Assembly: GCF_018977255.1 (NCBI RefSeq)
Contig: NW_024704742.1
Coordinates: forward strand, 8,124,001 to 8,188,000
From: Callorhinchus milii
Lineage: Eukaryota
Direction: 5' to 3'
Length of the DNA stretch: 64,000 nt
In this document: positions 1 through 64,000 of the stretch, one piece after another
Layout: the number at the start of each line of letters is the position of its first letter
Numbering within the stretch: position 1 is the first letter of the stretch
Notes under the pieces: generated by a model
Database searches by the model: none
Told to the model about the DNA's origin: nothing
Seen by the model: only the letters and a program-made list of their open reading frames with translations
Made by a program: the position numbers and the translations under genes

Positions 1-66
1 CTGAGGCTTCAGATTCAGCTAATGGAATAGACTTTGACTGTGCACGGTTACTGGGACCGTAATCAC
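1..66 (-). CDS. CENPC: Probable CENP-C duplicated exon (B2), truncated by window edge
   Basis: Identical to 3053-3118, with the same acceptor. Confidence 0.62.
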
Positions 67-132
67 CTGCAAAGAGCAGGACAAATGAGGGATTGCATCG
101 TCTCAATCATATTTTAGAAATATACAGTGAAA

Positions 133-452
133 ATAATAATAATAATCCTTGCATTTGATATAGAGTCTTATCAAGTCTTCGAGACGTCTGAAAGCACTTC
201 ACAGAATACACTGTGGAGTGAATTGACTATATTTTGTGGGCAAAACACAGCAGTCAATTGCGCACAGCAGTGTCCCACAAACAATCGTGGATTGAGTGAC
301 CACATTTTTTTTGCAAGGAAGGAATTATTACCCCCGGAAAAGCGATCTGCCAATCGACTAACAAGCGGGTTCCAACTTACTGCTGGGAAACAGAGGCGTG
401 TGGTGTAAGGAAACTTGCCCAGTGTTTTGCCCTGCCAGGAATAGAACCCAAC
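133..452 (-). mobile_element. tRNA-derived SINE (5'-truncated); duplicate at 3181-3500
   Basis: Family body plus (ATT)n tail. Confidence 0.88.
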
Positions 453-909
453 TTTGCCTGATATGCTACTTATTTCAACCTCAATACAAAAATGAAATAA
501 TGAACTAAATGAAGTACATTTGTTAAGAGAACAGCTTGCAAATATAAAGCACTGGTAAGACCTGACAGAGCTTGTACAACTACAGTAGTTCTATCCTATC
601 CACTGGAGCTTTGGTTAGAGTGGATATCTACACCAGGCAGACAGGCTGGTCAACCATCAACTATTAATGTGACCAGCCAACAAAATAAACCTATTACACA
701 TTACAATATATTTTGTGAAGCACTTTGAGATGTCTTGAAGACATGATAAGGGGCTGTATCAAATGCAAGGATTATTATTATCAATAGTAAATAAATGAAC
801 CAAAAGTGCAGTGGTGTCCGGTGAAATGTCACCCACCAAATAATGGATCAAAATGTCTTTAACTTTTAATATAAAAAGCTCATTTAAGTGAAAAATAAAA
901 ATCAATTAC

Positions 910-1367
910 CTGATGGTTTTGTATTTTGCGTTCTGGTTTCTGCACTTGGATCCGGACTACCAGGTCTACCAGACCTTTTTTTATACCTTTCTGTGGGGCA
1001 ATTTATAGACCCTCGAGATGCAGACGGTCTCTTAAGAGACGCTTTGGAGTTTTTAGCTTGGCTACCATTCTCGACATAGACAGGAGGCTCTTCCTGCAAA
1101 TTCTCCTGATCTTCCTCCTGATCCTCTACTTCGGGCATAGCCACAGGTGTTTTTTGGGGATGCTTTCGGGGTCTTCCACGCTTCTTAGGCACGCTGGAAT
1201 TCTTTCCTTGCTTAACCGGCTTCCTGCTTATCACCTTGCCTTTTCTGACGTGCAACTCAGAGCAGGAGCTCTTGGGGTCCTCCCACATCTCACGCTCAGA
1301 TTCGTTCAACATTGGTGTTGAAGTCCTGAAAACAGTGTGTTTTGATGGTGGAGGCGTAACAGCAGGT
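910..1367 (-). CDS. CENPC: Probable CENP-C duplicated exon (A') with AT-hook
   Basis: PAVTPPPSKH...PKKRGRPRKHP...KPS(G); same ctttcacag acceptor, phases and terminal peptides as exon A. Confidence 0.68.
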
Positions 1368-2931
1368 CTGTGAAAGCCATGATTTATTTTTTTTAATGAA
1401 AATAATTTAAAAGCTTTATTATTAGCCATAATAATAATATGCTCATTAATCTCAACTTTTCTTAACACAGTAAAACACCAATAACTCGTCACTCCAAGGA
1501 AAAAAGTGCTGAGTGACTAGTTATCCGGGGTGGCCTATCTTGTGACTGGTGCGAGCAATCAGTGGCGGTTGGGCGCACATACACTGTAGAGGCCACTGGT
1601 CTATTGAAGGCCCACGGTATGGCCTCCTGCCCTATCTGGTCACATGTGGGATGCAAGTCAGGAGAGGGAAGCCTCAGAGACGAAGGTCTCTGCAATGGAT
1701 CTGACCATGTGGGCCCAACTTCCTCCGAGCACCTGCACCAGTCACAGGGTAGGGTGGGAGGCCTCTGGAATACAAGATGGCATCTTATAGGACAAGTTAT
1801 CTCATCAATTTTACATTGTAAGTACTTACAAGAGTTTCTGGAATGCGACAAGTTACATGTTAAGTGGATTGACAAATAAGTAACTAATTAAGATCGCTGC
1901 CTCCCTTGCGACTTAACTCTACCCTCCCCATCCCCATCCCTCCCGATCCCAACCACCAGCTCAGGTGTGGGTCCCTGACTGTCCAGCATTTTGGGACGTC
2001 TTCCTGACATGAAAGGCGCTAAACATATGTAATTTGTTGTTGTTGCTGTAAAGCAAAGTACCTTATTAACGTTGTATGGGAAGCTGCCAGGGTATTGGCA
2101 GTATGGCAGGATAACTACTGACAAGTTATGCCAGGGTGTTGTGATCAGGAGTTAACTGGGACAAGCTTTTCCTTGTTTTCCAGTAAACTATTTGCTCACC
2201 ACCGATACTTGCCAAGGAAGATACAAGTTAGTGTTAGTTGACAGCCGATGTGCAGATATAGACTATGAATAGCAATAACAGCAAATCAAGCTCCTCTCTC
2301 CTCAGTAAAGATTAATTTGCAAGGAACAGTTTTTTGTATTCTAGTCTGAACTTGACAAGATATGACAACAGAGGTTAAAAGCACATACAAGGAACATATG
2401 CATTTTGGATGCAGCTCAATTATTTTTTGCAAAAAGCAACAAGGAGCCTGAAATTTATAAATCCAGGGAGTCATAATGTGCATATGACTCCTCCTCAAAC
2501 TCAAAACGATCGACGATCTTCCTCGACCCGCTGCAAATTTCTAACGTGTTATACTTTTATTCCATGTTACCCACTCACATACCTGGACCATCACTGACAT
2601 CATTCTCTCTATGAAATGGTATATTTTTTAAATTAGTTGTAATAATAATAATAAACCTTGCATTTGATAAAGCGCCTTATCACGTCTGAGCTTTGAAATA
2701 AGTGCAGTGACTTTATCTTTTGTAGGTGAACCAGCAGTCAATTTCCACACAGCAATGTCCTGCAAAATGACCAATTTTAACAACCCCCAAAACCACTGCA
2801 CAATAACAGAATTGAACCGTAATTACAGACCCATAAAATCCAAACCCGCACTATGATTAGAAAAAATGACCTCACCTTCACCTGAAGCCCCAAATTGAAA
2901 GCATATTTCTCAAGGGCATAAACTTTCATAC

Positions 2932-3118
2932 CTTTTTGATTTAATCGTTATTGGATTTCTTGAAGGAGTTGAAGATGATTTTCCAGAAATTACGTATTTT
3001 TTCCGATTCTCCAGCTCAACGACTTGGTCGTTTTCATCATCATTCCCGCCTTCTGAGGCTTCAGATTCAGCTAATGGAATAGACTTTGACTGTGCACGGT
3101 TACTGGGACCGTAATCAC
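2932..3118 (-). CDS. CENPC: Probable CENP-C duplicated exon (B1)
   Basis: GDYGPSNRAQSKSIPLAESEASEGGNDDENDQVVELE...SSTPSRNPITIKSK(R); phase 1-2. Confidence 0.68.
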
Positions 3119-3904
3119 CTGCAAAGAGCAGGACAAATGAGTGATTCGTCTCAATCATATTTTAGAAATATACAGTCAAAATAATAATAATAATCCTTGC
3201 ATTTGATATAGAGTCTTATCAAGTCTTCGAGACGTCTGAAAGCACTTCACAGAATACACTGTGGAGTGAATTGACTATATTTTGTGGGCAAAACACAGCA
3301 GTCAATTGCGCACAGCAGTGTCCCACAAACAATCGTGGATTGAGTGACCACATTTTTTTTGGAAGGAAGGAATTATTACCCCCGGAAAAGCGATCTGCCA
3401 ATCGACTAACAAGCGGGTTCCAACTTACTGCTGGGAAACAGAGGCGTGTGGTGTAAGGAAACTTGCCCAGTGTTTTGCCCTGCCAGGAATAGAACCCAAC
3501 TTTGCCTGATATGCTACTTATTTCAACCTCAATACAAAAATGAAATAATGAACTAAATGAAGTACATTTGTTAAGAGAACAGCTTGCAAATATAAAGCAC
3601 TGGTAAGACCTGACAGAGCTTGTACAACTACAGTAGTACTATCCTATCCACTGGAGCTTTGGTTAGAGTGGATATCTACACCAGGCAGACAGGCTGGTCA
3701 ACCATCAACTATTAATGTGACCAGCCAACAAAATAAACCTATTACACATTACAATATATTTTGTGAAGCACTTTGAGATGTCTTGAAGACATGATAAGGG
3801 GCTGTATCAATGGAAGGATTATTATTATTATATTATTATAATTGGTCTACTTTTAGAGAGTTCAATCTACATCCACTTTTTTTTTTAAAAATTACGGTAT
3901 TCAT

Positions 3905-4790
3905 TTTACAACAACTTGCACTTATATAGCACCTGCCATGCTGAGTAGAGTCTCAGAGCGATCAACAGTGGCGGAGCCTGACTTCAAGCCAGGGGGAGCG
4001 AGAAGGGGGAATGTGGCCAAAAGCACGGTCGAACAGGAAAGTCTTCAGGCTGGACTTGAAAGAGGGGAAGGGGAAAGCAAAGGGATTGAGGGAGAGTGTT
4101 CCGGAGTTTTGGAGCCTGGTGGCTGAAAGCACGACCTCCGATGGTGGGGCGGAGGGTACGAGGGACGAACAGGAGGCCGGTGCCAATCGAGTGGAGGCGC
4201 CGGGTGGTGGATTGGGGTATGAGGAGGTCAGTGAGGGCGGGAGGTGCCAGGGATTGATTTGAACACGAGTGTGAGAGGATCTTGAAGTCGATCCGGTTGG
4301 TGACGAGGAGCCAGTGGAGCCTGGGTCAGAACTGGTGAGATGTGGTTTCGGAGTTTGGTCCGGGTCAATATGTGGGCGGCAGTTTTGAATGAGCTGATCT
4401 TGTGAATGGGGAGACAAGATCACCATTCCCAAGTGGAGCTGGGGAGATCGGCAAGGAATGTGATGGAGTAATCCAAGTGGGAGGTGACAATCGCGTGCAC
4501 AAGGGTTTGGGCTATATTTGGGGTAAGGTGCAATCAGAGGTGGGCAATGTGGCGGAGGTGGAAGAAGGCGGTCCTGGTCAGGGAACCGGATGTGGGGAAG
4601 GACAGTTGGGGGTCGAACCGGACCCCTAGGTTACTCATTGGTTCGGTGAGTCTGAGGGAGAGCCCAGAGAGGTTGAGGAGTTTAGATTCGCAGGAGTGAA
4701 GACATTGACAGGAGCCAATGAGTATGGCTTTCATCCTGTCCATATTCAGCTGCATATTCCATTTTATCAACTTTACCGTGAAAAGTCTGA
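3905..4790 (-). mobile_element. L2-clade LINE 3' fragment
   Basis: NLGVRFDPQLSF...TAFFHLRHIA; LWNSLP/LKTFLF-type tail. Confidence 0.85.
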
Positions 4791-5144
4791 GCTTATCTAC
4801 TAGGATTATGGTTCTAAGTAAACCAATTGAGCTACGTGGGATCTTATGTAGAAATTGAGCTGTCATTATCAAAGTATAAGTAACCATTGACAGGCTATTT
4901 ATTGTGGGTGAGACAACACTTTTGTAGTGAGTTTCTTCTCTTCCACTTAATGCTCAGTGGCCAGATGTGGGAGAGGAGGCACAATTGCTAGCAGTATCTG
5001 TGCCTCAATGCAAAGAGGTTCCAGTCACATTACCTACAATTCTGGAAAAACTTCTGTCCTACAAACACGCTAAACAACAACAACAACAAGATTTCATTTA
5101 TAAACAATACGATAACATATAACCCATTGTTTCAAACTCATTAC

Positions 5145-5842
5145 CTAATGGTTTCCTTCTTTTATCCACATCAAGCTTATCCATACCTGAAACTGTACCA
5201 GGTTGTTTTCCACACCTTGCCTTTGCAACATTTCCAGATGCCGGCAGCCTCTGAGGAGTCTTTTGGGATATTTTAGCTTTGTTTGCTTTCTCTTCAACAC
5301 TACAAGAAGGCTCTTCCTCCAGTTCCTCCACCACTTTGGTCATAGCCATAGCTGATGTTTTGCCCTGCTCTGCTCTTTTTCGTTCTCCCATTTTTGTGGT
5401 GCGGATGGGAGTTAGCAAACGCTTTGAACGGGGCAAGGGTTCATTTCCTTCCTCCTCTTTCTCCTGCTGTTCGTTTCTTTTGTTGTAATTTAGCTGACGG
5501 CTAGCTGGTACTTTCTGAGTCGCTCCTGGATTATTATCCTCACTTGCTTTCCTTTTTTTGCTCCCGGAATGTTTCCCGGTGGGATGAAGTCCGGGTTGAA
5601 CAGCAACCTTTTCCTGTACTGCTCCCTTTTTCCTTGTTTTCCCTTTCTTTGCTAGTTCTTTTTCATTCACGACGGACTTCTTTCTTTCTTTATCTGGCTC
5701 CTTATTTACCACCTTGTCTTTTCTGAACCATGACTCAAAGCAGAAGCTCTCATCATCGTTGATCTCAAACTCAAACTTGTTGTCGCTTGGTTTTATAGGG
5801 CTGGAGACAAGCTGTTTTGATGTCACTGGCAAAACAGCAGGG
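5145..5842 (-). CDS. CENPC: Probable CENP-C large basic exon (A)
   Basis: Contains FEFEINDDESFCFESWF, resembling recalled human EFIIDESDQSFASRSWI; K/E-rich; phase 2-1. Confidence 0.72.
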
Positions 5843-6297
5843 CTGTGAAAGAGATTTGATTAAAACACTAGCAACTAACAAGCAATTTCTCCTCACTAAC
5901 TATTCATCTCCTGAAATATACAGCCAACAAACATACAGAATTAAAGCTGTAATGAAGTGAAATACTGCTTTGAAATGCTACATAATTATAACAACAACTC
6001 TAAAGAACCAGGAGGAATTTGTCTCCCTTCATTATTTCCCGAGAATCGCCTATTCATACACTTACTGAGTGATTGAAAGTGGGAGATTTCCAGTTACTGC
6101 TGGAGAGAGAGATAATTACCCACCAAATTGGGGGTCAACGTGAGCTGCTGGGAAACCCAATTTACATCCACTCCTACGCAAACTTCACATGAAATGTATT
6201 AGATTATGACAATAACTTAAGTTAACGGTACATTTTTAAACTTAAACAGTCATTGTGTGAGACCCCAGCTTTAAAGAATTTTTCAATGCAAACGCAC

Positions 6298-6447
6298 TTG
6301 GTTCGTAAAATGTGAAATGGCGGCTCCGTAAATTTCAATTTCTTCTGATTTTGAACCTTTGACGTTGATGGTTCAACATTCGTAGCTCGACATTTTTCAA
6401 TCTCCATGGGTGCAGGTTCCAATGTTTCACTTTTGTTGAAGTCAAGT
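6298..6447 (-). CDS. CENPC: Probable CENP-C exon
   Basis: LDFNKSETLEPAPMEIEK...QKKLKFTEPPFHILRT; phase 2-2. Confidence 0.68.
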
Positions 6448-6579
6448 CTGCAAAATCCAATTGAAAGACTAAATCAACATTACCAGGGGACAATTCAGCA
6501 AATATTCAGGAAGAGGTTTAACTAATTTAATATTTCAAGGGCTACAGAGTTGATCACTATTAGTTAGGTTAGAGAGTTA

Positions 6580-7510
6580 TTGACAGCTGCCTGTCTGACA
6601 TCGAGTCCTGGATGAGAGACAACTTTCTTCACCTTAACGTGCGCAAAACTTAGGCCCTCCTGATTGGCTCGCGTCAGCGCCTCCGCACCTCAGGCGCTGA
6701 CAGCATCAGCATCCAAAGCCGCACTCTCCACCTTTCAAAGCCATCAGGAACCTCGGGGTTCTGTTCGACCCTGAGCTGTCCTTTCTCTCTCATATCTGCG
6801 CCACAACTGGCACCGCCTTCCATCACCTCCGGAACATCGCCAGACTACGGCACTACCTCACCCCTCACGCTGCTGAAACCCTGGTTCACGCCTTTATCAC
6901 CTCAAGGCTGGACTATGGGAACTCTCTCCTCGCCGGCCTTCCCGCCACCTCCCTCCACAAGCTGCAGGTCATTCAGAACTCTGCAGCTCGTGTACTGTCC
7001 GCACCAGACACCGCGACCACATCACTCCCACCCTCGCTCACCTCCACTGGCTCCCCATCCTCCAGAGGATCGAATTCAAGATCCTCACCCTCACCTACAA
7101 GGCCATTCATGGCCTTGCTCCCTCCTACCTCTCCAACCTACTATCCCCCTACCTACCTGCCCGACCCTCCGTTCCTCTGGCTCCGGTCTGCTCCAAATCC
7201 CCCGCCCCAACCGCCCTACCATCGGTGGTCGGGCCTTCAGCCTCTCAGCCCCGAGGCTCTGGAACTCTATCCCCCAGTGTCTTCGCCGCCTCCTCCCTTT
7301 CCTCCTTCAAGGCCGGTCTCAAGACCTTTCTCTTTGACCGTGCCTTCAGCTCCCCTCTCGACTCTCTTCCCCTCCTCGCTCCCTCCCTTCCCTTCCCTCA
7401 CACTGACCATTTCCCCTCTGCTCGGGTCCTGACCCAACTGTCCAGCGCCTTGGGACGTCCTCCCAACGTGAAAGGTGCTCTATAAATGGAATCTTGTTGT
7501 TGTTGTTGTA
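6580..7510 (+). mobile_element. L2-clade LINE 3' fragment
   Basis: TAFHHLRNIARLRHYLTPHAAETLVHAFITSRLDYGNSLLAGLP; frameshifted; (TTG)n tail. Confidence 0.92.
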
Positions 7511-8695
7511 ATTATTGGATTCAGTGTACCCACACAATACATTGCAAATTAATAAAGCACCGTTCATGTCAGGAGATTGTCTGAAAGTGCTTGGCACCAT
7601 AGCTGGGGGTAGGAGCTGAGGGGAAAGATGATCAAAAGCGTGGTCAATGAGGTACGTCTTAATACAGATCTTGAACAAGCCAGAGAGGAACTCTGGGATG
7701 AAGTTTCAGAGAGCAGAGCAGATTAGCTGAAATCCATCTGCCAATTGTGGGGCAGAAAAGGGCAGGAGGACATGAAGCATACCAGTGCTCGCAAAAGGTT
7801 GCTAGGTTCAAAGCAGTTCAGAGGTAAGGTTGGATACGACAGTGGGGGTATTTAAGGGTGAAAACTGGGATCTTGAACATGATCTGCTGGGGGATGGGGA
7901 ACCAATGGAGCCAAGTAAGGATGGGGTTTTAGTTTCGCTCATGGACAGGACAGGAACTGCAGAATTCTACCAATATAGAGATAGAATTGGCTAACATCAG
8001 GCTATATATAAATTCTCAATTAACGTCAATTTGGCTCACTTGGTAGTACTCTTTCCTTTGAGCTGACACACTACAATCATTAAAGTTCAGGTCCTGGGGG
8101 GAATGCTGCATTGTCACAAATGCCACCTTTTAAATGATGGCATGAACTAAAGCAAGTTCAATCTGTTCTTCAGGTGAACATTAAAGTTACTAAGGCAACA
8201 TTCAAAAGCAGAAGACTGCGTCTCGAATAATTCTCTAGATTGTTGGCTTTTCGCCTTCTTATTCTTCTTTGTGCTACGTGTAAAACAGTTGTGATATTTG
8301 CCTATAAAAGTGACGGCATGCAACACTGATTACCGTGAAGTGTTTACAAATGTTGACATTGAAGACAGTATAAAAATGCAGGTTCTTTCTTTGAATGTTA
8401 ATGTATAAACATTGTTAATATCAGTCTGTTGTAGAGGTGCTCACCGCAATTTTTTTAAAAAAAGTTTCTAGTTACATAAATGCCATTACCACAAGCTGGA
8501 AATAGTGATCCACAAAAGTAATGCAAACAGCAGTCATTTTTGATTGGTAAAATCAGGATGAATCTTTAGTGTGTTGATCAGGAGAATGGCTGCACAGTGA
8601 GAAAAGCTGGTGAACAACTGCTGCTAATGCTTTAGCTGGGAAACCTATAGATCACTGCTCAAATGACTTGTTCTGTTCAATTGGCTGTGACGTAC

Positions 8696-8990
8696 CTCAT
8701 TTTTGGTTTAAATTGTTCTGAGACTCTGAAAACGATTGGAGTGGAGCTCGCCAACGATTGCTCGGCATCATGGTTGCTCACTACTTTTTTCAGAGCGACG
8801 CAATCTGCTGTAGATTCTTTGGTCTCGAACTCAAGAAGACAGACGTCATCAGCTTGATTATCCATCTGGTCACTCTCATCATCAGTGGCCTCAGCTGGTT
8901 CAGCGATAACAGCAGCAGCTGCTGGAGGTTGAGGGGCAAAGCATGTTTGCAGGGGAGGTTCCAACAAGAATTCATTTGAACTCAGGCAAC
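8696..8990 (-). CDS. CENPC: Probable CENP-C exon (B0)
   Basis: GCLSSNEFLLEPP...EATDDESDQ...SSTPIVFRVSEQFKPKM(R); phase 1-2; junction KPKMR/LDFNK resembles recalled human KTKKR/LNFDD. Confidence 0.7.
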
Positions 8991-9177
8991 CTGGAAAGAA
9001 GCGGAATTAACGCATGAGTATTGAATGCACTGAATGTGCGTGTTCAAAGTGTTTCAAACAAGTTTCTATTTTCCGTTTCTGTGCATTTCCTCCGCAATAA
9101 TGAACACCAATTTTATTGGAAGTAAAAGCTTTACTTTGAAAAGTGATAACTTCCCTACCACAACAACCACCACCTAT

Positions 9178-9543
9178 AAATAATAATAATCCTTGCATCT
9201 GATACAGCACATTATGATGTCTTCAAACATCTCAAAGCGCTTTACAGAATAGACTGTAGAGTGAATTGACTGCATATTTTGTGGCGAAACGCAGCAACCA
9301 ATGGTGCACAGCAGCGTCCCACAAACAGTCGTGGATTGAAGTGACCAATGTATTATTTTTTTTTGTTGAAGGAATTATTACCTCCGGAAAATCGATCCGC
9401 CAATCCACCAACAACCGGGTTCCTACTTACTGCTGGGTGGACAGAGGTGTGTGGAGTACGGAAACTTGCCCAAGGTTTCGCCCTGCCGGGAATCAAACCC
9501 AGGTCTTCTCGCTTGCGAGGCGAGTGCACTGATCACTGAGCTA
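9178..9543 (-). mobile_element. tRNA-derived SINE
   Basis: Head TAGCTCAGTG...GGTTTGATTCCC (A/B boxes), body, tail AATGCAAGG(ATT)n. Confidence 0.9.
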
Positions 9544-9544
9544 A

Positions 9545-10605
9545 ACAACAACAACAACCAGATTACATTTGTATAGCGCCTTTCACATCGGGAGGTCGTC
9601 CCAAGGCGCTGGACAGTGTACAGCATCTCAGACCCGAGCTGGGGTTTTGGGGGTGGGGGGAGGGGAAGGAGGTGGCAAGGTCAAAGAGGAGGTTTCTTGA
9701 AGCGGGACTTGAAGGAGGCTAAGGAGGGGGCGAGGCGGAGTGACTGGGGATCACATTTGTGGATCACTATTTCCAGCTTGTGGTAATGGCATTTATGTAA
9801 CTAGAAACTTTTTTTTAAAAAAAATTGCGGTGAGCACCTCTACAACAGACTGATATTAACAATGTTTATACATTAACATTCAAAGAAAGAACCTGCATTT
9901 TTATACTGTCTTCAATGTCAACATTTGTAAACACTTCACGGTAATCAGTGTTGCATGCCGTCACTTTTATAGGCAAATATCACAACTGTTTTACACGTAG
10001 CACAAAGAAGAATAAGAAGGCGAAAAGCCAACAATCTAGAGAATTATTTGAGACACAGTCTTCTGCTTTTGAATGTTGCCTTAGTAACTTTAATGTTCAC
10101 CTGAAGAACAGATTGTACTTGCTTTAGTTCATGCCATCATTTAAAAGATGGCATTTGTGACAATGCAGCATTCCCCCCAGGACCTGAACTTTAATGATGG
10201 AATTCCAGAGGTTGGGGGCAGAGTGGCTGAAGGCTCTCCCGCCAATGGTGGGGCGGGTGGGTCGGGGGATGTGGAGGAGTCCGGACACGGCTGAGCGGAG
10301 GGAACAGGCAGGTTGGTAGGGGGTTAGGAGGTCTCAGAGGTAGGGTGGGGTGAGGCCATGGAGGGCTTTGTAGGTGAGAATCAGGATCTTGAACTGGATC
10401 CTCTGAAGGATAGGGAGACAGTGGAGTCGGGCGAGAGTGGGGGAGATGGGGTCACGGAGTTTGGTGCGGGAGAGGACACGGGCTGCAGAGCTCTGGATGA
10501 TCTGCAGTCTGTGGAGGGAGGAGTTGGAAAGGCCGACAAGCGGGGCTTTTGCATAGTCGAGCCTGGAGGTGATGAAGGCATGAACAAGAGTTTCAGCGGA
10601 CCAGG
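9545..10605 (-). mobile_element. L2 fragment split by the inverted insertion
   Basis: AETLVHAFITSRLDY...QRIQFKILILTYKALHG at 10199-10605; tail at 9545-9751. Confidence 0.88.
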
Positions 10606-11429
10606 ACTCCACTTGCATTTATGTAACGTCCTTCATTTTTTATTATTTTATTATTACTTTTATTATTTTAATTATTATTTATGTAAAGTAAGGTCTTGGG
10701 AGTACTTCTCCCTTCCTCACACCTTCCCTGTTAAGGCACACGGTGAACCTAAATTTTGAAGCAAACCAAAATAGTGAATGCTGACCCAATAGGAGCCGAA
10801 AATAAAATGTTGCCTTTCTCAGTGTTACCATTCCTTATCGTAATGAACACAATGTTCACAAAAGAAACATTACAGAAGCAGGTTCCTCAGTCAAGCTTGA
10901 CCGAGCAAAGACCTAGCATTAATTCACAGGCAGGTCCTCAGATTTGACAGGCAAAATAAGCACTTTCTAACTTCACCACAATTAGTAGCATCGCAACTAT
11001 TTTTGCACACCATATTTGCGCCTCCAAATCAAACGATATTTGCACCTTCAAATTAGACAATATGCTAAATTAACAAAACTATATGCGATAAGCTCTTGGC
11101 GCGTGTCAAATACGAGCTTAAAATATGTTTGACGGCGCACACCATCCAAACACTGAAGAGAGAATGGTGTTTTTTCAATTCATCCCTATTAGCATTCAAT
11201 ATCACAATCCTTGCATTTCATGTACATCTTAATCCCGATGTCGAAACATCTAAAAGTGCTTCACAGGATTTTAAGTGTAGTGACGACCAGGGCTGCCAAT
11301 TTGAGCACAGCAATGTTCAGCAACCACAAAGTAAATGAGGAATATTAGTTGAAACATCCGTAATTCCTGCAGAATACAACAACAATAAGACTAAATATAT
11401 CAGGACAGTCTGATAAAAGTGGTACAAAC

Positions 11430-11517
11430 CATTAATTTCCTGCATCTGGCCCGGAACCAATTTAAGTGTTTCAGCGTCTTCATGTAACGCTGCCAGTGAG
11501 ACGACGTCTGGCGGATT
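11430..11517 (-). CDS. CENPC: Probable CENP-C exon
   Basis: NPPDVVSLAALHEDAETLKLVPGQMQEIN; ttttcttag|; phase 0-1. Confidence 0.6.
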
Positions 11518-11949
11518 CTAAGAAAATGGAGCAAAGTCCGGGCTTAAAAGTGTGACTTGTTTCTCCCCTTTGCTTCTTAAGATGGTGATTCATGCTGAGC
11601 ACCAACAATAATAATGATTGCATTTTATATAGTCAGGTATCAGCAAAATATAATAATATAATAATAATAATAATCCTTGCTATTGATATAGCGCCTTATC
11701 ATGTCTTTATGACAATCAAACTTAAAAGACCATAAAGATGGTGGAAGAGGAAATCAAATATAATCAAAATACTACAGTAATAAGTGATGTTGTAAAGCTC
11801 AGGTCAAGATGGATTGTTGGAACAAAGTAGAGGACTCTGTGAAGTGTAGGTGGCCCATATTGCACTCGACCCGAGGTGTAGGATGCTGATGGTAAATGTG
11901 TGAATTGAGAATGCCTTTTATTGTTCAACCACAAACTTAATATCCACAC

Positions 11950-12297
11950 AATAATACTTGCATTTCATACAGCGCCTTATCACATCTTCGAAAAGTCTCA
12001 AATCGCTTCACAGAATATACTGCAAAGTGAATTGACTGTACATTTAGTTGGCGAAATGCAGTAGTCAATTGCGCACAGCAGTGTCCCACAAACAGCCGTG
12101 GACTGAAGTGACCAATTTATGATCTTTTTTTTGAAGGAATTATTACCCCCGGAAAAGCGATCTGCAAATCGACCCACAACCAGGTTCCTGCTTAATGCTT
12201 GGTGAATAGAGGCGTGTGGAGAAAGGAAATTTGCCAACAGTTTTGCCCAGCCAGGAATCGAACCCAGGCCTCTCGCTTGCAAGGCAAGTGCTCTATC
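11950..12297 (-). mobile_element. tRNA-derived SINE
   Basis: Same family. Confidence 0.88.
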
Positions 12298-12489
12298 AGG
12301 ACTAAAATGCATCCCCTCTTCTCCTCCCCCACTTAACATTCAATTCTACATTTCAACACAATGAAATGAACAAACACTGCAGCAGTATCAAGACAAAGAA
12401 TTTTAAAAAAACACACAGGTTTTTTAAAAACATGGAAAATGTGATAAAAGAATGGAACCGCGCCAGATAAAGGTAATATGGCTGCTCAC

Positions 12490-12572
12490 CTTTATGACTG
12501 AGTGAATATTTGCACCTTCCATCACAGGTATATTCTCTTTAGAACACTGAGCTTGTGCTGTGTATGTATGAT
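12490..12572 (-). CDS. CENPC: Probable CENP-C exon
   Basis: (D)HTYTAQAQCSKENIPVMEGANIHSVIK; phase 1-0, compatible with neighbours; AAG|gtgagc. Confidence 0.65.
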
Positions 12573-13387
12573 CTAGCCAGAAAAACAATTATTAATACCG
12601 TTGCATGTGAAAGACAATTGATTTAAGATCTTTCAGCGGCTTCCAATAATGCAGAATTTCAGAGAAATAGGCAGCATTATAAACAAGTAGTTACATCGTA
12701 CCGATTCAGCAAAAATTCTTATGTTGTGCAAAATATTTTATGACAACAATACAATGCCAAAAACAGTTTTAGGGAACTGAGCAGCTGAAGAACATACGCC
12801 ACTTTTGCTTAAAGCCCCTCAGTTGGTATCATTGGTAAAATGGTGATGCTACAAGCAGGTTAATTATTTTTTTAAAAGAGAAAACCTGAACTTCGAGCAT
12901 AATCACAATCCAACGGTGTCGTTGCCACTTGCCTGGCCTGCTGGATAATATAGCACCCTGGTTCTAATACATTTGTCACTTTAACATACCCCATTTCAAG
13001 TGACAGTTAATGCAATATAAACGAGGCGACCATTTACCTGTGAAGGCATTTACCATCTCGTGTCATTTATTTATTTATTTATTTATTCATTCATTCATTC
13101 ATTCTACCTGAGGGTTACTGCGCCACAACAGAATAATGAATAATATGCCTCACTGCCACTGAGTGCTGAAGCCGACTGAATTATCAGCACTCCCCAACAA
13201 AGAGCAATGTGATTTGCACTGAATTTCTCTCAAGCTTAAGGAAAGTTTTGTGCTTAAGATGCATTGCCCTGCAACGAAAAGAGGGCAGAATTCTCAAATT
13301 AGTGGCTTCAGCACATTTCAGAACCAGCTTAGCTTGAACCATTTCTCAAGTCGTCGCCGATGTAAATAAAACATTAAGAAGCCTCAC

Positions 13388-13470
13388 CTAGTCCTTTTAA
13401 GAAGTCTTTTAGGATGGTTGATTTATTCTCATTTTTCTGACAGATGACCGGCAAAGGGTTTTCTGTCAGT
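13388..13470 (-). CDS. CENPC: Probable CENP-C exon, N-terminal (Mis12-binding-like) region
   Basis: LTENPLPVICQKNENKSTILKDFLKGL resembles recalled human DINTEQGQNVLEILQDCFE; tttgcag|, |gtgagg; phase 2-1. Confidence 0.65.
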
Positions 13471-14894
13471 CTGCAAATTAAAATCAAAACTGTATTAGCC
13501 ACGTCAATATAATGATACAAGAGCAGCACTACAAATCTATTAAATCCAAACAATTACTCGAGGAGACAATCGTAACAAATTTACTATTACCAGAACAACA
13601 AAATTACATGTATAGAGCACCTTTCACGTCGGGGGGAAGTCCCAAGGCGCTGGACAGTCAGGGGTCCGGACCCGAGCATGGAGGGGAGGGGTGGGGTGGG
13701 GGTGAGGGAAGGCAGAGAGGTGTGAGGGAGACTGAAGGGAGGAGCACATGACGATGGTGAAGGGGTCTGCGAACTGACTTATTATAATTATAATTTATAA
13801 TTTCCACTGTATATTTTCTGGGAGAAACATACATTCAAGTGCTGTTGGAGTCACAGGAGATTGGGAAGAACCACTCCACTCGGGCAGACGGTAGGAACGT
13901 CTCACTATAAGAACGTGGTGTTCCGGTTTGCCTTACTGTTCAGTTATCTCCTCTCCACATGTGGCAGGAACTGTCTGCTATTCAGACTGGTAGGAAGCTG
14001 ATCCGTTTGGAACTATTGAATCAATTTTATTTTGTAAAGCTGTTGCTGTTTTGGAGGCTCACTGTGTGTGATTTCCCACATTTGCCTTTTAGAGTACATA
14101 AACAAGGGTAGAAGCGGTCTAGGGCGACGCAGGGTGGTTGAGCAGGCCGGGGGGTGGGGGGCTTGGAGTGATTTCTAACAAGAAGGTTGGCCATCGTTAC
14201 CCCCCCCCCCCCCCCCACTCAATCCCCTCCAGCCACAATGGCCGGTCCGGTTGCATCCTGTAACGGGACAATAACGTGTTGCAGTTCTTCGGGGGATTTG
14301 CTTCTTTTTTGAGATAATGCAAATATATAATTCTATCTACAAATATATGTGTATTTAAAATACAGCTTTCATGTAACTAATGAAAAAAAATAATCCTGGC
14401 ATTTGATAATAGCGCCTCATCACCTCTTTGAGACGTCTCAAACCGCCTCACAGAATATACTGTGAAGTGAATTGACCGTACGTATATTTTGTGGGCGAAA
14501 CGCAGCAGCGTCCCACAGACAGTCGTGGATCGAAGTGACCAACTTTTTTTTTAAAGGAATTGTTACCCCACATATTCTAACATTATTAGAATAACATAAT
14601 GTTATTACTAAATGCAGTTAGAAAGGGATTATCCTGCTATAAACCCACATGAATGTCAACACACCCAACGACAACAGAGGCTCAACCTCAGACTGCAGCA
14701 AAGCGCACCAAGGAAACGAGACACTTAGAAAACGATCAGCAACAATGTCATGCAACTGTCTGTCAAGCTGTGCTGTCACCAAGTTCTGGAGGACAACGGT
14801 TCTTCCCAATCTCCTGCAACTCCAACAGCACTTGAATGTATGTTTCTCCCACAAAATATGCACAAAATATACAGTCAATTCACTTTACAGTCAA

Positions 14895-15190
14895 TATTGA
14901 GGCCAGAGGGCAGATAGATGAGGTGCTGTTCCTCGAGCTGCGCTGTGGCTCACTGGAACAGCGTAGGAGACCGTGTGAATGGAGAGGTCAGAGTGGGAGG
15001 GAGAGAGGAAGTGGCAAGAGACCGGACCCTCAGGGTTGTGCTTGCGGACAGAATGGAGGTGTTTGGCAAATCTGCGTTTGGTTCCCCCCCCAATGTAGAG
15101 GAGACCACATTGTGAGCAGCGAATGCAGTAACTACATTGGCGGTTCTTGTTTCCGGTTTCCACATCTGCAGCATTTAGCTTTTTGCGTAA
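14895..15190 (-). mobile_element. Penelope-like element, GIY-YIG endonuclease fragment
   Basis: YCIRCSQCGLLYIGG.TKRRFAKHLHSV...PVSCHFLSPSHS; related terminal repeats at 27665-27780 and 62185-62360. Confidence 0.85.
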
Positions 15191-15459
15191 AATGAAGCTA
15201 TATAGCAAGAGCTACGATAGAAACAAACAACCGGCATAACATAGACATAACAGGAAATGCATTTATTTAGCGCCCCTCACGCTGGGTAGCGTCCCAGAGC
15301 GCTTAAGCATAACAAGAATGTAATCTGCACAACTGCTCTTTTTTAGAGGGAGGGCATCAATTGTATTAGCATTGTGATTAAAGGCAATGAAAAACAATTA
15401 GTGAATGCACTTGAAAAGAACAGGTGGTAGATATTTTGATCCTATTTTCCTGCAATTTA

Positions 15460-15811
15460 TGTAGCTCAGTGGTTGGAGCACTCGCCTCGCAAGCGAGAGA
15501 CCTGGGTTTGATTCCCGCAGGTCAGGGCGAAACCTTGGGCAAGTCTCCTTACTCCACACACCTGATAATAACTCGGTTGTTAAGTCGATTGGTGGATCGC
15601 TTTTCCGGGGGTAATAATCCCTCCCAAAAAAATAATAATTTGGTCACTCATTGCACTTTTTGTGGGACACTGCTGTGAGCAATTGGTTGCTGCGATTCTC
15701 CCACAAAATGTCCTGTCAATTCACTTCACAATATATTCCACAAAGAGCTTTAAATAACTCAACGATGTAATAAAGCACCATATCAAATGCAAGGATGATT
15801 ATTATTATTAT
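15460..15811 (+). mobile_element. tRNA-derived SINE
   Basis: gtagctcagtggttggagcactcgcctcgcaagcgaga head through (att)n tail. Confidence 0.9.
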
Positions 15812-16075
15812 TTCCTGTCTGCCTGTTCAGGGGATATTAGAGGTCACATGGCACAATTCAAAAAGAGAAGGGCATTTCTTCCAGCGTCCTGGCTAACAAT
15901 CCTCCATATAAAATCAATCATTCACTTCATGGCTGGTGGTGGAACATTGTTATGAACAAATGAACTGCTATGTTCACCCACAAATCCACAAATAGTCACT
16001 AAACTTCACAATGCATCCTGTGCAGCGCTTTGAGACGTCTCAACAATGTGACAAGGTGCTATATCAATGCAGGAA
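15812..16075 (+). mobile_element. Ancient Deu-domain SINE relic (SacSINE1/AmnSINE-like); others near 8030-8390, 25995-26170 and 59560-59955
   Basis: cctgtctgcctgttcagg...catggcac...gtcctggctaacaat core, recognised from memory. Confidence 0.7.
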
Positions 16076-16694
16076 TGGTTTACTATAAAAGTTCTTTCTA
16101 GATGCGAAAGATCACTGCAATGTACATTAAAATTCTCTGGTTGGATCATAGTTGGTATTCATTTATTGTTTGTTGTGCATCGCTTGAAATGAATGATTTT
16201 TACTGAAGAGCAATTCTTCAAATTTGTGAAGAAGAGTGAAGAGTGTGCAAACAACAACTTGTATTTATAAAGCACCCCCTCACACAGGTTCGGGTCCCAG
16301 AGCACTTGGTATATAAAGTAATTTACCAAAGAGTTTGTGTAAAATACTTGAATACATTGTGCAACAGGGACTAACACAAAGCTATTACTCAAAATGAGAA
16401 TACTATATTTAAAGTAAATCATCACCAGAACTAATCATATCCATCAAAAAAATCGCCCTGCGAGTATGAACAAAAAACAGTCGCGCAAGTATCCAGTGAA
16501 TTTTGTAAAATAAAATTTACTGTCATACTGAATCTTATTCATATATAGAATATGACAGACAGGCTGCGAAGGAAACCATTCCATGCACGAGAGTGAATCA
16601 AGTTTTGCTTTTATTAGCGATAAATGCAGTTCACAGATAAGACACTTATTTCAAGAAAGAGCATTACATGATTGATTTGAAGTCTCTTAACGGG

Positions 16695-16700
16695 TTTATT
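16695..16700 (-). terminator. Candidate distal GAK polyA signal AATAAA (another at 16610-16615; proximal ATTAAA at 19641-19646)
   Basis: Hexamer at the end of an AT-rich stretch downstream of the stop codon. Confidence 0.4.
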
Positions 16701-17959
16701 ACATCAATCCCAGTTTACATTGTCTGAGGTTTGAATAGCTTGCTCTATATACATATAAGTTGTTATACAATCCAGATATTACAATATTTCCATATTAAAA
16801 AAAGAAACTTTTTATAACATTTTCTGATAGTTGGCCAAAATAAGACCATTTTCTCCAAGTCCCTTCAATATATCCCAGAAGAATCACACAGATTAAGATG
16901 CCTATATTAGATTTAAAATAATTGTGCATACCAAATCATTATTTTCCATAAGTTAAAGTAAACAGAAGTGCAAACATACCTTATTTTTCACTTGGAACTT
17001 CTGCTATTGCCATGAATGACTACAATGCCCCATTTATCACTTGCCATAGGTATGGCTCTCATTTAGGAGTGTCCCATGTACTGATACAAAAGTTCCTACT
17101 ATACAATGCTCGCTATTTAAACTACAAGTCCTGGGGAAAAAAATACAGAATGCATCCTTCATTGAACAATTACCCGCCAACATATACAAATACACAAAAA
17201 TTGAGATCCTCTGTCTTCGCGTACTCTCCCAGCAAGCATTTTAGTGCTAGCCTGTCAAATAAATACCAAGGATGTGGTCAGAGTACTTGCTTCAAATTCA
17301 ACAGTGAATGCATAAACCACACAAATACAGCTCGGTTGGGAAACCAAGTCAGTAGCCACATAGTCATCATCTTTGTTCTTCGTAATTTTCAAGCAGTTAC
17401 ATGGAAATGATCTGCTTGTAACAATTTAAGACAAAAATATTCTCACTCGGAATGCATCGTTTCTTCTAATGGACTGAACAGCACAGTATAAATTATCAGT
17501 GTTTACAGCATCCAAAGCTCTGCTTTGATATGTCTTTCAACTCTGTCTATAGCTCATTTCCTCTAGATAAATCTAGGATGAGAGCTTGAAAGTCAGAGCC
17601 TCTGTGGGACAGTGTTGCCAGACTGCTGAACAAACACCGCGTGGAACTATACTCAAAAAGACAAGTCACCCAGACGACCTAACCTATGAACGGTGCAGTA
17701 ACGATAACATCTGTGCAGAAATATGACCTATTGGATTCCACTCTCTTGACTGATGGATGACACCAGAGGCAGAAAAGCACAGTTAACAGAAGAAAAGGAT
17801 GTTTTAAAAAATGCTGATGGCTAGCAGGAAGCAATATACAACCACATACCAGACATTTGGATTACAAAATATTTAGTCGTGTTTGTCATGTCATTTGTGG
17901 ATTCCTGTAACGTAGTGGTGAGACCACTCGCCTCGCAAGTGAGAGGAAACTGGGTTTGA

Positions 17960-18117
17960 TAGAGGGAGAGAGCGAGACTGAGAGGGAGAGAGACAGAGAT
18001 GTATATAGAGAAACTGGGAGAGAGAGAGAGAGAGAGAGAGAGATATAGAGAAAGAGTGAGACAGGGACTGTTATACAGAGAGATGGAGAGAGAGAGATTT
18101 GGTGAAAGAGAGAGAAA
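17960..18117 (+). repeat. (GA)n-rich microsatellite following a SINE head fragment
   Basis: Direct reading. Confidence 0.9.
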
Positions 18118-19909
18118 TCATTTTTCATTAGCTAGAAGTCAGGAAAATAATTCTTGTCCTTCGAATAATATTACGGCAATAGAATTCCATCTTCTTGGAA
18201 ATGTAAACTATGATGATTCAGATTCACAAACTTGACTTCCATTTAATTGTAAATCAGCAGCATCTCTGGGGAAGGCTGCGATCTGACACTGCTGATTTTT
18301 ATTGCATTATAATAATAAGTCTTTGCATTTGATACAGCACCTTACCACGTCTTCAAGACGTCTCAAAGCGCTTCGCAGGATACACTGTCAAGTGAATTGA
18401 CTGTATATTTTGTGGGCGAAACGCGGCAGCCAAGTGCCGCAGCAGTGTCCCCCAAACAGTCATGGATTGAGTGACCAAATTATTATTATTTATTTATTTA
18501 TTGAAGGGATTATCACGCCCGGAAAAGCGATCCACCAATCAACTAACAACCAGAATTACTTTTCACAGTACACAAGTCAACACACACATTAAATCCACTG
18601 AACTGTACACCTGTACAGTATAAAATACTGCAGATTGATTTGGGATTATAACCTAAACCTGTTTTTACACTGAAAGGCAGTGTGACAGCAGAATTAATCC
18701 AATTCAAAGTATTCTCCCATTTTATGCATTCATTTTTCAAAATAAATTCTTCCTTCAAAACAGAAATCAGTTCAGTTAACTCCTGACTAAATGATAGAAA
18801 CAAAAGGGTCCACGGACCAAAAGGAAGTGGGTCTCAATCAGGTACTTGATCTCTCTAACTTCATCTGTGTGAAAATAGTACACGTGTACAATTAACTGAA
18901 GTGCTTGATTGTGACCCACAATCGTACTTGAAAAAAGACAACTGAGAATTAACTAAGTTAATACAAAGTATTTTTTGTTGAAAGTTTAGAGCGAGGTTTC
19001 ACTTGGTCACCGATACAGATAATATGCTAAAAACATAGCACTGCACTGGCATTCTGCAACCACCTGAATAGGGTCTACTTTTGCTCTCTGGTCACTGAAA
19101 TCTGCAGCAAAAAGAAAGTCACAAATGTCTCAACATCTCGATTCACAATGAATATACACACACTCAGGAACAGCAAAATTTACATTATTAAAGAAACCAA
19201 CATGAAGATTTAAGAAATAAGTTTTTTTTGACAGAAATTTCTACAGTCAGAAAGATATAAATTATAGTCTGAGAAGGCTAACAAGATGAACATTTTTGCA
19301 CTACGGTAATCTTTTTAGTAGGCCATGGGAAAATTAAATAAAATGGACAAAAGGCAGCATGATAAAGGTACAGGCAAAATACACCAGAGAACATAGGCTA
19401 CACAAGATAGGTCGGCATACCGACAGGAATGCATCATCTTAAACTTGAAAAAGACGACCGTGTCACTTTCTTTACCCAAATTTAAGTCTACAGCTCCTGG
19501 CACATTGTTCAGATGGTCTTCATATCCTTTCATTCTTTCTCTGAAGACTTCTCACAAGCATGTACTATGTTTTTGACAGTCACAATGCAGAATGAGCTAC
19601 CAAACCTTAAGTCTTCAAAAGCAAAACATTTTGTACTCATTTTAATGGTAAAAATGTGGCCCCGAACACAGGCATCAAAGCACAGGCATCAATCACCCTG
19701 CAGCACAAAACGATTGTCTTAACAATGCAGAAAGAGGCATCAGTCAAGGGGAGGGGGGAAAACTCCTATCATTTTAAAACTACAGATATGCTGTGTCGTG
19801 TTTTTAAGACAGCTGAATGTTTTGCAGTTGTTATTCAGGAAGATGAAAAACAGATTCGCAATGGAACACTTGAACGAGCACCAATCATCGTATCTGTCGG
19901 CCAAGGATT

Positions 19910-20011
19910 TCAGAAGAGGGCCTTCGACCCCTGGTTTTCAAATTCTGACCAAGCATCATTCAACTCCATGAAGATCATTTTGGCATGTTGTTCATAGGAC
20001 TGTCCCGTTGC
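19910..20011 (-). CDS. GAK: GAK last coding exon
   Basis: [36 protein letters not shown] at 19912-19910. Confidence 0.97.
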
Positions 20012-20608
20012 CTTAATGTGAAGGAGAGAAAAAAACGAGTTTTAATACCCGCTTCTAAGAGAGTGTTTAATTATTTCTGCATTAAAATTTCAAATATAAA
20101 AATGACGTGCCCTTTAAACTTGCTGCGGGGATCTGGCTGCCACTATTGTCCACAAAATACACACTTTACAATCTATTTTGTGAAGCGCTTTGAGATGTCT
20201 CAACGACGTGATATGGTGCTATATCAAATGCAAGGATTATTATTATGATAAAAAAACTTGTTTGAGGATTTCTAAACCAACTCCAAATCTCAGTTTTTCA
20301 GGTTTGTTTTGAGTGTAACAATGAGTAGGATTTAATTATGCTTTTACATTTTAGTTTAAAATTCTTTTGAAATAAGGCATTGGTTTTTGGAAGTTTGCAA
20401 ATAACCGATTTTCCCTATTTCTACACTTACGGCAGAAATGTTTATAACAATATTTGTATAACAAATATGTGCGTTTCGCCCATAAAATATAGTCAATTGA
20501 CTTTACAGTATATCTGTGAAGCGCTTTGAGACGTCTTGAAGACATTAATAGGCACTGTATCAAATGCAAGGATTATTATTATTATCAAAGGATTGTTTTT
20601 AACTTTAC

Positions 20609-20785
20609 CTTGTCTGGATGAACCACCAGTACTGCTTTCCTATAGGACTTCTTCACTTGATCTGGCTGAACTATGTCTGCCATGCCAACAGGTTTCCATT
20701 TGGTTTCACCTTCCCACAGAACTGTGTGCAGAGTTGACAGCAAAGCCCTTATATTTCTCTCTTTCCCTTCAATCCAATCCAAGAT
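20609..20785 (-). CDS. GAK: GAK exon (ex27), J domain with HPD
   Basis: [59 protein letters not shown]; 177 nt. Confidence 0.98.
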
Positions 20786-21659
20786 CTGTTCAGGAAAAAT
20801 AACACTTGGTAGTTATAACTTCAATAACCTGTGACCAAAGACATCAGCATCTTGCAAAATATTTATTTTCAATGTTATCATATCTTATAGAACCTAACCC
20901 AAGACAAACGTTTGTGAGTTGAGCAATGAAGCTACAGCTGTCCCATTAATTGGATTCGTGCAAGTGAACCTCAAAATAAGGGAAAACGTTGAAATAAAAA
21001 CATAAATGCTTAAGATACACAGTAGGTCAACAGGCACCTATAAGGGAAGGACGAGCTCAGTTAAGGTGCTAATGAATACTACAGACTGCTCGAGTGCTGA
21101 TATAGAAAAAATAGACGGCCAGAATTCGGTGGACAAGGTAGAACGAGGTCGAAAAGTGAAAATGAGTCTGGTGGGGCAGAGTAAGCTGACACAACACATT
21201 TGTCCAAACTGTTCCCTTTGTCAGTCTTGAGGAGGAGCTACTGGCAGATAGTGCAAGCTTAGGGAATAGTGAGATTGGAACAGACAAGGCAAGATTCAAG
21301 GGGAAAATAGAAACAAGGGTGAAACAGTTTGTCTTTAGTTACGTACCCAAAAGCAGACACTACCCAACTTAGTCGAAAGGTTTGGTGGCAATTTTGGTGT
21401 TGGACTGGAGTGTTCAGAGAGAAATAGAGCAAAGAGTAAAGTGCAGAAATTAAGATGTTGTGGCAGAAGTTTGTCAATAAAAAGATCAGGCAAGGAAAAT
21501 GAGGGATCTAGCAGCCAAACAGACTGGAGCCTTGGATCAGAATCGTAACAGAGAGCTGTCTGCCCAAGAAGAAAGTCAAAGGTACAGATTAAAGTTTATC
21601 TAAAACAGAAACCTAGGTCAACATTTCGGGTTTATTTCAATTATAGGGATTACACGTAG

Positions 21660-22095
21660 AATCATAGAATAATAGAGCACAGAAGGAGACCATTTGGGCC
21701 ATCGTGTCTGTGGCGGCTCTTTGAAAACAGTTATCCAAATCAATCCCACTTCCCCGCTCTCTCCCCATAGACCTGCAAACTTGTCCTCCCCAAATAATTA
21801 TCTACTTCTCTCTTAAAAGTTGTTATCAAATCGGCTTCCACCGCCCTTTCAGCCAATGCATTCCAGATCCAAACAACTTGCTGTGTGAAAACATTTCTCC
21901 TCACCTCCCCTCTGTTTCTTTTAACAACTATTTTAAATCGATGCCCTCGGGTTACGGACCCACCCGCCAGTGGGAATAGTTTCTCCTTGTTCACCCTATC
22001 GAATCCCCTTATAATTTTGAAAACTTCTATTAAGTCTCCTCTTAAGTTTAACCTTCTCCACTCCAAGGAGAATAATCCAAGTTCTCTAACCTCTC
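21660..22095 (-). mobile_element. CR1-clade LINE 3' end (others near 25190-25390, 30290-30460, 43090-43270, 61735-61990)
   Basis: LGLFSLEWRRL..RGDLIEVFKII...TRGHRFK...WNAL; ATTCTATG-type tail. Confidence 0.9.
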
Positions 22096-22181
22096 TGGGG
22101 AAACTCAAATTAGATGCTTTCTGCAAGAGCTGCAAAGTACAAAATAAAATAATTAGATATAAATGCATCAATTAGGCAAAC

Positions 22182-22330
22182 CTTTAGTTTCAAGGGATCC
22201 ATCTCCTTAGTCAGTTCTTCTCTACGCATTTCTGCAATAGTCTTCGGTCCTTTCTTGTCCATTGTACTGGAAAACCCCTGGTCAGACAACAGGTCCTGAA
22301 AGTCATTCATTGAAACCTTTGGCTTTGGCC
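22182..22330 (-). CDS. GAK: GAK exon (ex26)
   Basis: GPKPKVSMNDFQDLLSDQGFSSTMDKKGPKTIAEMRREELTKEMDPLKLK; phase 1-0. Confidence 0.96.
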
Positions 22331-22468
22331 CTGGAAGAAGCAAAAACTGAATGTAATGACTGGCAGGAACCCAGAGTGCAAACGTCCTTTACACCACGTG
22401 ATTGCACAGCATTAAATCATTTACTTTAAAAAAAAACACACAATATATAAAAAAAAAGGAAAGATTAC

Positions 22469-22696
22469 CAAATCCAGGTCCACGGATTCCTCTCTCCTCG
22501 CGACTTCCTATCACACTGAAAGCAACATTGTAATTTGGTTTGCCCTGGGCCATGGGTTTGGGCTGCTGTGGTTTTGATTGCTGCCTTGCAGTGTTACTGG
22601 CCAGAGGTCTGCCTGCTTGCCATGACCCGCTGCTCAAAGGTGCTTGGGCAGGTTTCTGAGTGAATCCGCCAGCTGGGAATCCCCCACTCATAGAGC
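22469..22696 (-). CDS. GAK: GAK exon (ex25)
   Basis: GSMSGGFPAGGFTQKP...KPNYNVAFSVIGSREERGIRGPGF; phase 1-1. Confidence 0.94.
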
Positions 22697-24562
22697 CTGG
22701 AACGAGAAGCACAGTCAGGAGTGATGTTATTAGCTATAATAAAAACACACGTCGCTGGGAACACGAAGCAGGTCAGGTAATGTGAGCTAACTGTGTTTAA
22801 TCATTTGTGTTTGAATGTTCTTGTTATTCGCAAAAAGGTAAAGCTAGTCGGGGAAAGCAGCTGGAGAAGGTACTGAGGTGAGCAGTGTTAAGGGCTAAAT
22901 TAACACTTTACTGAATTGCCGATTGTGAAGGTCACTTCAGCTCCCACTTTACCTTCAAGACAATGTTTTTTCCCAGTGAGGCCAGAAGAATGTTGAATTA
23001 TCTCAAAAGCATAGTCATGTACAGTGGCCTTTTTATTGCAAACAAACAAATGTTGAAAACCAAAGAATCTAGAGGATTATTGACAATACATTTTTAAATA
23101 ATATCATGGTCCAGACAACAAAACCATGTCTTAAGCATCCAAAGGATGATATTTCTGACAATGCAGCACCTCCCCAGTCATGCACTGGAGTCCAAAATAT
23201 GAGTTCAAGTCCCGACATAGGGCTCAAACCCACAAATTTCTGTTTCAGAGGCACGATTGCCACTGTAAGAAAAAAAACCATTCAAATCGGTGGTTATTAA
23301 AAAGTTCGATTCAATCACAATGCTTGCGTTTGATACAGCGCCTAATCACGTCTTTGAGATGTCTCAAAGCATTTCACAGAACATACTGTAAAATGAATTG
23401 ACTGTACATTTTGTGGGCGAAATTTAAGCTGTATAGGCAGGTTAATTTTGGTCAAGATAACAAATTACAAAGGCTTCTAAGAGGTGAACCAAAAAGCCTC
23501 TGTCTTGTCATCTTAATGCTAAACAGATAGGAGATAAAAATATAGCAGGTTAAATTGCTGAGCATCCAGCATTATTGAACACTTTGAATACTTTCCAGAA
23601 TCAGGTAATCAGGATGTGTCCCTCCAGGGAGAGAGTGCGTATTCCATTACAACAATCCACCTCTGGGATTTCCATGTGTAGATGGGATGCATGGAAATCT
23701 CAGCTTGGTTTGGATACTCTTAAGTACGGTGATGGGTTTCCGCATGTGTCAGACACCCGGCTGACCAAAAAAAATGTAAAGCACTAATTCAGGAACTAAA
23801 GTTCTTAGCTTCTTTGTTTTAACTTTCAGCCCTTAGACTTAATATGCTGTTATGTGTTTAACAACTTGAATTGCAAATCGGGAATAAAATAACTTAAAAG
23901 ATTCTATTTTGTGTTGTTAAAATTTCATCTTGATCCCTGGTTAGATCGGTGACCTGATTTGTCAGTTTTCTGAAAAATCTTGAGTCCAAATAAGAAAGCT
24001 AGTGTCTGTCTCTCAAGAGAAATATTTTCTTAAAGGGGCAGGATTTGTAATTGTCAACAGAAGAGCGGTTTGCAAATCACCTAATTGATGAATAAACACT
24101 GAATTTGAACTTGTCTGAATTTGATGCAAGATGGTTCAGTCACTTTCAGAAGATATTCAAAGGCTCTCCCTAAACCATTCTGAGAATGTATCATCTTTTA
24201 GCATCGAAAAGGTGGTGGTTGTATGAGAAATACATCTGCTACATTAAGTTCTTACAACCTGAACTTCATTCAGTACATCAGTACATTTTCTTATATTATT
24301 GGTTTGCTTATCTGGAATAGAACATTAATCTTCTTACATTACTCGTAGTGAGCCGAACAGTAAAACGTTTAATAATGAAAAAAACGCAGCAAATTGATTC
24401 AAGATCTTCAAGTTTTAAGCACTGACTACAAAGATGTGGCATTACAAATTTAAAAATCAGAATTAGGCAGGTTGCGTAAAAAGTTCTGACAAGCAAATTC
24501 AAGGCATTAACTAGACTATGAGGCGCAACGCTCAACCTCTGTCAACAAATCCCGAACATTAC

Positions 24563-24685
24563 CTGGTAAATTGGAACCAAGGTTACCAAGATCAGCAAAT
24601 GGGTCAAAGCTCTGAGGCTTGGGTGTAGCTGATGAAGTACTGGTGGCAGCACTGGTTGCTGGTCCACTTGAAGGAAATGTAGAAC
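24563..24685 (-). CDS. GAK: GAK exon (ex24)
   Basis: STFPSSGPATSAATSTSSATPKPQSFDPFADLGNLGSNLP; phase 1-1. Confidence 0.92.
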
Positions 24686-25689
24686 CTACATTAGGAACAA
24701 CCACAAATGGTTTGAGGACCAGCAGCTAGGTTACAAAATAAGCCGAAAGGTGCAACTAGATTACATTGTCCCACAAATCCCAAACCAGAACAAATCTCCT
24801 TCCAGAAACATTTTAAAAACAAACCTAAAAGGCATTCTATAGCTAATAGAATGGTATTTTAAATCAGTCACAGGTACAAAATCCTCTAATGAATAATTGT
24901 ATTATAATATAGAGCTACCACTGTTAATTATGCATAGATACATACAGAAGTAACGTGAATAGGCCTGCAAATAACAGGCATGATGTATCGGTATATTTTG
25001 TGCACATTCATAAGTGTACTGTTTTTACCAATGATTCATCACACATGGGTGAAAGTCACATTAGTTTTCTGGTCTTTCTACTTTGCACCTAGAAAAAATA
25101 GGCGCACATCTAATACTACAAGGAGGAATGCACGGCAAAAAGAATTGCATGCATTTTTATGGTAACAGGTTGAATTTTTTCAAAGAACATAAGAATTTGC
25201 TAGATGGAAGAAGACCACGGTCCACCCAGTTCTCCTTTCACCATCCTGGTAGTTGCTTTGACATTTTGTGTCCCAAACTATATATTGTATCCCGAAAAAT
25301 GAATTTTTAACAGAAATCTATCTAATTTGTTCTTGAAAGAATAGACTTTCTGCTTCCACCATTTCCCTAGGGAGCCTGTTCCATACATCAAGTACTTCAC
25401 ATCGATGCAAAGCTAGGTTCTAAGTTCTGAACAGCTCAGTCTGTGACAAAATTTAATTGATTCAAACTAAATTTGCATCCTTACTGAGATGAACAATCCA
25501 GCAATCTGGTTGGAAATGTCATAATCCTTCTACCCAAGCCATCTACTGTTGCCACTAATAATCAATCCCACGTCTTGGATTGTTTTTGTTTTAAACTATA
25601 GCAAAATTCACCCAAAGGACAAGAAATCTTTCTATTTCTATCTTTCAAATCTAATTGAAAATCTTTCTTCAAAGTATGAAATGTGTTAC

Positions 25690-25830
25690 TTTGGGCTGTA
25701 GCTCCAAACGAAGGCTTGTTGCTCTGTGGCGGCATTGTGTTGTTGTTGGAAGCCCATGTGTCCCAGGAACTCATCAGGTCAGGCTGACTGGCAGAAGACG
25801 ACACCTTGGATGACTCAGGTGGCACGTTAC
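25690..25830 (-). CDS. GAK: GAK exon (ex23)
   Basis: GNVPPESSKVSSSASQPDLMSSWDTWASNNNTMPPQSNKPSFGATAQ; WxxW motif; phase 1-1. Confidence 0.88.
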
Positions 25831-26394
25831 CTTGAGATAAATACATTTTGTTACGTTTCCGTATTTCAAATACTTACAGCACAATCTCTTTCTTAGAAAC
25901 ACAAAGGCCAAATGATGGAAGACAGTAAAAACAAACTGATTGAACAATTTTCTTTGGCTTACAAGAGTCACACAAATGTCTCCAAATTTTTGGCTCTGTT
26001 GGCAGTACTCTTGCCTCCGAGTCAGAAGGTTGTGAACTCATAGTCTCAGCTGACACTCAAATGCAAAGCGCTGCTGCAGTATTGGAGGCGCTATCCTTTG
26101 GATGAGATGTTACAACAAGGTCCTGTCTTTTCTTTAGGTGGACATAACAATCTAATGGCATTGTTCAAAAAGAAAATGGGGGCTGCTTCATAGTCGTTTT
26201 ATGCACCTTTGGCATCCCAAGGGAAGATATCCCGATGTGAAAGGTGCTGTACTAATGTATTTTTGTACTGTACCCTAACCTTGAGTCACCACCTTCAGGA
26301 ATAGACAGGAAAATTGTGGGTGGATTAAATTTGCTACAATTCACTATATTATTATTGATCTGGGAATGGAATACTGTATTATCAGACCTCTTAC

Positions 26395-26550
26395 CTAGAT
26401 TAAAGAAACTGGAGCTGGAGGATGGAGCAGGGACATTATTTGTAGACGGTAAAGTTGTAGTGCTGGGATCAAGGAAGTTTCCAAACAGATCAGTCTCAGA
26501 CTGGCTTGGGTCTGTTGTTGGAGATGCCGTACCAAACGGATCAAAGGGAT
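26395..26550 (-). CDS. GAK: GAK exon (ex22), DPF motifs
   Basis: DPFDPFGTASPTTDPSQSETDLFGNFLDP...SSFFNL; phase 1-1. Confidence 0.92.
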   Translation of the reverse strand: MPLIRLVRHLQQQTQASLRLICLETSLIPALQLYRLQIMSLLHPPAPVSLI

Positions 26551-27282
26551 CTTTGAAAAAGCAGATAAATAAAATTAATACAGTTTCCATCAAGTTAGCA
26601 GCCCATTTCATATTGGCTATCAGTTCGTGGAATGGAAAGAGAAGTTTGTGCATAAAAGTTATTATTGTACTATTTTCCTTCAAAATCAATTTTGAAATAA
26701 TTTAGTCACTCAATCTACAAGTGTTTTTGGGACACTGCTGTATGCAATTGGTTGCCGTGTTTTGCCCCAAAATATACAGTCAATTCATTTTACAGTATAT
26801 TCTGTGAAGCGATTTGAGACGTCTCGAAGACGTGATAAGGTACTATATCAAACGCAAGGATTATTATTATTATTACCTTATCTCAAGACTCACTGAAATG
26901 ATCAACTCACACTACACCAGAACAGACAATATTTAATGAAAACAGTTCAATTGCTGGATTTACAAGCTCATCAAAACTGTTATTTAACACAAAATTGTCA
27001 TTTATTAGTATGACACCTTACCTCCCTAATCTTTCCTTCCTGACACAATCCACAGCCTTTTAAACCACAAGCTTGGTATTACCTTGGAATATTATTACTT
27101 TGCTTTCCATTTCATTTTTTTCCCATTGAGGTCTTATAATGGATTAGCTGTACCCGTTACAGCTATGCTTGCAATCAGTTTAATTTAATCGTCCTTCTCT
27201 CTTTCATCTGTCATTTTTATTTGTCCTTGAAAGGCTTCTTAGGCATCTTTATCTCTTAAGATTAAGAAAATGTGCTATTGAA

Positions 27283-27586
27283 CTTGTTAGCATCCCTTGT
27301 TCACATATTTGCGCACATATCCTTTTGGGAGGACTCCTGTTGGGAGGACTCAGTGGGAAGACTCAGTGAAAGAACTCCTGGTTGGGAGGACTCCTGGTTG
27401 GGAGGACTCTTGGATGGAGTCCATACATGTGTAATGAGCTTGTTTAAGTCACGATAGGAGATCCCAGAAAACAAATATGCCCATGACACTCCCCAAGCAA
27501 GACCTTTCCGATGAGGTATAAATCATGTCTCTAAGTCAATCGGTTAGACAGACACAGACAGACATTTCTCCTTTATTAGTATAAGA
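27283..27586 (-). mobile_element. Non-autonomous Helitron-like element
   Basis: A|TCTTATACTAATAAAGG...(TCTG)n 5' end; degenerate subterminal hairpin and CAAG|T 3' end. Confidence 0.55.
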
Positions 27587-27904
27587 TAGACGCTGACTAA
27601 AATTAACTTGGCAAGTTAATTTTAACTCTGACTAAAATTAACTTGGCAAGCAACACTTATTATATTGAAAATAAAACAGAAGTCGTTGGGAAAACTCAGC
27701 AGGTCAGGCAGCATCTATGTTCCCAGCGACTTCTGTTTTTGTTTTCAGAATTCCAGCATCTGTAGTATTTTCTGTTTCGTTTCTTATATTGATTTGATGC
27801 AAGGAAATAATAGTTTGTGTGCAATGCGGTCTGCAGTTTCATACAAATAGGGAATACTTTATTGAAAAAAATAACTTATTCATTTATAATAATATGTAAT
27901 ATGT

Positions 27905-28219
27905 ATAATAATCCTTGCATTTGATATAGCGCTTTTCACGTCTTCTAGACGTCTCAAAGCGCTTCACAGAATATACTGTAAAGTGATTGACTGTCGATTT
28001 GTAGGCGAAACGCGGCAGCCAATTGCGCACAGCAGTGTCCCACAAACAGTCGTGGATTGAAGTGACCAATTTATTGTTGTTTTTTTTTCTTGAGGGATTA
28101 TTTTCAGGCGTGTGGAGTAAGGAAACTTGCCCAAGGTTTCACCCTGACCTGCTGGGAATCAAATCCAGATCTCTCGCTTGCGAGGCAAGTGCTGTAACCA
28201 CTGAGCTACAGGACTCCAC
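27905..28219 (-). mobile_element. tRNA-derived SINE, internal-deletion variant
   Basis: Same family; lacks the central segment. Confidence 0.88.
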
Positions 28220-28818
28220 TGTACCACATTTACAATGTTAGTGCCAGCAAATTTTCCTTAATTATGCCACAAAATACTTTTGTGTAATTCATTATTCTTC
28301 CCCCTAAATAAATTTTCCACAATCTAACAGGGGAGGAGGGGAAGAGAAAACATCCTCTTCTGCTAACAACTATAGATCTCTTGTATATTTCAGCAAGAAA
28401 CCCGCTGGTAGCAAAGGGAGTGACAACCGTCCCAAAATAGCTAATGAGCTGCTGAGAGATGAGATGAAAATATCCGTTTAAACGTATGTATATGCATTTA
28501 TGACAGGAACCAGATATTCTTTTGAGTGACCTGGCCTATGGGTTGAAGTTACGACCCATGGCAGCTAAATGTAATGATTCTCACAATCTCGATTTATAAT
28601 TCGAAATTCTTATTATGATTTGAGTGTCAAAGTCTTTATTAGTCACAGTATGTGGTGGCAAGTGGAATTCACTCCATGGTTCCTAAGTAATTAATTCTTT
28701 CAACCATTTTAACACACTGCTTAGACTTACAGTTTCAGTTCTGCTTGTTGACCTGTAAAGTAATTTTTTTTCAAAATTAAGATATAATCTTACAAGTGAG
28801 TGCCACTATCATACATAC

Positions 28819-29313
28819 CAGCTGAAGTGTGTGCTGTAGAAGACACTGGAACTGGTTCTACAGAGGGTAGGGGTGCTCCACTAAAGAAGAAATCTTCCTC
28901 CCCTCCAATAAGGTCAGTCGAGAGATCCTGTGGCATTTCTGATGTACTTCCGGCAAACAAGTCATTCAGCAAGTCAGCATTGCTGGACGAGCTCTTCAGT
29001 TCAATTGTCGGAGGGGCAGCCTCACATGGCTCATCAGTGTCAAGTCCAAGCAAATCCACATTGTCTACTTCAGAGGATTCTATCGGTTGCTCAGATGCTG
29101 CTCCGAAATCTGCTTCAAAGAAAAAGTTGACAGTATTCTTTTCCTCGAGCTGAGCTGGGCTTTCTGGCTCCTCATCAACCTTTGCCGCACTGCGCGCACT
29201 AGAAAATACAGCAAATTCATCCTCCGATGGCCCACTTTCATCCACCAGCCCACTGTGGTCATCCTCATTCGGAGATTGTTCCTCATTCGTCCTCGAATCA
29301 GCTTCTCTTTCTT
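28819..29313 (-). CDS. GAK: GAK exon (ex21), acidic clathrin-binding region
   Basis: EEREADSR...VDLLGLD...LKSSSSNADLLNDLF...HTSA; DLL motifs; 495 nt, phase 1-1. Confidence 0.93.
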
Positions 29314-29567
29314 CTGGATAAACAAAAAGGTCAGATTGAGTAATGACTGATTTCTCTCTACACATTTGGTTTCTCTGCTTTTCTAGAAAATAACTTGTGC
29401 CGCATATAAATGCCAGCCACCCTCAGTACCTTGTGTAGATAGCAATTCACGAAACCCAAAGAGCAAGGGATTGTCAGGGGGCTATTTGACTGCGGAGTAT
29501 ATTAAAGCAAGCCTAACCACATTCTTACTTGCTCTTACAAGTGCATCTGTTTGTGGCTTCCTGAAGT

Positions 29568-29842
29568 CAGTGGTTAGTGAGCTCACCTCGCAAGCGAGAT
29601 TCCCGGGCGGGGCAAAACCTTAGGCAAGTTTCCTTACCCCACTGTTTATCTAGCAGCAAGTAGGAACCCGGTTGATGGTCGATTGGTGGATCGTTTTCCG
29701 GGGGTAATAATCCCTCCAATTAAAAAAATAAATGCAAATTTGGTCACTCAATCCACCATCGTTTATATGTTATAACACCCTCTTATCACATCGAAGATGT
29801 GATAAGGCGCTATATTAAATGCAAGGATTATTATTATTATTA
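29568..29842 (+). mobile_element. tRNA-derived SINE (deleted)
   Basis: Same family. Confidence 0.85.
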
Positions 29843-30999
29843 TACGATGGCTTACCCCACTAAAAAAAAAGCTGACTTCTGTTTTTTAGGTTGCCACTGA
29901 CGTCATTTCTTGCATGTTGTGCACAAGTACCACCATTGATATCACTTCTCAAAGGAAGTGACAACAGCAGGGTTGTTTGTGTGTCGTGTGCCTGTGCAGT
30001 ACACATGAACAGTGATCATACACTGAACATACACATCAACAGTGATCCCACAACCCGCAAGTCAACCTTTTTCATGCTTCACTTCTGACATGGTTTCTAG
30101 CTATTGGATCCAGAGAATCATGTTATAATGAAGTCCCTGTGGCTAAAGATGGCAATTCTGGACATGCTTCAAAAACCTTGATTAAATTGACTAAAGCAAA
30201 AATAACCAATGCTTTTGTTCCTGTAAAGCCACTCATACTACAGTTTTATTAAAACATTAAGAAGCTGCTTAAATTCGAATGATCTTATGGTGATTAAATG
30301 AAACACAGATCGGATAGATTTGTTTTAGGAAATAACATTATGGGATATAGTACATAGGTAATTTGGGATACATGTGCAAGCTATTGCCAGGAAGGTGGGA
30401 GGCGAACTAGATGGACCCTGGTCTTTTTTCGTCTAGCATTTCTTATGATCTTATGTTATGTGATAAAACAAAAAAAAGATTATTTAAGAATAAAATTTAA
30501 ACATCTCTCCTCCTCCTTGCACAACTTAACCTGTCTAATTTTCTGATGTTCTATGGACTAAACCAACATGACTTGAAAAAGAATATAATAATATTCCTTG
30601 CATGTGATGTAGCGCCTTATGATCAAAATAAATTTAAAAAAGAAACCATTTTATGATTTTCCTCCAAAATGTTTGCCTCTGTATAAGTGTACAGCTTTAT
30701 GTGGTTTCAGAACCACAACAGTCCATTTTTTCAGAGGGTACATGACTCACAACACTGGTCTCTGATAGCAATCGTTTGGTAATGAGATTGTCACTAGAAA
30801 CAGTCATATCCCTTCAATTACATTGGTGAAGACAACCCAACATTTTGTGTAGGCTGGAGTTTGTCCAACCACAAGGTCCCTCTTTTTGAAAGATTACAAT
30901 AGGGATGGTAAAGCATGTAAAGCCATGTAAAGCAAAGGCCAGTGTTAAACAGAAACTTGGATTGTACTTTAATGAAGAAGAAGGAGGAGATGCACTCAC

Positions 31000-31149
31000 C
31001 TTGCCAGTCTAACGTTTCGAAAAAAACGTTTTCACTCTGGAGTGACGTCTTGTCTGCTGCATCCATACTCTCTGCACCAGGATCAGGTGTGGCTTCTTCT
31101 GCATCATATTGTGCTGTTGAACCTGGCTGTCTGGGCAGTTCAGGTTTTC
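31000..31149 (-). CDS. GAK: GAK exon (ex20)
   Basis: GKPELPRQPGSTAQYDAEEATPDPGAESMDAADKTSLQSENVFFETLDWQ; phase 1-1. Confidence 0.93.
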
Positions 31150-31589
31150 CTTTATGATGAGTAAAACATTTGTAAATGAAAGGTACATTTTGCCTGATAA
31201 TTTATTGTCGTCCCTATATATAAAAAAAGTAAAATTCACTTTACAGTATATGCTGTGAAGTGCTTTGAGACGTCTTGACGAAGTGATAAGGCGCTATATG
31301 TCAGTTCATAGTTTTGGTGACATAGTATGAAATAGTACAGTCAATGTTGTTAAACTATAGACCTCAACATTATCCAGTTAAGGAAACCATAGAATACTGA
31401 AACTAGTTTATGTTCTTGTTTTAAACAATCAACACAGCAAAATACAATTTTACTTGACTGTGAATTACTACTGAATGAATCAAATGGGTATAATAGGAAG
31501 ATTTTTCACTTTAGCTAAAATAGCATTTATTTCTATTGGATCAGAAGTCAGTTTCTTCTAAATCTCCTCTTTGAACATCAACCTGGGTT

Positions 31590-32210
31590 ATAATAATAAA
31601 CCTTACATTGATTTAGCGTCTTATCACGTCTTTGAGATGCTTCACAGAATATACTGTAGTGAATTGACTGTGTACTTTGTGGGAGAACAGTCATGGACTG
31701 AGTGACCAAATCATTATTATTCTTTTTTTTTTAACCCCCGGAAAAGCAATCTGCCAATCGACAAACAACCAGGTTCCTACTTACTGCTTACTGCTAGGTG
31801 TGTGTGGAGTAAGGAAACTTGCCCAATCTTTCGCCCTCCCCAGGAATCAAAACTAGGTCCTCTCGCTTGCGAGGTGAGTGCTCTAACCACTGAGCTACAG
31901 CACTCCACAGGTTTGGTGGTAGCACTCTCGCCTCATTGCTATGCGCAAACTGGCTGCTGCGTTTCTCCACAAAATACAGTCAATTAACTTTGCAGTATAT
32001 TCTGTGAAGCCCTTTGCGACATCTCGAAGACATGATAATAAATTTTTCATTTCAATCCACGACTGTTTGTGGGACACTGCTGTACGCAATTGGCTGCCGC
32101 GTTTCGCCCACAAATATACAGTCAATTCACTTTACAGCACATTCTGTGAAGTGCTTTGAGATGTCTTGACTGAGTGATAAGACGCTGTATCAAATGCAAG
32201 GACTATTATT
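31590..32210. mobile_element. SINE cluster: minus copy 31590-31909 plus forward fragments
   Basis: Same family in both orientations. Confidence 0.85.
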
Positions 32211-32501
32211 GTTTCGCCCACAAAATATACAGTCATAAATGTCCTGACAGGGCTAAGACTTCTTTAATTGTTACTTCAAAAGCAAATTTGCTTGCTTTTT
32301 TTCAATCTCTGCCAGGTTGGAATATTTATGTTGAACAAGTTTGAACTGAAAACTGTATGAGAATACTGAGGCTTTTTAATATCAACAGTCCGAGACTCTG
32401 CCCCGCGTGAATATATTCATATATTATATGAATGTAAATTGTTTTTATTCTAACAAATTGTATAAACTATAAGTGTTGGTTTGTGTCTCCACAAGGCATA
32501 C

Positions 32502-32695
32502 CAAATTTAGACAGCATCTCTTGCTGTTCTTCACGACTAGAGAAGAGGATCTTAGGATTGAGTCCTTTTGTCACAAAGTTTTCCCAGGGCGGCACCTTAC
32601 TGCTGACTTTGTCTCGAGGTTCCACCTCTACTTCCAGAGTTACCTGGAAGAGATCTGGGTATTTCTCCTGGATGTCACATGCATCAAGATCATAC
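32502..32695 (-). CDS. GAK: GAK exon (ex19), end of C2
   Basis: YDLDACDIQEKYPDLFQVTLEVEVEPRDK...NPKILFSSREEQQEMLSKF; 194 nt. Confidence 0.97.
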
Positions 32696-33240
32696 CTGCA
32701 ATATAATATAGTTTAATTGAAAGCATTTTACATTGGAACTACTTTAAACCTAAATCAAGTCTAATAATTTGTAGGGATTCTTTTAGTTTTATAATCACCA
32801 AGTTTCACTGAGCTACAACTAGGTGTAAGGCAAAATATATACTTAACTATTGCTTAGATTAGTCTTGTAAACCAGAAGCGCTTATAGGTTTGAAAATATA
32901 AAGTCCATAAATGCCACTGATCCACTAGTAATGCAGGTTGGACCTGCATTTTATTCAGTCATTGAATCATACCATTCCAGCACAAACTCCAAACAATCCC
33001 CACCCACCACCCCAAAGTCAATATAAACCTGTGTTTGATCAGTAATGTGTTTTCAGTTTCTGCCTGATTGAAAACTTCATGGCATAAATCAAGAAATATT
33101 CAATTGAGAAAAGCCACCACAGATCTAAATTAACTTTTTTTTAAAATATAACCGTGAAATATCCACCCAAAACATTAAACAATCTTTATCTATCAGGTCC
33201 TCATCGCCTATTTCCAGCATTAAAATTTAAAAAGACTTAC

Positions 33241-33320
33241 TTTGCAAATTTCACCAAGGTAGCATTTCTGGGCACGAATCCTGTATGGAACTGAATTTGG
33301 AACATCTTCATGGAAGTCAT
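33241..33320 (-). CDS. GAK: GAK exon (ex18), C2
   Basis: MTSMKMFQIQFHTGFVPRNATLVKFA(K); 80 nt. Confidence 0.97.
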
Positions 33321-33823
33321 CTAGAAAAAAAAGTTTCAATAAATGTTTCCAAATCTCTGCAACAGTGAACTCCATTTTTGTTTTTTTTCACACAGCTTTT
33401 TTGTAAAATAAGTTTTTTGGAAAATAATAATCCATTCTTGCATTTGATACAGAGCCAATCCAAAAATGGTTGTGGGTAAGTGAATTTTAAAACTGAATGA
33501 GATGGTATTTTAACCACAAAATCTGAGGACATTTCAAAATACTCCTGCTACAACAAAATAAAATCTGTTTCAATTATTAATTCTCAATTTTCAAAAACTG
33601 GTTAAAAACTTCTTTGCCTTGCAGTACTTTTCAAGGCAAAACAAAAACATGTTCGTAAAATCCAGCATATCATTAATTACAGTTGTCAAATAGATATCCA
33701 CTTTTTGCATCCACCCCCTTCAGCAAGATACGTATGCTTATTTATCCAGTCAATTTAGAAAGTGCAAAACTCGCTATCAAAGTATTTGGAATGAGTGAGT
33801 GTAATTTGATATTTTGCCCATAC

Positions 33824-33941
33824 CTTTGCCTGCAGTCTCCCTCCAAGTGTTGATCTGGCATGAAAGATTACAATGAGGACATCACCCTGGACACTTAAAC
33901 CAAGTGGAATTATTGCCTTACCATCTTCAATCTTAAATTCC
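33824..33941 (-). CDS. GAK: GAK exon (ex17), C2
   Basis: EFKIEDGKAIIPLGLSVQGDVLIVIFHARSTLGGRLQAK; 118 nt. Confidence 0.97.
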
Positions 33942-35069
33942 CTGAAAAGACAGATTCAGGGCGTACTTTACATAAGCACAAAATAATGAAACACAATGTG
34001 AATTCCAATAATCTAGATAAATACAAAAGGAAACTAGATAAATCCCTAGAAAGGAGTAACCTGCAAGGATGTGGGGAAAGGGCAGGTAAATGGGCCTGAA
34101 AGAGCTAGCTGAATGGGCTTCTTTGCTGTAAATTTCAACAGTTCTAAAACTTAATTCCCATCTCATCTGCAATAAATTACTGATGTTGAACAGTTTATCT
34201 TTTCGCCCATCAATTGTCCCCCTTCCTCATCTCCAAAACCATTTTAGCTATTTTGTACTATAGCGTGGAACAGTTCCATTGGTACCCAACACCCTCCAGT
34301 ACCTCAACTAAGATGCCATCATTCACATGTGTGCTTTAACTGTAGGGGTTGGCAGACAGGTTGCGTTACAGCCAAGTCTAACGCTGTTCTCTTGAAACAT
34401 CCAGACTTTGACAGAGAGGGATTTCCAGTTCGGGGCCAAATTATGGGTAATTGTGTGCTGACTGATCAGCAGGAAGCAGCTTGTCTTATTTCACACAGGG
34501 TCCCCACAACTCTGAGATTAATAATAATCATTGCATTTGATATTGTACTTAAGCACACTGCAATATCTCAAAGCATTTCACAGAGGTTTCTGAAATGTGT
34601 ACTGTCTATGCAGGTACAGGCAATGCTAGCAGCTAATTTTGCACACAATGTCCCACAAACAGCCATGAAGCAGATTTAACTGGGGATTGTTGGACATCAG
34701 CAGAAATTCCCTTTTCTTTTCAAATTGTGCCATGGGATCTTTAGCCTCCATTTCATTCGAAGGAGGTTACTTCTGACAATGCAGAGGTCCATCCCCCCAA
34801 CCCACCTCCCACTGAAATGGACTGTATACCTACCCTATAGGTAATTAATTCAATCACTTATTCAATCCTTTGATTGAAGGTACGAACACAGATAACAATC
34901 CTTCCATTTGCTACAGCGCCTTTGGCGTCAGGAAGACGTCTCAAAGCGCTTCCCAAAGCACTGATTTACTTGCAGGCGAACAAAGCTAATACAGCAACAG
35001 CAACTTGTATTTACTTAGCACAACCTCACCCGGGTAGCATCCACTAATGAGCTCATGGAGAGCAATTAC

Positions 35070-35264
35070 CTCAGTTTATCATATTCTTGAGAGGTGGTCA
35101 TCACCCGACTGTCGCCCATGTACACTTCACAGAAGGGGCGGCAAGCACTCCGCTGTTTGTTAAATAAGGGAACAGGCGTCATCACAATGGACTTGATGAC
35201 GATGGGTTTGTTGTGGGGGATAATTGGTTCTTCTGCCATCATGTCACACATGTACTCCACACAC
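35070..35264 (-). CDS. GAK: GAK exon (ex16), PTEN/C2
   Basis: CVEYMCDMMAEEPIIPHNKPIVIKSIVMTPVPLFNKQRSACRPFCEVYMGDSRVMTTSQEYDKL(R); 195 nt. Confidence 0.97.
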
Positions 35265-36812
35265 CTACAAACAAGAACATATCATAGCAAGATAGTGTAT
35301 AAAAACTGCTATTGCGCCACACTCTCAGGAACGAACATCACTGATGAGAAATGAATACACATATGTTTGGGATAAAAGGAAACGTAAATACAAGCAGACC
35401 GAGAGAAAAACAGACATTTGCTAGAAAGCGATATAATAACAGTCAGGTAGGTTATCATTTTTAGTATGTAATTATGGTCCAACAAGACTAAACTACCCTT
35501 TAAGTGTTGATTGTCGTGCTGTGCAAATTCAGACAGGTCACTCTGAGCTCTTCTCTGAATCTGCTGTGACTTTGTGCCTACTTGGTGCAAACAATTAGTG
35601 AGCTTAATATAGGTGCTTTGTGGTTTACTTCAATAAAATGCAATTGATCAAGGCAGTGATTGCCTGAAGCCTGGCAAAGACAGTTTAAGCTTTCTTTTTA
35701 AAATTGACTTGGAACAAGAAATGGACCAAGACAAATCTCACTGATGGTATCTGAGATGACTCAATCAATCAAATTTAGAATAAACTGCCTCAACCTATGT
35801 ATCATTTTGTAATAATGCTGACATGCCTTTAAAGCTTGTTCTGCGCTGGTAGCACTCTCTGATTTTTACAAGAAAAGAATTTCACTTACACAGTTCAATT
35901 TTTCTTACATGTACAGACCTTTTGTTATTGAACGATTTGAAAATGAACCCACTGTTCTCACCAGATTTTGAAACAAAGAGCTAAGTTCATCACTTGAATG
36001 AAAGCTGTTTTTCTGAAGCAAAGGACACTTTCATTTTATAAGAATGTATATTTTACAGGAAAGCTCAAAATCATTGTTCACTTAATACACACCACAAAAC
36101 AAGATTTTATCACTGCTTCTGAAAATGCTTTGGAAATGGTCACATTGTTAGAAATCATTTATAAATCGACTGTCTGATGCATCCTTATGTGATGTATTGT
36201 GAGAGTTGAAGGCTATGCAGTAAATGAAAGCTTTAAATTAGTGGGTAATTTATATCAAACATGGATGTAAATGACTGGCAATTATAAGACAGGTATTCTG
36301 CAGAATATCTTTACAAATATACAAACAAATTCATATTTGCCGATATCAAAAAGATCAAAATGCAAAGTATAGGTTTGTCCTATCAATGTATGTGCAGGAA
36401 CACTAATGTCAATTCTTCTGCAACTTTCAATCCCCACCCACCAAAACTGCTCATTGAACACTTATTGTTAAATCAGGCAACACTGAGGCCTACAGACGCT
36501 GATTTGTTTTTTTATAGCTAGCAGCTTCCAATAGCTAGAACTTTCTTGCTACAAACAAGGCTAGAGTTTCTGCTGTTCTCGTTTTCAGCTGTTTCTTCTT
36601 TCCCTTCAAAAATACCAACACCAGCACTAGCTGGTCATGAGTGGCTCACTATTAATTGACCACTTGGTGGCCCACTAGCAATGCCCTTGTCTGATCCTTA
36701 AATGACTATGGAAACGTGCTGCCTTACTTCATAGGACTATTTGGTTTAACAGTGCATCTGCTTTGCAGCATTCTCTAACCCCCCCCTCTTTCTCTTCAGG
36801 ATGTAAACGTAC

Positions 36813-36946
36813 CTTTTGTGAGAAGGCCAGATGCCAGGAGGTGATCGCTTCATACTGAACATGTAAACTGCAGCCTCCGCAGTGCTGAAGAGACGGCAAA
36901 AGCACAAGAAAGAACAAACCACCACAGCAGATGCTGCCCGCCCATC
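36813..36946 (-). CDS. GAK: GAK exon (ex15), PTEN-like
   Basis: DGRAASAVVVCSFLCFCRLFSTAEAAVYMFSMKRSPPGIWPSHK(R); 134 nt. Confidence 0.97.
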
Positions 36947-37289
36947 CTGATTCACAAGATATCAATCGTGGAATCAATGTTTGCAAGAAAATACACATGT
37001 AATAATACAGCTTTTTTAAAAAGTTAGATAGTCACTATCACATTCACATAAATGCACAAATTTACTAGGTCATTTATTGGGGGAATAGAACGTGTTTAAA
37101 AATATAGAGGCGATCCACAATTTTTCCCATTTTACATTATTTTCTATTAAAATGCATAGATTTGTACATGGTAGTTTGACATTATTCTCAGATTTAATGC
37201 ACTCATCATTTTCCATTCTCAGTCCAGCTAACAAGTTTGTCATCACAGACAACTTTTCTAATGCCCAACTCACCAGACTCCACTCTTCA

Positions 37290-38530
37290 CAACAACAACA
37301 ACAACAAATTACATTTGTAAAGCACCTTTCATGTCAGGAGGACGTCCCAAGGCGCTGGACAGTCAGGAATCCACACCCGAGTTGGTAGTTAGGATCAGGA
37401 GGGGTGGAGGGCGGGGAGGGTAGGGGTAGAAGGGTGGCCGAAGGCATGGATGAAGAGGAGGGTCTTGAGACGGGTCTTTAAGCGAGGGAGCGAGGCGAAG
37501 GGAATGTGGGTTGGAAGTCTAGAGAGTGGGGGCAGAGAGGCTGAAGGCCTGCCCGCCAATGGTGGGGTGGGCAAGGCAGGCGACATGAAGCAGGTCAGAG
37601 GCCGCTGAACGGAGGAAGTGGACAGTTGTTAGGGGGTTAGGAGGTCACAGAGGTAGGGAGGAGCCAGACCATGGAGGGCTTTGAAGGTGAGGACCAGGAT
37701 CTTGAACTGTATCCTCTAAAGCTTGAGAATGTCCAGAACTCAGCAGCCCGCAGCCTCTCACACAAATGTTCCCATCACCCCCATCTCCTCCAACTCAACT
37801 GGCTCACTAGCTCCTAGCGATCAGCTTTAAAATCCTTGTCCTTGCCATTAATTGCTTCCATGACATTGCCCCACTCTACCTCAGGGATTTCCTGTAACCC
37901 TACACCCGCAGCCACTCTCTCCACTCTTCCAGCTCTGGCCTGCTTCACGCCACCTGCCCACAATGCCCCACCAATGGCTGGCGGACAAGCATTCATCCAC
38001 TGTTCCCACCTCCTCCCTCCTTCTCAGCTTTCAAAGCCCATCCAAAACCCCATCTCTTTGATTCCAGTAACAGACCTTTGCTCTCCCCCATCCTTACCTG
38101 GCTCCACTGGCTTCCCATCACCCAGAGTTCAGGATCCTCGTCCTCATTTTTAAAGCCCTCCACAGTTTGCGCCACTCTAACTTTGTGACCTTCTAAAACC
38201 TATCAACTCACTCACTCCCTCCGCTCAGCAGACATTGTCCTGCTTCACAACCCATGCCCTGCCCACCCCACCATCGGCATTTAGCCTTTCTGCCCTCCAC
38301 TCTCTGAAACTCCACCAGAGTCCCTTCGCTTGCCCCTTCCCTCACCTCCTTCAAAGTCTGTGTCTTAAGACCTTCCTCTTCGGCCCCATCTTCGATCATC
38401 TTCCCAGCCCCACCCGCCTTGGCCCCCTCCCCTCCCGAATCTAATCTCCAGCTTTGGTGCAAACTCTACAGTCCAGCTCCTTGGGACATTCGCCTGACAT
38501 GAATGGCGCTATATAAATGTAAGTTGTTGT
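37290..38530. mobile_element. L2 fragment mosaic (minus, then plus)
   Basis: L2 tails and FKIL/LKTFLF motifs. Confidence 0.8.
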
Positions 38531-39059
38531 TGTATCAGTAGGAGCCAAAGCACTTGGCCATGGTTGTGAGCGGAGAGAACAGCCAGAACTGGATTGTGGA
38601 AGGGCAGTTGAATAAGACGGACATTAGGGAAGACTGGATTAGTTTGGAGTACAGCATTATTGCACAGCACTGCATTTACATTCTGAACAGGGTTTTGCAA
38701 TGAACAACTAGGTCGGGATTCAGAACCGGGTTCAAAATAGAAGCCAAACACGCAACTGCTAAAGGTGCCAAATTACTGGATTATTTCTTCAAAATTATAT
38801 TCACCCACCCGGGAAAGGGAAACCACATTTATCTCAGATCGAGATTTGAATCCTTCTTAAAGAATAGCAGTTGATATCAATTATATTTTAAAGCAGATTC
38901 AAAGGCTCTAAAATAAGGCGTATTAATGAACACAGATAATTTGAATTCCTACTAGTTACTTTGAGAATTGCTTTGAGACAAGTTATGGTACTGATTATCG
39001 TTGGCTCCAACCGCAACAAGTCAATTTTGCCTTTTGACTCATTATAGAGACATACTTAC

Positions 39060-39182
39060 AAGACAGTGGACAACACAGATATTCTTCTGATCTTGCTTTA
39101 ACCATAAGTGCATATTCTTGCAAATATTGAACAGATTTCGTAGACTTGGAGCACGTCTCGCAGGCCAGCCACATTCAGAAAC
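39060..39182 (-). CDS. GAK: GAK exon (ex14), PTEN-like
   Basis: VSECGWPARRAPSLRNLFNICKNMHLWLKQDQKNICVVHCL; 123 nt. Confidence 0.97.
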
Positions 39183-40989
39183 CTAGGATACAATGCAATA
39201 CAAAATGACATTTGTATAGCGTATAGGATTGACAAAAGTGAGGCAAAAAATGTGAAGCACAATCTTAAAAATCAAGATCTAATTTTCTTCAACAACCTCT
39301 ACATTTAGCAATGGGTCAGAGTCACTGATCAGCCCAATTTCAATAAGCAGTTCAAGTATTCAGAGTTAAAAAGTAATGTGATTAATACCTAAACAATAGC
39401 TTTTTGGGGGGGGAATTAAAAAACACCTGTTCAGAAATTACTATGCGTTTTCGATCCAATAAAAGAAAATGATCATATCTTTGAACTAAGAAAAAGTCAA
39501 CAAAATGACATGATTTCCCTCTTTTAAAAAACATTTGACAGCATTTTCTAAGCAACAATCAAAACAAAGCTACGTAGTAATTTTGCCAAACCAAGAAATA
39601 TCTGAAGCTGCAATTACAGAATTTAGTCATTCTACACATCAGAAAATTCCTGGCTTTTTACTGGTAATTTCACGTTTCACTTCTTCCAAAGCCACCAATT
39701 ACTTCTTATTTTACACAACTTCCTAAGTCTAAAATCAAACGGATTTAAAAGTTAATTGAGTGTGTGCTCCTTCTGATGTGTCCATGGATAAATGCTGCGG
39801 TTTAGTGTTACTCTTGGCCACACAAAACAATAAAACAATAAGCAATGGATTCAACTGCTGCTCTGTTAATCTCAACCAAGCACTAAACTGCAACAGTCAC
39901 AACATTGACTTCATGTCACTGTAGAATCCTAGTAACCAACATCAAACGTTGCTGGAAAAGGTATTTGTAGGCCAACACTTCTCATGTTCTTAGACCTTTA
40001 AGTCCTTTAAATTTAAGCTCATGTAGAATTGTTGAATATTCTTAAATTGTCTGCCTGAAACATCAAGTCTAAATTTTAAGTATTTTTCAAAATTCTGCAC
40101 AGGAAATGGTCTTAATAAGTCCAATGCACAGTCGTTCCACTTCACAGTGTATCCTGTGAAGTGCTCTGAGATGTCCTCCTAACAAGAAAGGCGCTATACC
40201 AAATGCAAAGATTCTGTATGCGGCCATGATGAATTTGGGGAAACTGGAGTTTTCAGAGAACGAGAAATTTCTGGTAAACCAAATCACCAACATATTGATT
40301 AAGATCACATCCACACTTTTGGAAAGGGTTGGAGATGGACACCATGAGAGACCTGAAAATTAGTGCAGGAGGGGGAATGTACCTTATAAAAAGATAATAG
40401 TAGAAAGATTATCTTGTGTTTTACATAGATACAGCAAGGGATCCTAATAATAAAAACAATAATACTAAACCTTGCATTTGATATAGCGCCTTACCACGTC
40501 CTTGAGATGTCTATAAAACATCAATCCTAGACATATATAAAAAAAAATTCCCTATAACAAAGATTCCTCTTGCTTGAAGTCGGGTGGAGCCGGTACATCA
40601 AATTAACAGGTTTAGCCACTTTGATCCAATGTGAGACACAATCAGTCTGTAGTTGTTTGACCCCAGGAAAGTAAATTACTGGCGTACATTCAGAAATGTT
40701 CAGTGACAACAGTATCAATACTGATTTGGGTCACGTTTGCAGATTCGGTGGAACCTGATGAATGGTTTCAAAGGAGACGGCAGATTGGATAGGTGCAACC
40801 GGTAAAGTTTAATCAACCAAACGTTAAAGTTTCACTGAGGTTTAGCGAGCGGAAACGTGACTTGTTTTGAGATTTTAATTGCTGATCTGTACGGCTGCTT
40901 CACCAATTCTACAACAGTAATATTTTCGACACAGTTCTAATTTTCTTCCCTCTACATCTGCTTAAATGCATTAACTTATGGTCAGCTAC

Positions 40990-41271
40990 AATAGAAGCCG
41001 AACACACAACTGCTAAAGGTGCCAAATTACTGGATTATTTCTTCAAAATTATATTCACCTGCCAGGGAAAGGGAAACCACATTTATCTCGGATCGAGATT
41101 TGAATCCTTTCTTGGGTATTTTTCAAAATTTTGCACAGGAAAATGGTCTTAATAAGTTAAGTCTAATACACAGTCATTCCACTTCTCAGTGTATCCTGTG
41201 AAGAGCTCTGAGATGTCCTCCCAACATGAAAGGCGCTTTACCAAATGCAAAGATTATTCATACGGCCATGA
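40990..41271 (+). repeat. Composite local duplicate of 38736-38857 plus 40080-40230
   Basis: Direct alignment by eye. Confidence 0.9.
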
Positions 41272-41682
41272 CGCATTCCCTCTACCTCTCCTTAAATCCA
41301 TTAACTGTATCTTGTAGTTAGATACAGTTCCTCGGGTGCTAGCCATCTCCAAGGATCTCACTCAAGTAGCAATCTACATGTGTGCTCCTGCGCCGTGAGT
41401 GCTGACAGGCTATTGGAATGTGCGTAGCTTCAGAACCAAGTCACATCCTGTTTTCCATCAACACCTTAAAGTAAAATTAATATTCTTATTAAAAGTACAT
41501 TCCAGCAGTTGGTATTGAATAGGAGCTGGAACCTTCCTTTTACCACCTCTCCCACAGGCAGAGAGGTCTAAGTAGGACCACTTGAAACTGTTGTTTATTT
41601 TTATTAAAAAAAGTGCAGTTCTGTTTTAATTAACATCTAAGATTTCTGTAATAATAACCTTTGGCATTTTTTTTCCACTTAC

Positions 41683-41831
41683 CCGGTTATGGAACCTGGA
41701 GGACCTGTAGGTTCGCTGTGAGAGATTATAAACTGCATAATGACCTGGATGGTGTGAGTCTAAGAACAACCTAACATCCTCAATGTTGTTTTTGATTGCG
41801 GACTCAACACCTTCGGCTGGAAATGACATAA
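41683..41831 (-). CDS. GAK: GAK exon (ex13), PTEN-like
   Basis: VMSFPAEGVESAIKNNIEDVRLFLDSHHPGHYAVYNLSQRTYRSSRFHNR; 149 nt. Confidence 0.97.
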
Positions 41832-42283
41832 CTGGAAAAGAAGAACAACAAAATGATATGCACGGGACGCAGAATTTCCTGGTGACATCCTTTCGATAAT
41901 CATATACTGTGTGCAGAGACAGCCACTGCACTTGTGCTAATGCTGCTGCTAGTGGAAAAATGGACCAAAAAATATATTTAAGCACTGCAACAACTTGCAT
42001 TTATGTAGCGCCCTTCACATGGGATAGAGTCTGAGCGACTACGTTTGTAAGAACCGCCAGCAAAATCAATTTGCCATGAAAACAACAGTGCCAGGAGTAA
42101 GCCAAACTGAATAATGCCAATACTTGCACTTATGGTGCTGGACATAGGTTGGGAGGGTGGGTATGTTGATAAGCAGCACATTTTCAATTTAAAAATCTTC
42201 CTGTTTCCTGAGTCAGTGTGGAATAGTCAGATATAATCCAATAGTAGGAAGCAATTTCAATAATAATACTATTAATATGTATA

Positions 42284-42640
42284 ATATAATCCTTGCATTT
42301 GATATAGCGCCTCATCATGTCTTTGAGATGTCTCAAAGCGCTTCACAGAATATACTGCAAAGTGAATTGACTGTATATTTTGTGGGCAAATCGCGGCAGC
42401 GAATTGTGCACAGCAGTGTCCCACAAAGAGTTGTGGATTGAGTGACCAAAGTTTTTTTAAGGAATTATTAGCCCCGGAAAAGCGATCCGCAAATCGATTA
42501 ACAACTGGGTTCCTAATTACTGCTAGGTAAGCAGAGGTGCGTGGAATAACGAAACTTGCCCAATGTTTCGCCCTGTCAGTAATCAAACCCAGGTCTCTCG
42601 CTTGCAGAGTGCTCTAACCACTAAGCTACCAGATTCCACA
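42284..42640 (-). mobile_element. tRNA-derived SINE
   Basis: Same family. Confidence 0.9.
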
Positions 42641-43962
42641 GATAGATTCAAGGCTGTGATCTATCTAAATTCCTTCGATTAGATTACGGTCTTGAAATCA
42701 ACTTCCTGGCAGCTGCTGTTCTCTACGGAACAGATTTAAGAATCTGTAATTGAACGAATGTTCATGCAATTCATTTTCAGTGATTCCTAAAGCTAATTCA
42801 TAACCTTTAGTGAATACTAAATAAGGCTTATTATAACATTTTTTAAAAAACTGTGCTCATACTCACTGGTTATTAGACACAGTTGATAGCTTTTAAAACC
42901 ATCGGTCATTAACTTATCCTTCATATCGATAGGGTCACAAAAACTACATCATCAGATTCCATTAATCATAGAAGACTTAATGGTACAAACTCAAATGGCG
43001 ATTTATTTCATTCAGTAGTAAGTACAGTAAAAGCACAAACAAAACAAAATCATGAACTGAAAAAGTCAAGACAGCCCTCATAGATTACCTAACATCACCT
43101 ATTTATAGATGCATTCAAGAGGAGTGCTCGAACCTTCACATGAGGAAAAAGAGCATAGAAGGGTTCAGGGAGGGAGTCAAGAATGGGTGGAGACTCTTGT
43201 GGAGTATAAACACCGTCACGGACTGACTGGTTGAGTCCAGTGGCTTGTTTCTATGTTGTACAGTTTGTGCAGATCTTGTACACGCAAATAAATATATTCA
43301 CCATTCTGGGGTACAGGTTTCAGGGGTTTAATAAACTAGCTGGCACAGAGGTTTCCATTGTAGCTACAATATTACACTTGTATAGTGTTTTTCACGTCGG
43401 GAGGATGTCACAAGGCGCTGGACAGTCAGGGATCTGGAACCCGAGTAGGAGGTAGAAGGGCAACCAAGGGTGCGGTGGAAGAGGAGGGTCTTGAGACGTG
43501 CCTTGAAGGAGGGAAGGGAGGGAGCAAGGTGAAGGGAATGTGGGATGGGCGGTGGGGGGGATGCAGAGAGGCTGAAGACACAATCACCAATGGGGGGGAA
43601 GTGGAGCAGGGAGGCTGGCAGTGCGGATGAGAGGTTTGCCCCTAGGGTCTGGGGCCGGTGGGCCTTGCGACAATAATGGGGATGGGGCGGTCAGTGTGGC
43701 TGCTGCTGAGGTGCCAGCGGTGAGCGCCTCAGTGAGCCTGATGGTGGATTCCCAAGCTGGAGCAGAGGGAGGCTGTGAGACGGTCAAGTGGGGATAGCAG
43801 GCGAGGAGGTGGAGGGAGAAGAGATCAGAGCGGGAGTGACAGGATAGAGGACAGGGGTGGGGGTATTTTGGGAGGAAGCAGCTCGGGTCGGGAGTGGCAG
43901 CAAAAATGCGCACACCGAGACTGGAGGCAAAGTGATCAATGAGGCATAGTCAGCCCGCAGGC

Positions 43963-44250
43963 ATGGAGACAGCGGGGGCTAGAGGAGAGCGCGGGGGCTA
44001 GAGGAGAGCGCGGGGGCTAGAGGAGAGAGCGGGGGCTAGAGGAGAGAGCGGGGGCTAGAGGAGAGAGCGGGGGCTAGAGGAGAGAGCGGGGGCTAGAGGA
44101 GAGAGCGGGGGCTAGAGGAGACAGCGGGGGCTAGAGGAGAGCGCGGGGGCTAGAGGAGACAGCGGGGGCTAGAGGAGAGAGCGGGGGCTAGAGGAGAGCG
44201 CGGGGGCTAGAGGAGAGCGCGGGGGCTAGAGGAGAGCGCGGGGGCTGGAG
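43963..44250 (+). repeat. 19-bp G-rich minisatellite (AGAGGAGAGCGCGGGGGCT)n, about 15 copies
   Basis: Direct reading. Confidence 0.95.
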
Positions 44251-44589
44251 TAGTGCAGAGGGGAGAGGGGGGGCAAGGCACTCATTGTGTTATTTACCAG
44301 GATCCCCAACCTCAAAGATAACTCGGAGAAGTTTACAGGGAGAAGAGGGAGGAAGGGAAGGCGATAATAAAAATCAAAATAAGACTATACTAAACCTGAA
44401 TCCAGGGTTTGAAAAACTGGCGTGCGGAAAAATGAGCAATAAGCAGAACTTATTACCACTATAAATAGCTTGCTGCTGTCAAAAACATCTACTGACATAT
44501 CTACCAGTTAAACAGTCTCGTTCTAATATAAATAGTTTCAAGAATAGTAAATAGTAATACAAAAAAGACATTCAAAACGTCTGACTTAC

Positions 44590-44639
44590 CAGCAATTCTT
44601 GAAGTAACGTATGAAATATCCAAATCCCCTTTAGCGTAG
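44590..44639 (-). CDS. GAK: GAK exon (ex12), start of PTEN-like domain
   Basis: YAKGDLDISYVTSRIA; 50 nt, phase 2-1. Confidence 0.96.
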
Positions 44640-46840
44640 CTGGCCAGAAACATATTTGTAAAGGTTAGTGCAAGTTACTCTTATTCAAAAAGAATCTTCA
44701 ACAGTGGGAGATAGTTTGACCCACAAGCAAAGAACACTTTACCATTGCTAATAAGGTAATGACAAATAGGCTCTGAAAGTCATGAACTGTGGGAAACTCA
44801 GTGCTGCATTCCTTCCATTTACAAACACAAAATCTGTTTAAATCGGTCACTTTTAGTTGTCTGGAAAGTTGCACTCTTCAATCAACCTTGTCCATCTTAA
44901 ATACCAGTATGTTGAGTGCAAATGTATCCTCTGGGTTCAGAGACCAAATCTGAACATTCTCAAAAGGCAGTGATTTAACAGCAACCATTTACATTTATAT
45001 AGCACATTTCACATTGGGAGGGCATCTGAAATTGCTTCACACAGCTGACTGGGGAGCTTGAGCTGGAGAAGGGGGGAGAAGCAGGAGGTTCAGAAAGGCG
45101 GTCAAAATTGTGGTAGAAAAAATAGCTCTTACGGTGCTATATCTAGGGGCTATATCAAATGCAAGGATGATTATTATTTCAGTTTAACGGATACTTTTAG
45201 ATTAAAGTTAAAATTGAGAATAGTTTCAAATTGGCTGCTAAGTTCGCTTACAAACTGCAGCATCATTGAAAGGTTTTGAGATATTTTGATAATGTCATAA
45301 GGTTCGCTATCAAATCATGGATTATTATTATATTGTTACTCATGTCAATGCGATTTAAATAAGTAATGGCAGCACTAAATTATAAAGGGCAGGACTGATT
45401 AGAAGGTCTCACTTTTTTTTAAGAATAGGAGCAAGAGGATCACCTTTTAGGTCACAGAAAGCAAATAATCCTTGCATTTTTTGATATAGCGCCTTATCAC
45501 GTCTTCGAGACTTCTCAAAGCCTTCACAGAAATATACTGTAAAGTGAATCGACTTTATATTTTGTGGGCGAAACGCGGCAGCCAATTGCGCACAGCAGCG
45601 TCCCACAAACAGTCGTGGATTGAAGTGACCGCGTTTTTAAAAAAAAATGTTTTAACCTTGTCATCACGCAACTACCATTTTATCATCTTATAAATACCAG
45701 CGTATAGAGTACACATTTATCCCCCGGGATCAGAGACCAAATCTGAACATGCTTTCTAATAAAGATAGTCAGATCAACAAGATAACCTATACTACTTTCA
45801 CCTTCCTCCCCTCAGTAGACAATATGAGGAGGCATCGGTAGGGCACGATTTGCTGGACACATCCTCATGCACCACATATCAGCCTGTTCTGCTGGTGCAC
45901 AGTTTAACACAAAATAAATAATTTAAAATATCATTGCATTTGATATAGCGTTTTCATGTCAGAAGGACATCTCGAAGCGTTTCATAGAATTCATTGTAAA
46001 GTACAATTTTAGGCAAAAAGTGAGAAATCTAAATGTAGTAATGTAAAAGACAATTAGCAATGAAAGAGCATATGGGAAACTACACTGTGCGTATTGCAGT
46101 CATATCTAAAAGTTTACAACTGTGCAGCATGAAATCTATATCAGTCCCCCTCCCTCCCCACCCTCAAATCCCGCCGAAAGAACTTCCTTTTTGATGGTAC
46201 TTATAGTCACCTCCCGTCTCCCTCTCCCTCAGCTCGTTGTCAAGACACCGCCCCTGTGAAGCACTCCAAGATGCTGCCCCATGTGAAGGGCACTGAATAA
46301 ATGCAAGTTGTGGATGTTGAAGTTGTTGTTATGTCATGCTTTTGATATTAAGAGGATTGTGTTTAACATGCCAGCAACTCACAAACCACACACACATAAC
46401 GTGTTAGATTTAAATCCATGTTTTTACATCAGATGTATATTGCTTAGATAAATTTCAACTGAAAACTAATTACAAATTCTGCAATATTAAAGGGAAAACG
46501 TTAACATTGCCGTCACATTTGCAAGGAGATACGTTAAAAAAAAGTTTTGGTAATAGCCTGACTTCCTTTCATAACGTCGGTCAATTAGTCTATATGAAGA
46601 ACACCCGTCTTAACTAATCCTCTCAATATGCTGTCTATATTTAAAATGTTAAAATTAAAACAAAAGTTATACAGTATTATAAATAATATAAGCCCTTGAG
46701 AAGAAACATATTGAACACCTCTATCCTGAGATTTGTGCTTGCAGCAAAAGGTAATGAACACACAAAGATGGCTTTAATTCAATTAATAAAGAAGCAAAAA
46801 CATCCACGTCACCAGCACACAAAACCAACAAAATATTTAC

Positions 46841-46849
46841 CTGGGGTTG
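46841..46849 (-). CDS. GAK: Candidate 9-nt GAK microexon (adds N-P-S)
   Basis: ttgctttctttctttctcaacatctttgtgcgtctggtag|CAACCCCAG|gtaaat; frame-preserving, phase 2-2. Confidence 0.6.
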
Positions 46850-47559
46850 CTACCAGACGCACAAAGATGTTGAGAAAGAAAGAAAGCAAGCAGTGAATGA
46901 CAGGCTGAACAGTCAACATGGACACAGACAGGCAGCAATATTCACAACTCAGAACAGAAAATGTTAGGCTCATGATACGAATGATTGTCAAAAAAGTAAC
47001 TCGCTCCCAGATGACAGACGGCAAATTACAAGAGAAATGCAAAATTCAAAACATTTAATAGGATAATGAGAATGACCATGGGTGCTCACTACAAAGTTAA
47101 CATGAAAGAAAATATCTTATATATAAATAAGATAACTTATCCAATCTAATTCCCCCGTAGATTTAAATAACTCAAGTCTCTTTAAGGCCAAGAGAAATAG
47201 AGCAGTGATCATTTTTTTTTTTAAAAAGTACATCCTTAAAATACTAATACTTTCGAATGATACTCCAGAGAGGGTGGATGATGCCATAATGCAGCCCACT
47301 CAAATTCATTGACAGAATATCCTAAACGAATGGCGGCTTAGCTTTTTCTGCTGGGCAGACATTTCTCTCCTACTGGCTAGTGTTACAAGGCAGAATTTTA
47401 AGACAAAGTAGTTCTGTAAGCAAGATTACATTAATGGGTGCAGTCAATGCGGGGGAGGAAAGAGGAAAGAGATTGCATGGAGTGGAGTTGTACCACAGGT
47501 TCACTATTTGCTAACTTTTCAATTTCTTGGTTGCATCCACAGAAATCTTTAAGCATTAT

Positions 47560-47900
47560 ACAATACAAAATTACATTTGTACAGAGCCTTTCAAGCCAGG
47601 AGGTTGTCCCAAGGCGCTGGACAGTCAAGGATTTGGACCAGAGCTGGGGGTCGGGATTGGGGAGGGTGGAGGGTAGGGAGGCTATGAGGGTGGCCGAAGG
47701 CACGATCGAAGAGGATGGTCTTGATACGTGCCTTGAAGGAGGCAAGGGAGGGAGCGAGGTGAAGGGAATGAGGGATGGAGTTCCAAAGGGTGGAAGTAGA
47801 GAGGCTGAAGGCCCGACCGCCGATGGTGGGGCAGGACAGGTGGGGGGGCGTGAAGCAGGCCGGAGCCTGCTGAGCCGAGGAAGCGGACAGGTTGATAAGG
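47560..47900 (-). mobile_element. L2 3' fragment (similar fragments at 1890-2048, 13592-13760, 43375-43620, 52980-53245, 55730-56200, 60610-60760)
   Basis: TIGGRAFSLSTSTLWNSIP...FKARIKTILF; shared tail. Confidence 0.85.
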
Positions 47901-48597
47901 ACGTAAACTTCTCTACTCAGATCTTGTATCTGGAGAAAAAATAGCTGGAAGCTGTGCAGCTTTCCATCACTAACTTGCGTTCTTTTTTCACTCGGATCAT
48001 TTACTGAAGCCCTGGATTTGGAGGCACTGTAGCAATGCAATCAGCAAAACTGCTGCTGCCTCCTCAGCGTCAAAGATTAACTTATAAAGAGGTGGGTGAT
48101 TCCAGCATTTCCAGAAGCAGTAAGTCCTGTCCCCCAAAGTCAATGGAAATATTAGCATCAGAGATGGTGACAACCTTGTTTTCTGACAAGCTGAGTCGAA
48201 AATCCCATGTGTATGCCCACTGTGGTCCTGCTCACCAGGCTATTTGTACCATTTTCGTTAGGGAATGTAGAACGCAGAAAAGTAAAGAAATGGAACTTAA
48301 AAACTGTGTACCGTTCTGCTTCTGTGGAAAATTTCCCATTCTAAATAGCAAAGCTATGTAAACGCAGCACCACTAACCAAGGAAACAAGTCATACTTTCT
48401 AGTAATAAAGGAGGGTAGAGTGAACTAAATCAATCTTTCTATGCTTACACACTTTGCTGTTTAAACATTTTCCACAGGGAGGTGTAAACTGAACAGTAAA
48501 CTGGAAGGTATTCCTCTCAAGACAATGAGCACCTCATGTGTCTGTTCAATAGTTATTTTGTGAACAAAAACTCGAATATTTGCTCAGCTCCACTTAC

Positions 48598-48715
48598 TTG
48601 GCAACAGACTGAATCATTTTCGAAGACGTATCTTTGATGTTAGTTAGGAATCGCTCTGTGCCACCTTTAAGGATATCGAAGAACCCGCCAGGGGGCGATA
48701 CATCATTTTCATTAG
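48598..48715 (-). CDS. GAK: GAK exon (ex11)
   Basis: (A)NENDVSPPGGFFDILKGGTERFLTNIKDTSSKMIQSVA(N); phase 1-2. Confidence 0.96.
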
Positions 48716-49189
48716 CTAAGGAAAAAAATAATGCAAACTTCAGCTGACTTTTGTACATTTCCAGTCACATGAGAATCACATGTTCACTGTTTCTACAGCA
48801 CAGTCAACAGTAAAATCACAACTGGCTGTGCAAGTAGGAAGTACGTAGCTTACCCTCTGCGGAATGATTAAGTTAGTAAAATGACTAAATTATTCTTTGC
48901 AATTGAACAGTGCTCCACTTTATATGTGCGCTCTCTTTTTCTGGGGCAAATGTGTTTAACTAAATGTTGTATAAAATTAAATCAGAGGTATTTAGATTAA
49001 CCAAATTTAATTAAATATTACTAGAGATTCCCGTTAAAACTATTTAACACAAAAGACTTAAAGCAATATATGGGACATCTAAACAGGGACAGAAGCAAGA
49101 GTGGCGCTGAACTCCAGGAGTAATCAAAGATTGCCTTGGGATTCCAGGCAGAGGAAAAACTTTGGAACAGTTTTTCAGTTTATTTCTTT

Positions 49190-49536
49190 ATAATAATAAT
49201 AATCCTTGCATTTGATGAAGCGCATTATCACATCTTCAAGATATGTCAAAGCACTTCACGGAATATACTGTAAAGTGTATGATCTATGGGTGAAACGTGG
49301 CAGCCAATTGCGCACAGCAGTGTCCTACAAACAGTAGTGGATTAAAGTGACAATTCTTTTTTGAAGACCCCCAGAAATGCATTCCGCCAATCGACTAACA
49401 ACCGGGTTCCTACTTACTGCTAGATAAACAGAGGCGTTTGGAGTAAGGAAACTTGCCCAACATTTTGCTCTGCCAGGAATCAAACCCAGGTCTCTCACTT
49501 GCAAGGCGAGTGCTCTAACTACTGAGCTACAGGACT
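49190..49536 (-). mobile_element. tRNA-derived SINE
   Basis: Same family. Confidence 0.9.
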
Positions 49537-51151
49537 TTATTTCTTTATGGGTGGATTTAGGAGTATCCTATTCCGATACACCTTGGGACCAAAAAGGACA
49601 TCAAACAGACACAAAGATTTGCACAATTTGCATTTTTTTACAGAAATCAATACATCTTCTTAGTACAGTTTGAAATGTGTCAATTCACTAGGTTAAATAA
49701 TCAACGTCAAAAAATTCTAGCAGACGGGTGCCCTCCATGGCAAGTTTGAAGTAATTAAACCAACCTTTTCAGTTTTACAAACTTTAAAAAACAATTCTGT
49801 AAAATGTGGGCAAGGATCACGAAACAAGTGGTTTCCACATTCTGCTGATTTAAACCATGAAGAACTCTTAAAATATAAAACTAAACACCAGTCTTCTAAA
49901 CTATGGCAATTTAGTGATAGTTTCGCGGGCGGCAACCAAAATCTCATCAATAATAGTTGGTCCATCTCAAAACAGTTGTATCATTCCTAAAATACTGAGT
50001 CAATAATAATAATCATTGCATTTGACATAGTGCCTTATCACGCCTTCTAGACGCCTCAAAGTGCTTCACAGAATATACTGTAAAGTGAATTGACTATGTG
50101 GGCAATTTGTAAAGTGCAATGTAGATATTGCATCAAAATAACTACAGCATAAACTCCCAAAACCCAAAGGTATACCGTCTATGCACCAGTAACTTGAACA
50201 TTAACATTCTTTTTCCCAATAATCCACAGAATTTGTTCTGATCAGCATTTAGATCAAGGACGGTTTTGTGATGAAAACTGGACTGAAACTGACCAAATCT
50301 CTTCACACATTAAATGCAGTCGCCAGAGACAGTCTATTACTTTAGTCATCAAATAAAAGAAAAACAATTCTGTAGTTCCAGCAGATCAGAGTTCAAACCC
50401 CATTTTTGATTATTAATCTTCTCTTTATAGGTAAAATATAGCCTTCTCTCAGTTGTGGAGAGATCACTTTCTTTATAAGAGAGTCAGAAAAAGTAAATCT
50501 CATGCAATTTTCTCCTCATCTCCTGAAAGTATTTCGCTCTTTCATTCTACTGGGACACAGTTCTGTAAGCACCAGTGACTCTTCAGTACCTCATCCAACA
50601 GACCATTATTCTAGTGTGAGAAAAGGTAGCAAGTACAAAACAGCTACGTGATAATAGGATGCCTCGAAGAAAAGTATTATTCTCCTGAAAAAACATACAC
50701 ACACACACATATATATACTCTACCAGGAATCGTCTGGCACTGTTACTGCAGATTCAGGTGGAAATCAAAACCAGAGCACGTGTTGTTTTACATTTGCGAA
50801 TTAATTAGCACCGTAAAACATCACAATAAATGAAATAATCAAAATTGTGGCAACATCGAGCACACAACGATCTCTCCCTGGTGACCAGTTCCTGACGGAC
50901 TCTTCCCAACATGCGTTTGTAGAATTAAGATTCGGTTCCTCAATCTAAATCAACCAGACGGACGGGAAACACAACTAATCCTCTTAAGTGGCAAGGTAAC
51001 TTCGGTTTGCCTTTAGCTAGCTTTCACTTAAAGAGCTTTGAACGTATGAGTTCAACTTTTCACGCATCGGTTATCTTTATGCCTTTTCGATCAGTGAAAA
51101 CAATTCCGGAGTTCACTTCTCCTCATCTAAAAAAAAGAAAATGTTACATGC

Positions 51152-51263
51152 CTGCATTATGCATGTTGTTCGGTGGTCCTCCTGGCTTGCTCCAAGGTGG
51201 CGGTGAACTTGCCGTTGTCCGGGCTGGGACACTGTTGCCGAGCCCTCCATTGTGCTCCAGGAG
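51152..51263 (-). CDS. GAK: GAK exon (ex10), linker; GC-AG donor
   Basis: LLEHNGGLGNSVPARTTASSPPPWSKPGGPPNNMHNA; tctttgcag| acceptor; best phase-1 donor is CAG|gcatgt. Confidence 0.88.
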
Positions 51264-51323
51264 CTGCAAAGATTCGTAACTGTCACAATCAATCTTTCTC
51301 AGATAAGAGCCCGGCAGACTCAT
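51152..51323 (-). CDS. GAK: Alternative first coding exon of a kinase-less, auxilin-1(DNAJC6)-like GAK isoform
   Basis: In-frame ATG at 51323 gives MSLPGSYLRKIDCDSYESLQ-LLEHNG, matching the recalled DNAJC6 N-terminus MSLLGSYRKKTSNDGYESLQLVDSNG. Confidence 0.8.
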
Positions 51324-51700
51324 GAGAAAACTATTCAGGCACTCATACAATGAAGAATGCGGAGATTCCGAGCCACCAGTTGCACATTATTCTGCATCGT
51401 GGCAGAGCAGCTATGAGCTTTTCTTCAGAACAAACAGGCCATTGGTGGGTTAGTGCCATTTCAATGATCAGCTGTAGCACTTGCGAGCAGGCCTAGCGCT
51501 GTCCAACTGGCTTCAGGCCCAGCCTTCATCAGTACACGTAGCTGACTGCACCGGGCCTGGCCTGTTTGACGGTTAAGCTCATTAAGATAGCAGATGAGCA
51601 GATTAAACGATTATCCAGCTCTTTCTCTTCTTAAATGTGCAAATGGTCGCCCTTATTCGTTCTTTTTTGTTTTTAGGATCTGCTCAACTTTTCAACAACA
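51324..51700 (-). promoter_or_regulatory. Putative internal promoter/5'UTR of the short GAK isoform
   Basis: Repeat-free, locally GC-richer stretch upstream of the alternative ATG; CCAAT on minus strand (51441-51445); RE1-like half-site GCGCTGTCC (51496-51504). Confidence 0.45.
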
Positions 51701-52152
51701 TTTAGCTCTTTTAGGAGAATTTAGAAAAGCTCTAACATACTAAATGACAACAGGAATATGAAAACGTGGGAGCCCAGACAATAATCGTGCGAGAAAAATA
51801 AATACAGCATGAGCTCCCCTGACCCTTTAAGAAGATGGTCTTCACAAGATCTAATGCTTCTAATCCTGCAATAAGCCACATTAAATTCAGAGACAACAAA
51901 GTTAAAAAACTCTATAACAACAATTTGCACTTATATAGCACCTGTCACAAAGTATTCCATCTAAAGCACTATGCAAAGACAGTTTGGATAACTAGGGAGG
52001 GGGCGGTAACTGACCCAAAGCACATTCAAGGTCAGGTGAGGATGGCTATAAATGGGTATACAGTGTGCATTATCCAACATAAAGCCTCAATCAGGTATTC
52101 AGGCCTTCCCCCACAAAATACAGTCTGCACTTCATGTACTCCATGTATTACA

Positions 52153-52516
52153 TCCTGTAGCTCAGTGGTTAGAGCACGCGTCTCGCAAGCGAGAGACCTG
52201 GGTTTGATTCCCGGCAGGGCAAAATGTTGGGCAAGTTTCCTTACTCCTCACGCCTCTGTTTACTGAGGGATAATTAGGAACCCAGTTGTTAGTTGATTGA
52301 TGGATTGCTTTTCCAGAGATAATAATTCCTTAAAAAACAATAAATTGTTCACTCAATCCATGACTGTTTGTGCAATACTGCTGTACACAATTGGCTGCCC
52401 CATTTTGCCCACAAAATATACAGTCAATTCACTTTACAGTAAATTTTGTGAAGCGCTTTGAGACATCTAGAAGACATGATAAGGCGCTGTACCAAATGCA
52501 AGGATTATTATTATTA
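52153..52516 (+). mobile_element. tRNA-derived SINE, full length
   Basis: Complete head, body and tail. Confidence 0.92.
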
Positions 52517-53689
52517 CATCACGGGAAGCGTTTTGTGCTATCCTCTTAACTTGGAAGGTGCTACATCAAATGCAAGGATCATCATTATTGCATCTCAATA
52601 CCTTTGAAGACATTGGCAGAGAATGAGTTGATGCAACAAGTCAAAAAACATTGTAGTGCGAGTCTCTTGAAGAGTCTTCCAACTAGGATGCCAACGCTGA
52701 CTGCCACCACAACCCAGGTGCGACACTGAGTCTGAATCAGGCACTCTGCTCAGAGAATTCAGCAATCAAGTTACATTATTGAGACACATTGCCCACACGC
52801 TGCCTGAAATCAAGCACATCCGAACGTTCAGCAGATCTTGCACCGACCGCTTTTAGTTGGGATTTCCCCAGTGCAGCATGTTGAATTTTCAGAACTGATT
52901 CTTTGAAAGAGTCTGGAGACGGTTCAACTCCTTAGAAAGTTTGGAGACAAGTCTGACGTAAATTGTAGACATTGAATCCAGCCTACTGCATGTCCCTCGT
53001 GCCCTCTGTTCCATTGGTGGGCGCGCTTTCAGCCACTATGCCCAGAAACTCTGGAACACTCATCCTCTATCCCTCCACTTTGCCCCTTCCTTCAACTTCA
53101 GGTCACGCCTGAAGACTTTCCTATTCGGCAACGCCTATGGACACCTTCCCCCTCTCCCCGGCTCGGAGTCGTGCTCCGTCACTGTCGAGCGCTCTGGGAC
53201 GCTACCCTGCATGAGGGGCACTATATAAATGCAGGTTGTTGTGGTTACTGGAAAGGGTTATTGTCTGGACACCAATGCCTTGAAGCTAGCCAACTGGTAC
53301 CAACAACCTGAGAAGAAACAGACCGCCTGAAAAATATGACAAACTAAAAGAACTTCAATGTTTCCCTCACAGAGACCTTGCATGTTCAGTCAGCTCAGTC
53401 ACTACGGGAACATCAGTTATAATAATACAATATTATAATACAAGCTTCATGTACAGCTCTATTCAATCCAAAGCTGCCCAAGCACAGAGAGCCCTCTACT
53501 GGTTTCATATCATATGCAGCCTTATCCAGCCAATAATGAGTTTCTGTGTAGCTCAGAAAGTTTCAGAGTACTTCCGCTCACCACCAAATCCAAAGTGCTG
53601 ACTTCAAATGAAATGAATGGAGCTGCTTTCTACACAGACACGCATTCCTGCTCCATTGGAGGAGCTTAGTATTGAAATAAACCAAAATA

Positions 53690-54057
53690 TAATAATAAAT
53701 AATCCTTGCACTTGATAAAGCGCTTTTCAAGTCTTGTAGACGTCTCAAAGCGCTTCACAGAATATACTGTAAAGTGAATTGACTGTATATTTGTGGGCGA
53801 AACGCGGCAGCCAATTGCGCACAGCAACGTCCCACAAACAATCGAGGATTAAATGATCAAATTTTTTTTTTTTTTGAGTGATTATTATCCCCAGAAAAGC
53901 GATCCGCCAATCGACTAACAACCGGGAGCCTACTTAATGCTAGGTAAACAGAAGAGTGCAGAGTAAGGAAACCTGTCCAACATTTCTCCCTGCTGGGAAT
54001 ACAACCCAGCTCTCTCGCTTGCGAGGCGAGTGCTCTAACCACTGAGCTACAGGATCC
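53690..54057 (-). mobile_element. tRNA-derived SINE, full length
   Basis: Complete head, body and tail. Confidence 0.92.
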
Positions 54058-56493
54058 CAAGGACATACAGTGTGAAGGTATTTCAATATACGGTAATTAT
54101 TCTGGATCCAGTTGTAGATGGGCGACAGTCAGTGTTGTTAAAAGGATTTTCTAAGTGCATTAAGCATGTGAAATTTTCTCATAATAGGATTGTGATGTTT
54201 CTATACTGTATGTAATTGAACGTTGAAAAACGCACTGCATTTTGTCCTACAATTATCTGGAGGAAACATTTTCGGCTACTTATGAGGTGATGTGATGAAA
54301 CTCCTGACCTTGTTGTGGTAGCGGCGGTGATGAATAAAGATCTGCTATGCACAATTGGCTGCCGCGGTTTGCCCAGAAATATACAGTCAATTCATTTTAC
54401 AGCATATTCTGTGAAGCGCTTTGAGACGTCTCGAAGAAATGATAAGGCGCTATATCAAATGCAAGGATTATTATTATTCGAGATTCAGAATAAGGGCCCT
54501 CGGCATATTTGATCTAATCATTCCAAAATACCAAACCTACCTTCTTCCCATTACATTATCAAGATGTTTCTTACATTAGTCTAGAATCTTGAGCTGAACA
54601 ACCCTTCTTGGTAGGTAATTGTACAAGCAGTTGAATACCATCTGTGCAAATAAATATCTGCTAATTTTCCCTCTTTCTCACAGAGATCCATTTTTTTCCC
54701 TTTCTCCTAGCAGTTCCATAGGCTCCATTCACCAGTCAGTACCTCACCCAAGTAACTATTATTCAAGTGCAAGTTTTGATAGTAAATGTTGGACCAATCT
54801 AATTAGGGCGCAAAACAGCATAACTGTACTGAAAAAGCATTTCTGGAACCTGCATTTTATCATGAGAATAAAATTTAAAAAATCCTTAAGTTTGATTTCC
54901 TTCACTTTGTTTCATTTCTTTCCACCTTCACATTGGGAGGACATCTCAGTGCTTCATTGGATATGCCTTAAAGTATTGTGTTTGTGTAAATTATGTAGGC
55001 CGATAACTTATACTTCATGGGCACTTTAGCCAACAAAAACAGCATAAATCTTATAAGTGAATAAACTGTCTCCTGTGCATCGCATATGCAGCATATTCAT
55101 GAGTATATACATGAATATACTCATGTAGCATTTGAGCAGGTTTCAGAGATAGGGTGAGGCAAGACCATGGAGGGATTACAAAGTGAAGACGAGGCTCTTG
55201 AATGCGAGCTTTGAGGGCATGGGGTGCCTGTGGAGCCAGACAAGTTTGAGGTGATAAGCTCGCAGAGCCTGGTGTGGGAGAGGACATGAGCTGCAAAGTT
55301 CTGCACAGCCTCCAGGACTGATAGGCAATTGGTCAGAAAAACATTGGTCCTGGAATCAAGGGTGGAGACAAAAAGGGACTTGGGTGCCATCTGCATACAT
55401 GTGGGGGTTAGGGAAGATTCTCCCAAAAGAAGGACTCACGACTATGATTGAAATCTTTAACAATGCACAAATTGCCTACAACTGCTGTGATTGCCTACAA
55501 ATACAGTTGCCGCACTTCACAGTAAAATCCTGTGAAGTGCTTTTGAACGTGTTGAAGACACAATAAAGTGCTATATCAAATGCAACATGATGATTATTAT
55601 AATAAATTAAATAATACAACATCCAGCTACTACAGCACAAGCGATAACTGTGGATTCCTCAACCTATATGGTACCAGAAGCACAATTTGGTGACCTTGAA
55701 CAAAGGGCTGGTGGAATGCTTATTTGACACAACAACTGGCATTTACATAGTGCCCTTCATGCCAGACGGCGTTTCAAAGCGCTTAAGAGTGGTGGAGCCC
55801 GATGCCGAGCCAGGGGGACGGGGAAGGTGACTGTAGGCACGGTCAAAGAAAAAAGGTCTTCAAACCTCGACCTGAAAATGGGGAGAGGTGGGGCCGGGTA
55901 AAGGGATTGGGGGAGAGAGTTCCACAGCTTCGGGGTGTAGTGGCTGAAAGCACAGCTGCCGATGGTGGGGAGAAAGGTCCGGGGGACAAGGAGGAGACTA
56001 GAGCGTAGGCAGCGGGTAGTGGTGTAGAGAGAGAGCAGGTTGGTGAGATGTTGGGGGGGGAGGGGGGCATGAAGAGATTGAAATACAAGAGTGAGGATCT
56101 TGAAATTAATTCGCTCTGTGACAAGAGAGTCAATAGAGTTTGACAAGGACTGGGGTAATGGAGGTACGGAGCTTAGTGTGGGTGAGAATGCAAGCGGCGA
56201 AGGACACTAGCTCCTTTACTGTACTGCACAGTAAATAGTCTGCCTCCAAGTGATTTCAGCCTCTTCAACTTCTATTGACATTTAGGGTGAGAGTTGGAGA
56301 GATTGTGCTGAGTTGCAGAGAAGCTGAGTGCTGTCTGTTCAGAGATACAGGACAAAACTCACCTCAACTGCTGTTATCAAACCAAAGTGATTCCGTGTTG
56401 AAAAGGAATTTGAATTTAAAAGTTACAACTCAATTTTAATGTGACTTAACTCCCCCTTCGCCTCCACAGAAATTAGTGACGAACATTTCCTAC

Positions 56494-56606
56494 CTCAGTG
56501 ACTGGAGACTTTGGATTGATATTCCTAGCTGCAGCTATCTCCTGAAGTTGATTGACCACCTCTGTAATGGTCAATCTCTCCTCCGGATTGATCTTCATCG
56601 TATTTC
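56494..56606 (-). CDS. GAK: GAK exon (ex9), end of kinase domain
   Basis: (R)NTMKINPEERLTITEVVNQLQEIAAARNINPKSPVTE; 113 nt, phase 1-0. Confidence 0.96.
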
Positions 56607-57695
56607 CTGTGGAAATAATAAAGGACAAAGAAAGGATGAGTTGTTAGTCTGTAGTCAGGACCTGTCCTGCAACGTGATCTGAAACTCCAAGAACATATGT
56701 CAAACTTCCAACACTGAAGTTCAGCTGCTGGATCAAAATAATGAATCACAGCTTTATCCAGATTTTTAAACTGCATTGCATTGCAATATTCTACAATATT
56801 ACAGTACACTTGGCGCATACAATCACGGGCTATGGCCATGGGAGGCCAATCCGAAGAGGGGAGTGCGAGGATTCTATTCCTACTTCTGGGCAAAAATTAA
56901 TTTCTCATCCAATTGTGGACACTGACTATTTTCTTGTGCAGAGGTGAATAATGCACTTCACAATGCACTAAATGTAGACCAATAACATCTCAGGGTGAGA
57001 GTATCAGAAATGTGGACATCTTTCCCCAATATATTCAAAACTACACAACAACTGCAAATATGATTGATGAAGTCTGATGTCACGTGCTCTATGCTGTATA
57101 CTTACGCAGTATTCAATAGTAAAATTATAAGCGCATGCACTTCCTGTGACTACATTAGCTGTACATTAGCTGGGGGCTTGTATGAGCATCAAAATACGAT
57201 CATACAATTCAACTATAATGTTCTGCTAATAAAAACCAATATCAAAAATTCAACCAACAGGACATTTATAATCCAACCAATAAAAGCTCACTCCGACCAC
57301 CTTAAGCAATCGTAAAGTTTGGGAAATAAACAATGTGTAAATATAATTACCACATTTATTTCACGAAAGGGTATTGTCAAGATTAACAACTTTGAGTAAA
57401 GCTAAGCAATAATCTCAATGATAATTGATAATTTTAAACCATGAACAAGAAGTTAAAGTAGTTTAGGACTGACATGATGAAATTATGCTCTTTGCGTAAA
57501 CACCATCATTCTTAAAATATTTACATTGCAAATTGAGTGGAGGCAATTTGTCTTATTTTTGCTGCTTTATTTGTATTGGATATCACATTAGTCTTCAACG
57601 CCCAGAAATTGTAAGTGAACACACAAGGTGAACTATTAATCATTGTGCAAATTTATCATGCAATACTGTAATTGATCAGCCAAACAAATTACCTA

Positions 57696-58693
57696 CAGTA
57701 GAGCCCCCTTTATAACACAGTAGTTGGAGTCCATAAAATCACAATTAAGGGTATAATGGCATGCGGAGTCCTGTAGCTCAGTGGTTAGAGCATTCGCCTC
57801 GCAAGCGAGAGGACCTGGGTACAATTCCCGGCAGGGCAAAAGGTTGGGCAAGTTTCCTTACTCAACACCCCTCTGTTTACCTAGCTGTAAGTAGGAACCC
57901 AGTTGTTAGTCGACCAGGGATAATAATAATAATAATAATAATAATCCTTGCATTTGATATAGCGCTTTTCACGTCGGGAGGACGTCCCAAAGCGCTTCAC
58001 AGAATATACTGTAAAGTGAATTGACTGTATATTTGTGGGCGAACGCGGCAGCCAATTGCGCACAGCAATGTCCCACAAACAGTCGTAGATTGAAAATGAC
58101 CAATTTATTATTGTTTTGGTTTTTTGGAGGGATTATTATTAGGCGTGTGGAGTAAGGAAACTTGCCCAAGGTTTCGCCCTGCCTGGAATTGAACCCAGGT
58201 GTCTTGCTTGCAAAGCAAGTGCTCTAACCACTGAGCTACAGGACTCCACGATAGGACTCCATAATAATTGCTTTTTAAAAAAAAATTTGGTCACTCAATC
58301 CACAACTGCTTGTGGGACACTACTGCGCGCAATTGGCTGCTGGGTTTCACCCACAAGATATACAGTAAATTCACTTTACAGTACATTCTGTGAAACGCTT
58401 TGAGACGCCTCAAAGATGTAATAAGGCACTATATCAAATGCAAGGATTATTATTATAATTATTATGTGAATGCTGATCAGAACTTCCACATTCACTTTTT
58501 CAGGAAGATAGCTGGCTCCATCCACACTTCAAAATGGCTGATACGTGGGAAGCCAAAACACTGACTGGCATTTTGAAGCATCAATGAAGTTGGAGCATGC
58601 ATTTTGGATTTTTGGGGGTAATTATCAGGGTGGAGGTCACCCCAATAAGTGAATCCACATTATAACAAAGCGCATTATAATGGGGTTCTACTG
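57696..58693. mobile_element. Tc1/pogo-like MITE containing two nested SINEs
   Basis: TA|CAGTAGAGCCCCCTTTATAA ... TTATAATGGGGTTCTACTG termini; related terminus at 61065-61112. Confidence 0.7.
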
Positions 58694-58716
58694 GAATTAG
58701 TTCAAAAAATACTTAC

Positions 58717-58852
58717 GAATGAGATCATGAAAAACTGTGTATTTGGTATCATTCTCAGGAATAGAGTACTTTCCATTCACTATTGCAAGTTTAGCACCAT
58801 CTTCAAATGGATGCTGTTTGAAACACAGTAGGTAAAGGATGCAGCCCAAAGC
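58717..58852 (-). CDS. GAK: GAK exon (ex8), kinase
   Basis: ALGCILYLLCFKQHPFEDGAKLAIVNGKYSIPENDTKYTVFHDLI; 136 nt, phase 0-1. Confidence 0.97.
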
Positions 58853-60049
58853 CTAAGGAAAGTTACAAGATGCATTTTTAATTATTAGTTTTATGCTATG
58901 AATTAGTGCAATCAATAATTGGTATTTATCTAGCACCTTTCAGCTAATAAATGTGTCAACCACTTTACAAATTCTAATTGATCAGAAATGTAAATAAATG
59001 TTATTGGTAAACACAGCAGCTAATCTGCGTGCCAGCAACTTCCCACAAATGAGTGAAATGAATGTACCTACTAGCCTAGTACAATCTCTGACTGCCAAAG
59101 AGGATTTTGTGCCGTTGACCTAAGATGGATATTTATGTGTGCATGGCACAACACCATCATCAACATCAGCATTTGCAAGGTACTTTGAGGACACAATTTT
59201 CTGCACTAAATCTAATTTCGGACCCTACTGTTTTCCAATCCAGGGAAGATCTTGCATTGTTTACCCGTTTCTAACCTGTTCCTTGGAAGCCATCTATTTT
59301 TTGATTGGAAAAAGTTTCAAGCTATAGCTAGTGATCGAAAATGTAGAATAAGACATTAACCCAAATAATCAAGAAGTGAACTAATAAAAGTGGTGATGTC
59401 ACAAATCCTTATATTAAAGCTGTAGAATGGAGAGGATCACATTGTAACTTAAGCAGAGAAGGTTTAAGATGAACAGAATTATAGCTCTTTTTAATCCTTT
59501 ACCTTTTGTAATATATTCTATTCTATTATATATCCTAAAAGGCGGTAACAACATTGCTTAGATGACAAGGCAATTCCTATGACAGAAAGTTGTGGGTTCA
59601 AGCTCCCTTCCAGCTCCCCTTCTGTACATGAGTTTACAAACCAGGACCAGGCAATTCTAAGAGAGTGCTTCATTGTCAGATGTACTGCACTTCATATGAA
59701 ACATTAAACCAAAGTCCTGCCTGGTACTCCGGTGACATTAAAAGATCCCATGACACTATTCTCAAAGAAAAGCCCTGACCAGCAACCCTCCAAAGAAATG
59801 AGTCATTCCCTTCATGGCTGTTTGTTGGATCTTGTTGTGCCCAAGTTGGCTGCAGTGTTCCCTACAAACATAGTCACTACACTTGACAGCCATCATCTGT
59901 AAAGTGTTTTGAGACGGTCAATATTGTAGGTGCTATATCAAATGCAGGGATTAGTATCATATACTGAAGTATAATAATCACCAAGGCGCACAGGTACAAT
60001 AACTGTTTTATAGCTGAGAAGTGTAATGCTCAGTGACAGACAGACATAC

Positions 60050-60139
60050 CCAGATATCTTGTTTTTCATTGATGGGATAGTTGGAATACAGATCTATTAT
60101 TTCTGGTGTACGATACATTGGTGTAGTATTTCTTGTAAT
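60050..60139 (-). CDS. GAK: GAK exon (ex7), kinase
   Basis: ITRNTTPMYRTPEIIDLYSNYPINEKQDIW; AG/GT; 90 nt. Confidence 0.97.
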
Positions 60140-61409
60140 CTGCCAAAACGAAGAAAAAGATTTTGTCAGGAGTTATTCTTAATTTACTAATTATGAAAAC
60201 ACAGAAATACACAAATACTTTGATATTATAACTATGAACATGCATTAGGACGCAATGTACACTATATTCCTATTGAATAAAATCGTAGTATTTTATAGAA
60301 CCAATGTTCATTCAGCCCATCATTTTGGTGCCAGTTAGGTTTGAACTTCAGTTTTAATTCAAACTTTTATTTGAATTATAATTTGAAACTTTTCTCACAC
60401 ATACTTCACATAAATAGCAATATACATTCATTAACTCAAATGCACTAACAAAGAAGAAAATAATACAAAGAACGGTTTTGTTGTTAGACAGGAATTATAG
60501 TGTCCTAACACACTATAATTGAACGTTAAATGTGGAGTGATACAGTAACATGTTGGCAAAGTTATTCAATTCCACATACTTCAGATTCTTCAAACAATTT
60601 TCAAGACCCTCATTGCTTCAGCCACTCCCCTACCCCTACCCTCCCTGCCCTCCTGATCCCAAACCTCAGCTCAGGTCCAAATCCTGGACTTTCCAGCGCC
60701 TTGGAACGTCCTCCTGACGTGAAAGGCGCTATACAAATGTAATTTGTTGTTGGTGGTGGTAGAACTGAGAATAACAAGTTTTGCTGTGGATAGCCAAAAC
60801 AGCTGTTCATACCAGAATTGGGGTGTAGATCCCAGTATGTACTTTACAAACTATCCTAAATGTACGCAGAAAGTTAGCCAGCTCACTTGAAAACACCATC
60901 TGGCTTCTTGCTCACTCAAAAATGCCCAGGTTCTGGGTCATCAGGGACACAGTTGATGTCATGTCCTGGGACTGGGTTTGCAGGAAGCCAGTCAGCTTTC
61001 TGCTTGGATGTGTAATGAATGTAGAAGTGCTGAACAGCAATCAAGCCCAGTTACAACGTTGCTGTGGATTTTGTGGGACCCAACCACTATGTTATAATGG
61101 GGCTCTACTGTACTAGGGCAATCTAACAACCTTCAACAAACATGGCACTTAATACTAGTCTTGATTGCCAGCCTCTCACTAAATTAAAAGGGAACAAATA
61201 CATGAAATAAATTGTATTCTTTGTAACATAGTAGATGAATACACTTGGCGAGTGCAAATGCATGTATATTAACCACTCATCATTTGCAGTAAGAAACTCA
61301 CTCACGCTTCATTTTAGATCTATCCAGTTGATGTCACTTATGAGCACATTCTGTAAACAGTCCCCACTGTGCATTGTCCTAGAAATGTTAAAAAAAACCA
61401 CACACATAC

Positions 61410-61535
61410 CTCTTCCTCTACCATTGCCCTCTTCTGGGCAGACCAGCTATAGTCAGGGTAGTGTGCTATACTGGTAGCACTACCAAAGTCACATAATTTA
61501 ATTGTGCCTTGGTTACTGACCAGGAGGTTTTCAAC
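61410..61535 (-). CDS. GAK: GAK exon (human ex6 equivalent), kinase subdomains VIb-VII
   Basis: VENLLVSNQGTIKLCDFGSATSIAHYPDYSWSAQKRAMVEEE; ttgcag| acceptor, |gtatgt donor; 126 nt, phase 0-0. Confidence 0.97.
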
Positions 61536-64000
61536 CTGCAAAAACATAAAATTAAGATCAGAAAATAAATGTGCATAAACAAGTCTTGTTCTACATAAAA
61601 CACATTTTTTGCCAGGAAAGGGGCAAATACAGCCTACTCAAGAGGTTTTTCCAGGAATTTCTACTGCCCGCCTGTAGTATATTATACTGATCTCAACATC
61701 ACCTTTAAAGGGATTAAGATCAAAATTCATCCAGAGAAACATAACATTCTACAGCACAGGAGAGAGCCATTTGGCCCATCAACAACTGCAACTTGTACTT
61801 ATATAGCAGGGTAGCGTCTCAGAGCGCTTGAGCTCTCATCGAGCCTGGACTGGCTCACAGAACAAGGATATCACTTCAATCCTACCGTCCCGCCTTATCC
61901 ACAAACCCCTTCAAGCCCCTCTCTTTCAGATGCCCGTCTACTTCCTTCTTGAAAGCTATAATGGAATCCACCCCCACCACCCTACTCAACAGGCTGCTTG
62001 ATCATATATATCTCAAAACTTGAGACAGAAGTAAAGAGAAAATCACATCAATTAGTTGTTGATACTATTCTCGACTTGTCAATTGCTAATGTGATCCCTA
62101 AAACACCATCAGTTAAAGCTTTCTTCCATGTTGAACAAATTTCACTGAATCTCAAACTATGCAGATGACACATTAGACACAAATGAAGAAAAACTGCAAA
62201 TGCTGGAAAACAGAAATAAAAAAAATGAGGCATCTACAGCAGCGCAAGCAGAATCTGGATACGGTAATGTTTAAGATGGGAGTATTTTAGGTCATAACCG
62301 AAATGTTAATCAGTCTCTTTCAGATGATGTTGAGTTTTTAGCAATCAGTTCTGTTTTTTTTTACTGAAATTAGACACAAAATGACTTTTCTGCAGAGATC
62401 ATTATACAGTTACTTCAATTACTGCCCATTACAAAAAGGTCACAATGTGGAAGAAATCTTTTGAGTTAAACCAGACCCCATCAACTATATTTCTGTCTTG
62501 CATTGATTAGTTTGATTTTAAATTATACAACGATTACATTCGATTGATCTGGACTTTACTTTGTGTTTTTGGTACTTGGACTCAGTTGAAGAAAAACACG
62601 TCTGGGGAGGGGGTAAGCGAGGACTCCTTGAAGTTGAACTAGCTCCGGGATGACATGCTCAGTAATGAAATATTGGAATTGAGTTAACTCTCTGTGTCGG
62701 ACTCGGTAACCATTTCCTGAGTCAGATGGGTCTGTATTACTCCAGGGCACTGCTGATGACAGACAGACCAGCTAGCCTGGCTCATCCACAGCACTGGAAA
62801 TTGCAGACCAGTCACTCAGGCAAAGATTCTTTCCGCCCAGTTGCTGTTTTCCCTGCAAGTCAAAGCCCTAACGGGTAGGGTGGTCCTAGCTGAACAAGCA
62901 GCGGGAAAGATTGCCAGACAGTGCTTTCAATGGCAAGCTATACAGTTTTAGCTGGTTAAACTAGCAGTACCCCCAACACACACTCTGGGGTCCCAAAGTC
63001 TTAGCCCTTGCTAACCCGCACCTAATACTAGTATTGGGAAAGCAGGATGTGTCTCAGAGGGCACATTCCATTCTAATACATGGGAATTTGCATGCGTAGG
63101 TGGGATGCATGGAACTCTATTTGATTTGAATGCCCTTAATCATGGTGATGGGTTTCCACATGTGTCTGGCTGACACCCTTAAAACATTTTTTTAAAAAAA
63201 GTTCTCATTTCTTTTGGGGGGCGGGGATGGAGAGAAAGAAAACGGCTTCAGATGGAAAATACTACTCGCCTCTGACATTCTCCTACAACGGAATGAATTG
63301 CAGAGAAGCAATAAATACAAAGAAATCAAAGAATATTAAAAGTATATGTTTCTGTTGGAATTGAAAATCCCCTCCTAAAGAAGGAGAAAAGATTGTTATA
63401 TAATCTAAGCACTTTGTATTTTGTATATTCTGTTTCCCACTGGACAGTCAAATTAAAGGTACATTTAATTTTGTGTTTTGCCCACAATATATACAGGCAA
63501 TTCACTTTACCGGATATTCTGTGAAGCGCTTTTAGATATTTGGGATCCGATAAGACGCTATATCAAATGCAAGGATTATCTTATTAATATTATTAACCTG
63601 CTACAGCACTGCCTTCCAAGGTCTGTGCATGAATAATGGTCACACAGGTGGGGAACTGGAGGGCATCGATGGAACTGTACTGCCCTTGAAGAAGAAAAGC
63701 AGTCAAATGCCTTCCAGACAGCAGCAATTATATGAAGGTAATTCATATTCAATTAATGCAGGGTGCAAGAATTCCATTTCACAGTATGGCTTAGCACACA
63801 AAGATGAAAGCTGCAGCAAAAGCCTAGAAGCAATTGCACATTCAGGAGACTTCCCGATACCATCATAAAAAAAATAAATGAAAGGAGTCTTCTTTTGTGA
63901 AGAAAGGTCTGATATTTTCAGAGAATCTGAAAGCCTCAACTTATGCAAGCAAAATGCACTCTTACGAAAAGGCTCCCCATTATAACACAACCACATAATG

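What the first reader, a model, noticed from the sequence alone, without database searches (positions are those of the whole stretch)
1..3831. Recent tandem amplification of a frame-preserving two-exon CENP-C cassette
Seen: 1-781 is nearly identical to 3053-3831, including an exon and its acceptor, with an offset of ~3.05 kb and a breakpoint in a SINE (ATT)n tail. The unit carries exon B1 (187 nt) plus exon A' (458 nt) = 645 nt, phase 1 to phase 1, adding 215 aa per copy. Known: CENP-C evolves rapidly, and exon-pair duplications in its DNA-binding region are described in grasses. Inference: an ongoing modular expansion of a vertebrate kinetochore scaffold, possibly copy-number variable and relevant to centromere drive.
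Basis: partly seen in the sequence, partly recalled or inferred. Interest (0 to 1): 0.78.

Follow-up and report, generated by a model that had tools for sequence, protein, structure and literature searches.

The report
Doubled exon pair in chimaera CENP-C
The elephant shark's gene for the centromere scaffold protein CENP-C carries two tandem copies of an exon pair, itself the decayed remnant of a much older doubling of the protein's kinetochore-docking region that sharks, rays and some frogs still show as two recognisable motifs.

Summary
In detail: 1-781 matches 3053-3828 at 98.7%, identity ends in a SINE tail, and exons B1 (187 nt) plus A'1 (458 nt) add 215 codons, phase 1 to phase 1. The gene is Callorhinchus milii CENP-C: window exons match RefSeq XP_042192650 letter for letter, and that model has a cupin and one RxxxxPxxWW motif. 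It has two units, not an array. Copy-specific letters occur in four independent runs, so this is not a haplotype artefact. 'Recent' is only half right: the visible intron differs by 0.7%, but the A' copies differ at 25 residues plus indels, a mosaic that fits gene conversion. pN/pS is about 0.7, so there is no sign of drive. One spliced contig has a one-unit path; skipping, allele or assembler collapse is unresolved. In this chimaera the second copy lost the motif, carries an AT-hook-like core and was duplicated again. The scan noted an exon-amplified CENP-C-like locus in another genome (not checked).

The parts
1..66 (-). 5' part of exon B2 (second copy of exon B; runs off the window; exon A'2 follows off-window)
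   Evidence: 0 differences from B1; its 21 residues occur at 409 and 624 of P0001
67..781 (-). Duplicated intron upstream of B2, with a SINE-like copy at about 135-450 and a SINE 3' end at about 700-781
   Evidence: 5 substitutions and 2 indels against 3119-3828
757..782 (.). Breakpoint of the young duplication in a SINE (ATT)n tail; the last 21 nt hold 2 of the 7 differences and the common SINE state
   Evidence: p=0.014, post hoc; not bridged by any listed contig
782..909 (-). Intron stretch after A'1, single in the window
   Evidence: contigs of X1 and X4 cover 808-947 with 0 differences
910..1367 (-). Exon A'1 (458 nt, phase 2 to 1): basic, low in order-promoting residues; decayed paralog of exon A
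   Evidence: exact match to P0001 471-622; 39% aa over 72 residues and 66% nt against exon A with both splice ends alike
1163..1186 (-). AT-hook-like core KKRGRPRK, once per unit
   Evidence: Pfam AT_hook 12.8 bits, below the 17.4 cut-off
1247..1306 (-). Decayed counterpart of the DEFxIDE-type motif (docking Phe replaced by Arg; Cys in other records; Trp lost)
   Evidence: not detected by the motif HMM
1368..2931 (-). Intron B1-A'1; no remnant of the E6-type exon that sharks and rays have at this place
   Evidence: three-frame HMM search with E6-type profiles negative
2932..3118 (-). Exon B1 (187 nt, phase 1 to 2); homologous to the exon between the two modules in sharks and rays
   Evidence: elasmobranch-only profile hits both C. 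milii B exons
3053..3828 (.). Partner of 1-781 (5' part of B1 and its upstream intron up to the SINE tail)
5187..5842 (-). Exon A (656 nt as used; a second in-frame donor at 5145 gives 698 nt and is the end homologous to A')
   Evidence: spliced to B in contig 27 of X9
5728..5775 (-). FEFEINDDESFCFESW: DEFxIDE-type (CENP-LN docking) motif with the downstream SW
   Evidence: aligns with amniote and frog motifs; function of the human motif
6298..6447 (-). Exon E6 (150 nt, phase 2 to 2) with FTEPPF where human has the FxxLFL CENP-HIKM motif; not part of the duplicated cassette
8696..8990 (-). Exon E8 (295 nt, phase 1 to 2), possible ancient source of exon B
   Evidence: similarity to B weak only
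11430..11517 (-). Upstream CENP-C exon E11
12490..12572 (-). Upstream CENP-C exon E12 (holds the Met at which the database models start)
13388..13470 (-). Upstream CENP-C exon E13, missing from the database models
   Evidence: 57-61% identity to shark and ray CENP-C N-termini, E 1e-5 to 6e-5

Best explanation
A real, two-copy, head-to-tail duplication of the exon pair B + A' inside the C. milii CENP-C gene, layered on a much older duplication. Step 1 (paralogy shown; timing inferred): the exon block that encodes the CCAN-docking PEST region was duplicated long ago. Sharks and rays keep two copies. In the chimaera the second copy lost the E6-type exon and about 240 nt of exon A, the DEFxIDE-type motif decayed, and it now has an AT-hook-like core. 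Step 2 (two units shown; mechanism inferred): this motif-poor pair was duplicated again by unequal crossing-over, probably between SINE 3' ends. The pair is phase 1 to phase 1, so the frame survives and about 215 residues are added between the CCAN-docking exon and the single CENP-A-binding motif. Step 3 (inferred): exchange between the two units (gene conversion or further unequal crossing-over) has since made them a mosaic, near-identical around B and diverged in the 3' half of A'. Function (inferred): the cassette is a basic, probably disordered spacer with one AT-hook-like DNA contact per copy. The extra copy most likely drifts as a tolerated, near-neutral lengthening (about 55%) or adds DNA-binding avidity as in the grass repeats (about 35%). 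It should not add CCAN, MIS12 or CENP-A binding sites.
For: Window exons match P0001/P0003 exactly; these have units at 408-622 and 623-832. A second record, P0004, also joins A'1-B-A'2. It differs from P0003 at 6 of 866 residues, all inside the units and each equal to the other unit's residue., 4 runs laid of 24 listed: reference letters of the A'1-specific 3' half in X1, X4 and X5 (X5 contig 921-1144, 0 differences); B2-type letters at 2965/2967/2969 in X4 and X5; B1-type in X1 and X9; A'2-type 3' half in X9. Uneven divergence: 5/710 in the intron against 6/104 synonymous sites in A' (p=0.001; 21 listed differences pooled from two runs). A vs A': 66% nt over 447 aligned columns, both splice ends alike, score above all 300 codon shuffles. 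Two motif copies in 4 of 4 named elasmobranch species, grouping by position rather than by species (c1 93/91, c2 78/85; Mustelus c1+c2 together rejected, p-AU 0.011). An elasmobranch-only B profile hits exactly the two C. milii B exons (iE 0.0025 and 0.0003 in a 4-protein set). Composition: A' net charge +11 and +18, order-promoting fraction 0.16-0.17 against 0.41 in the cupin. AT hooks and RK clusters bind centromeric DNA in Mif2; the duplicated grass exons carry DNA/RNA binding.
Against: No listed contig bridges the 781/782 junction or the A'1-to-B2 splice (tables were flooded by SINE copies and cut), so tandem order rests on the window and on gene models. The DNA downstream of A'2 was not seen, so the SINE-SINE crossover is inferred from one side only. 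Mosaic letters in contigs and older models can also come from assemblers merging similar copies. Placement of C. milii A and A' relative to the elasmobranch copies is unresolved (55/57; 63/78 for an all-chimaera group and p-AU 0.22 for both alternatives), so an independent old duplication in chimaeras is not excluded. B-to-E8 similarity is weak (p 0.07-0.11; hhalign E 0.019). The AT hook scores below the Pfam cut-off. No binding was tested.
Confidence: 0.72

Rival explanations
1. Copy number is polymorphic, or the pair is alternatively skipped: one-unit and two-unit CENP-C coexist in the species. This adds to the main reading rather than replacing it.
For: Contig 27 of X9 (3401 nt) runs unbroken E6-A-B-A' with a B1-type exon, an A'1-type start and an A'2-type end (27 other letters, 33 gap letters), the path expected after unequal crossing-over inside A'. 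P0002 and P0005 are one-unit models, exactly 215 residues shorter than P0001 and P0003.
Against: Both genomic-looking runs laid (X1, X4) hold A'1-specific letters. One-unit models come from the same record set as P0004, which has A'1, so a gap in an older assembly explains them too (their origin is recalled, not shown). Contig builders collapse repeats and pick bubble arms independently (own knowledge). X4 shows the same letter mosaic in DNA. Only one run shows the path.
Confidence: 0.4
2. The extra unit was fixed, or is diverging, under positive selection linked to centromere drive, for example by tuning AT-rich satellite binding.
For: The 3' half of A' is much more diverged than the flanking intron and carries indels. 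Each unit has an AT-hook-like core that is absent from the four elasmobranchs. Positive selection was reported for duplicated CENP-C exons in wheat and barley.
Against: pN/pS 0.74 on 21 listed differences, not different from 1 (a partial count, and one or two changes sit beside an indel). Synonymous sites are as diverged as non-synonymous ones, which points to age and conversion. The AT-hook region is identical in the two copies. No other holocephalan sequence was found for comparison.
Confidence: 0.12
3. Assembly artefact: two haplotypes or a mis-joined repeat written in tandem.
For: The visible copies are 98.7% identical and the break lies in a repeat tail. No listed contig bridges the junction. 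Some models have one unit.
Against: In unique DNA, X1 contigs differ from the window at 5 of about 1970 positions and X4 contigs at 0 of about 1670 (table 8), whereas A'1 and A'2 differ at 25 residues plus three indels. A second, non-identical record has both A' copies in tandem. Letters of both copy types occur across four samples.
Confidence: 0.04
4. A very young duplication that joined two already diverged alleles (old polymorphism in A'), with no later conversion.
For: Intron divergence 0.7%, only a few times the allelic level seen in X1; divergence concentrated in one part of A'.
Against: Needs alleles about 6% apart at synonymous sites in a genome whose neighbouring unique DNA differs by 0-0.3%. 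An X4 contig over 2658-3209 has 16 differences in 551 nt, so other intron parts are older too.
Confidence: 0.12

Closest known systems
Vertebrate CENP-C (human 943 aa; Mif2/Cnp3 family, Pfam PF11699)
   Same: C-terminal cupin, an RxxxxPxxWW nucleosome-binding motif, a DEFxIDE-type motif in the PEST region, and an N-terminal exon similar to that of shark CENP-C.
   Different: No canonical second CENP-C motif (published for this species, PMC4830207). FxxLFL reads FTEPPF. Two extra B-A' cassettes of about 210-215 aa, each with an AT-hook-like core; human CENP-C has no AT hook (PMC5710141).
Grass CENPC exon 9-10 / 11-12 repeats (PMC549713; PMC2816676)
   Same: Nested history: an ancient exon-pair duplication, then younger lineage-specific ones, with loss or conversion. 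A shorter exon with an acidic patch followed by a basic exon, in the poorly conserved middle of the protein.
   Different: No homology tested or expected. Grass units are about 60 aa, were shown to bind DNA/RNA, and some show positive selection. Here the unit is 215 aa, descends from the CCAN-docking exon, binding is untested and pN/pS is about 0.7.
Elasmobranch CENP-C (Mustelus asterias, Narcine bancroftii, Amblyraja radiata, Leucoraja erinacea)
   Same: Two A-type exons separated by a B-type exon ending in KSKR/HSKG; one RxxxxPxxWW motif where the C-terminus is present.
   Different: They keep an E6-type exon in the second block and a recognisable second motif (weaker in Narcine, no Trp). 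No GRP[RK] core and no second B exon.
Budding-yeast Mif2 DNA- and histone-binding domain (PMC5710141)
   Same: An AT-hook core (GRPR) and Arg/Lys clusters in a CENP-C protein.
   Different: In Mif2 the hook adjoins the CENP-C motif. Here the hooks lie about 135 and 350 residues upstream of the RxxxxPxxWW motif and arose in a decayed PEST-exon copy.

Membership tests
CENP-C / Mif2 | C-terminal cupin dimerisation domain | tested here: met
   PF11699 60.6 bits (cut-off 29) in P0001; PDB 7x85, 7by0, 7xhn, 6o2d, 2vpv. Encoded off-window; linked through exact exon matches.
CENP-C / Mif2 | CENP-A nucleosome-binding motif RxxxxPxx[WY]W (central-region type) | tested here: met
   RHIRPPNQWW at 884 of P0001
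CENP-C / Mif2 | Canonical CENP-C motif within about 100-200 aa of the cupin (PLxYW type) | tested here: not met
   Only one motif match in 5 of 5 C. milii records and at most one in each elasmobranch record; agrees with PMC4830207. A lineage trait; it does not argue against orthology.
CENP-C / Mif2 | PEST-region DEFxIDE motif (CENP-LN) | tested here: met
   FEFEIND plus SW in exon A aligns with amniote and frog motifs (C. milii A was in the seed); motif definition. Binding not tested.
CENP-C / Mif2 | PEST-region FxxLFL motif (CENP-HIKM) | tested here: inconclusive
   FTEPPF at the aligned place in E6
CENP-C / Mif2 | N-terminal MIS12-binding region | tested here: inconclusive
   E13 matches residues about 29-59 of shark and ray CENP-C; the exon for the first 28 residues was not found by tblastn
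CENP-C / Mif2 | Centromere localisation | not testable with these tools
   needs an antibody or a tagged protein
Symmetric (frame-preserving) tandem exon-cassette duplication | Unit length divisible by 3, same phase at both ends, intact splice sites | tested here: met
   645 nt, phase 1 to 1, AG/GT intact
Symmetric (frame-preserving) tandem exon-cassette duplication | Both units spliced into one mRNA | tested here: inconclusive
   Models P0001, P0003 and P0004 join them; X5 holds the A'1-specific part and B2-type letters; no listed contig bridges the A'1-B2 splice
SINE-mediated unequal crossing-over (NAHR) | Same-orientation repeats at both ends of the ancestral unit and a chimeric repeat at the junction | tested here: inconclusive
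   SINE tail at the junction and at 3828; the last 21 nt look like another SINE copy; the far end is off-window
AT-hook motif | GRP core flanked by basic residues | tested here: inconclusive
   KKRGRPRK in both units; Pfam PF02178 12.8 bits, below cut-off 17.4
Grass-type DNA-binding CENP-C exon repeats | Repeat binds DNA/RNA; positive selection on duplicates | tested here: inconclusive
   binding not testable; pN/pS 0.74 on a partial count

The most novel reading that the evidence does not exclude
CENP-C of sharks, rays and several frogs (including Xenopus tropicalis) carries two working CCAN-docking modules per chain, from duplications of the PEST exon block, so each CENP-C could hold two CENP-LN (CCAN) units instead of the one known from human. 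The elephant shark shows the next stage: the spare module lost its docking residues, became an AT-hook DNA-binding spacer, and now varies in copy number or splicing. This would make CCAN:CENP-C stoichiometry an evolvable trait in vertebrates, testable in Xenopus egg extract.
Probability: 0.25. Interest if true: 0.72.

Novelty: new variant of a known kind. Interest (0 to 1): 0.45.

Why it matters
For the locus: it shows that grass-style nested exon-pair duplication also shapes a vertebrate CENP-C, and it explains why database models of this protein differ by exactly 215 residues and are misnamed (the two-unit RefSeq model is called 'serine/arginine repetitive matrix protein 1' and lacks an N-terminal exon). 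For kinetochore biology: the cassette led to a doubled DEFxIDE-type motif in sharks, rays and frogs. Human CENP-C binds one CCAN through this region, and I found no paper on the doubling in the held library. If both motifs bind, kinetochore stoichiometry differs between vertebrate groups, which matters for reading Xenopus results. The young duplication by itself is modest: two copies of a spacer with no sign of selection.

Tried and rejected
The window's genome is not held, so copy 2 could not be aligned at DNA level. Pfam found nothing on 8 single exons apart from one chance hit. No other holocephalan CENP-C was found: exon A, longer proteins, 2 hits of 1536 candidates; cupin region, 2 of 49; unit region, shorter proteins, 0 of 8000; the 50%-cluster search hides close relatives behind P0002. 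Run search: no RNA holder listed as on record; X5 and X9 are guessed RNA, and I treat X1 and X4 as genomic because they cover introns (inference). Laying at 88% likeness flooded the joint and loose-end tables with SINE copies (3100 joints and 167 other-letter rows not shown), so no junction was readable. Contig depths look roughly doubled over parts of the unit (for example X4 15.7 at 2011-2654 against about 8 in unique DNA), but the tool states that depth is not copy number; not used. X9 lists no contig with A'1-specific letters; contigs drop rare forms, so this is not evidence of absence. Self-BLASTP returned no off-diagonal hits even for P0001 (a method failure); replaced by an HMM. The full-length exon-A tree misaligned A', and the 71-column tree could not place the chimaera copies. 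B from E8: not significant. No E6 remnant in the B1-A'1 intron. The 5'-half vs 3'-half test mixed counts from different contigs and is not relied on. No fold or complex prediction was run: the region is compositionally disordered and no chimaera CENP-L/N sequences were held. Literature: 10 searches listed no paper on this duplication or on doubled DEFxIDE motifs, judged from titles and abstract starts for papers not opened; subscription papers and supplements (for example alignments in figure supplements) were not seen.
Full report
Observation. Window 1-781 matches 3053-3828 at 98.72%, with 5 substitutions and 2 indels, none in the 66 exon bases. The match includes non-repetitive intron and ends in the (ATT)n tail of a SINE-like repeat (label from own knowledge; the repeat is dispersed through the window). 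On the minus strand the exons are E13 13470-13388, E12 12572-12490, E11 11517-11430, E8 8990-8696, E6 6447-6298, A 5842-5187, B1 3118-2932, A'1 1367-910 and B2 from 66 off the window. B1 is phase 1 to 2 and A'1 phase 2 to 1, so the pair is 645 nt or 215 codons.

Identity of the gene. Exon A found 2 proteins among 1536 candidates, both Callorhinchus milii, at 100% identity. Translations of E11, E8, E6, A, B1, A'1 and the B2 part occur letter for letter in RefSeq XP_042192650.1 (P0001, 1319 aa) and its X1 isoform (P0003). These have a CENP-C cupin (PDB CENP-C, Cnp3 and Mif2 cupins) and one RxxxxPxxWW motif. Kral (PMC4830207; I read part 1 of 2 of the text) already proposed this protein as CENP-C and noted that its second motif lacks the tryptophans; the part I read does not mention repeats. 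The upstream neighbour is GAK.

Number of units. P0001 and P0003 have two units (408-622, 215 aa; 623-832, 210 aa) with 178 identities, 29 mismatches and 11 gap columns. B1 and B2 differ at 4 of 63 residues; A'1 and A'2 at 25 of 144 aligned residues. P0002 and P0005 have one hybrid unit and P0002 is otherwise identical to P0001. P0004 joins A'1-B-A'2 and differs from P0003 at 6 of 866 residues, all inside the units and each equal to the other unit's residue. So two non-identical sets of models contain both A' copies, and none of the 5 records has more than two units.

Is it real and expressed? Of 24 runs listed I laid 4. X1 and X4, two samples that cover introns, carry the window's letters in the A'1-specific 3' half. 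X5 has a 224-nt contig identical to 921-1144 and B2-type letters at 2965, 2967 and 2969, which X4 also shows. X9 has a spliced contig running E6-A-B-A'. In unique DNA, X1 contigs differ from the window at 5 of about 1970 positions and X4 contigs at 0 of about 1670, far below the A'1/A'2 difference, so two haplotypes written in tandem is very unlikely. Against this: no listed contig bridges the genomic junction or the A'1-B2 splice, because SINE copies flooded and truncated those tables. The X9 contig follows a one-unit path (B1-type exon, A'1-type start, A'2-type end; 27 other letters, 33 gap letters). That fits exon-pair skipping, a one-unit allele, or assembler collapse, and these data cannot separate them.

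Age and selection. The visible intron differs at 5 of 710 sites, but A' differs at 6 of 104 synonymous sites (p=0.001) and 15 of 352 non-synonymous sites; pN/pS 0.74, p=0.59. These counts use the 21 differences listed for A', pooled from X9 and X5; 167 rows of that table were not shown. An X4 contig over 2658-3209 has 16 differences in 551 nt. The unit is therefore a mosaic of young-looking and older-looking tracts. The simplest reading is an older duplication partly homogenised by exchange between the copies, which also fits the six cross-copy residues in P0004; assembler mixing can mimic the latter. There is no signal of positive selection. Two of the 7 differences lie in the last 21 nt before the break, where the 1-781 copy has the common SINE state (14 copies in the window) and the other copy a state seen once. 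This suggests a crossover inside a SINE 3' end, but the test was post hoc and the far end is off-window.

Origin of the cassette. A' is a full-length paralog of exon A: 39% identity over the first 72 residues, 66% nucleotide identity over 447 aligned columns with both splice ends alike and about 240 nt deleted. Exon A holds FEFEINDDESFCFESW, which aligns with the human-type DEFxIDE motif. That motif docks on CENP-LN through Phe and Ile, and FxxLFL just upstream binds CENP-HIKM (bioRxiv 10.1101/2022.01.07.475394, passages; PMC8245036, passages). In A' the Phe is Arg or Cys and the Trp is gone, and the cassette lacks the E6 exon that sits where FxxLFL lies. Each A' instead has KKRGRPRK, AT-hook-like but below the Pfam cut-off, in a basic sequence poor in order-promoting residues.

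Relatives. A whole-library search gave 95 hits; I named 10 clusters. An HMM seeded with one motif copy from each of 11 proteins was run on 87 held proteins of 500 aa or more and hit 58. Two copies were found in 4 of 4 named elasmobranch species (Mustelus, Narcine, Amblyraja, Leucoraja) and in 3 of 4 named frogs (Bombina, Discoglossus weakly, Xenopus tropicalis; one in Leptobrachium). One copy was found in echidna, budgerigar, every unnamed representative that was hit, and C. milii, whose A' copies are not detected. Elasmobranch copies group by position, so that duplication predates the shark-ray split. Between their two modules lie a B-like exon and an E6-like exon; an elasmobranch-only B profile hits both C. 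milii B exons, and the two E6 types are related (hhalign E 0.00018). A duplication shared by all cartilaginous fish is the simplest reading, but the trees do not place the chimaera copies. Whether the frog doubling is independent was not tested.

How it most likely works. Shown: two in-frame units in the gene models, paralogy of A' to A, loss of the docking residues, copy-specific letters in independent samples. Inferred: the old second module became a spacer; because it is phase-symmetric and carries no essential motif, a second duplication was tolerated; it adds about 215 residues and a second AT-hook-like contact between the CCAN-docking site and the only nucleosome-binding motif. I put near-neutral tolerance at about 55% and added DNA-binding avidity at about 35%. 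AT hooks and basic clusters give Mif2 its preference for AT-rich DNA, and human CENP-C has no hook (PMC5710141, passages).

Comparison and novelty. The pattern works like the grass CENP-C exon repeats: nested old and young exon-pair duplications with loss or conversion (PMC549713, passages), in a region shown to bind DNA and RNA (PMC2816676, passages). It is not a member of that repeat family: the unit is larger, derives from the CCAN-docking exon, and binding and selection are not shown. Ten library searches listed no description of this duplication or of doubled DEFxIDE motifs; unopened papers were judged from listings only, and subscription papers and supplements were not seen. The scan's own notes held nothing near this place and one unchecked note on exon-amplified CENP-C-like loci in another genome.

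Verdict. Real, correctly described, and CENP-C; but two copies, mosaic in age, without evidence of drive, and with copy-number variation open. A new variant of a known kind; interest 0.45. The more valuable lead is the doubled CCAN-docking motif in sharks, rays and frogs.

Noticed in passing
window 8076-8522 and 9750-10198: A 449-nt inverted repeat, 98.2% identical and present only twice in the window, brackets coding exon E8 (8696-8990). The second arm appears to interrupt a LINE-like element, suggesting a young local inverted copy. It could fold the pre-mRNA around E8 (skipping would shift the frame) or allow inversion.
   Followed up: partly
window 13388-13470 and 12490-12572 (minus): The database models start at a Met inside E12, but E13 upstream is in frame and 57-61% identical to shark and ray CENP-C N-termini, so the models are probably N-terminally truncated. 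The first coding exon was not found; a candidate reading KKQIPRRTATRYC lies near 14250-14310.
   Followed up: partly
window 5145-5187 (minus): Exon A has two in-frame donors 42 nt apart. Models and the X9 contig use 5187; the unused one at 5145 is the end homologous to the A' donor.
   Followed up: partly
window about 22100-61640 (minus): The upstream neighbour is GAK (cyclin G-associated kinase; kinase and auxilin-type PTEN-like exons match PDB), in the same orientation. In human the two genes are far apart on chromosome 4 (recalled).
   Followed up: partly
P0009, P0011, P0014 (frog CENP-C): Bombina, Discoglossus and Xenopus tropicalis CENP-C each show two DEFxIDE-type motifs 330-430 residues apart. 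Discoglossus and echidna (P0008) also have a GRP[RK] core.
   Followed up: partly
P0006 residues about 795-925; P0009 about 1090-1330: Further internal repeats seen by eye in Mustelus (two ELRED...ENRTEKS segments) and Bombina (a repeat of about 120 residues after the central motif).
   Followed up: no
P0001, P0003 (RefSeq names): The two-unit models are named 'serine/arginine repetitive matrix protein 1'; shark and ray orthologs are often 'uncharacterized' or 'mst101(2)-like', which hides them from name searches.
   Followed up: yes
window 43965-44256; 40080-40235 / 41116-41277; 38736-38855 / 40990-41109: Other short local direct duplications in GAK introns (93%, 87% and 95% identical).
   Followed up: no

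Follow-up and report, generated by a model that had tools for sequence, protein, structure and literature searches.

Our analysis indicates that the last 60 nt of an intron in the GAK gene of the chimaera Callorhinchus milii encode, in frame with the exon that follows, a methionine-led peptide of 20 residues that closely resembles the N-terminus of auxilin-1 (DNAJC6). As to what this stretch does, comparison of sequences leads us to put at about even the chance that the 60 nt are a conserved alternative first exon, or coding start, giving a kinase-less, auxilin-like GAK isoform of about 1017 residues. Vertebrates have two J-domain cofactors for clathrin uncoating, GAK and DNAJC6, each with a link to Parkinson's disease, according to excerpts of two sources (PMC13230680, PMC12363757). 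The two go back to a single ancestral gene and agree in the positions and phases of their introns, of which GAK has 27 and auxilin 16-17; the excerpted text of Bai et al. (2010), which reports this, describes no internal start in GAK (PMC2821301). A 2026 review of DNAJC6, likewise in excerpt, mentions several transcripts but not a relation between the peptide and the GAK intron (PMC13230680). The origin of the working start of the kinase-less paralog is not addressed in the literature that we found.

The window, by which we mean the whole stretch of 64,000 nt analysed here, contains most of GAK as a minus-strand gene. When 17 GAK exons are joined at protein-guided GT/GC-AG sites, 851 of 851 residues are identical to residues 216-1066 of XP_042192659.1; GAK residues 1-171 lie outside the window, and the name "exon 10" used below follows the numbering of the initial annotation. 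Kinase, PTEN-like/C2 and J domains occur in this one gene, as seen when the precomputed domain matches of the database proteins P0004 and P0377 (PF00069/PF07714, PF10409 and PF00226) are mapped exon by exon onto the window. The locus is not an orthologue of DNAJC6, given the kinase exons upstream on the same strand and the complete identity to C. milii GAK over the 851 residues. The parts of the gene that matter here are the following.

19913..61541, minus strand: the part of GAK within the window, corresponding to residues 172-1325 of XP_042192659.1 (tblastn with database GAK proteins).
56494..56606, minus strand: the preceding GAK exon, which holds the end of the kinase domain (...NINPKSPVTE) and has the donor GAG/GTAGGA.
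51152..51263, minus strand: the LLEHNGG exon ("exon 10") of the kinase-PTEN linker, encoding LLEHNGGLGNSVPARTTASSPPPWSKPGGPPNNMHNA (contig joints and protein-guided search).
48598..48715, minus strand: the following GAK exon, where the PTEN-like region begins, reached from 51152 through a GC-AG intron.

The acceptor of the LLEHNGG exon is at 51263, since contigs in all four RNA runs contain the joint 51263-56494, which is GT..AG on the gene strand; the joint 51152-48715 (GC..AG) is likewise in contigs of all four, and the protein-guided junction search gives the same borders for this exon as the RNA contigs. The intron that follows it (48716-51151, minus strand) opens with the GC donor CAG/GCATGT. 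At the preceding exon, a sequence nearer the donor consensus, AAT/GTAAGA, lies nine bases 3' of the used donor GAG/GTAGGA (56485-56493, minus strand); the C. milii database models P0005 and P0011 take it (...VTEVGN), and no RNA joint at this donor is found among the joints listed.

Directly 5' of the acceptor lies the extension with which we are concerned.

51264..51323, minus strand: 60-nt in-frame 5' extension, an ATG and 19 codons, encoding MSLPGSYLRKIDCDSYESLQ (sequence, open frame and auxilin match).
51321..51323, minus strand: candidate start codon in the context CTCATGA, with no purine at -3 and no G at +4.
51387..51389, minus strand: in-frame TAA, 21 codons 5' of the ATG.
51264..51272, minus strand: TCT TTG CAG, the final three codons of the extension (SLQ) and also the 3' splice site of full-length GAK (contig joint and junction search).

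The initial annotation had placed here an in-frame ATG, 60 nt upstream of the exon and followed by no stop, and had noted that the SLQ codons double as a splice acceptor; both statements are correct. The ATG at 51323 is in the frame of the exon, exactly 60 nt 5' of the acceptor, and is the first in-frame ATG after the TAA at 51389-51387; the exon frame stays open for 41 codons upstream of the acceptor, up to that TAA, and the stop-to-stop frame 51386..51147 (minus strand, 80 residues) spans extension and exon, so that the translated peptide runs straight on into LLEHNGG. An open frame thus leads from an intronic ATG into a shared exon, as it would in an alternative first exon. Because of the TAA, simply retaining the 5230-nt intron could not connect the kinase to the extension in this species. 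As for the double use of TCT TTG CAG, the joint found in all four runs cuts at ...tctttgcag/CTCCTG. The pyrimidine tract of this acceptor (10 of 20) is among the three weakest of the 18 GAK acceptors in the window, which is to be expected if the bases must also code.

The proposed kinship with the DNAJC6 N-terminus is borne out by two auxilins, which align with the peptide Met to Met. One, from the fish Synchiropus, begins MSLLGAYKKKTSYDGYESLQLVDSGG; it is a kinase-less protein of 960 residues (P0126), called "auxilin isoform 1" by its sources (KAM8890369.1), and its cluster includes RefSeq isoforms of "putative tyrosine-protein phosphatase auxilin". The other, from the marsupial Gracilinanus (XP_044530700.1, P0151), begins MSLLGSYRKKTNNDGYESLQLVDSSG. 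BLASTP aligns the window peptide with the two at 14/22 and 14/26 identical residues, ungapped and residue 1 on residue 1, with an E value of 1e-6 for each single comparison. As a control, both auxilin 20-mers were slid along all six translated frames of the window: the 20-mer at 51323-51264 has 13/20 identities with the marsupial sequence and 12/20 with that of Synchiropus, while the other 127,882 20-mers reach at most 7/20 and 8/20, respectively. The likeness to auxilin is far beyond chance.

Moreover, the likeness extends across the exon border. The Met-led motif of about 20 residues, MSLL..Y....DGYESLQ, which we read from the proteins fetched, there being no curated family model for this peptide, stands at residue 1 and is followed immediately by L-(V/L)-(D/E)-x-x-G of the linker exon, with the BLASTP alignment reaching residue 26; the auxilin SLQ falls exactly on the GAK acceptor 51263. 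The long isoforms of auxilin-1 (KAM8890369.1, the Synchiropus splendidus isoform X1 XP_053739892.1 and XP_044530700.1 are examples) start with MSLLG(A/S)Y.KKT..DGYESLQ and go on with LVDS.G, corresponding residue for residue to the window peptide and LLEHNG. In these long isoforms the homologous peptide is the annotated N-terminus, and shorter isoforms begin at a downstream Met. A phmmer search of 1.84 billion representatives with residues 291-700 of the model P0005 (410 residues, counted from the peptide Met) aligned query residues 1-409 with residues 1-438 of the Synchiropus auxilin; the marsupial auxilin was a further match. Word-index protein searches with the peptide alone gave nine candidates each; these were C. 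milii GAK throughout, and the lack of any auxilin is explained by too few shared 5-mers. The difference between the two genes lies upstream: in DNAJC6 there are no kinase exons before the peptide, which is the annotated start, whereas in the window it is a putative start within the intron of a gene with kinase exons.

Is the peptide kept in the GAK genes of other species? A protein search with residues 285-520 of P0005 returned 1096 matches, of which the best 120 were examined. In 108 of these 120 the kinase exon (...SP[IV]TE) is joined straight to LLE(Q/H)NGG or part of the exon is skipped; 12 also cover the extension, as do four more from cluster listings, and the models that cover it come from Callorhinchus and eleven teleost species. 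Nine of the teleosts have, immediately before LLEQNGG, a peptide of 19-21 residues that opens with Met and closes with DGYE(S/C)LQ; the adjacency to the exon is that of the gene models. The peptide reads MSLLSSYYCLK(S/P)VYDGYESLQ in the cyprinids Cyprinus, Labeo and Sinocyclocheilus, MSLLSAYYCLKPTFDGYESLQ in Astyanax, MSLLNAYCWKPTYDGYESLQ in Scleropages, and MLS(A/T)Y(Y/H)CWRPV(Y/F)DGYECLQ in Myripristis, Sparus, Cyclopterus and Sander. In the Echeneis model a Met is missing from the aligned position; the Nibea model, which contains the last ten residues only, is uninformative for the Met. The ATG is conserved in 10 of 11 informative species, namely Callorhinchus and the nine teleosts, with Echeneis as the exception. 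The teleost peptides are as close to auxilin (9-15 identities) as to the chimaera peptide (7-12), and the differences in length (19, 20 or 21) keep the frame.

Averaged over 15 pairs from six lineages, identity rises from 0.10 in the 15 residues before the Met to 0.70 within the peptide, a step which places the beginning of conservation at the Met itself; in the teleost models the sequence before it is unrelated between species and in part resembles translated microsatellite. The chimaera and bony fish lineages separated more than 400 My ago. A step from 0.10 to 0.70 exactly at the Met, over such a time, has the look of the start codon of a constrained peptide, and the peptide as a whole looks protein-constrained in fish GAK. 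The genomic sequences beneath the teleost models are independent of one another; the models themselves are in part intron read-through or protein-alignment builds, carry no evidence of expression and exist only where the frame is readable, so that the conservation of the frame is partly a selection effect and inflated. In a scan of metagenome contigs for teleost GAK DNA, which gave six loci, only one extends as far as the kinase exon. This locus breaks off 158 nt into the intron, showing stops and no acceptor; short in-frame introns are not general in teleosts. A YESLQ-like motif is absent from the GAK linkers of amphioxus, starfish and acorn worm, as read from spliced proteins.

In the database models the peptide appears in another role. 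The read-through models of Cyprinus (A0A8C1Q5C5), Astyanax (A0A3B1JA86), Scleropages (A0A8C9WN69), Sander (A0A8C9YMH6) and Labeo (KAI2664986.1), from UniProt and GenBank, have the homologous Met-led peptide before LLEQNGG as an internal insert after unconserved residues, unlike the start proposed here, and in our searches we found it neither labelled as a start nor linked to auxilin. One could take these models at face value: the peptide would then be an optional in-frame insert of full-length GAK, placed between the kinase and the PTEN-like domain by an upstream 3' splice site or by a retained short intron in some teleosts, and its Met would be an ordinary residue. Indeed, 16 of 16 peptide-containing database models bear a kinase, and in cyprinid models of two different sources SP(I/V)TE runs on into STVVL-MSLL..., a joint that lies five residues short of the Met. 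The window, too, offers an in-frame AG upstream with an open frame to the exon, at 51343-51342, 78 nt 5' of the usual acceptor and at a codon boundary of the open frame, after cattcttcattgtatg.

51341..51343, minus strand: possible in-frame upstream acceptor, ..tgtatgAG/TGC, which would insert 26 residues (database model P0005 only).

However, that acceptor would be a GAG, and GAG is a poor splice acceptor; among the 15 best-supported joints listed (there are 294 further joints) none is at 51341. The model that uses it skips 15 residues by way of a 45-nt "intron", the mark of a protein-alignment model and not of RNA, and on account of this pseudo-intron inside the LLEHNGG exon we rejected P0005 as RNA evidence. 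Between kinase exon and Met the database models differ in length (from 5 to about 27 residues) and in content, including the microsatellite-like VCVCV, at the 0.10 identity given above, which suggests that the model builders were reading through an intron rather than following a conserved junction. Finally, the same Met is a start in auxilin. We regard an optional insert as unlikely.

The conservation could also belong to the bases rather than to the codons, if the 60 nt serve as a splicing signal (branch point, pyrimidine tract or intronic enhancer) and the auxilin likeness is frozen inheritance. The best-conserved part, DGYE(S/C)LQ, corresponds to the 21 nt adjoining the acceptor, and the exon, being skipped or shortened in the database models P0011 and P0088, may be regulated. 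But MSL and the Met are 52-60 nt away from the acceptor, the changes in length are of whole codons, the tract at acceptor 51263 is weak rather than strong, and the S to C change of acanthomorphs would break the pyrimidine run if it arose, as we infer, from TCT to TGT. Auxilin, moreover, keeps these residues, and none of the auxilin isoforms fetched has a splice joint there. Conservation as a splicing signal thus seems to us very improbable. Nor does an RNA gene explain it, since the extension matches no Rfam family and its fold is unremarkable (z = +1.17).

If the 60 nt are instead a coding start, ribosomes would have to begin in a poor context, with C at -3 and A at +4. There are 11 ATGs in the 600 nt upstream of ATG 51323; the three nearest lie at -23, -64 and -74, in other frames that close before it. 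Efficient translation from ATG 51323 is consequently to be expected only if the transcript starts within about 22 nt of it, or by re-initiation. A favourable context without upstream ATGs is thus lacking, a comparison that depends on the transcription start and may not apply. The first 400 nt 5' of the ATG show no CpG island (observed/expected 0.41-0.66). In favour of a start, the 280 nt 5' of it are clearly richer in G+C than the remainder of the intron; they contain, besides out-of-frame ATGs, a CCAAT at 51445.

51324..51600, minus strand: G+C-richer block, a candidate 5'UTR/promoter (0.49-0.525 G+C against 0.35-0.41 beside it).
51281, minus strand: Ser/Gly difference, AGT in the window against GGT in a contig of run X1 and in P0005.

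The weak Kozak context and the upstream ATGs would suit a third alternative, in which the Callorhinchus element is a homologous, once functional start that is no longer used in this species and is decaying. Its peptide is the most divergent of the GAK copies (7-12 of 20 residues identical to teleosts), with a Pro at position 4 and a Cys where others have Tyr or Phe before DGY, and the C. milii entries XP_007897231.1 and XP_042192659.1 come without a kinase-less isoform. The residue at 51281 is a Ser in the window, whereas every other GAK extension or auxilin seen has Gly there, so that an invariant Gly would be polymorphic here. The X1 contig differs from the window there (T>C on the plus strand, Ser>Gly) and just 5' of the ATG (51338, G>C), and the Ser/Gly difference is either a polymorphism or a difference of assembly. 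Against decay, the ATG and the frame have stayed intact for more than 400 My, and 13 of the 20 residues are still those of marsupial auxilin; a neutral intron would not keep the peptide, and the neighbouring 15 residues upstream have decayed to 0.10. We consider a disused relic quite unlikely.

A coding start would predict a short product. Among the GAK models fetched, none is a kinase-less GAK protein starting at the peptide Met. Fragments excepted, all of the best 120 of the 1096 matches have kinase residues upstream, and the peptide-containing models (16/16) all place the peptide inside kinase-bearing proteins. The canonical kinase-linker junction, with no start at the peptide Met, is found in 61 models from sharks, rays and others and in 24 further models (gar, bowfin, coelacanth, lungfish and teleosts), and the two NCBI entries for C. 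milii GAK, XP_007897231.1 and XP_042192659.1, include no kinase-less isoform.

The RNA consisted of assembled contigs from four runs, all with spliced GAK; contigs of this kind reveal neither transcript starts nor transcript levels. Over the extension there are only unspliced contigs, which continue into intron 9 (X1, 51236-52208; X3, 51322-52203; X2, 51312-51530), giving 0.9 kb of unspliced sequence from the exon through the extension up to a SINE. Their mean word depth is 2.8-5.8, against 7-100 for the spliced contigs of X1-X3 (6.45 in X4), and similar contigs of low depth occur elsewhere in introns 9 and 10. These unspliced contigs match the expectation for precursor RNA or DNA carry-over and speak neither for nor against the short form. 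The X1 depths at the exon 10-11 joint (100) and the exon 9-10 joint (78) are too noisy to use.

Several other kinase-less or anomalous models came up in the searches. An invertebrate kinase-less model, P0134, was rejected as a 5'-cut ORF of the kinase-bearing P0379. Two "cyclin-G-associated kinase-like" models without a kinase domain come from Pecten maximus (P0132, 1067 residues) and Apostichopus japonicus (P0133, 933 residues). A bird kinase-less GAK ORF from an assembled-read source (P0092, 973 residues, eight members) starts inside the linker exon, with MTSVSQSSKPAGQ...; it was called on a 4.7-kb contig and may be a truncated ORF from a transcript that retains an intron or varies at its 5' end. 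In the C. milii UniProt models P0006-P0009 and P0011, intron is read as FALFFSLANEND before the next exon, an artefact.

How could two such different proteins arise from one gene? In the usual mRNA the 60 nt would be removed with intron 9, TCT TTG CAG acting as the 3' splice site. A second mRNA would begin inside intron 9 and hence contain no upstream donor; the acceptor would then go unused, the exon would be extended at its 5' end, and translation would proceed from ATG 51323. The product, of about 1017 residues, would lack a kinase and begin with the auxilin-type peptide, followed by linker, PTEN-like and C2 domains, clathrin-binding region and J domain. This is the architecture of auxilin-1 (DNAJC6), in which the PTEN-like, C2, clathrin-binding and J regions come in the same order as in the predicted GAK short product. 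With canonical GAK (auxilin-2; C. milii XP_042192659.1, P0377) it would share the gene and all exons from LLEHNGG on; canonical GAK differs in having a NAK-type kinase domain, with ...SPVTE joined directly to LLEHNGG and the 60 nt spliced out.

The peptide is common to GAK of chimaera and teleosts and to DNAJC6 of a teleost and a marsupial, which implies that it was present before GAK and DNAJC6 separated. DNAJC6 would then most simply be the copy that kept only the short form. We accordingly offer, as a tentative proposal on which we would place somewhat less than even confidence, that the early-vertebrate GAK/auxilin gene made kinase-bearing and kinase-less forms, that DNAJC6 retained the short one, its SLQ marking a former splice site, and that GAK in fishes, and possibly in other living vertebrates, still makes a cryptic auxilin-like protein. 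The ancestral dual promoter and the auxilin SLQ as a fossil splice site, both put forward in the initial annotation, are reasonable inferences. In subfunctionalisation, isoforms from alternative promoters are partitioned between paralogs after duplication. DNAJC6 would likewise keep only the short form of a two-form ancestral gene; the present case would differ in that GAK would still have both forms and in that bases of the long form's intron and acceptor would also serve the start of the short one. While an alternative first exon and the partition of isoforms between paralogs are thus a known mechanism, the present instance appears to be undescribed: a literature search, made partly on excerpts and with subscription journals and database annotation notes outside its scope, found neither a kinase-less GAK isoform nor a link between the auxilin N-terminus and the GAK intron.

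If this proposal is correct, the start and peptide shared by DNAJC6 and the GAK intron would answer the question of where the working start of the kinase-less paralog came from, the short form having existed already. It predicts a kinase-less, auxilin-like GAK product in fishes. Such a product would bear on how far GAK can replace auxilin, and on the reading of knock-downs aimed at kinase exons, an example being the zebrafish exon-3 morpholino described in the excerpted text of PMC2821301. Should the element prove absent or silent in tetrapods, it would still illustrate neatly how isoforms can be partitioned once a genome has been duplicated.

Some further features of the window deserve mention. 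Copies of a tRNA-like SINE lie in the GAK introns, at 52151-52222 (plus strand) and at about 48960-50370, 52050-52610 and 53740-54580; the first of these, a tRNA-like SINE head scoring 45.6 bits, is the only Rfam match. Word depths of contigs in the SINE stretches run from thousands to hundreds of thousands in the four runs, all intron contigs break there, and SINE-related ORF-like strings (14 protein letters) recur across the window. Two near-identical open frames of 139 codons, 3 kb apart on the minus strand (174-590 and 3222-3638), are repeat copies. Downstream of GAK, also on the minus strand, there are lysine/glutamate-rich open frames at 905-1516 (204 residues) and 5101-5859 (253 residues), which are probably exons of a neighbouring gene.

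Follow-up and report, generated by a model that had tools for sequence, protein, structure and literature searches.

A methionine-led open frame homologous to the start of DNAJC6 lies at the end of GAK intron 9 in the elephant shark and may open a kinase-less form of GAK

The last 60 nt of intron 9 of the GAK gene in the elephant shark, Callorhinchus milii, read from a methionine codon in frame into exon 10. It is put at about an even chance that this stretch is a conserved Met-led coding extension, most probably in the role of an alternative first exon for a kinase-less GAK. As judged from sequence, the extension corresponds, as an orthologue-in-place, to the opening 20 codons of DNAJC6 (auxilin-1). 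If it is used as a first exon, transcription would begin inside intron 9, and the exon would consist of a 5'UTR, the ATG at 51323, the 20 codons and exon 10, which would be spliced normally to exon 11. Translation from the ATG at 51323 would yield a GAK protein without exons 1-9 and without the kinase, in which the PTEN-like, C2, clathrin-binding and J domains stand behind an auxilin-type N-terminus. Transcripts from the main promoter would splice exon 9 at the CAG inside the Gln-20 codon and give full-length GAK.

The window, that is, the whole stretch of 64,000 nt that was analysed, corresponds to C1:8124001-8188000 of the 991-Mb Callorhinchus milii genome and carries GAK on its minus strand. 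The protein models P0002 and P0003 are named cyclin-G-associated kinase of Callorhinchus milii and hold the Pfam domains PF00069/PF07714, PF10409 and PF00226. Using tblastn, the kinase, PTEN-C2 and J-domain exons of both models were placed across 61541-19913 (-), mostly at 87-100% identity, and a genome search with GAK put the earlier kinase exons just beyond the window edge. The window gene is GAK, with Ark-type kinase exons upstream and PTEN-like/C2, clathrin-binding and J-domain exons downstream, all on one strand. Because the first GAK exons lie outside the window, the exon numbers are inferred; the labels "exon 10" and "intron 9" fit the count of exon matches in and just outside the window. 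The features of GAK that frame the element are as follows (a slash marks a splice junction here and below).

56491..56604 (-), GAK exon 9, the end of the kinase domain (...NPKSPVTE), with the donor GTAGGA
51264..51265 (-), AG at which intron 9 canonically ends, formed by the second and third bases of the CAG for Gln-20; the piece seen in run X4 begins at 51263
51152..51263 (-), GAK exon 10, 112 nt, LLEHNGG...NNMHNA, with a phase 1 end, placed by tblastn and by a contig from run X4 that is spliced
51150..51151 (-), donor of intron 10, a GC (G/GCATGT); the X4 contig joins 51152 to 48715
48598..48715 (-), GAK exon 11, ANENDVSPPGGFFDILKGG..., to which exon 10 is spliced

The spliced contig of sequencing run X4 joins 51152-51263 directly to 48598-48715, which establishes the canonical acceptor before exon 10 and shows that intron 10 begins with a GC donor. 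A second GT (GTTCGT) is located 9 nt downstream of the exon 9 donor and is used by the models P0004 and P0095. The element itself and its surroundings hold the following features.

51264..51323 (-), Met-led ORF of 20 codons, MSLPGSYLRKIDCDSYESLQ, which fills the final 60 nt of GAK intron 9 and has its homologue in DNAJC6 codons 1-20
51281 (-), polymorphic site, AGT (Ser15) in the window and GGT (Gly15) in the X1 and X7 contigs and in P0004 (51281 T>C)
51324..51389 (-), flank upstream of the ATG, in which an in-frame TAA at 51389-51387 is followed by another 21 open codons, without conservation in DNAJC6
51342..51344 (-), GAG codon, the only in-frame AG upstream of the ATG in the open frame and the acceptor implied by P0004
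51335..51397 (-), out-of-frame uORF from an ATG at 51397 to a TGA at 51337-51335, which precedes the hidden ATG if transcription begins further upstream

The ATG at 51323-51321 (-) opens 20 stop-free codons (51323-51264) that run in frame into exon 10, where the ORF reads on at 51263 as CTC CTG GAG CAC AAT GGA, or LLEHNG. Upstream of the ATG, the frame is open to 51386, and the in-frame TAA stands 22 codons upstream. The earlier note had described an in-frame ATG 60 nt before the exon-10 acceptor that continues without a stop into LLEHNG, and sequence and frame bear this out in every detail. It had also proposed that TCT TTG CAG (SLQ) doubles as the acceptor of the long isoform; the AG of the Gln-20 CAG is indeed that acceptor, in agreement with the X4 contig. 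At the polymorphic site, Gly15 is the residue present in all DNAJC6 and teleost GAK copies, and the Ser15 of the window is the exception. The context of the ATG is weak (C at -3, A at +4). The CpG observed/expected ratio is 0.36-0.71 over 51100-51599, where a CpG island is absent, and when the 1.3 kb that precede the ATG were compared at the nucleotide level with the upstream region of the paralogue, no conserved promoter block was found. The only sequence common to the upstream regions of both paralogues was interspersed repeats (52182-52579). No Rfam family was found at the element, and RNA folding gave no stable structure (z +1.3). The ESM Atlas returned no usable match for the window peptide, and for the short ORF P0215, which is described below, it returned only matches of at most 0.86, to unnamed clusters.

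The likeness of the peptide to the DNAJC6 N-terminus was confirmed, at the level of sequence, as true homology. In the 991-Mb genome, the best non-self match of the 78-aa open frame was C5:3697752-3697913 (E 5.3e-4; the next match had 0.255). This locus reads MSLLGSYRKKTNHVGYQSLQLVDGN..., with a stop two codons before its Met. Nine further matches on C5, at 48-85% identity to GAK residues 385-1297 (PTEN-like to J domain), are located 5.7-17.7 kb downstream of it on the same strand, and the genome search with full GAK found no C5 match before residue 385. The confinement of the C5 matches to residues 385-1297 indicates that C5 holds a kinase-less paralogue, DNAJC6. On this comparison, the true DNAJC6 of the genome is on contig C5, and the window element is a homologue inside GAK; it is not a DNAJC6 gene, because the window gene has kinase exons.

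A profile was built from the peptides of the window and of the C5 paralogue, and 80 proteins were retrieved with it among 294 candidates. Three of them are Callorhinchus GAK models. The other 77 comprise 52 proteins named auxilin, five "hypothetical/uncharacterized" proteins and 20 unnamed short ORFs; none of the 77 has a kinase Pfam domain, and in 73 of them the motif stands at residue 1. Mammalian and other auxilins start with MSLLGSYRKKT(S/N)NDGYESLQLVDSNGD, a motif that is almost invariant from a teleost and coelacanth to birds and primates; for ~20 residues, fish and mammals have the identical peptide. The earlier note had given the human DNAJC6 start, and the retrieved mammalian auxilins begin in the way it stated. 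The resemblance that it claimed also stood up to alignment: against the consensus of the 77 (MSLLGSYRKKTNNDGYESLQLVDSNGD), the window peptide is identical at 16 of 27 positions (13 of the 20 before the acceptor; 17 of 27 with the Gly15 allele), and the paralogue is its best match in its own genome. As a control, all 46,189 stop-free 20-mers from the six frames of the window were scored without gaps (BLOSUM62) against the first 20 residues of the auxilin P0005. The top score of 60 (13/20 identical) fell exactly at 51323(-), with a runner-up of 26, a mean of -18 and an sd of 9.1. A protein search with the peptide alone found only the three Callorhinchus GAK models.

The exon structure can be compared in the same way. 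The homologue of GAK exon 10 is the 3' portion of DNAJC6 exon 1 (LVDxNG...); with LLEHNGG of exon 10 aligned to LVDSNGD, DNAJC6 exon 1 equals the extension plus exon 10. Both the extension with exon 10 and DNAJC6 exon 1 end in phase 1 after ..GCA G (GCA G/GTAAAT in the paralogue L002). One study gives 27 introns for GAK (PMC2821301), and another gives 19 exons for the canonical DNAJC6 transcript (PMC13230680); an older count of 17 introns for auxilin also stands in the former (PMC2821301). The arithmetic of 28 - 9 = 19 exons points the same way, in agreement with an exon 1 of DNAJC6 that corresponds to the extension plus exon 10. The split of GAK and DNAJC6 predates the separation of fish from mammals, according to PMC2821301.

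By codon position, 13, 13 and 8 of 20 positions are identical between the element and the paralogue. Six of the 11 identical residues are encoded by different codons, for example, Ser by TCT vs AGC and Leu by TTG vs CTA, and blastn found no nucleotide-level match between the two at the element. The 60 nt upstream of the ATG are identical to the upstream 60 nt of the paralogue at 19 of 60 positions. The four bases TCTC that stand directly in front of the ATG likewise precede the accepted DNAJC6 ATG on C5. Every copy of either gene has the core G-Y-x-x-L-Q-L, with the Ser allele of the window as the one exception. In GAK, the last three of the 20 codons (SLQ) double as the acceptor. The earlier note had suggested that YESLQ of DNAJC6 may be a fossil splice site; YxSLQ is, however, under protein-level constraint in DNAJC6 too. 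Since a codon pattern of this kind could arise with constraint on the DNAJC6 side alone, the GAK lineage itself is decisive.

To this end, the region of P0004 from the kinase tail to the PTEN start was used as a query against the protein collection, and the best 120 of 878 matches were examined. Among these 120, 100 have the canonical ..SPxTE/LLEQNGG, five are other variants and 15 carry the element in-line. The 15 are P0004 and 14 teleost GAK models, in which the element is found directly before the LLEQNGG exon, and the 14 teleost carriers span Ostariophysi, Osteoglossomorpha and Acanthomorpha. Carps and Sinocyclocheilus read MSLLSSYYCLK(P/S)VYDGYESLQ, the Astyanax copy reads MSLLSAYYCLKPTFDGYESLQ and that of Scleropages MSLLNAYCWKPTYDGYESLQ; the acanthomorph copies read (V/A/C)(T/S/V)MLSAYYCWRPV(Y/F)DGYECLQ, and further teleost examples are MSLLSSYYCLKPVYDGYESLQ and VTMLSAYYCWRPVYDGYECLQ. 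The replacements among the copies are conservative (K/R, Y/F, S/A, V/T). No protein that begins with the element was found among the best 120 of 878, outside which kinase-less GAK isoforms may sit, as they would score lower. An unnamed ORF of 69 aa, P0215, starts at the Met (MSLLNTYCWKATYDGYESLQLLEQNGGFGN...) and passes through the exon-10 homologue into the next intron. Because the reading continues into that intron, P0215 looks like an ORF call on unspliced sequence. A profile search of 1.84 billion representatives gave 45 matches. They comprise 32 of the DNAJC6 type, a single one of the GAK type (P0215) and 12 repeat proteins without relation to the element, for example, with YTSLQxVNGNPA repeats; no lamprey or invertebrate copy of the element was found in this search.

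Conservation of the ATG and the frame in other species, which the earlier note had named as a check, is seen in teleost GAK models. Of 15 complete GAK-type copies, 14 have a Met (the Echeneis copy is without one), a count that, like the lack of stops among the 14, is biased, since protein models can only show open, in-frame copies. Six of the seven acanthomorph copies have V/A/C where the ancestral Met stood and carry a Met two codons downstream. This looks like the replacement of a lost start, as selection for a start would give. Before the Met, the fish clades have unlike residues, and the in-line inserts measure 10-47 aa. An element that occurs in GAK of a chimaera and of three deep teleost lineages, with the same exon adjoining, cannot, on these alignments, be a neutral leftover throughout GAK, and its apparent maintenance in chimaera and teleost GAK genes is a new result of this comparison.

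The sequencing runs X1, X3 and X7 cover the introns throughout a 14.5-kb stretch and are DNA-like. X4 is the only RNA-like run, and its one contig has the canonical exon 10-11 junction and the canonical acceptor. In X1, X3, X4 and X7, no transcript starting in intron 9 was seen, which counts neither for nor against an internal start with X4 as the only RNA-like run among them. The same single RNA-like run showed no junction into GAG/TGC (51344-51342), the upstream in-frame acceptor candidate. In the protein models, all in-line cases are UniRef/Ensembl-type entries or submitters' "hypothetical protein" entries, and no RefSeq-named isoform with the element was found among the best 120 of 878 matches, which include sharks, rays, salamanders, turtles and many teleosts. 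P0004 leaves exon 9 at the +9 nt donor, resumes at an acceptor that precedes the canonical one by 81 nt (..TEVGN/CLNSFLMSLPG..) and cuts a 45-nt GT..AG segment out of exon 10. Exon 10 is missing altogether from its sister model P0095, which uses odd sites that compensate. A GAG is a poor acceptor by the splice-site consensus. P0004 was rejected as transcript proof, because the junctions of P0004 and P0095 look like modelling artefacts: the weak +9 donor, the GAG acceptor and the 45-nt excision all preserve the frame.

The conservation that begins at the Met and the unlike flank upstream of it favour a putative start codon over an internal residue. Also on the side of a start are the homologous Met of DNAJC6, which is a start, the in-frame stop upstream and the sole upstream AG, which is the poor GAG. 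That kinase-less forms can work is indicated by PMC2821301, in which both zebrafish auxilin and kinase-deleted fly auxilin rescue fly auxilin mutants. Counted against the short isoform were the weak ATG context, the uORF at 51397-51335, the lack of a CpG island, the lack of an intron-9 transcript and the canonical acceptor of the one RNA-like contig. To these were added the in-line position of the element in all 15 models that have it and, among the best 120 of 878 matches, the lack of a RefSeq-named isoform with the element and of any protein that begins with it. Counted against it as well were the diverged LRKIDC middle of the elephant-shark peptide and the Ser15 that replaces an otherwise invariant Gly; this polymorphism and the diverged middle make local decay possible. 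In six teleost models, the insert starts with V directly after ..TE. If these models reflect read-through of the whole intron, intron 9 in these teleosts would measure 84-123 nt, with little room for a promoter, which would have to overlap exon 9 or intron 8.

The element could also be an in-line insert, made by an alternative 3' splice-site extension or, in teleosts, by retention of a short intron, that adds ~25-45 residues to the linker between kinase and PTEN domains and in which the Met is an ordinary residue. This account is rather unlikely, though it has to be taken seriously, and it and the short isoform are not mutually exclusive. All 15 element-bearing models among the best 120 of 878 do carry the element after ...SPxTE, P0004 does run from exon 9 (+9 nt) to an acceptor 81 nt before the canonical one, and the carp inserts begin five codons before the Met. 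However, none of the best 120 of 878 is a RefSeq-named isoform of this kind, the entries being UniRef/Ensembl-type or "hypothetical", and the 45-nt excision of P0004 and the skipped exon 10 of P0095 look artefactual. The splice sites needed in the elephant shark are poor, with GAG/TGC as the only upstream in-frame AG and GTTCGT as a weak paired donor. The part before the Met is unconserved, with inserts of 10-47 aa, whereas the Met is kept or replaced two codons downstream, which would be needless for an internal residue. A different objection is that the element was coding in an ancestor, and perhaps still is in teleosts, and persists in the elephant shark as an undecayed, unused remnant in a slow genome. 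Such a relic is unlikely. The nonsynonymous polymorphism at the otherwise invariant Gly15 would fit it, as would Pro4 and the LRKIDC middle, which are unlike all other copies, and the absence of transcript evidence; by estimate, neutral drift in a slowly changing lineage could leave an identity of 13/27 to the paralogue, provided that DNAJC6 remained constrained. Against this stand the ATG, the 20-codon frame without stop or indel and the 16/27 identity to the consensus, all kept since a split that, according to PMC2821301, came before fish and mammals diverged, while the flanking 60 nt are without similarity. The element is moreover kept in fast-evolving teleost GAK genes, which suggests that it was maintained for most of the history of GAK.

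The same conservation could in principle serve the splicing of exon 10, through a branch point, a polypyrimidine tract or intronic regulators, and not coding. The element is exactly the last 60 nt of the intron, TCT TTG CAG is the acceptor, and the donor of intron 10 is a GC, which often goes with regulated splicing. Nevertheless, this explanation is quite improbable. DNAJC6 keeps the same residues without a splice site at that position, and what is similar is the amino-acid sequence, third positions and the Ser and Leu codon families being scrambled. Conservation also extends 57-60 nt upstream to the Met, beyond the normal distance of a branch point, and neither structured RNA (z +1.3) nor an Rfam family is present. 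As for the idea that an open frame in the intron is like DNAJC6 by chance, a run of twenty open codons is in itself not rare, and yet the probability of this account is negligible: it is refuted by the control score of 60 vs 26 among 46,189 peptides, by the first coding exon of the paralogue as the best match in the same genome and by the recurrence of the element in 14 teleost GAK models.

Returning to the alternative first exon, the extension can be compared with several known arrangements. It is like the N-terminus of DNAJC6/auxilin-1 in its Met-led MSLxGSY...DGYESLQL followed by L(V/L)(D/E)xNG, in its phase 1 end and in the TCTC before the ATG. It differs from DNAJC6 in that its codons are found inside an intron of a kinase-bearing gene, overlap the acceptor and form a putative protein start, and in the middle of the peptide, LRKIDC in the window vs RKKTNN in DNAJC6. 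With canonical GAK/auxilin-2 it has the gene, exon 10 and the downstream exons in common. The canonical form enters exon 10 from a kinase exon (..SPVTE/LLEHNGG), whereas the proposed isoform would be without exons 1-9. The short dystrophins Dp116 and Dp71 are made from intron promoters that yield N-terminally truncated proteins sharing the downstream exons. Unlike in dystrophin, the proposed first exon of GAK would be a 5' extension of a constitutive exon and not a separate unique exon, and the coding part of this extension is preserved as the start of a paralogous gene. A further parallel is the partition of isoforms between duplicates, as described in PMC4494069, in that DNAJC6 would have fixed one ancestral isoform. 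In contrast to such a partition, GAK seems to keep both isoforms, and the alternatives would be a promoter and first exon and not homologous cassette exons.

The presence of a Met-led element in both paralogues makes its presence before the duplication parsimonious. It is plausible, at somewhat less than an even chance and in line with the earlier note, that the common ancestor of GAK and DNAJC6 had two promoters, one for the kinase form and one, in the intron before the LLExNGG exon, for a short, auxilin-like form starting with MSLLGSY. Following the vertebrate duplication, DNAJC6 would have shed the kinase exons and retained the short form alone, GAK of at least chimaeras and ray-finned fishes would encode both, and the GYxxLQL core would be a shared N-terminal module. 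If so, DNAJC6 would have originated by fixation of an existing short isoform and not by a new truncation for which a start codon and a promoter had first to arise.

GAK and DNAJC6 are the two vertebrate co-chaperones of clathrin uncoating, and both are Parkinson's-disease genes. If the dual-promoter reading is true, "auxilin-1-like" activity would also come from the GAK locus. Should GAK make a kinase-less isoform, the redundancy of GAK and DNAJC6 would need re-reading, and knock-outs, morpholinos and kinase-directed perturbations that target 5' exons would leave this isoform intact. One perturbation of this sort is the zebrafish exon-3 morpholino in PMC2821301. Full-text literature searches turned up neither an internal promoter nor a kinase-less isoform reported for GAK, nor any mention of the peptide. 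The kind of arrangement is well known, as an internal-promoter isoform and as isoform partition after duplication, and the GAK instance appears to be undescribed. The N-terminal peptide of auxilin, very strongly conserved and unstudied, is a candidate functional module, and its GYxxLQL core may be read as a YxxL-type motif.

In P0135, a cyprinid GAK isoform named X5 in RefSeq, a different insert of 17 amino acids, RISRSKTAIGERAASTL, is placed between ..SPITE and LLEQNGG, the start of the exon-10 homologue. Intron 9 can therefore supply spliced-in sequence other than the hidden element, and in cyprinids it is not minimal. The Callorhinchus milii GAK model P0095 (Ensembl-type) skips exon 10. It uses a donor nine nucleotides past exon 9 (56482-56490, minus strand) and enters exon 11 via an acceptor 22 nt upstream (48716-48737, minus strand; FALFFSL), and the odd donor and acceptor together restore the reading frame. 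The skipping could be artefactual, or P0095 could represent a minor isoform. The donor that follows exon 10 is of the GC type, as was revealed by a spliced contig of the RNA-like run X4:

51150-51151, minus strand: GC donor of GAK intron 10 (G|GCATGT), the contig joining 51152 to 48715

Two variants were found in the public contigs at the hidden reading frame. One (51281 T>C) changes its Ser15 to Gly, and the other (51338 G>C) puts Val in place of Leu at the fifth codon ahead of its ATG.

Intron 9 also contains a very high-copy repeat (about 52176-52661), which showed a huge depth of public contigs against the window and has a tRNA-like sequence at its head:

52151-52222, plus strand: tRNA-like sequence (Rfam tRNA, 45.6 bits)

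This repeat is probably a tRNA-derived SINE. Nucleotide comparison revealed a related copy (84% over 83 nt) at 2981-3063 of L002, the C5 stretch that carries the first exon of the kinase-less paralogue:

L002 1449-1656 (G000:C5 about 3697700-3697907), minus strand in L002: elephant-shark DNAJC6 first exon

This exon has V for D14, Q for E17 and R/A for G26/D27, whereas the auxilin N-terminus is near-invariant elsewhere. Existing gene models may lack it, since no Callorhinchus auxilin was among the 80 matches of the auxilin-N-terminus profile search.

The long proteins P0199-P0207, P0212 and P0219, with tandem YTSLQ(I/V)VNGNPAI(S/A)YYD repeats, are chance matches to the 30-column profile, brought in by the C5 sequence YQSLQLVDGNRA, and have no relationship to GAK or DNAJC6. 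The canonical GAK N-terminus of skate (P0105, P0110) starts MSIFQSAIDFLAG and shares MS(L/I)(L/F)xS with the hidden element; the likeness is probably coincidental, because only about five residues match.

A genome search with the GAK protein gave single-ORF matches to the whole kinase domain at three other loci:

G000:C15:1124352-1125095, match to the GAK kinase domain
G000:C21:8092347-8095999, match to the GAK kinase domain
G000:C24:454362-454973, match to the GAK kinase domain

The matches are long and show 30-35% identity to GAK; they are either kinase genes that look intronless or retrocopies of related kinases.
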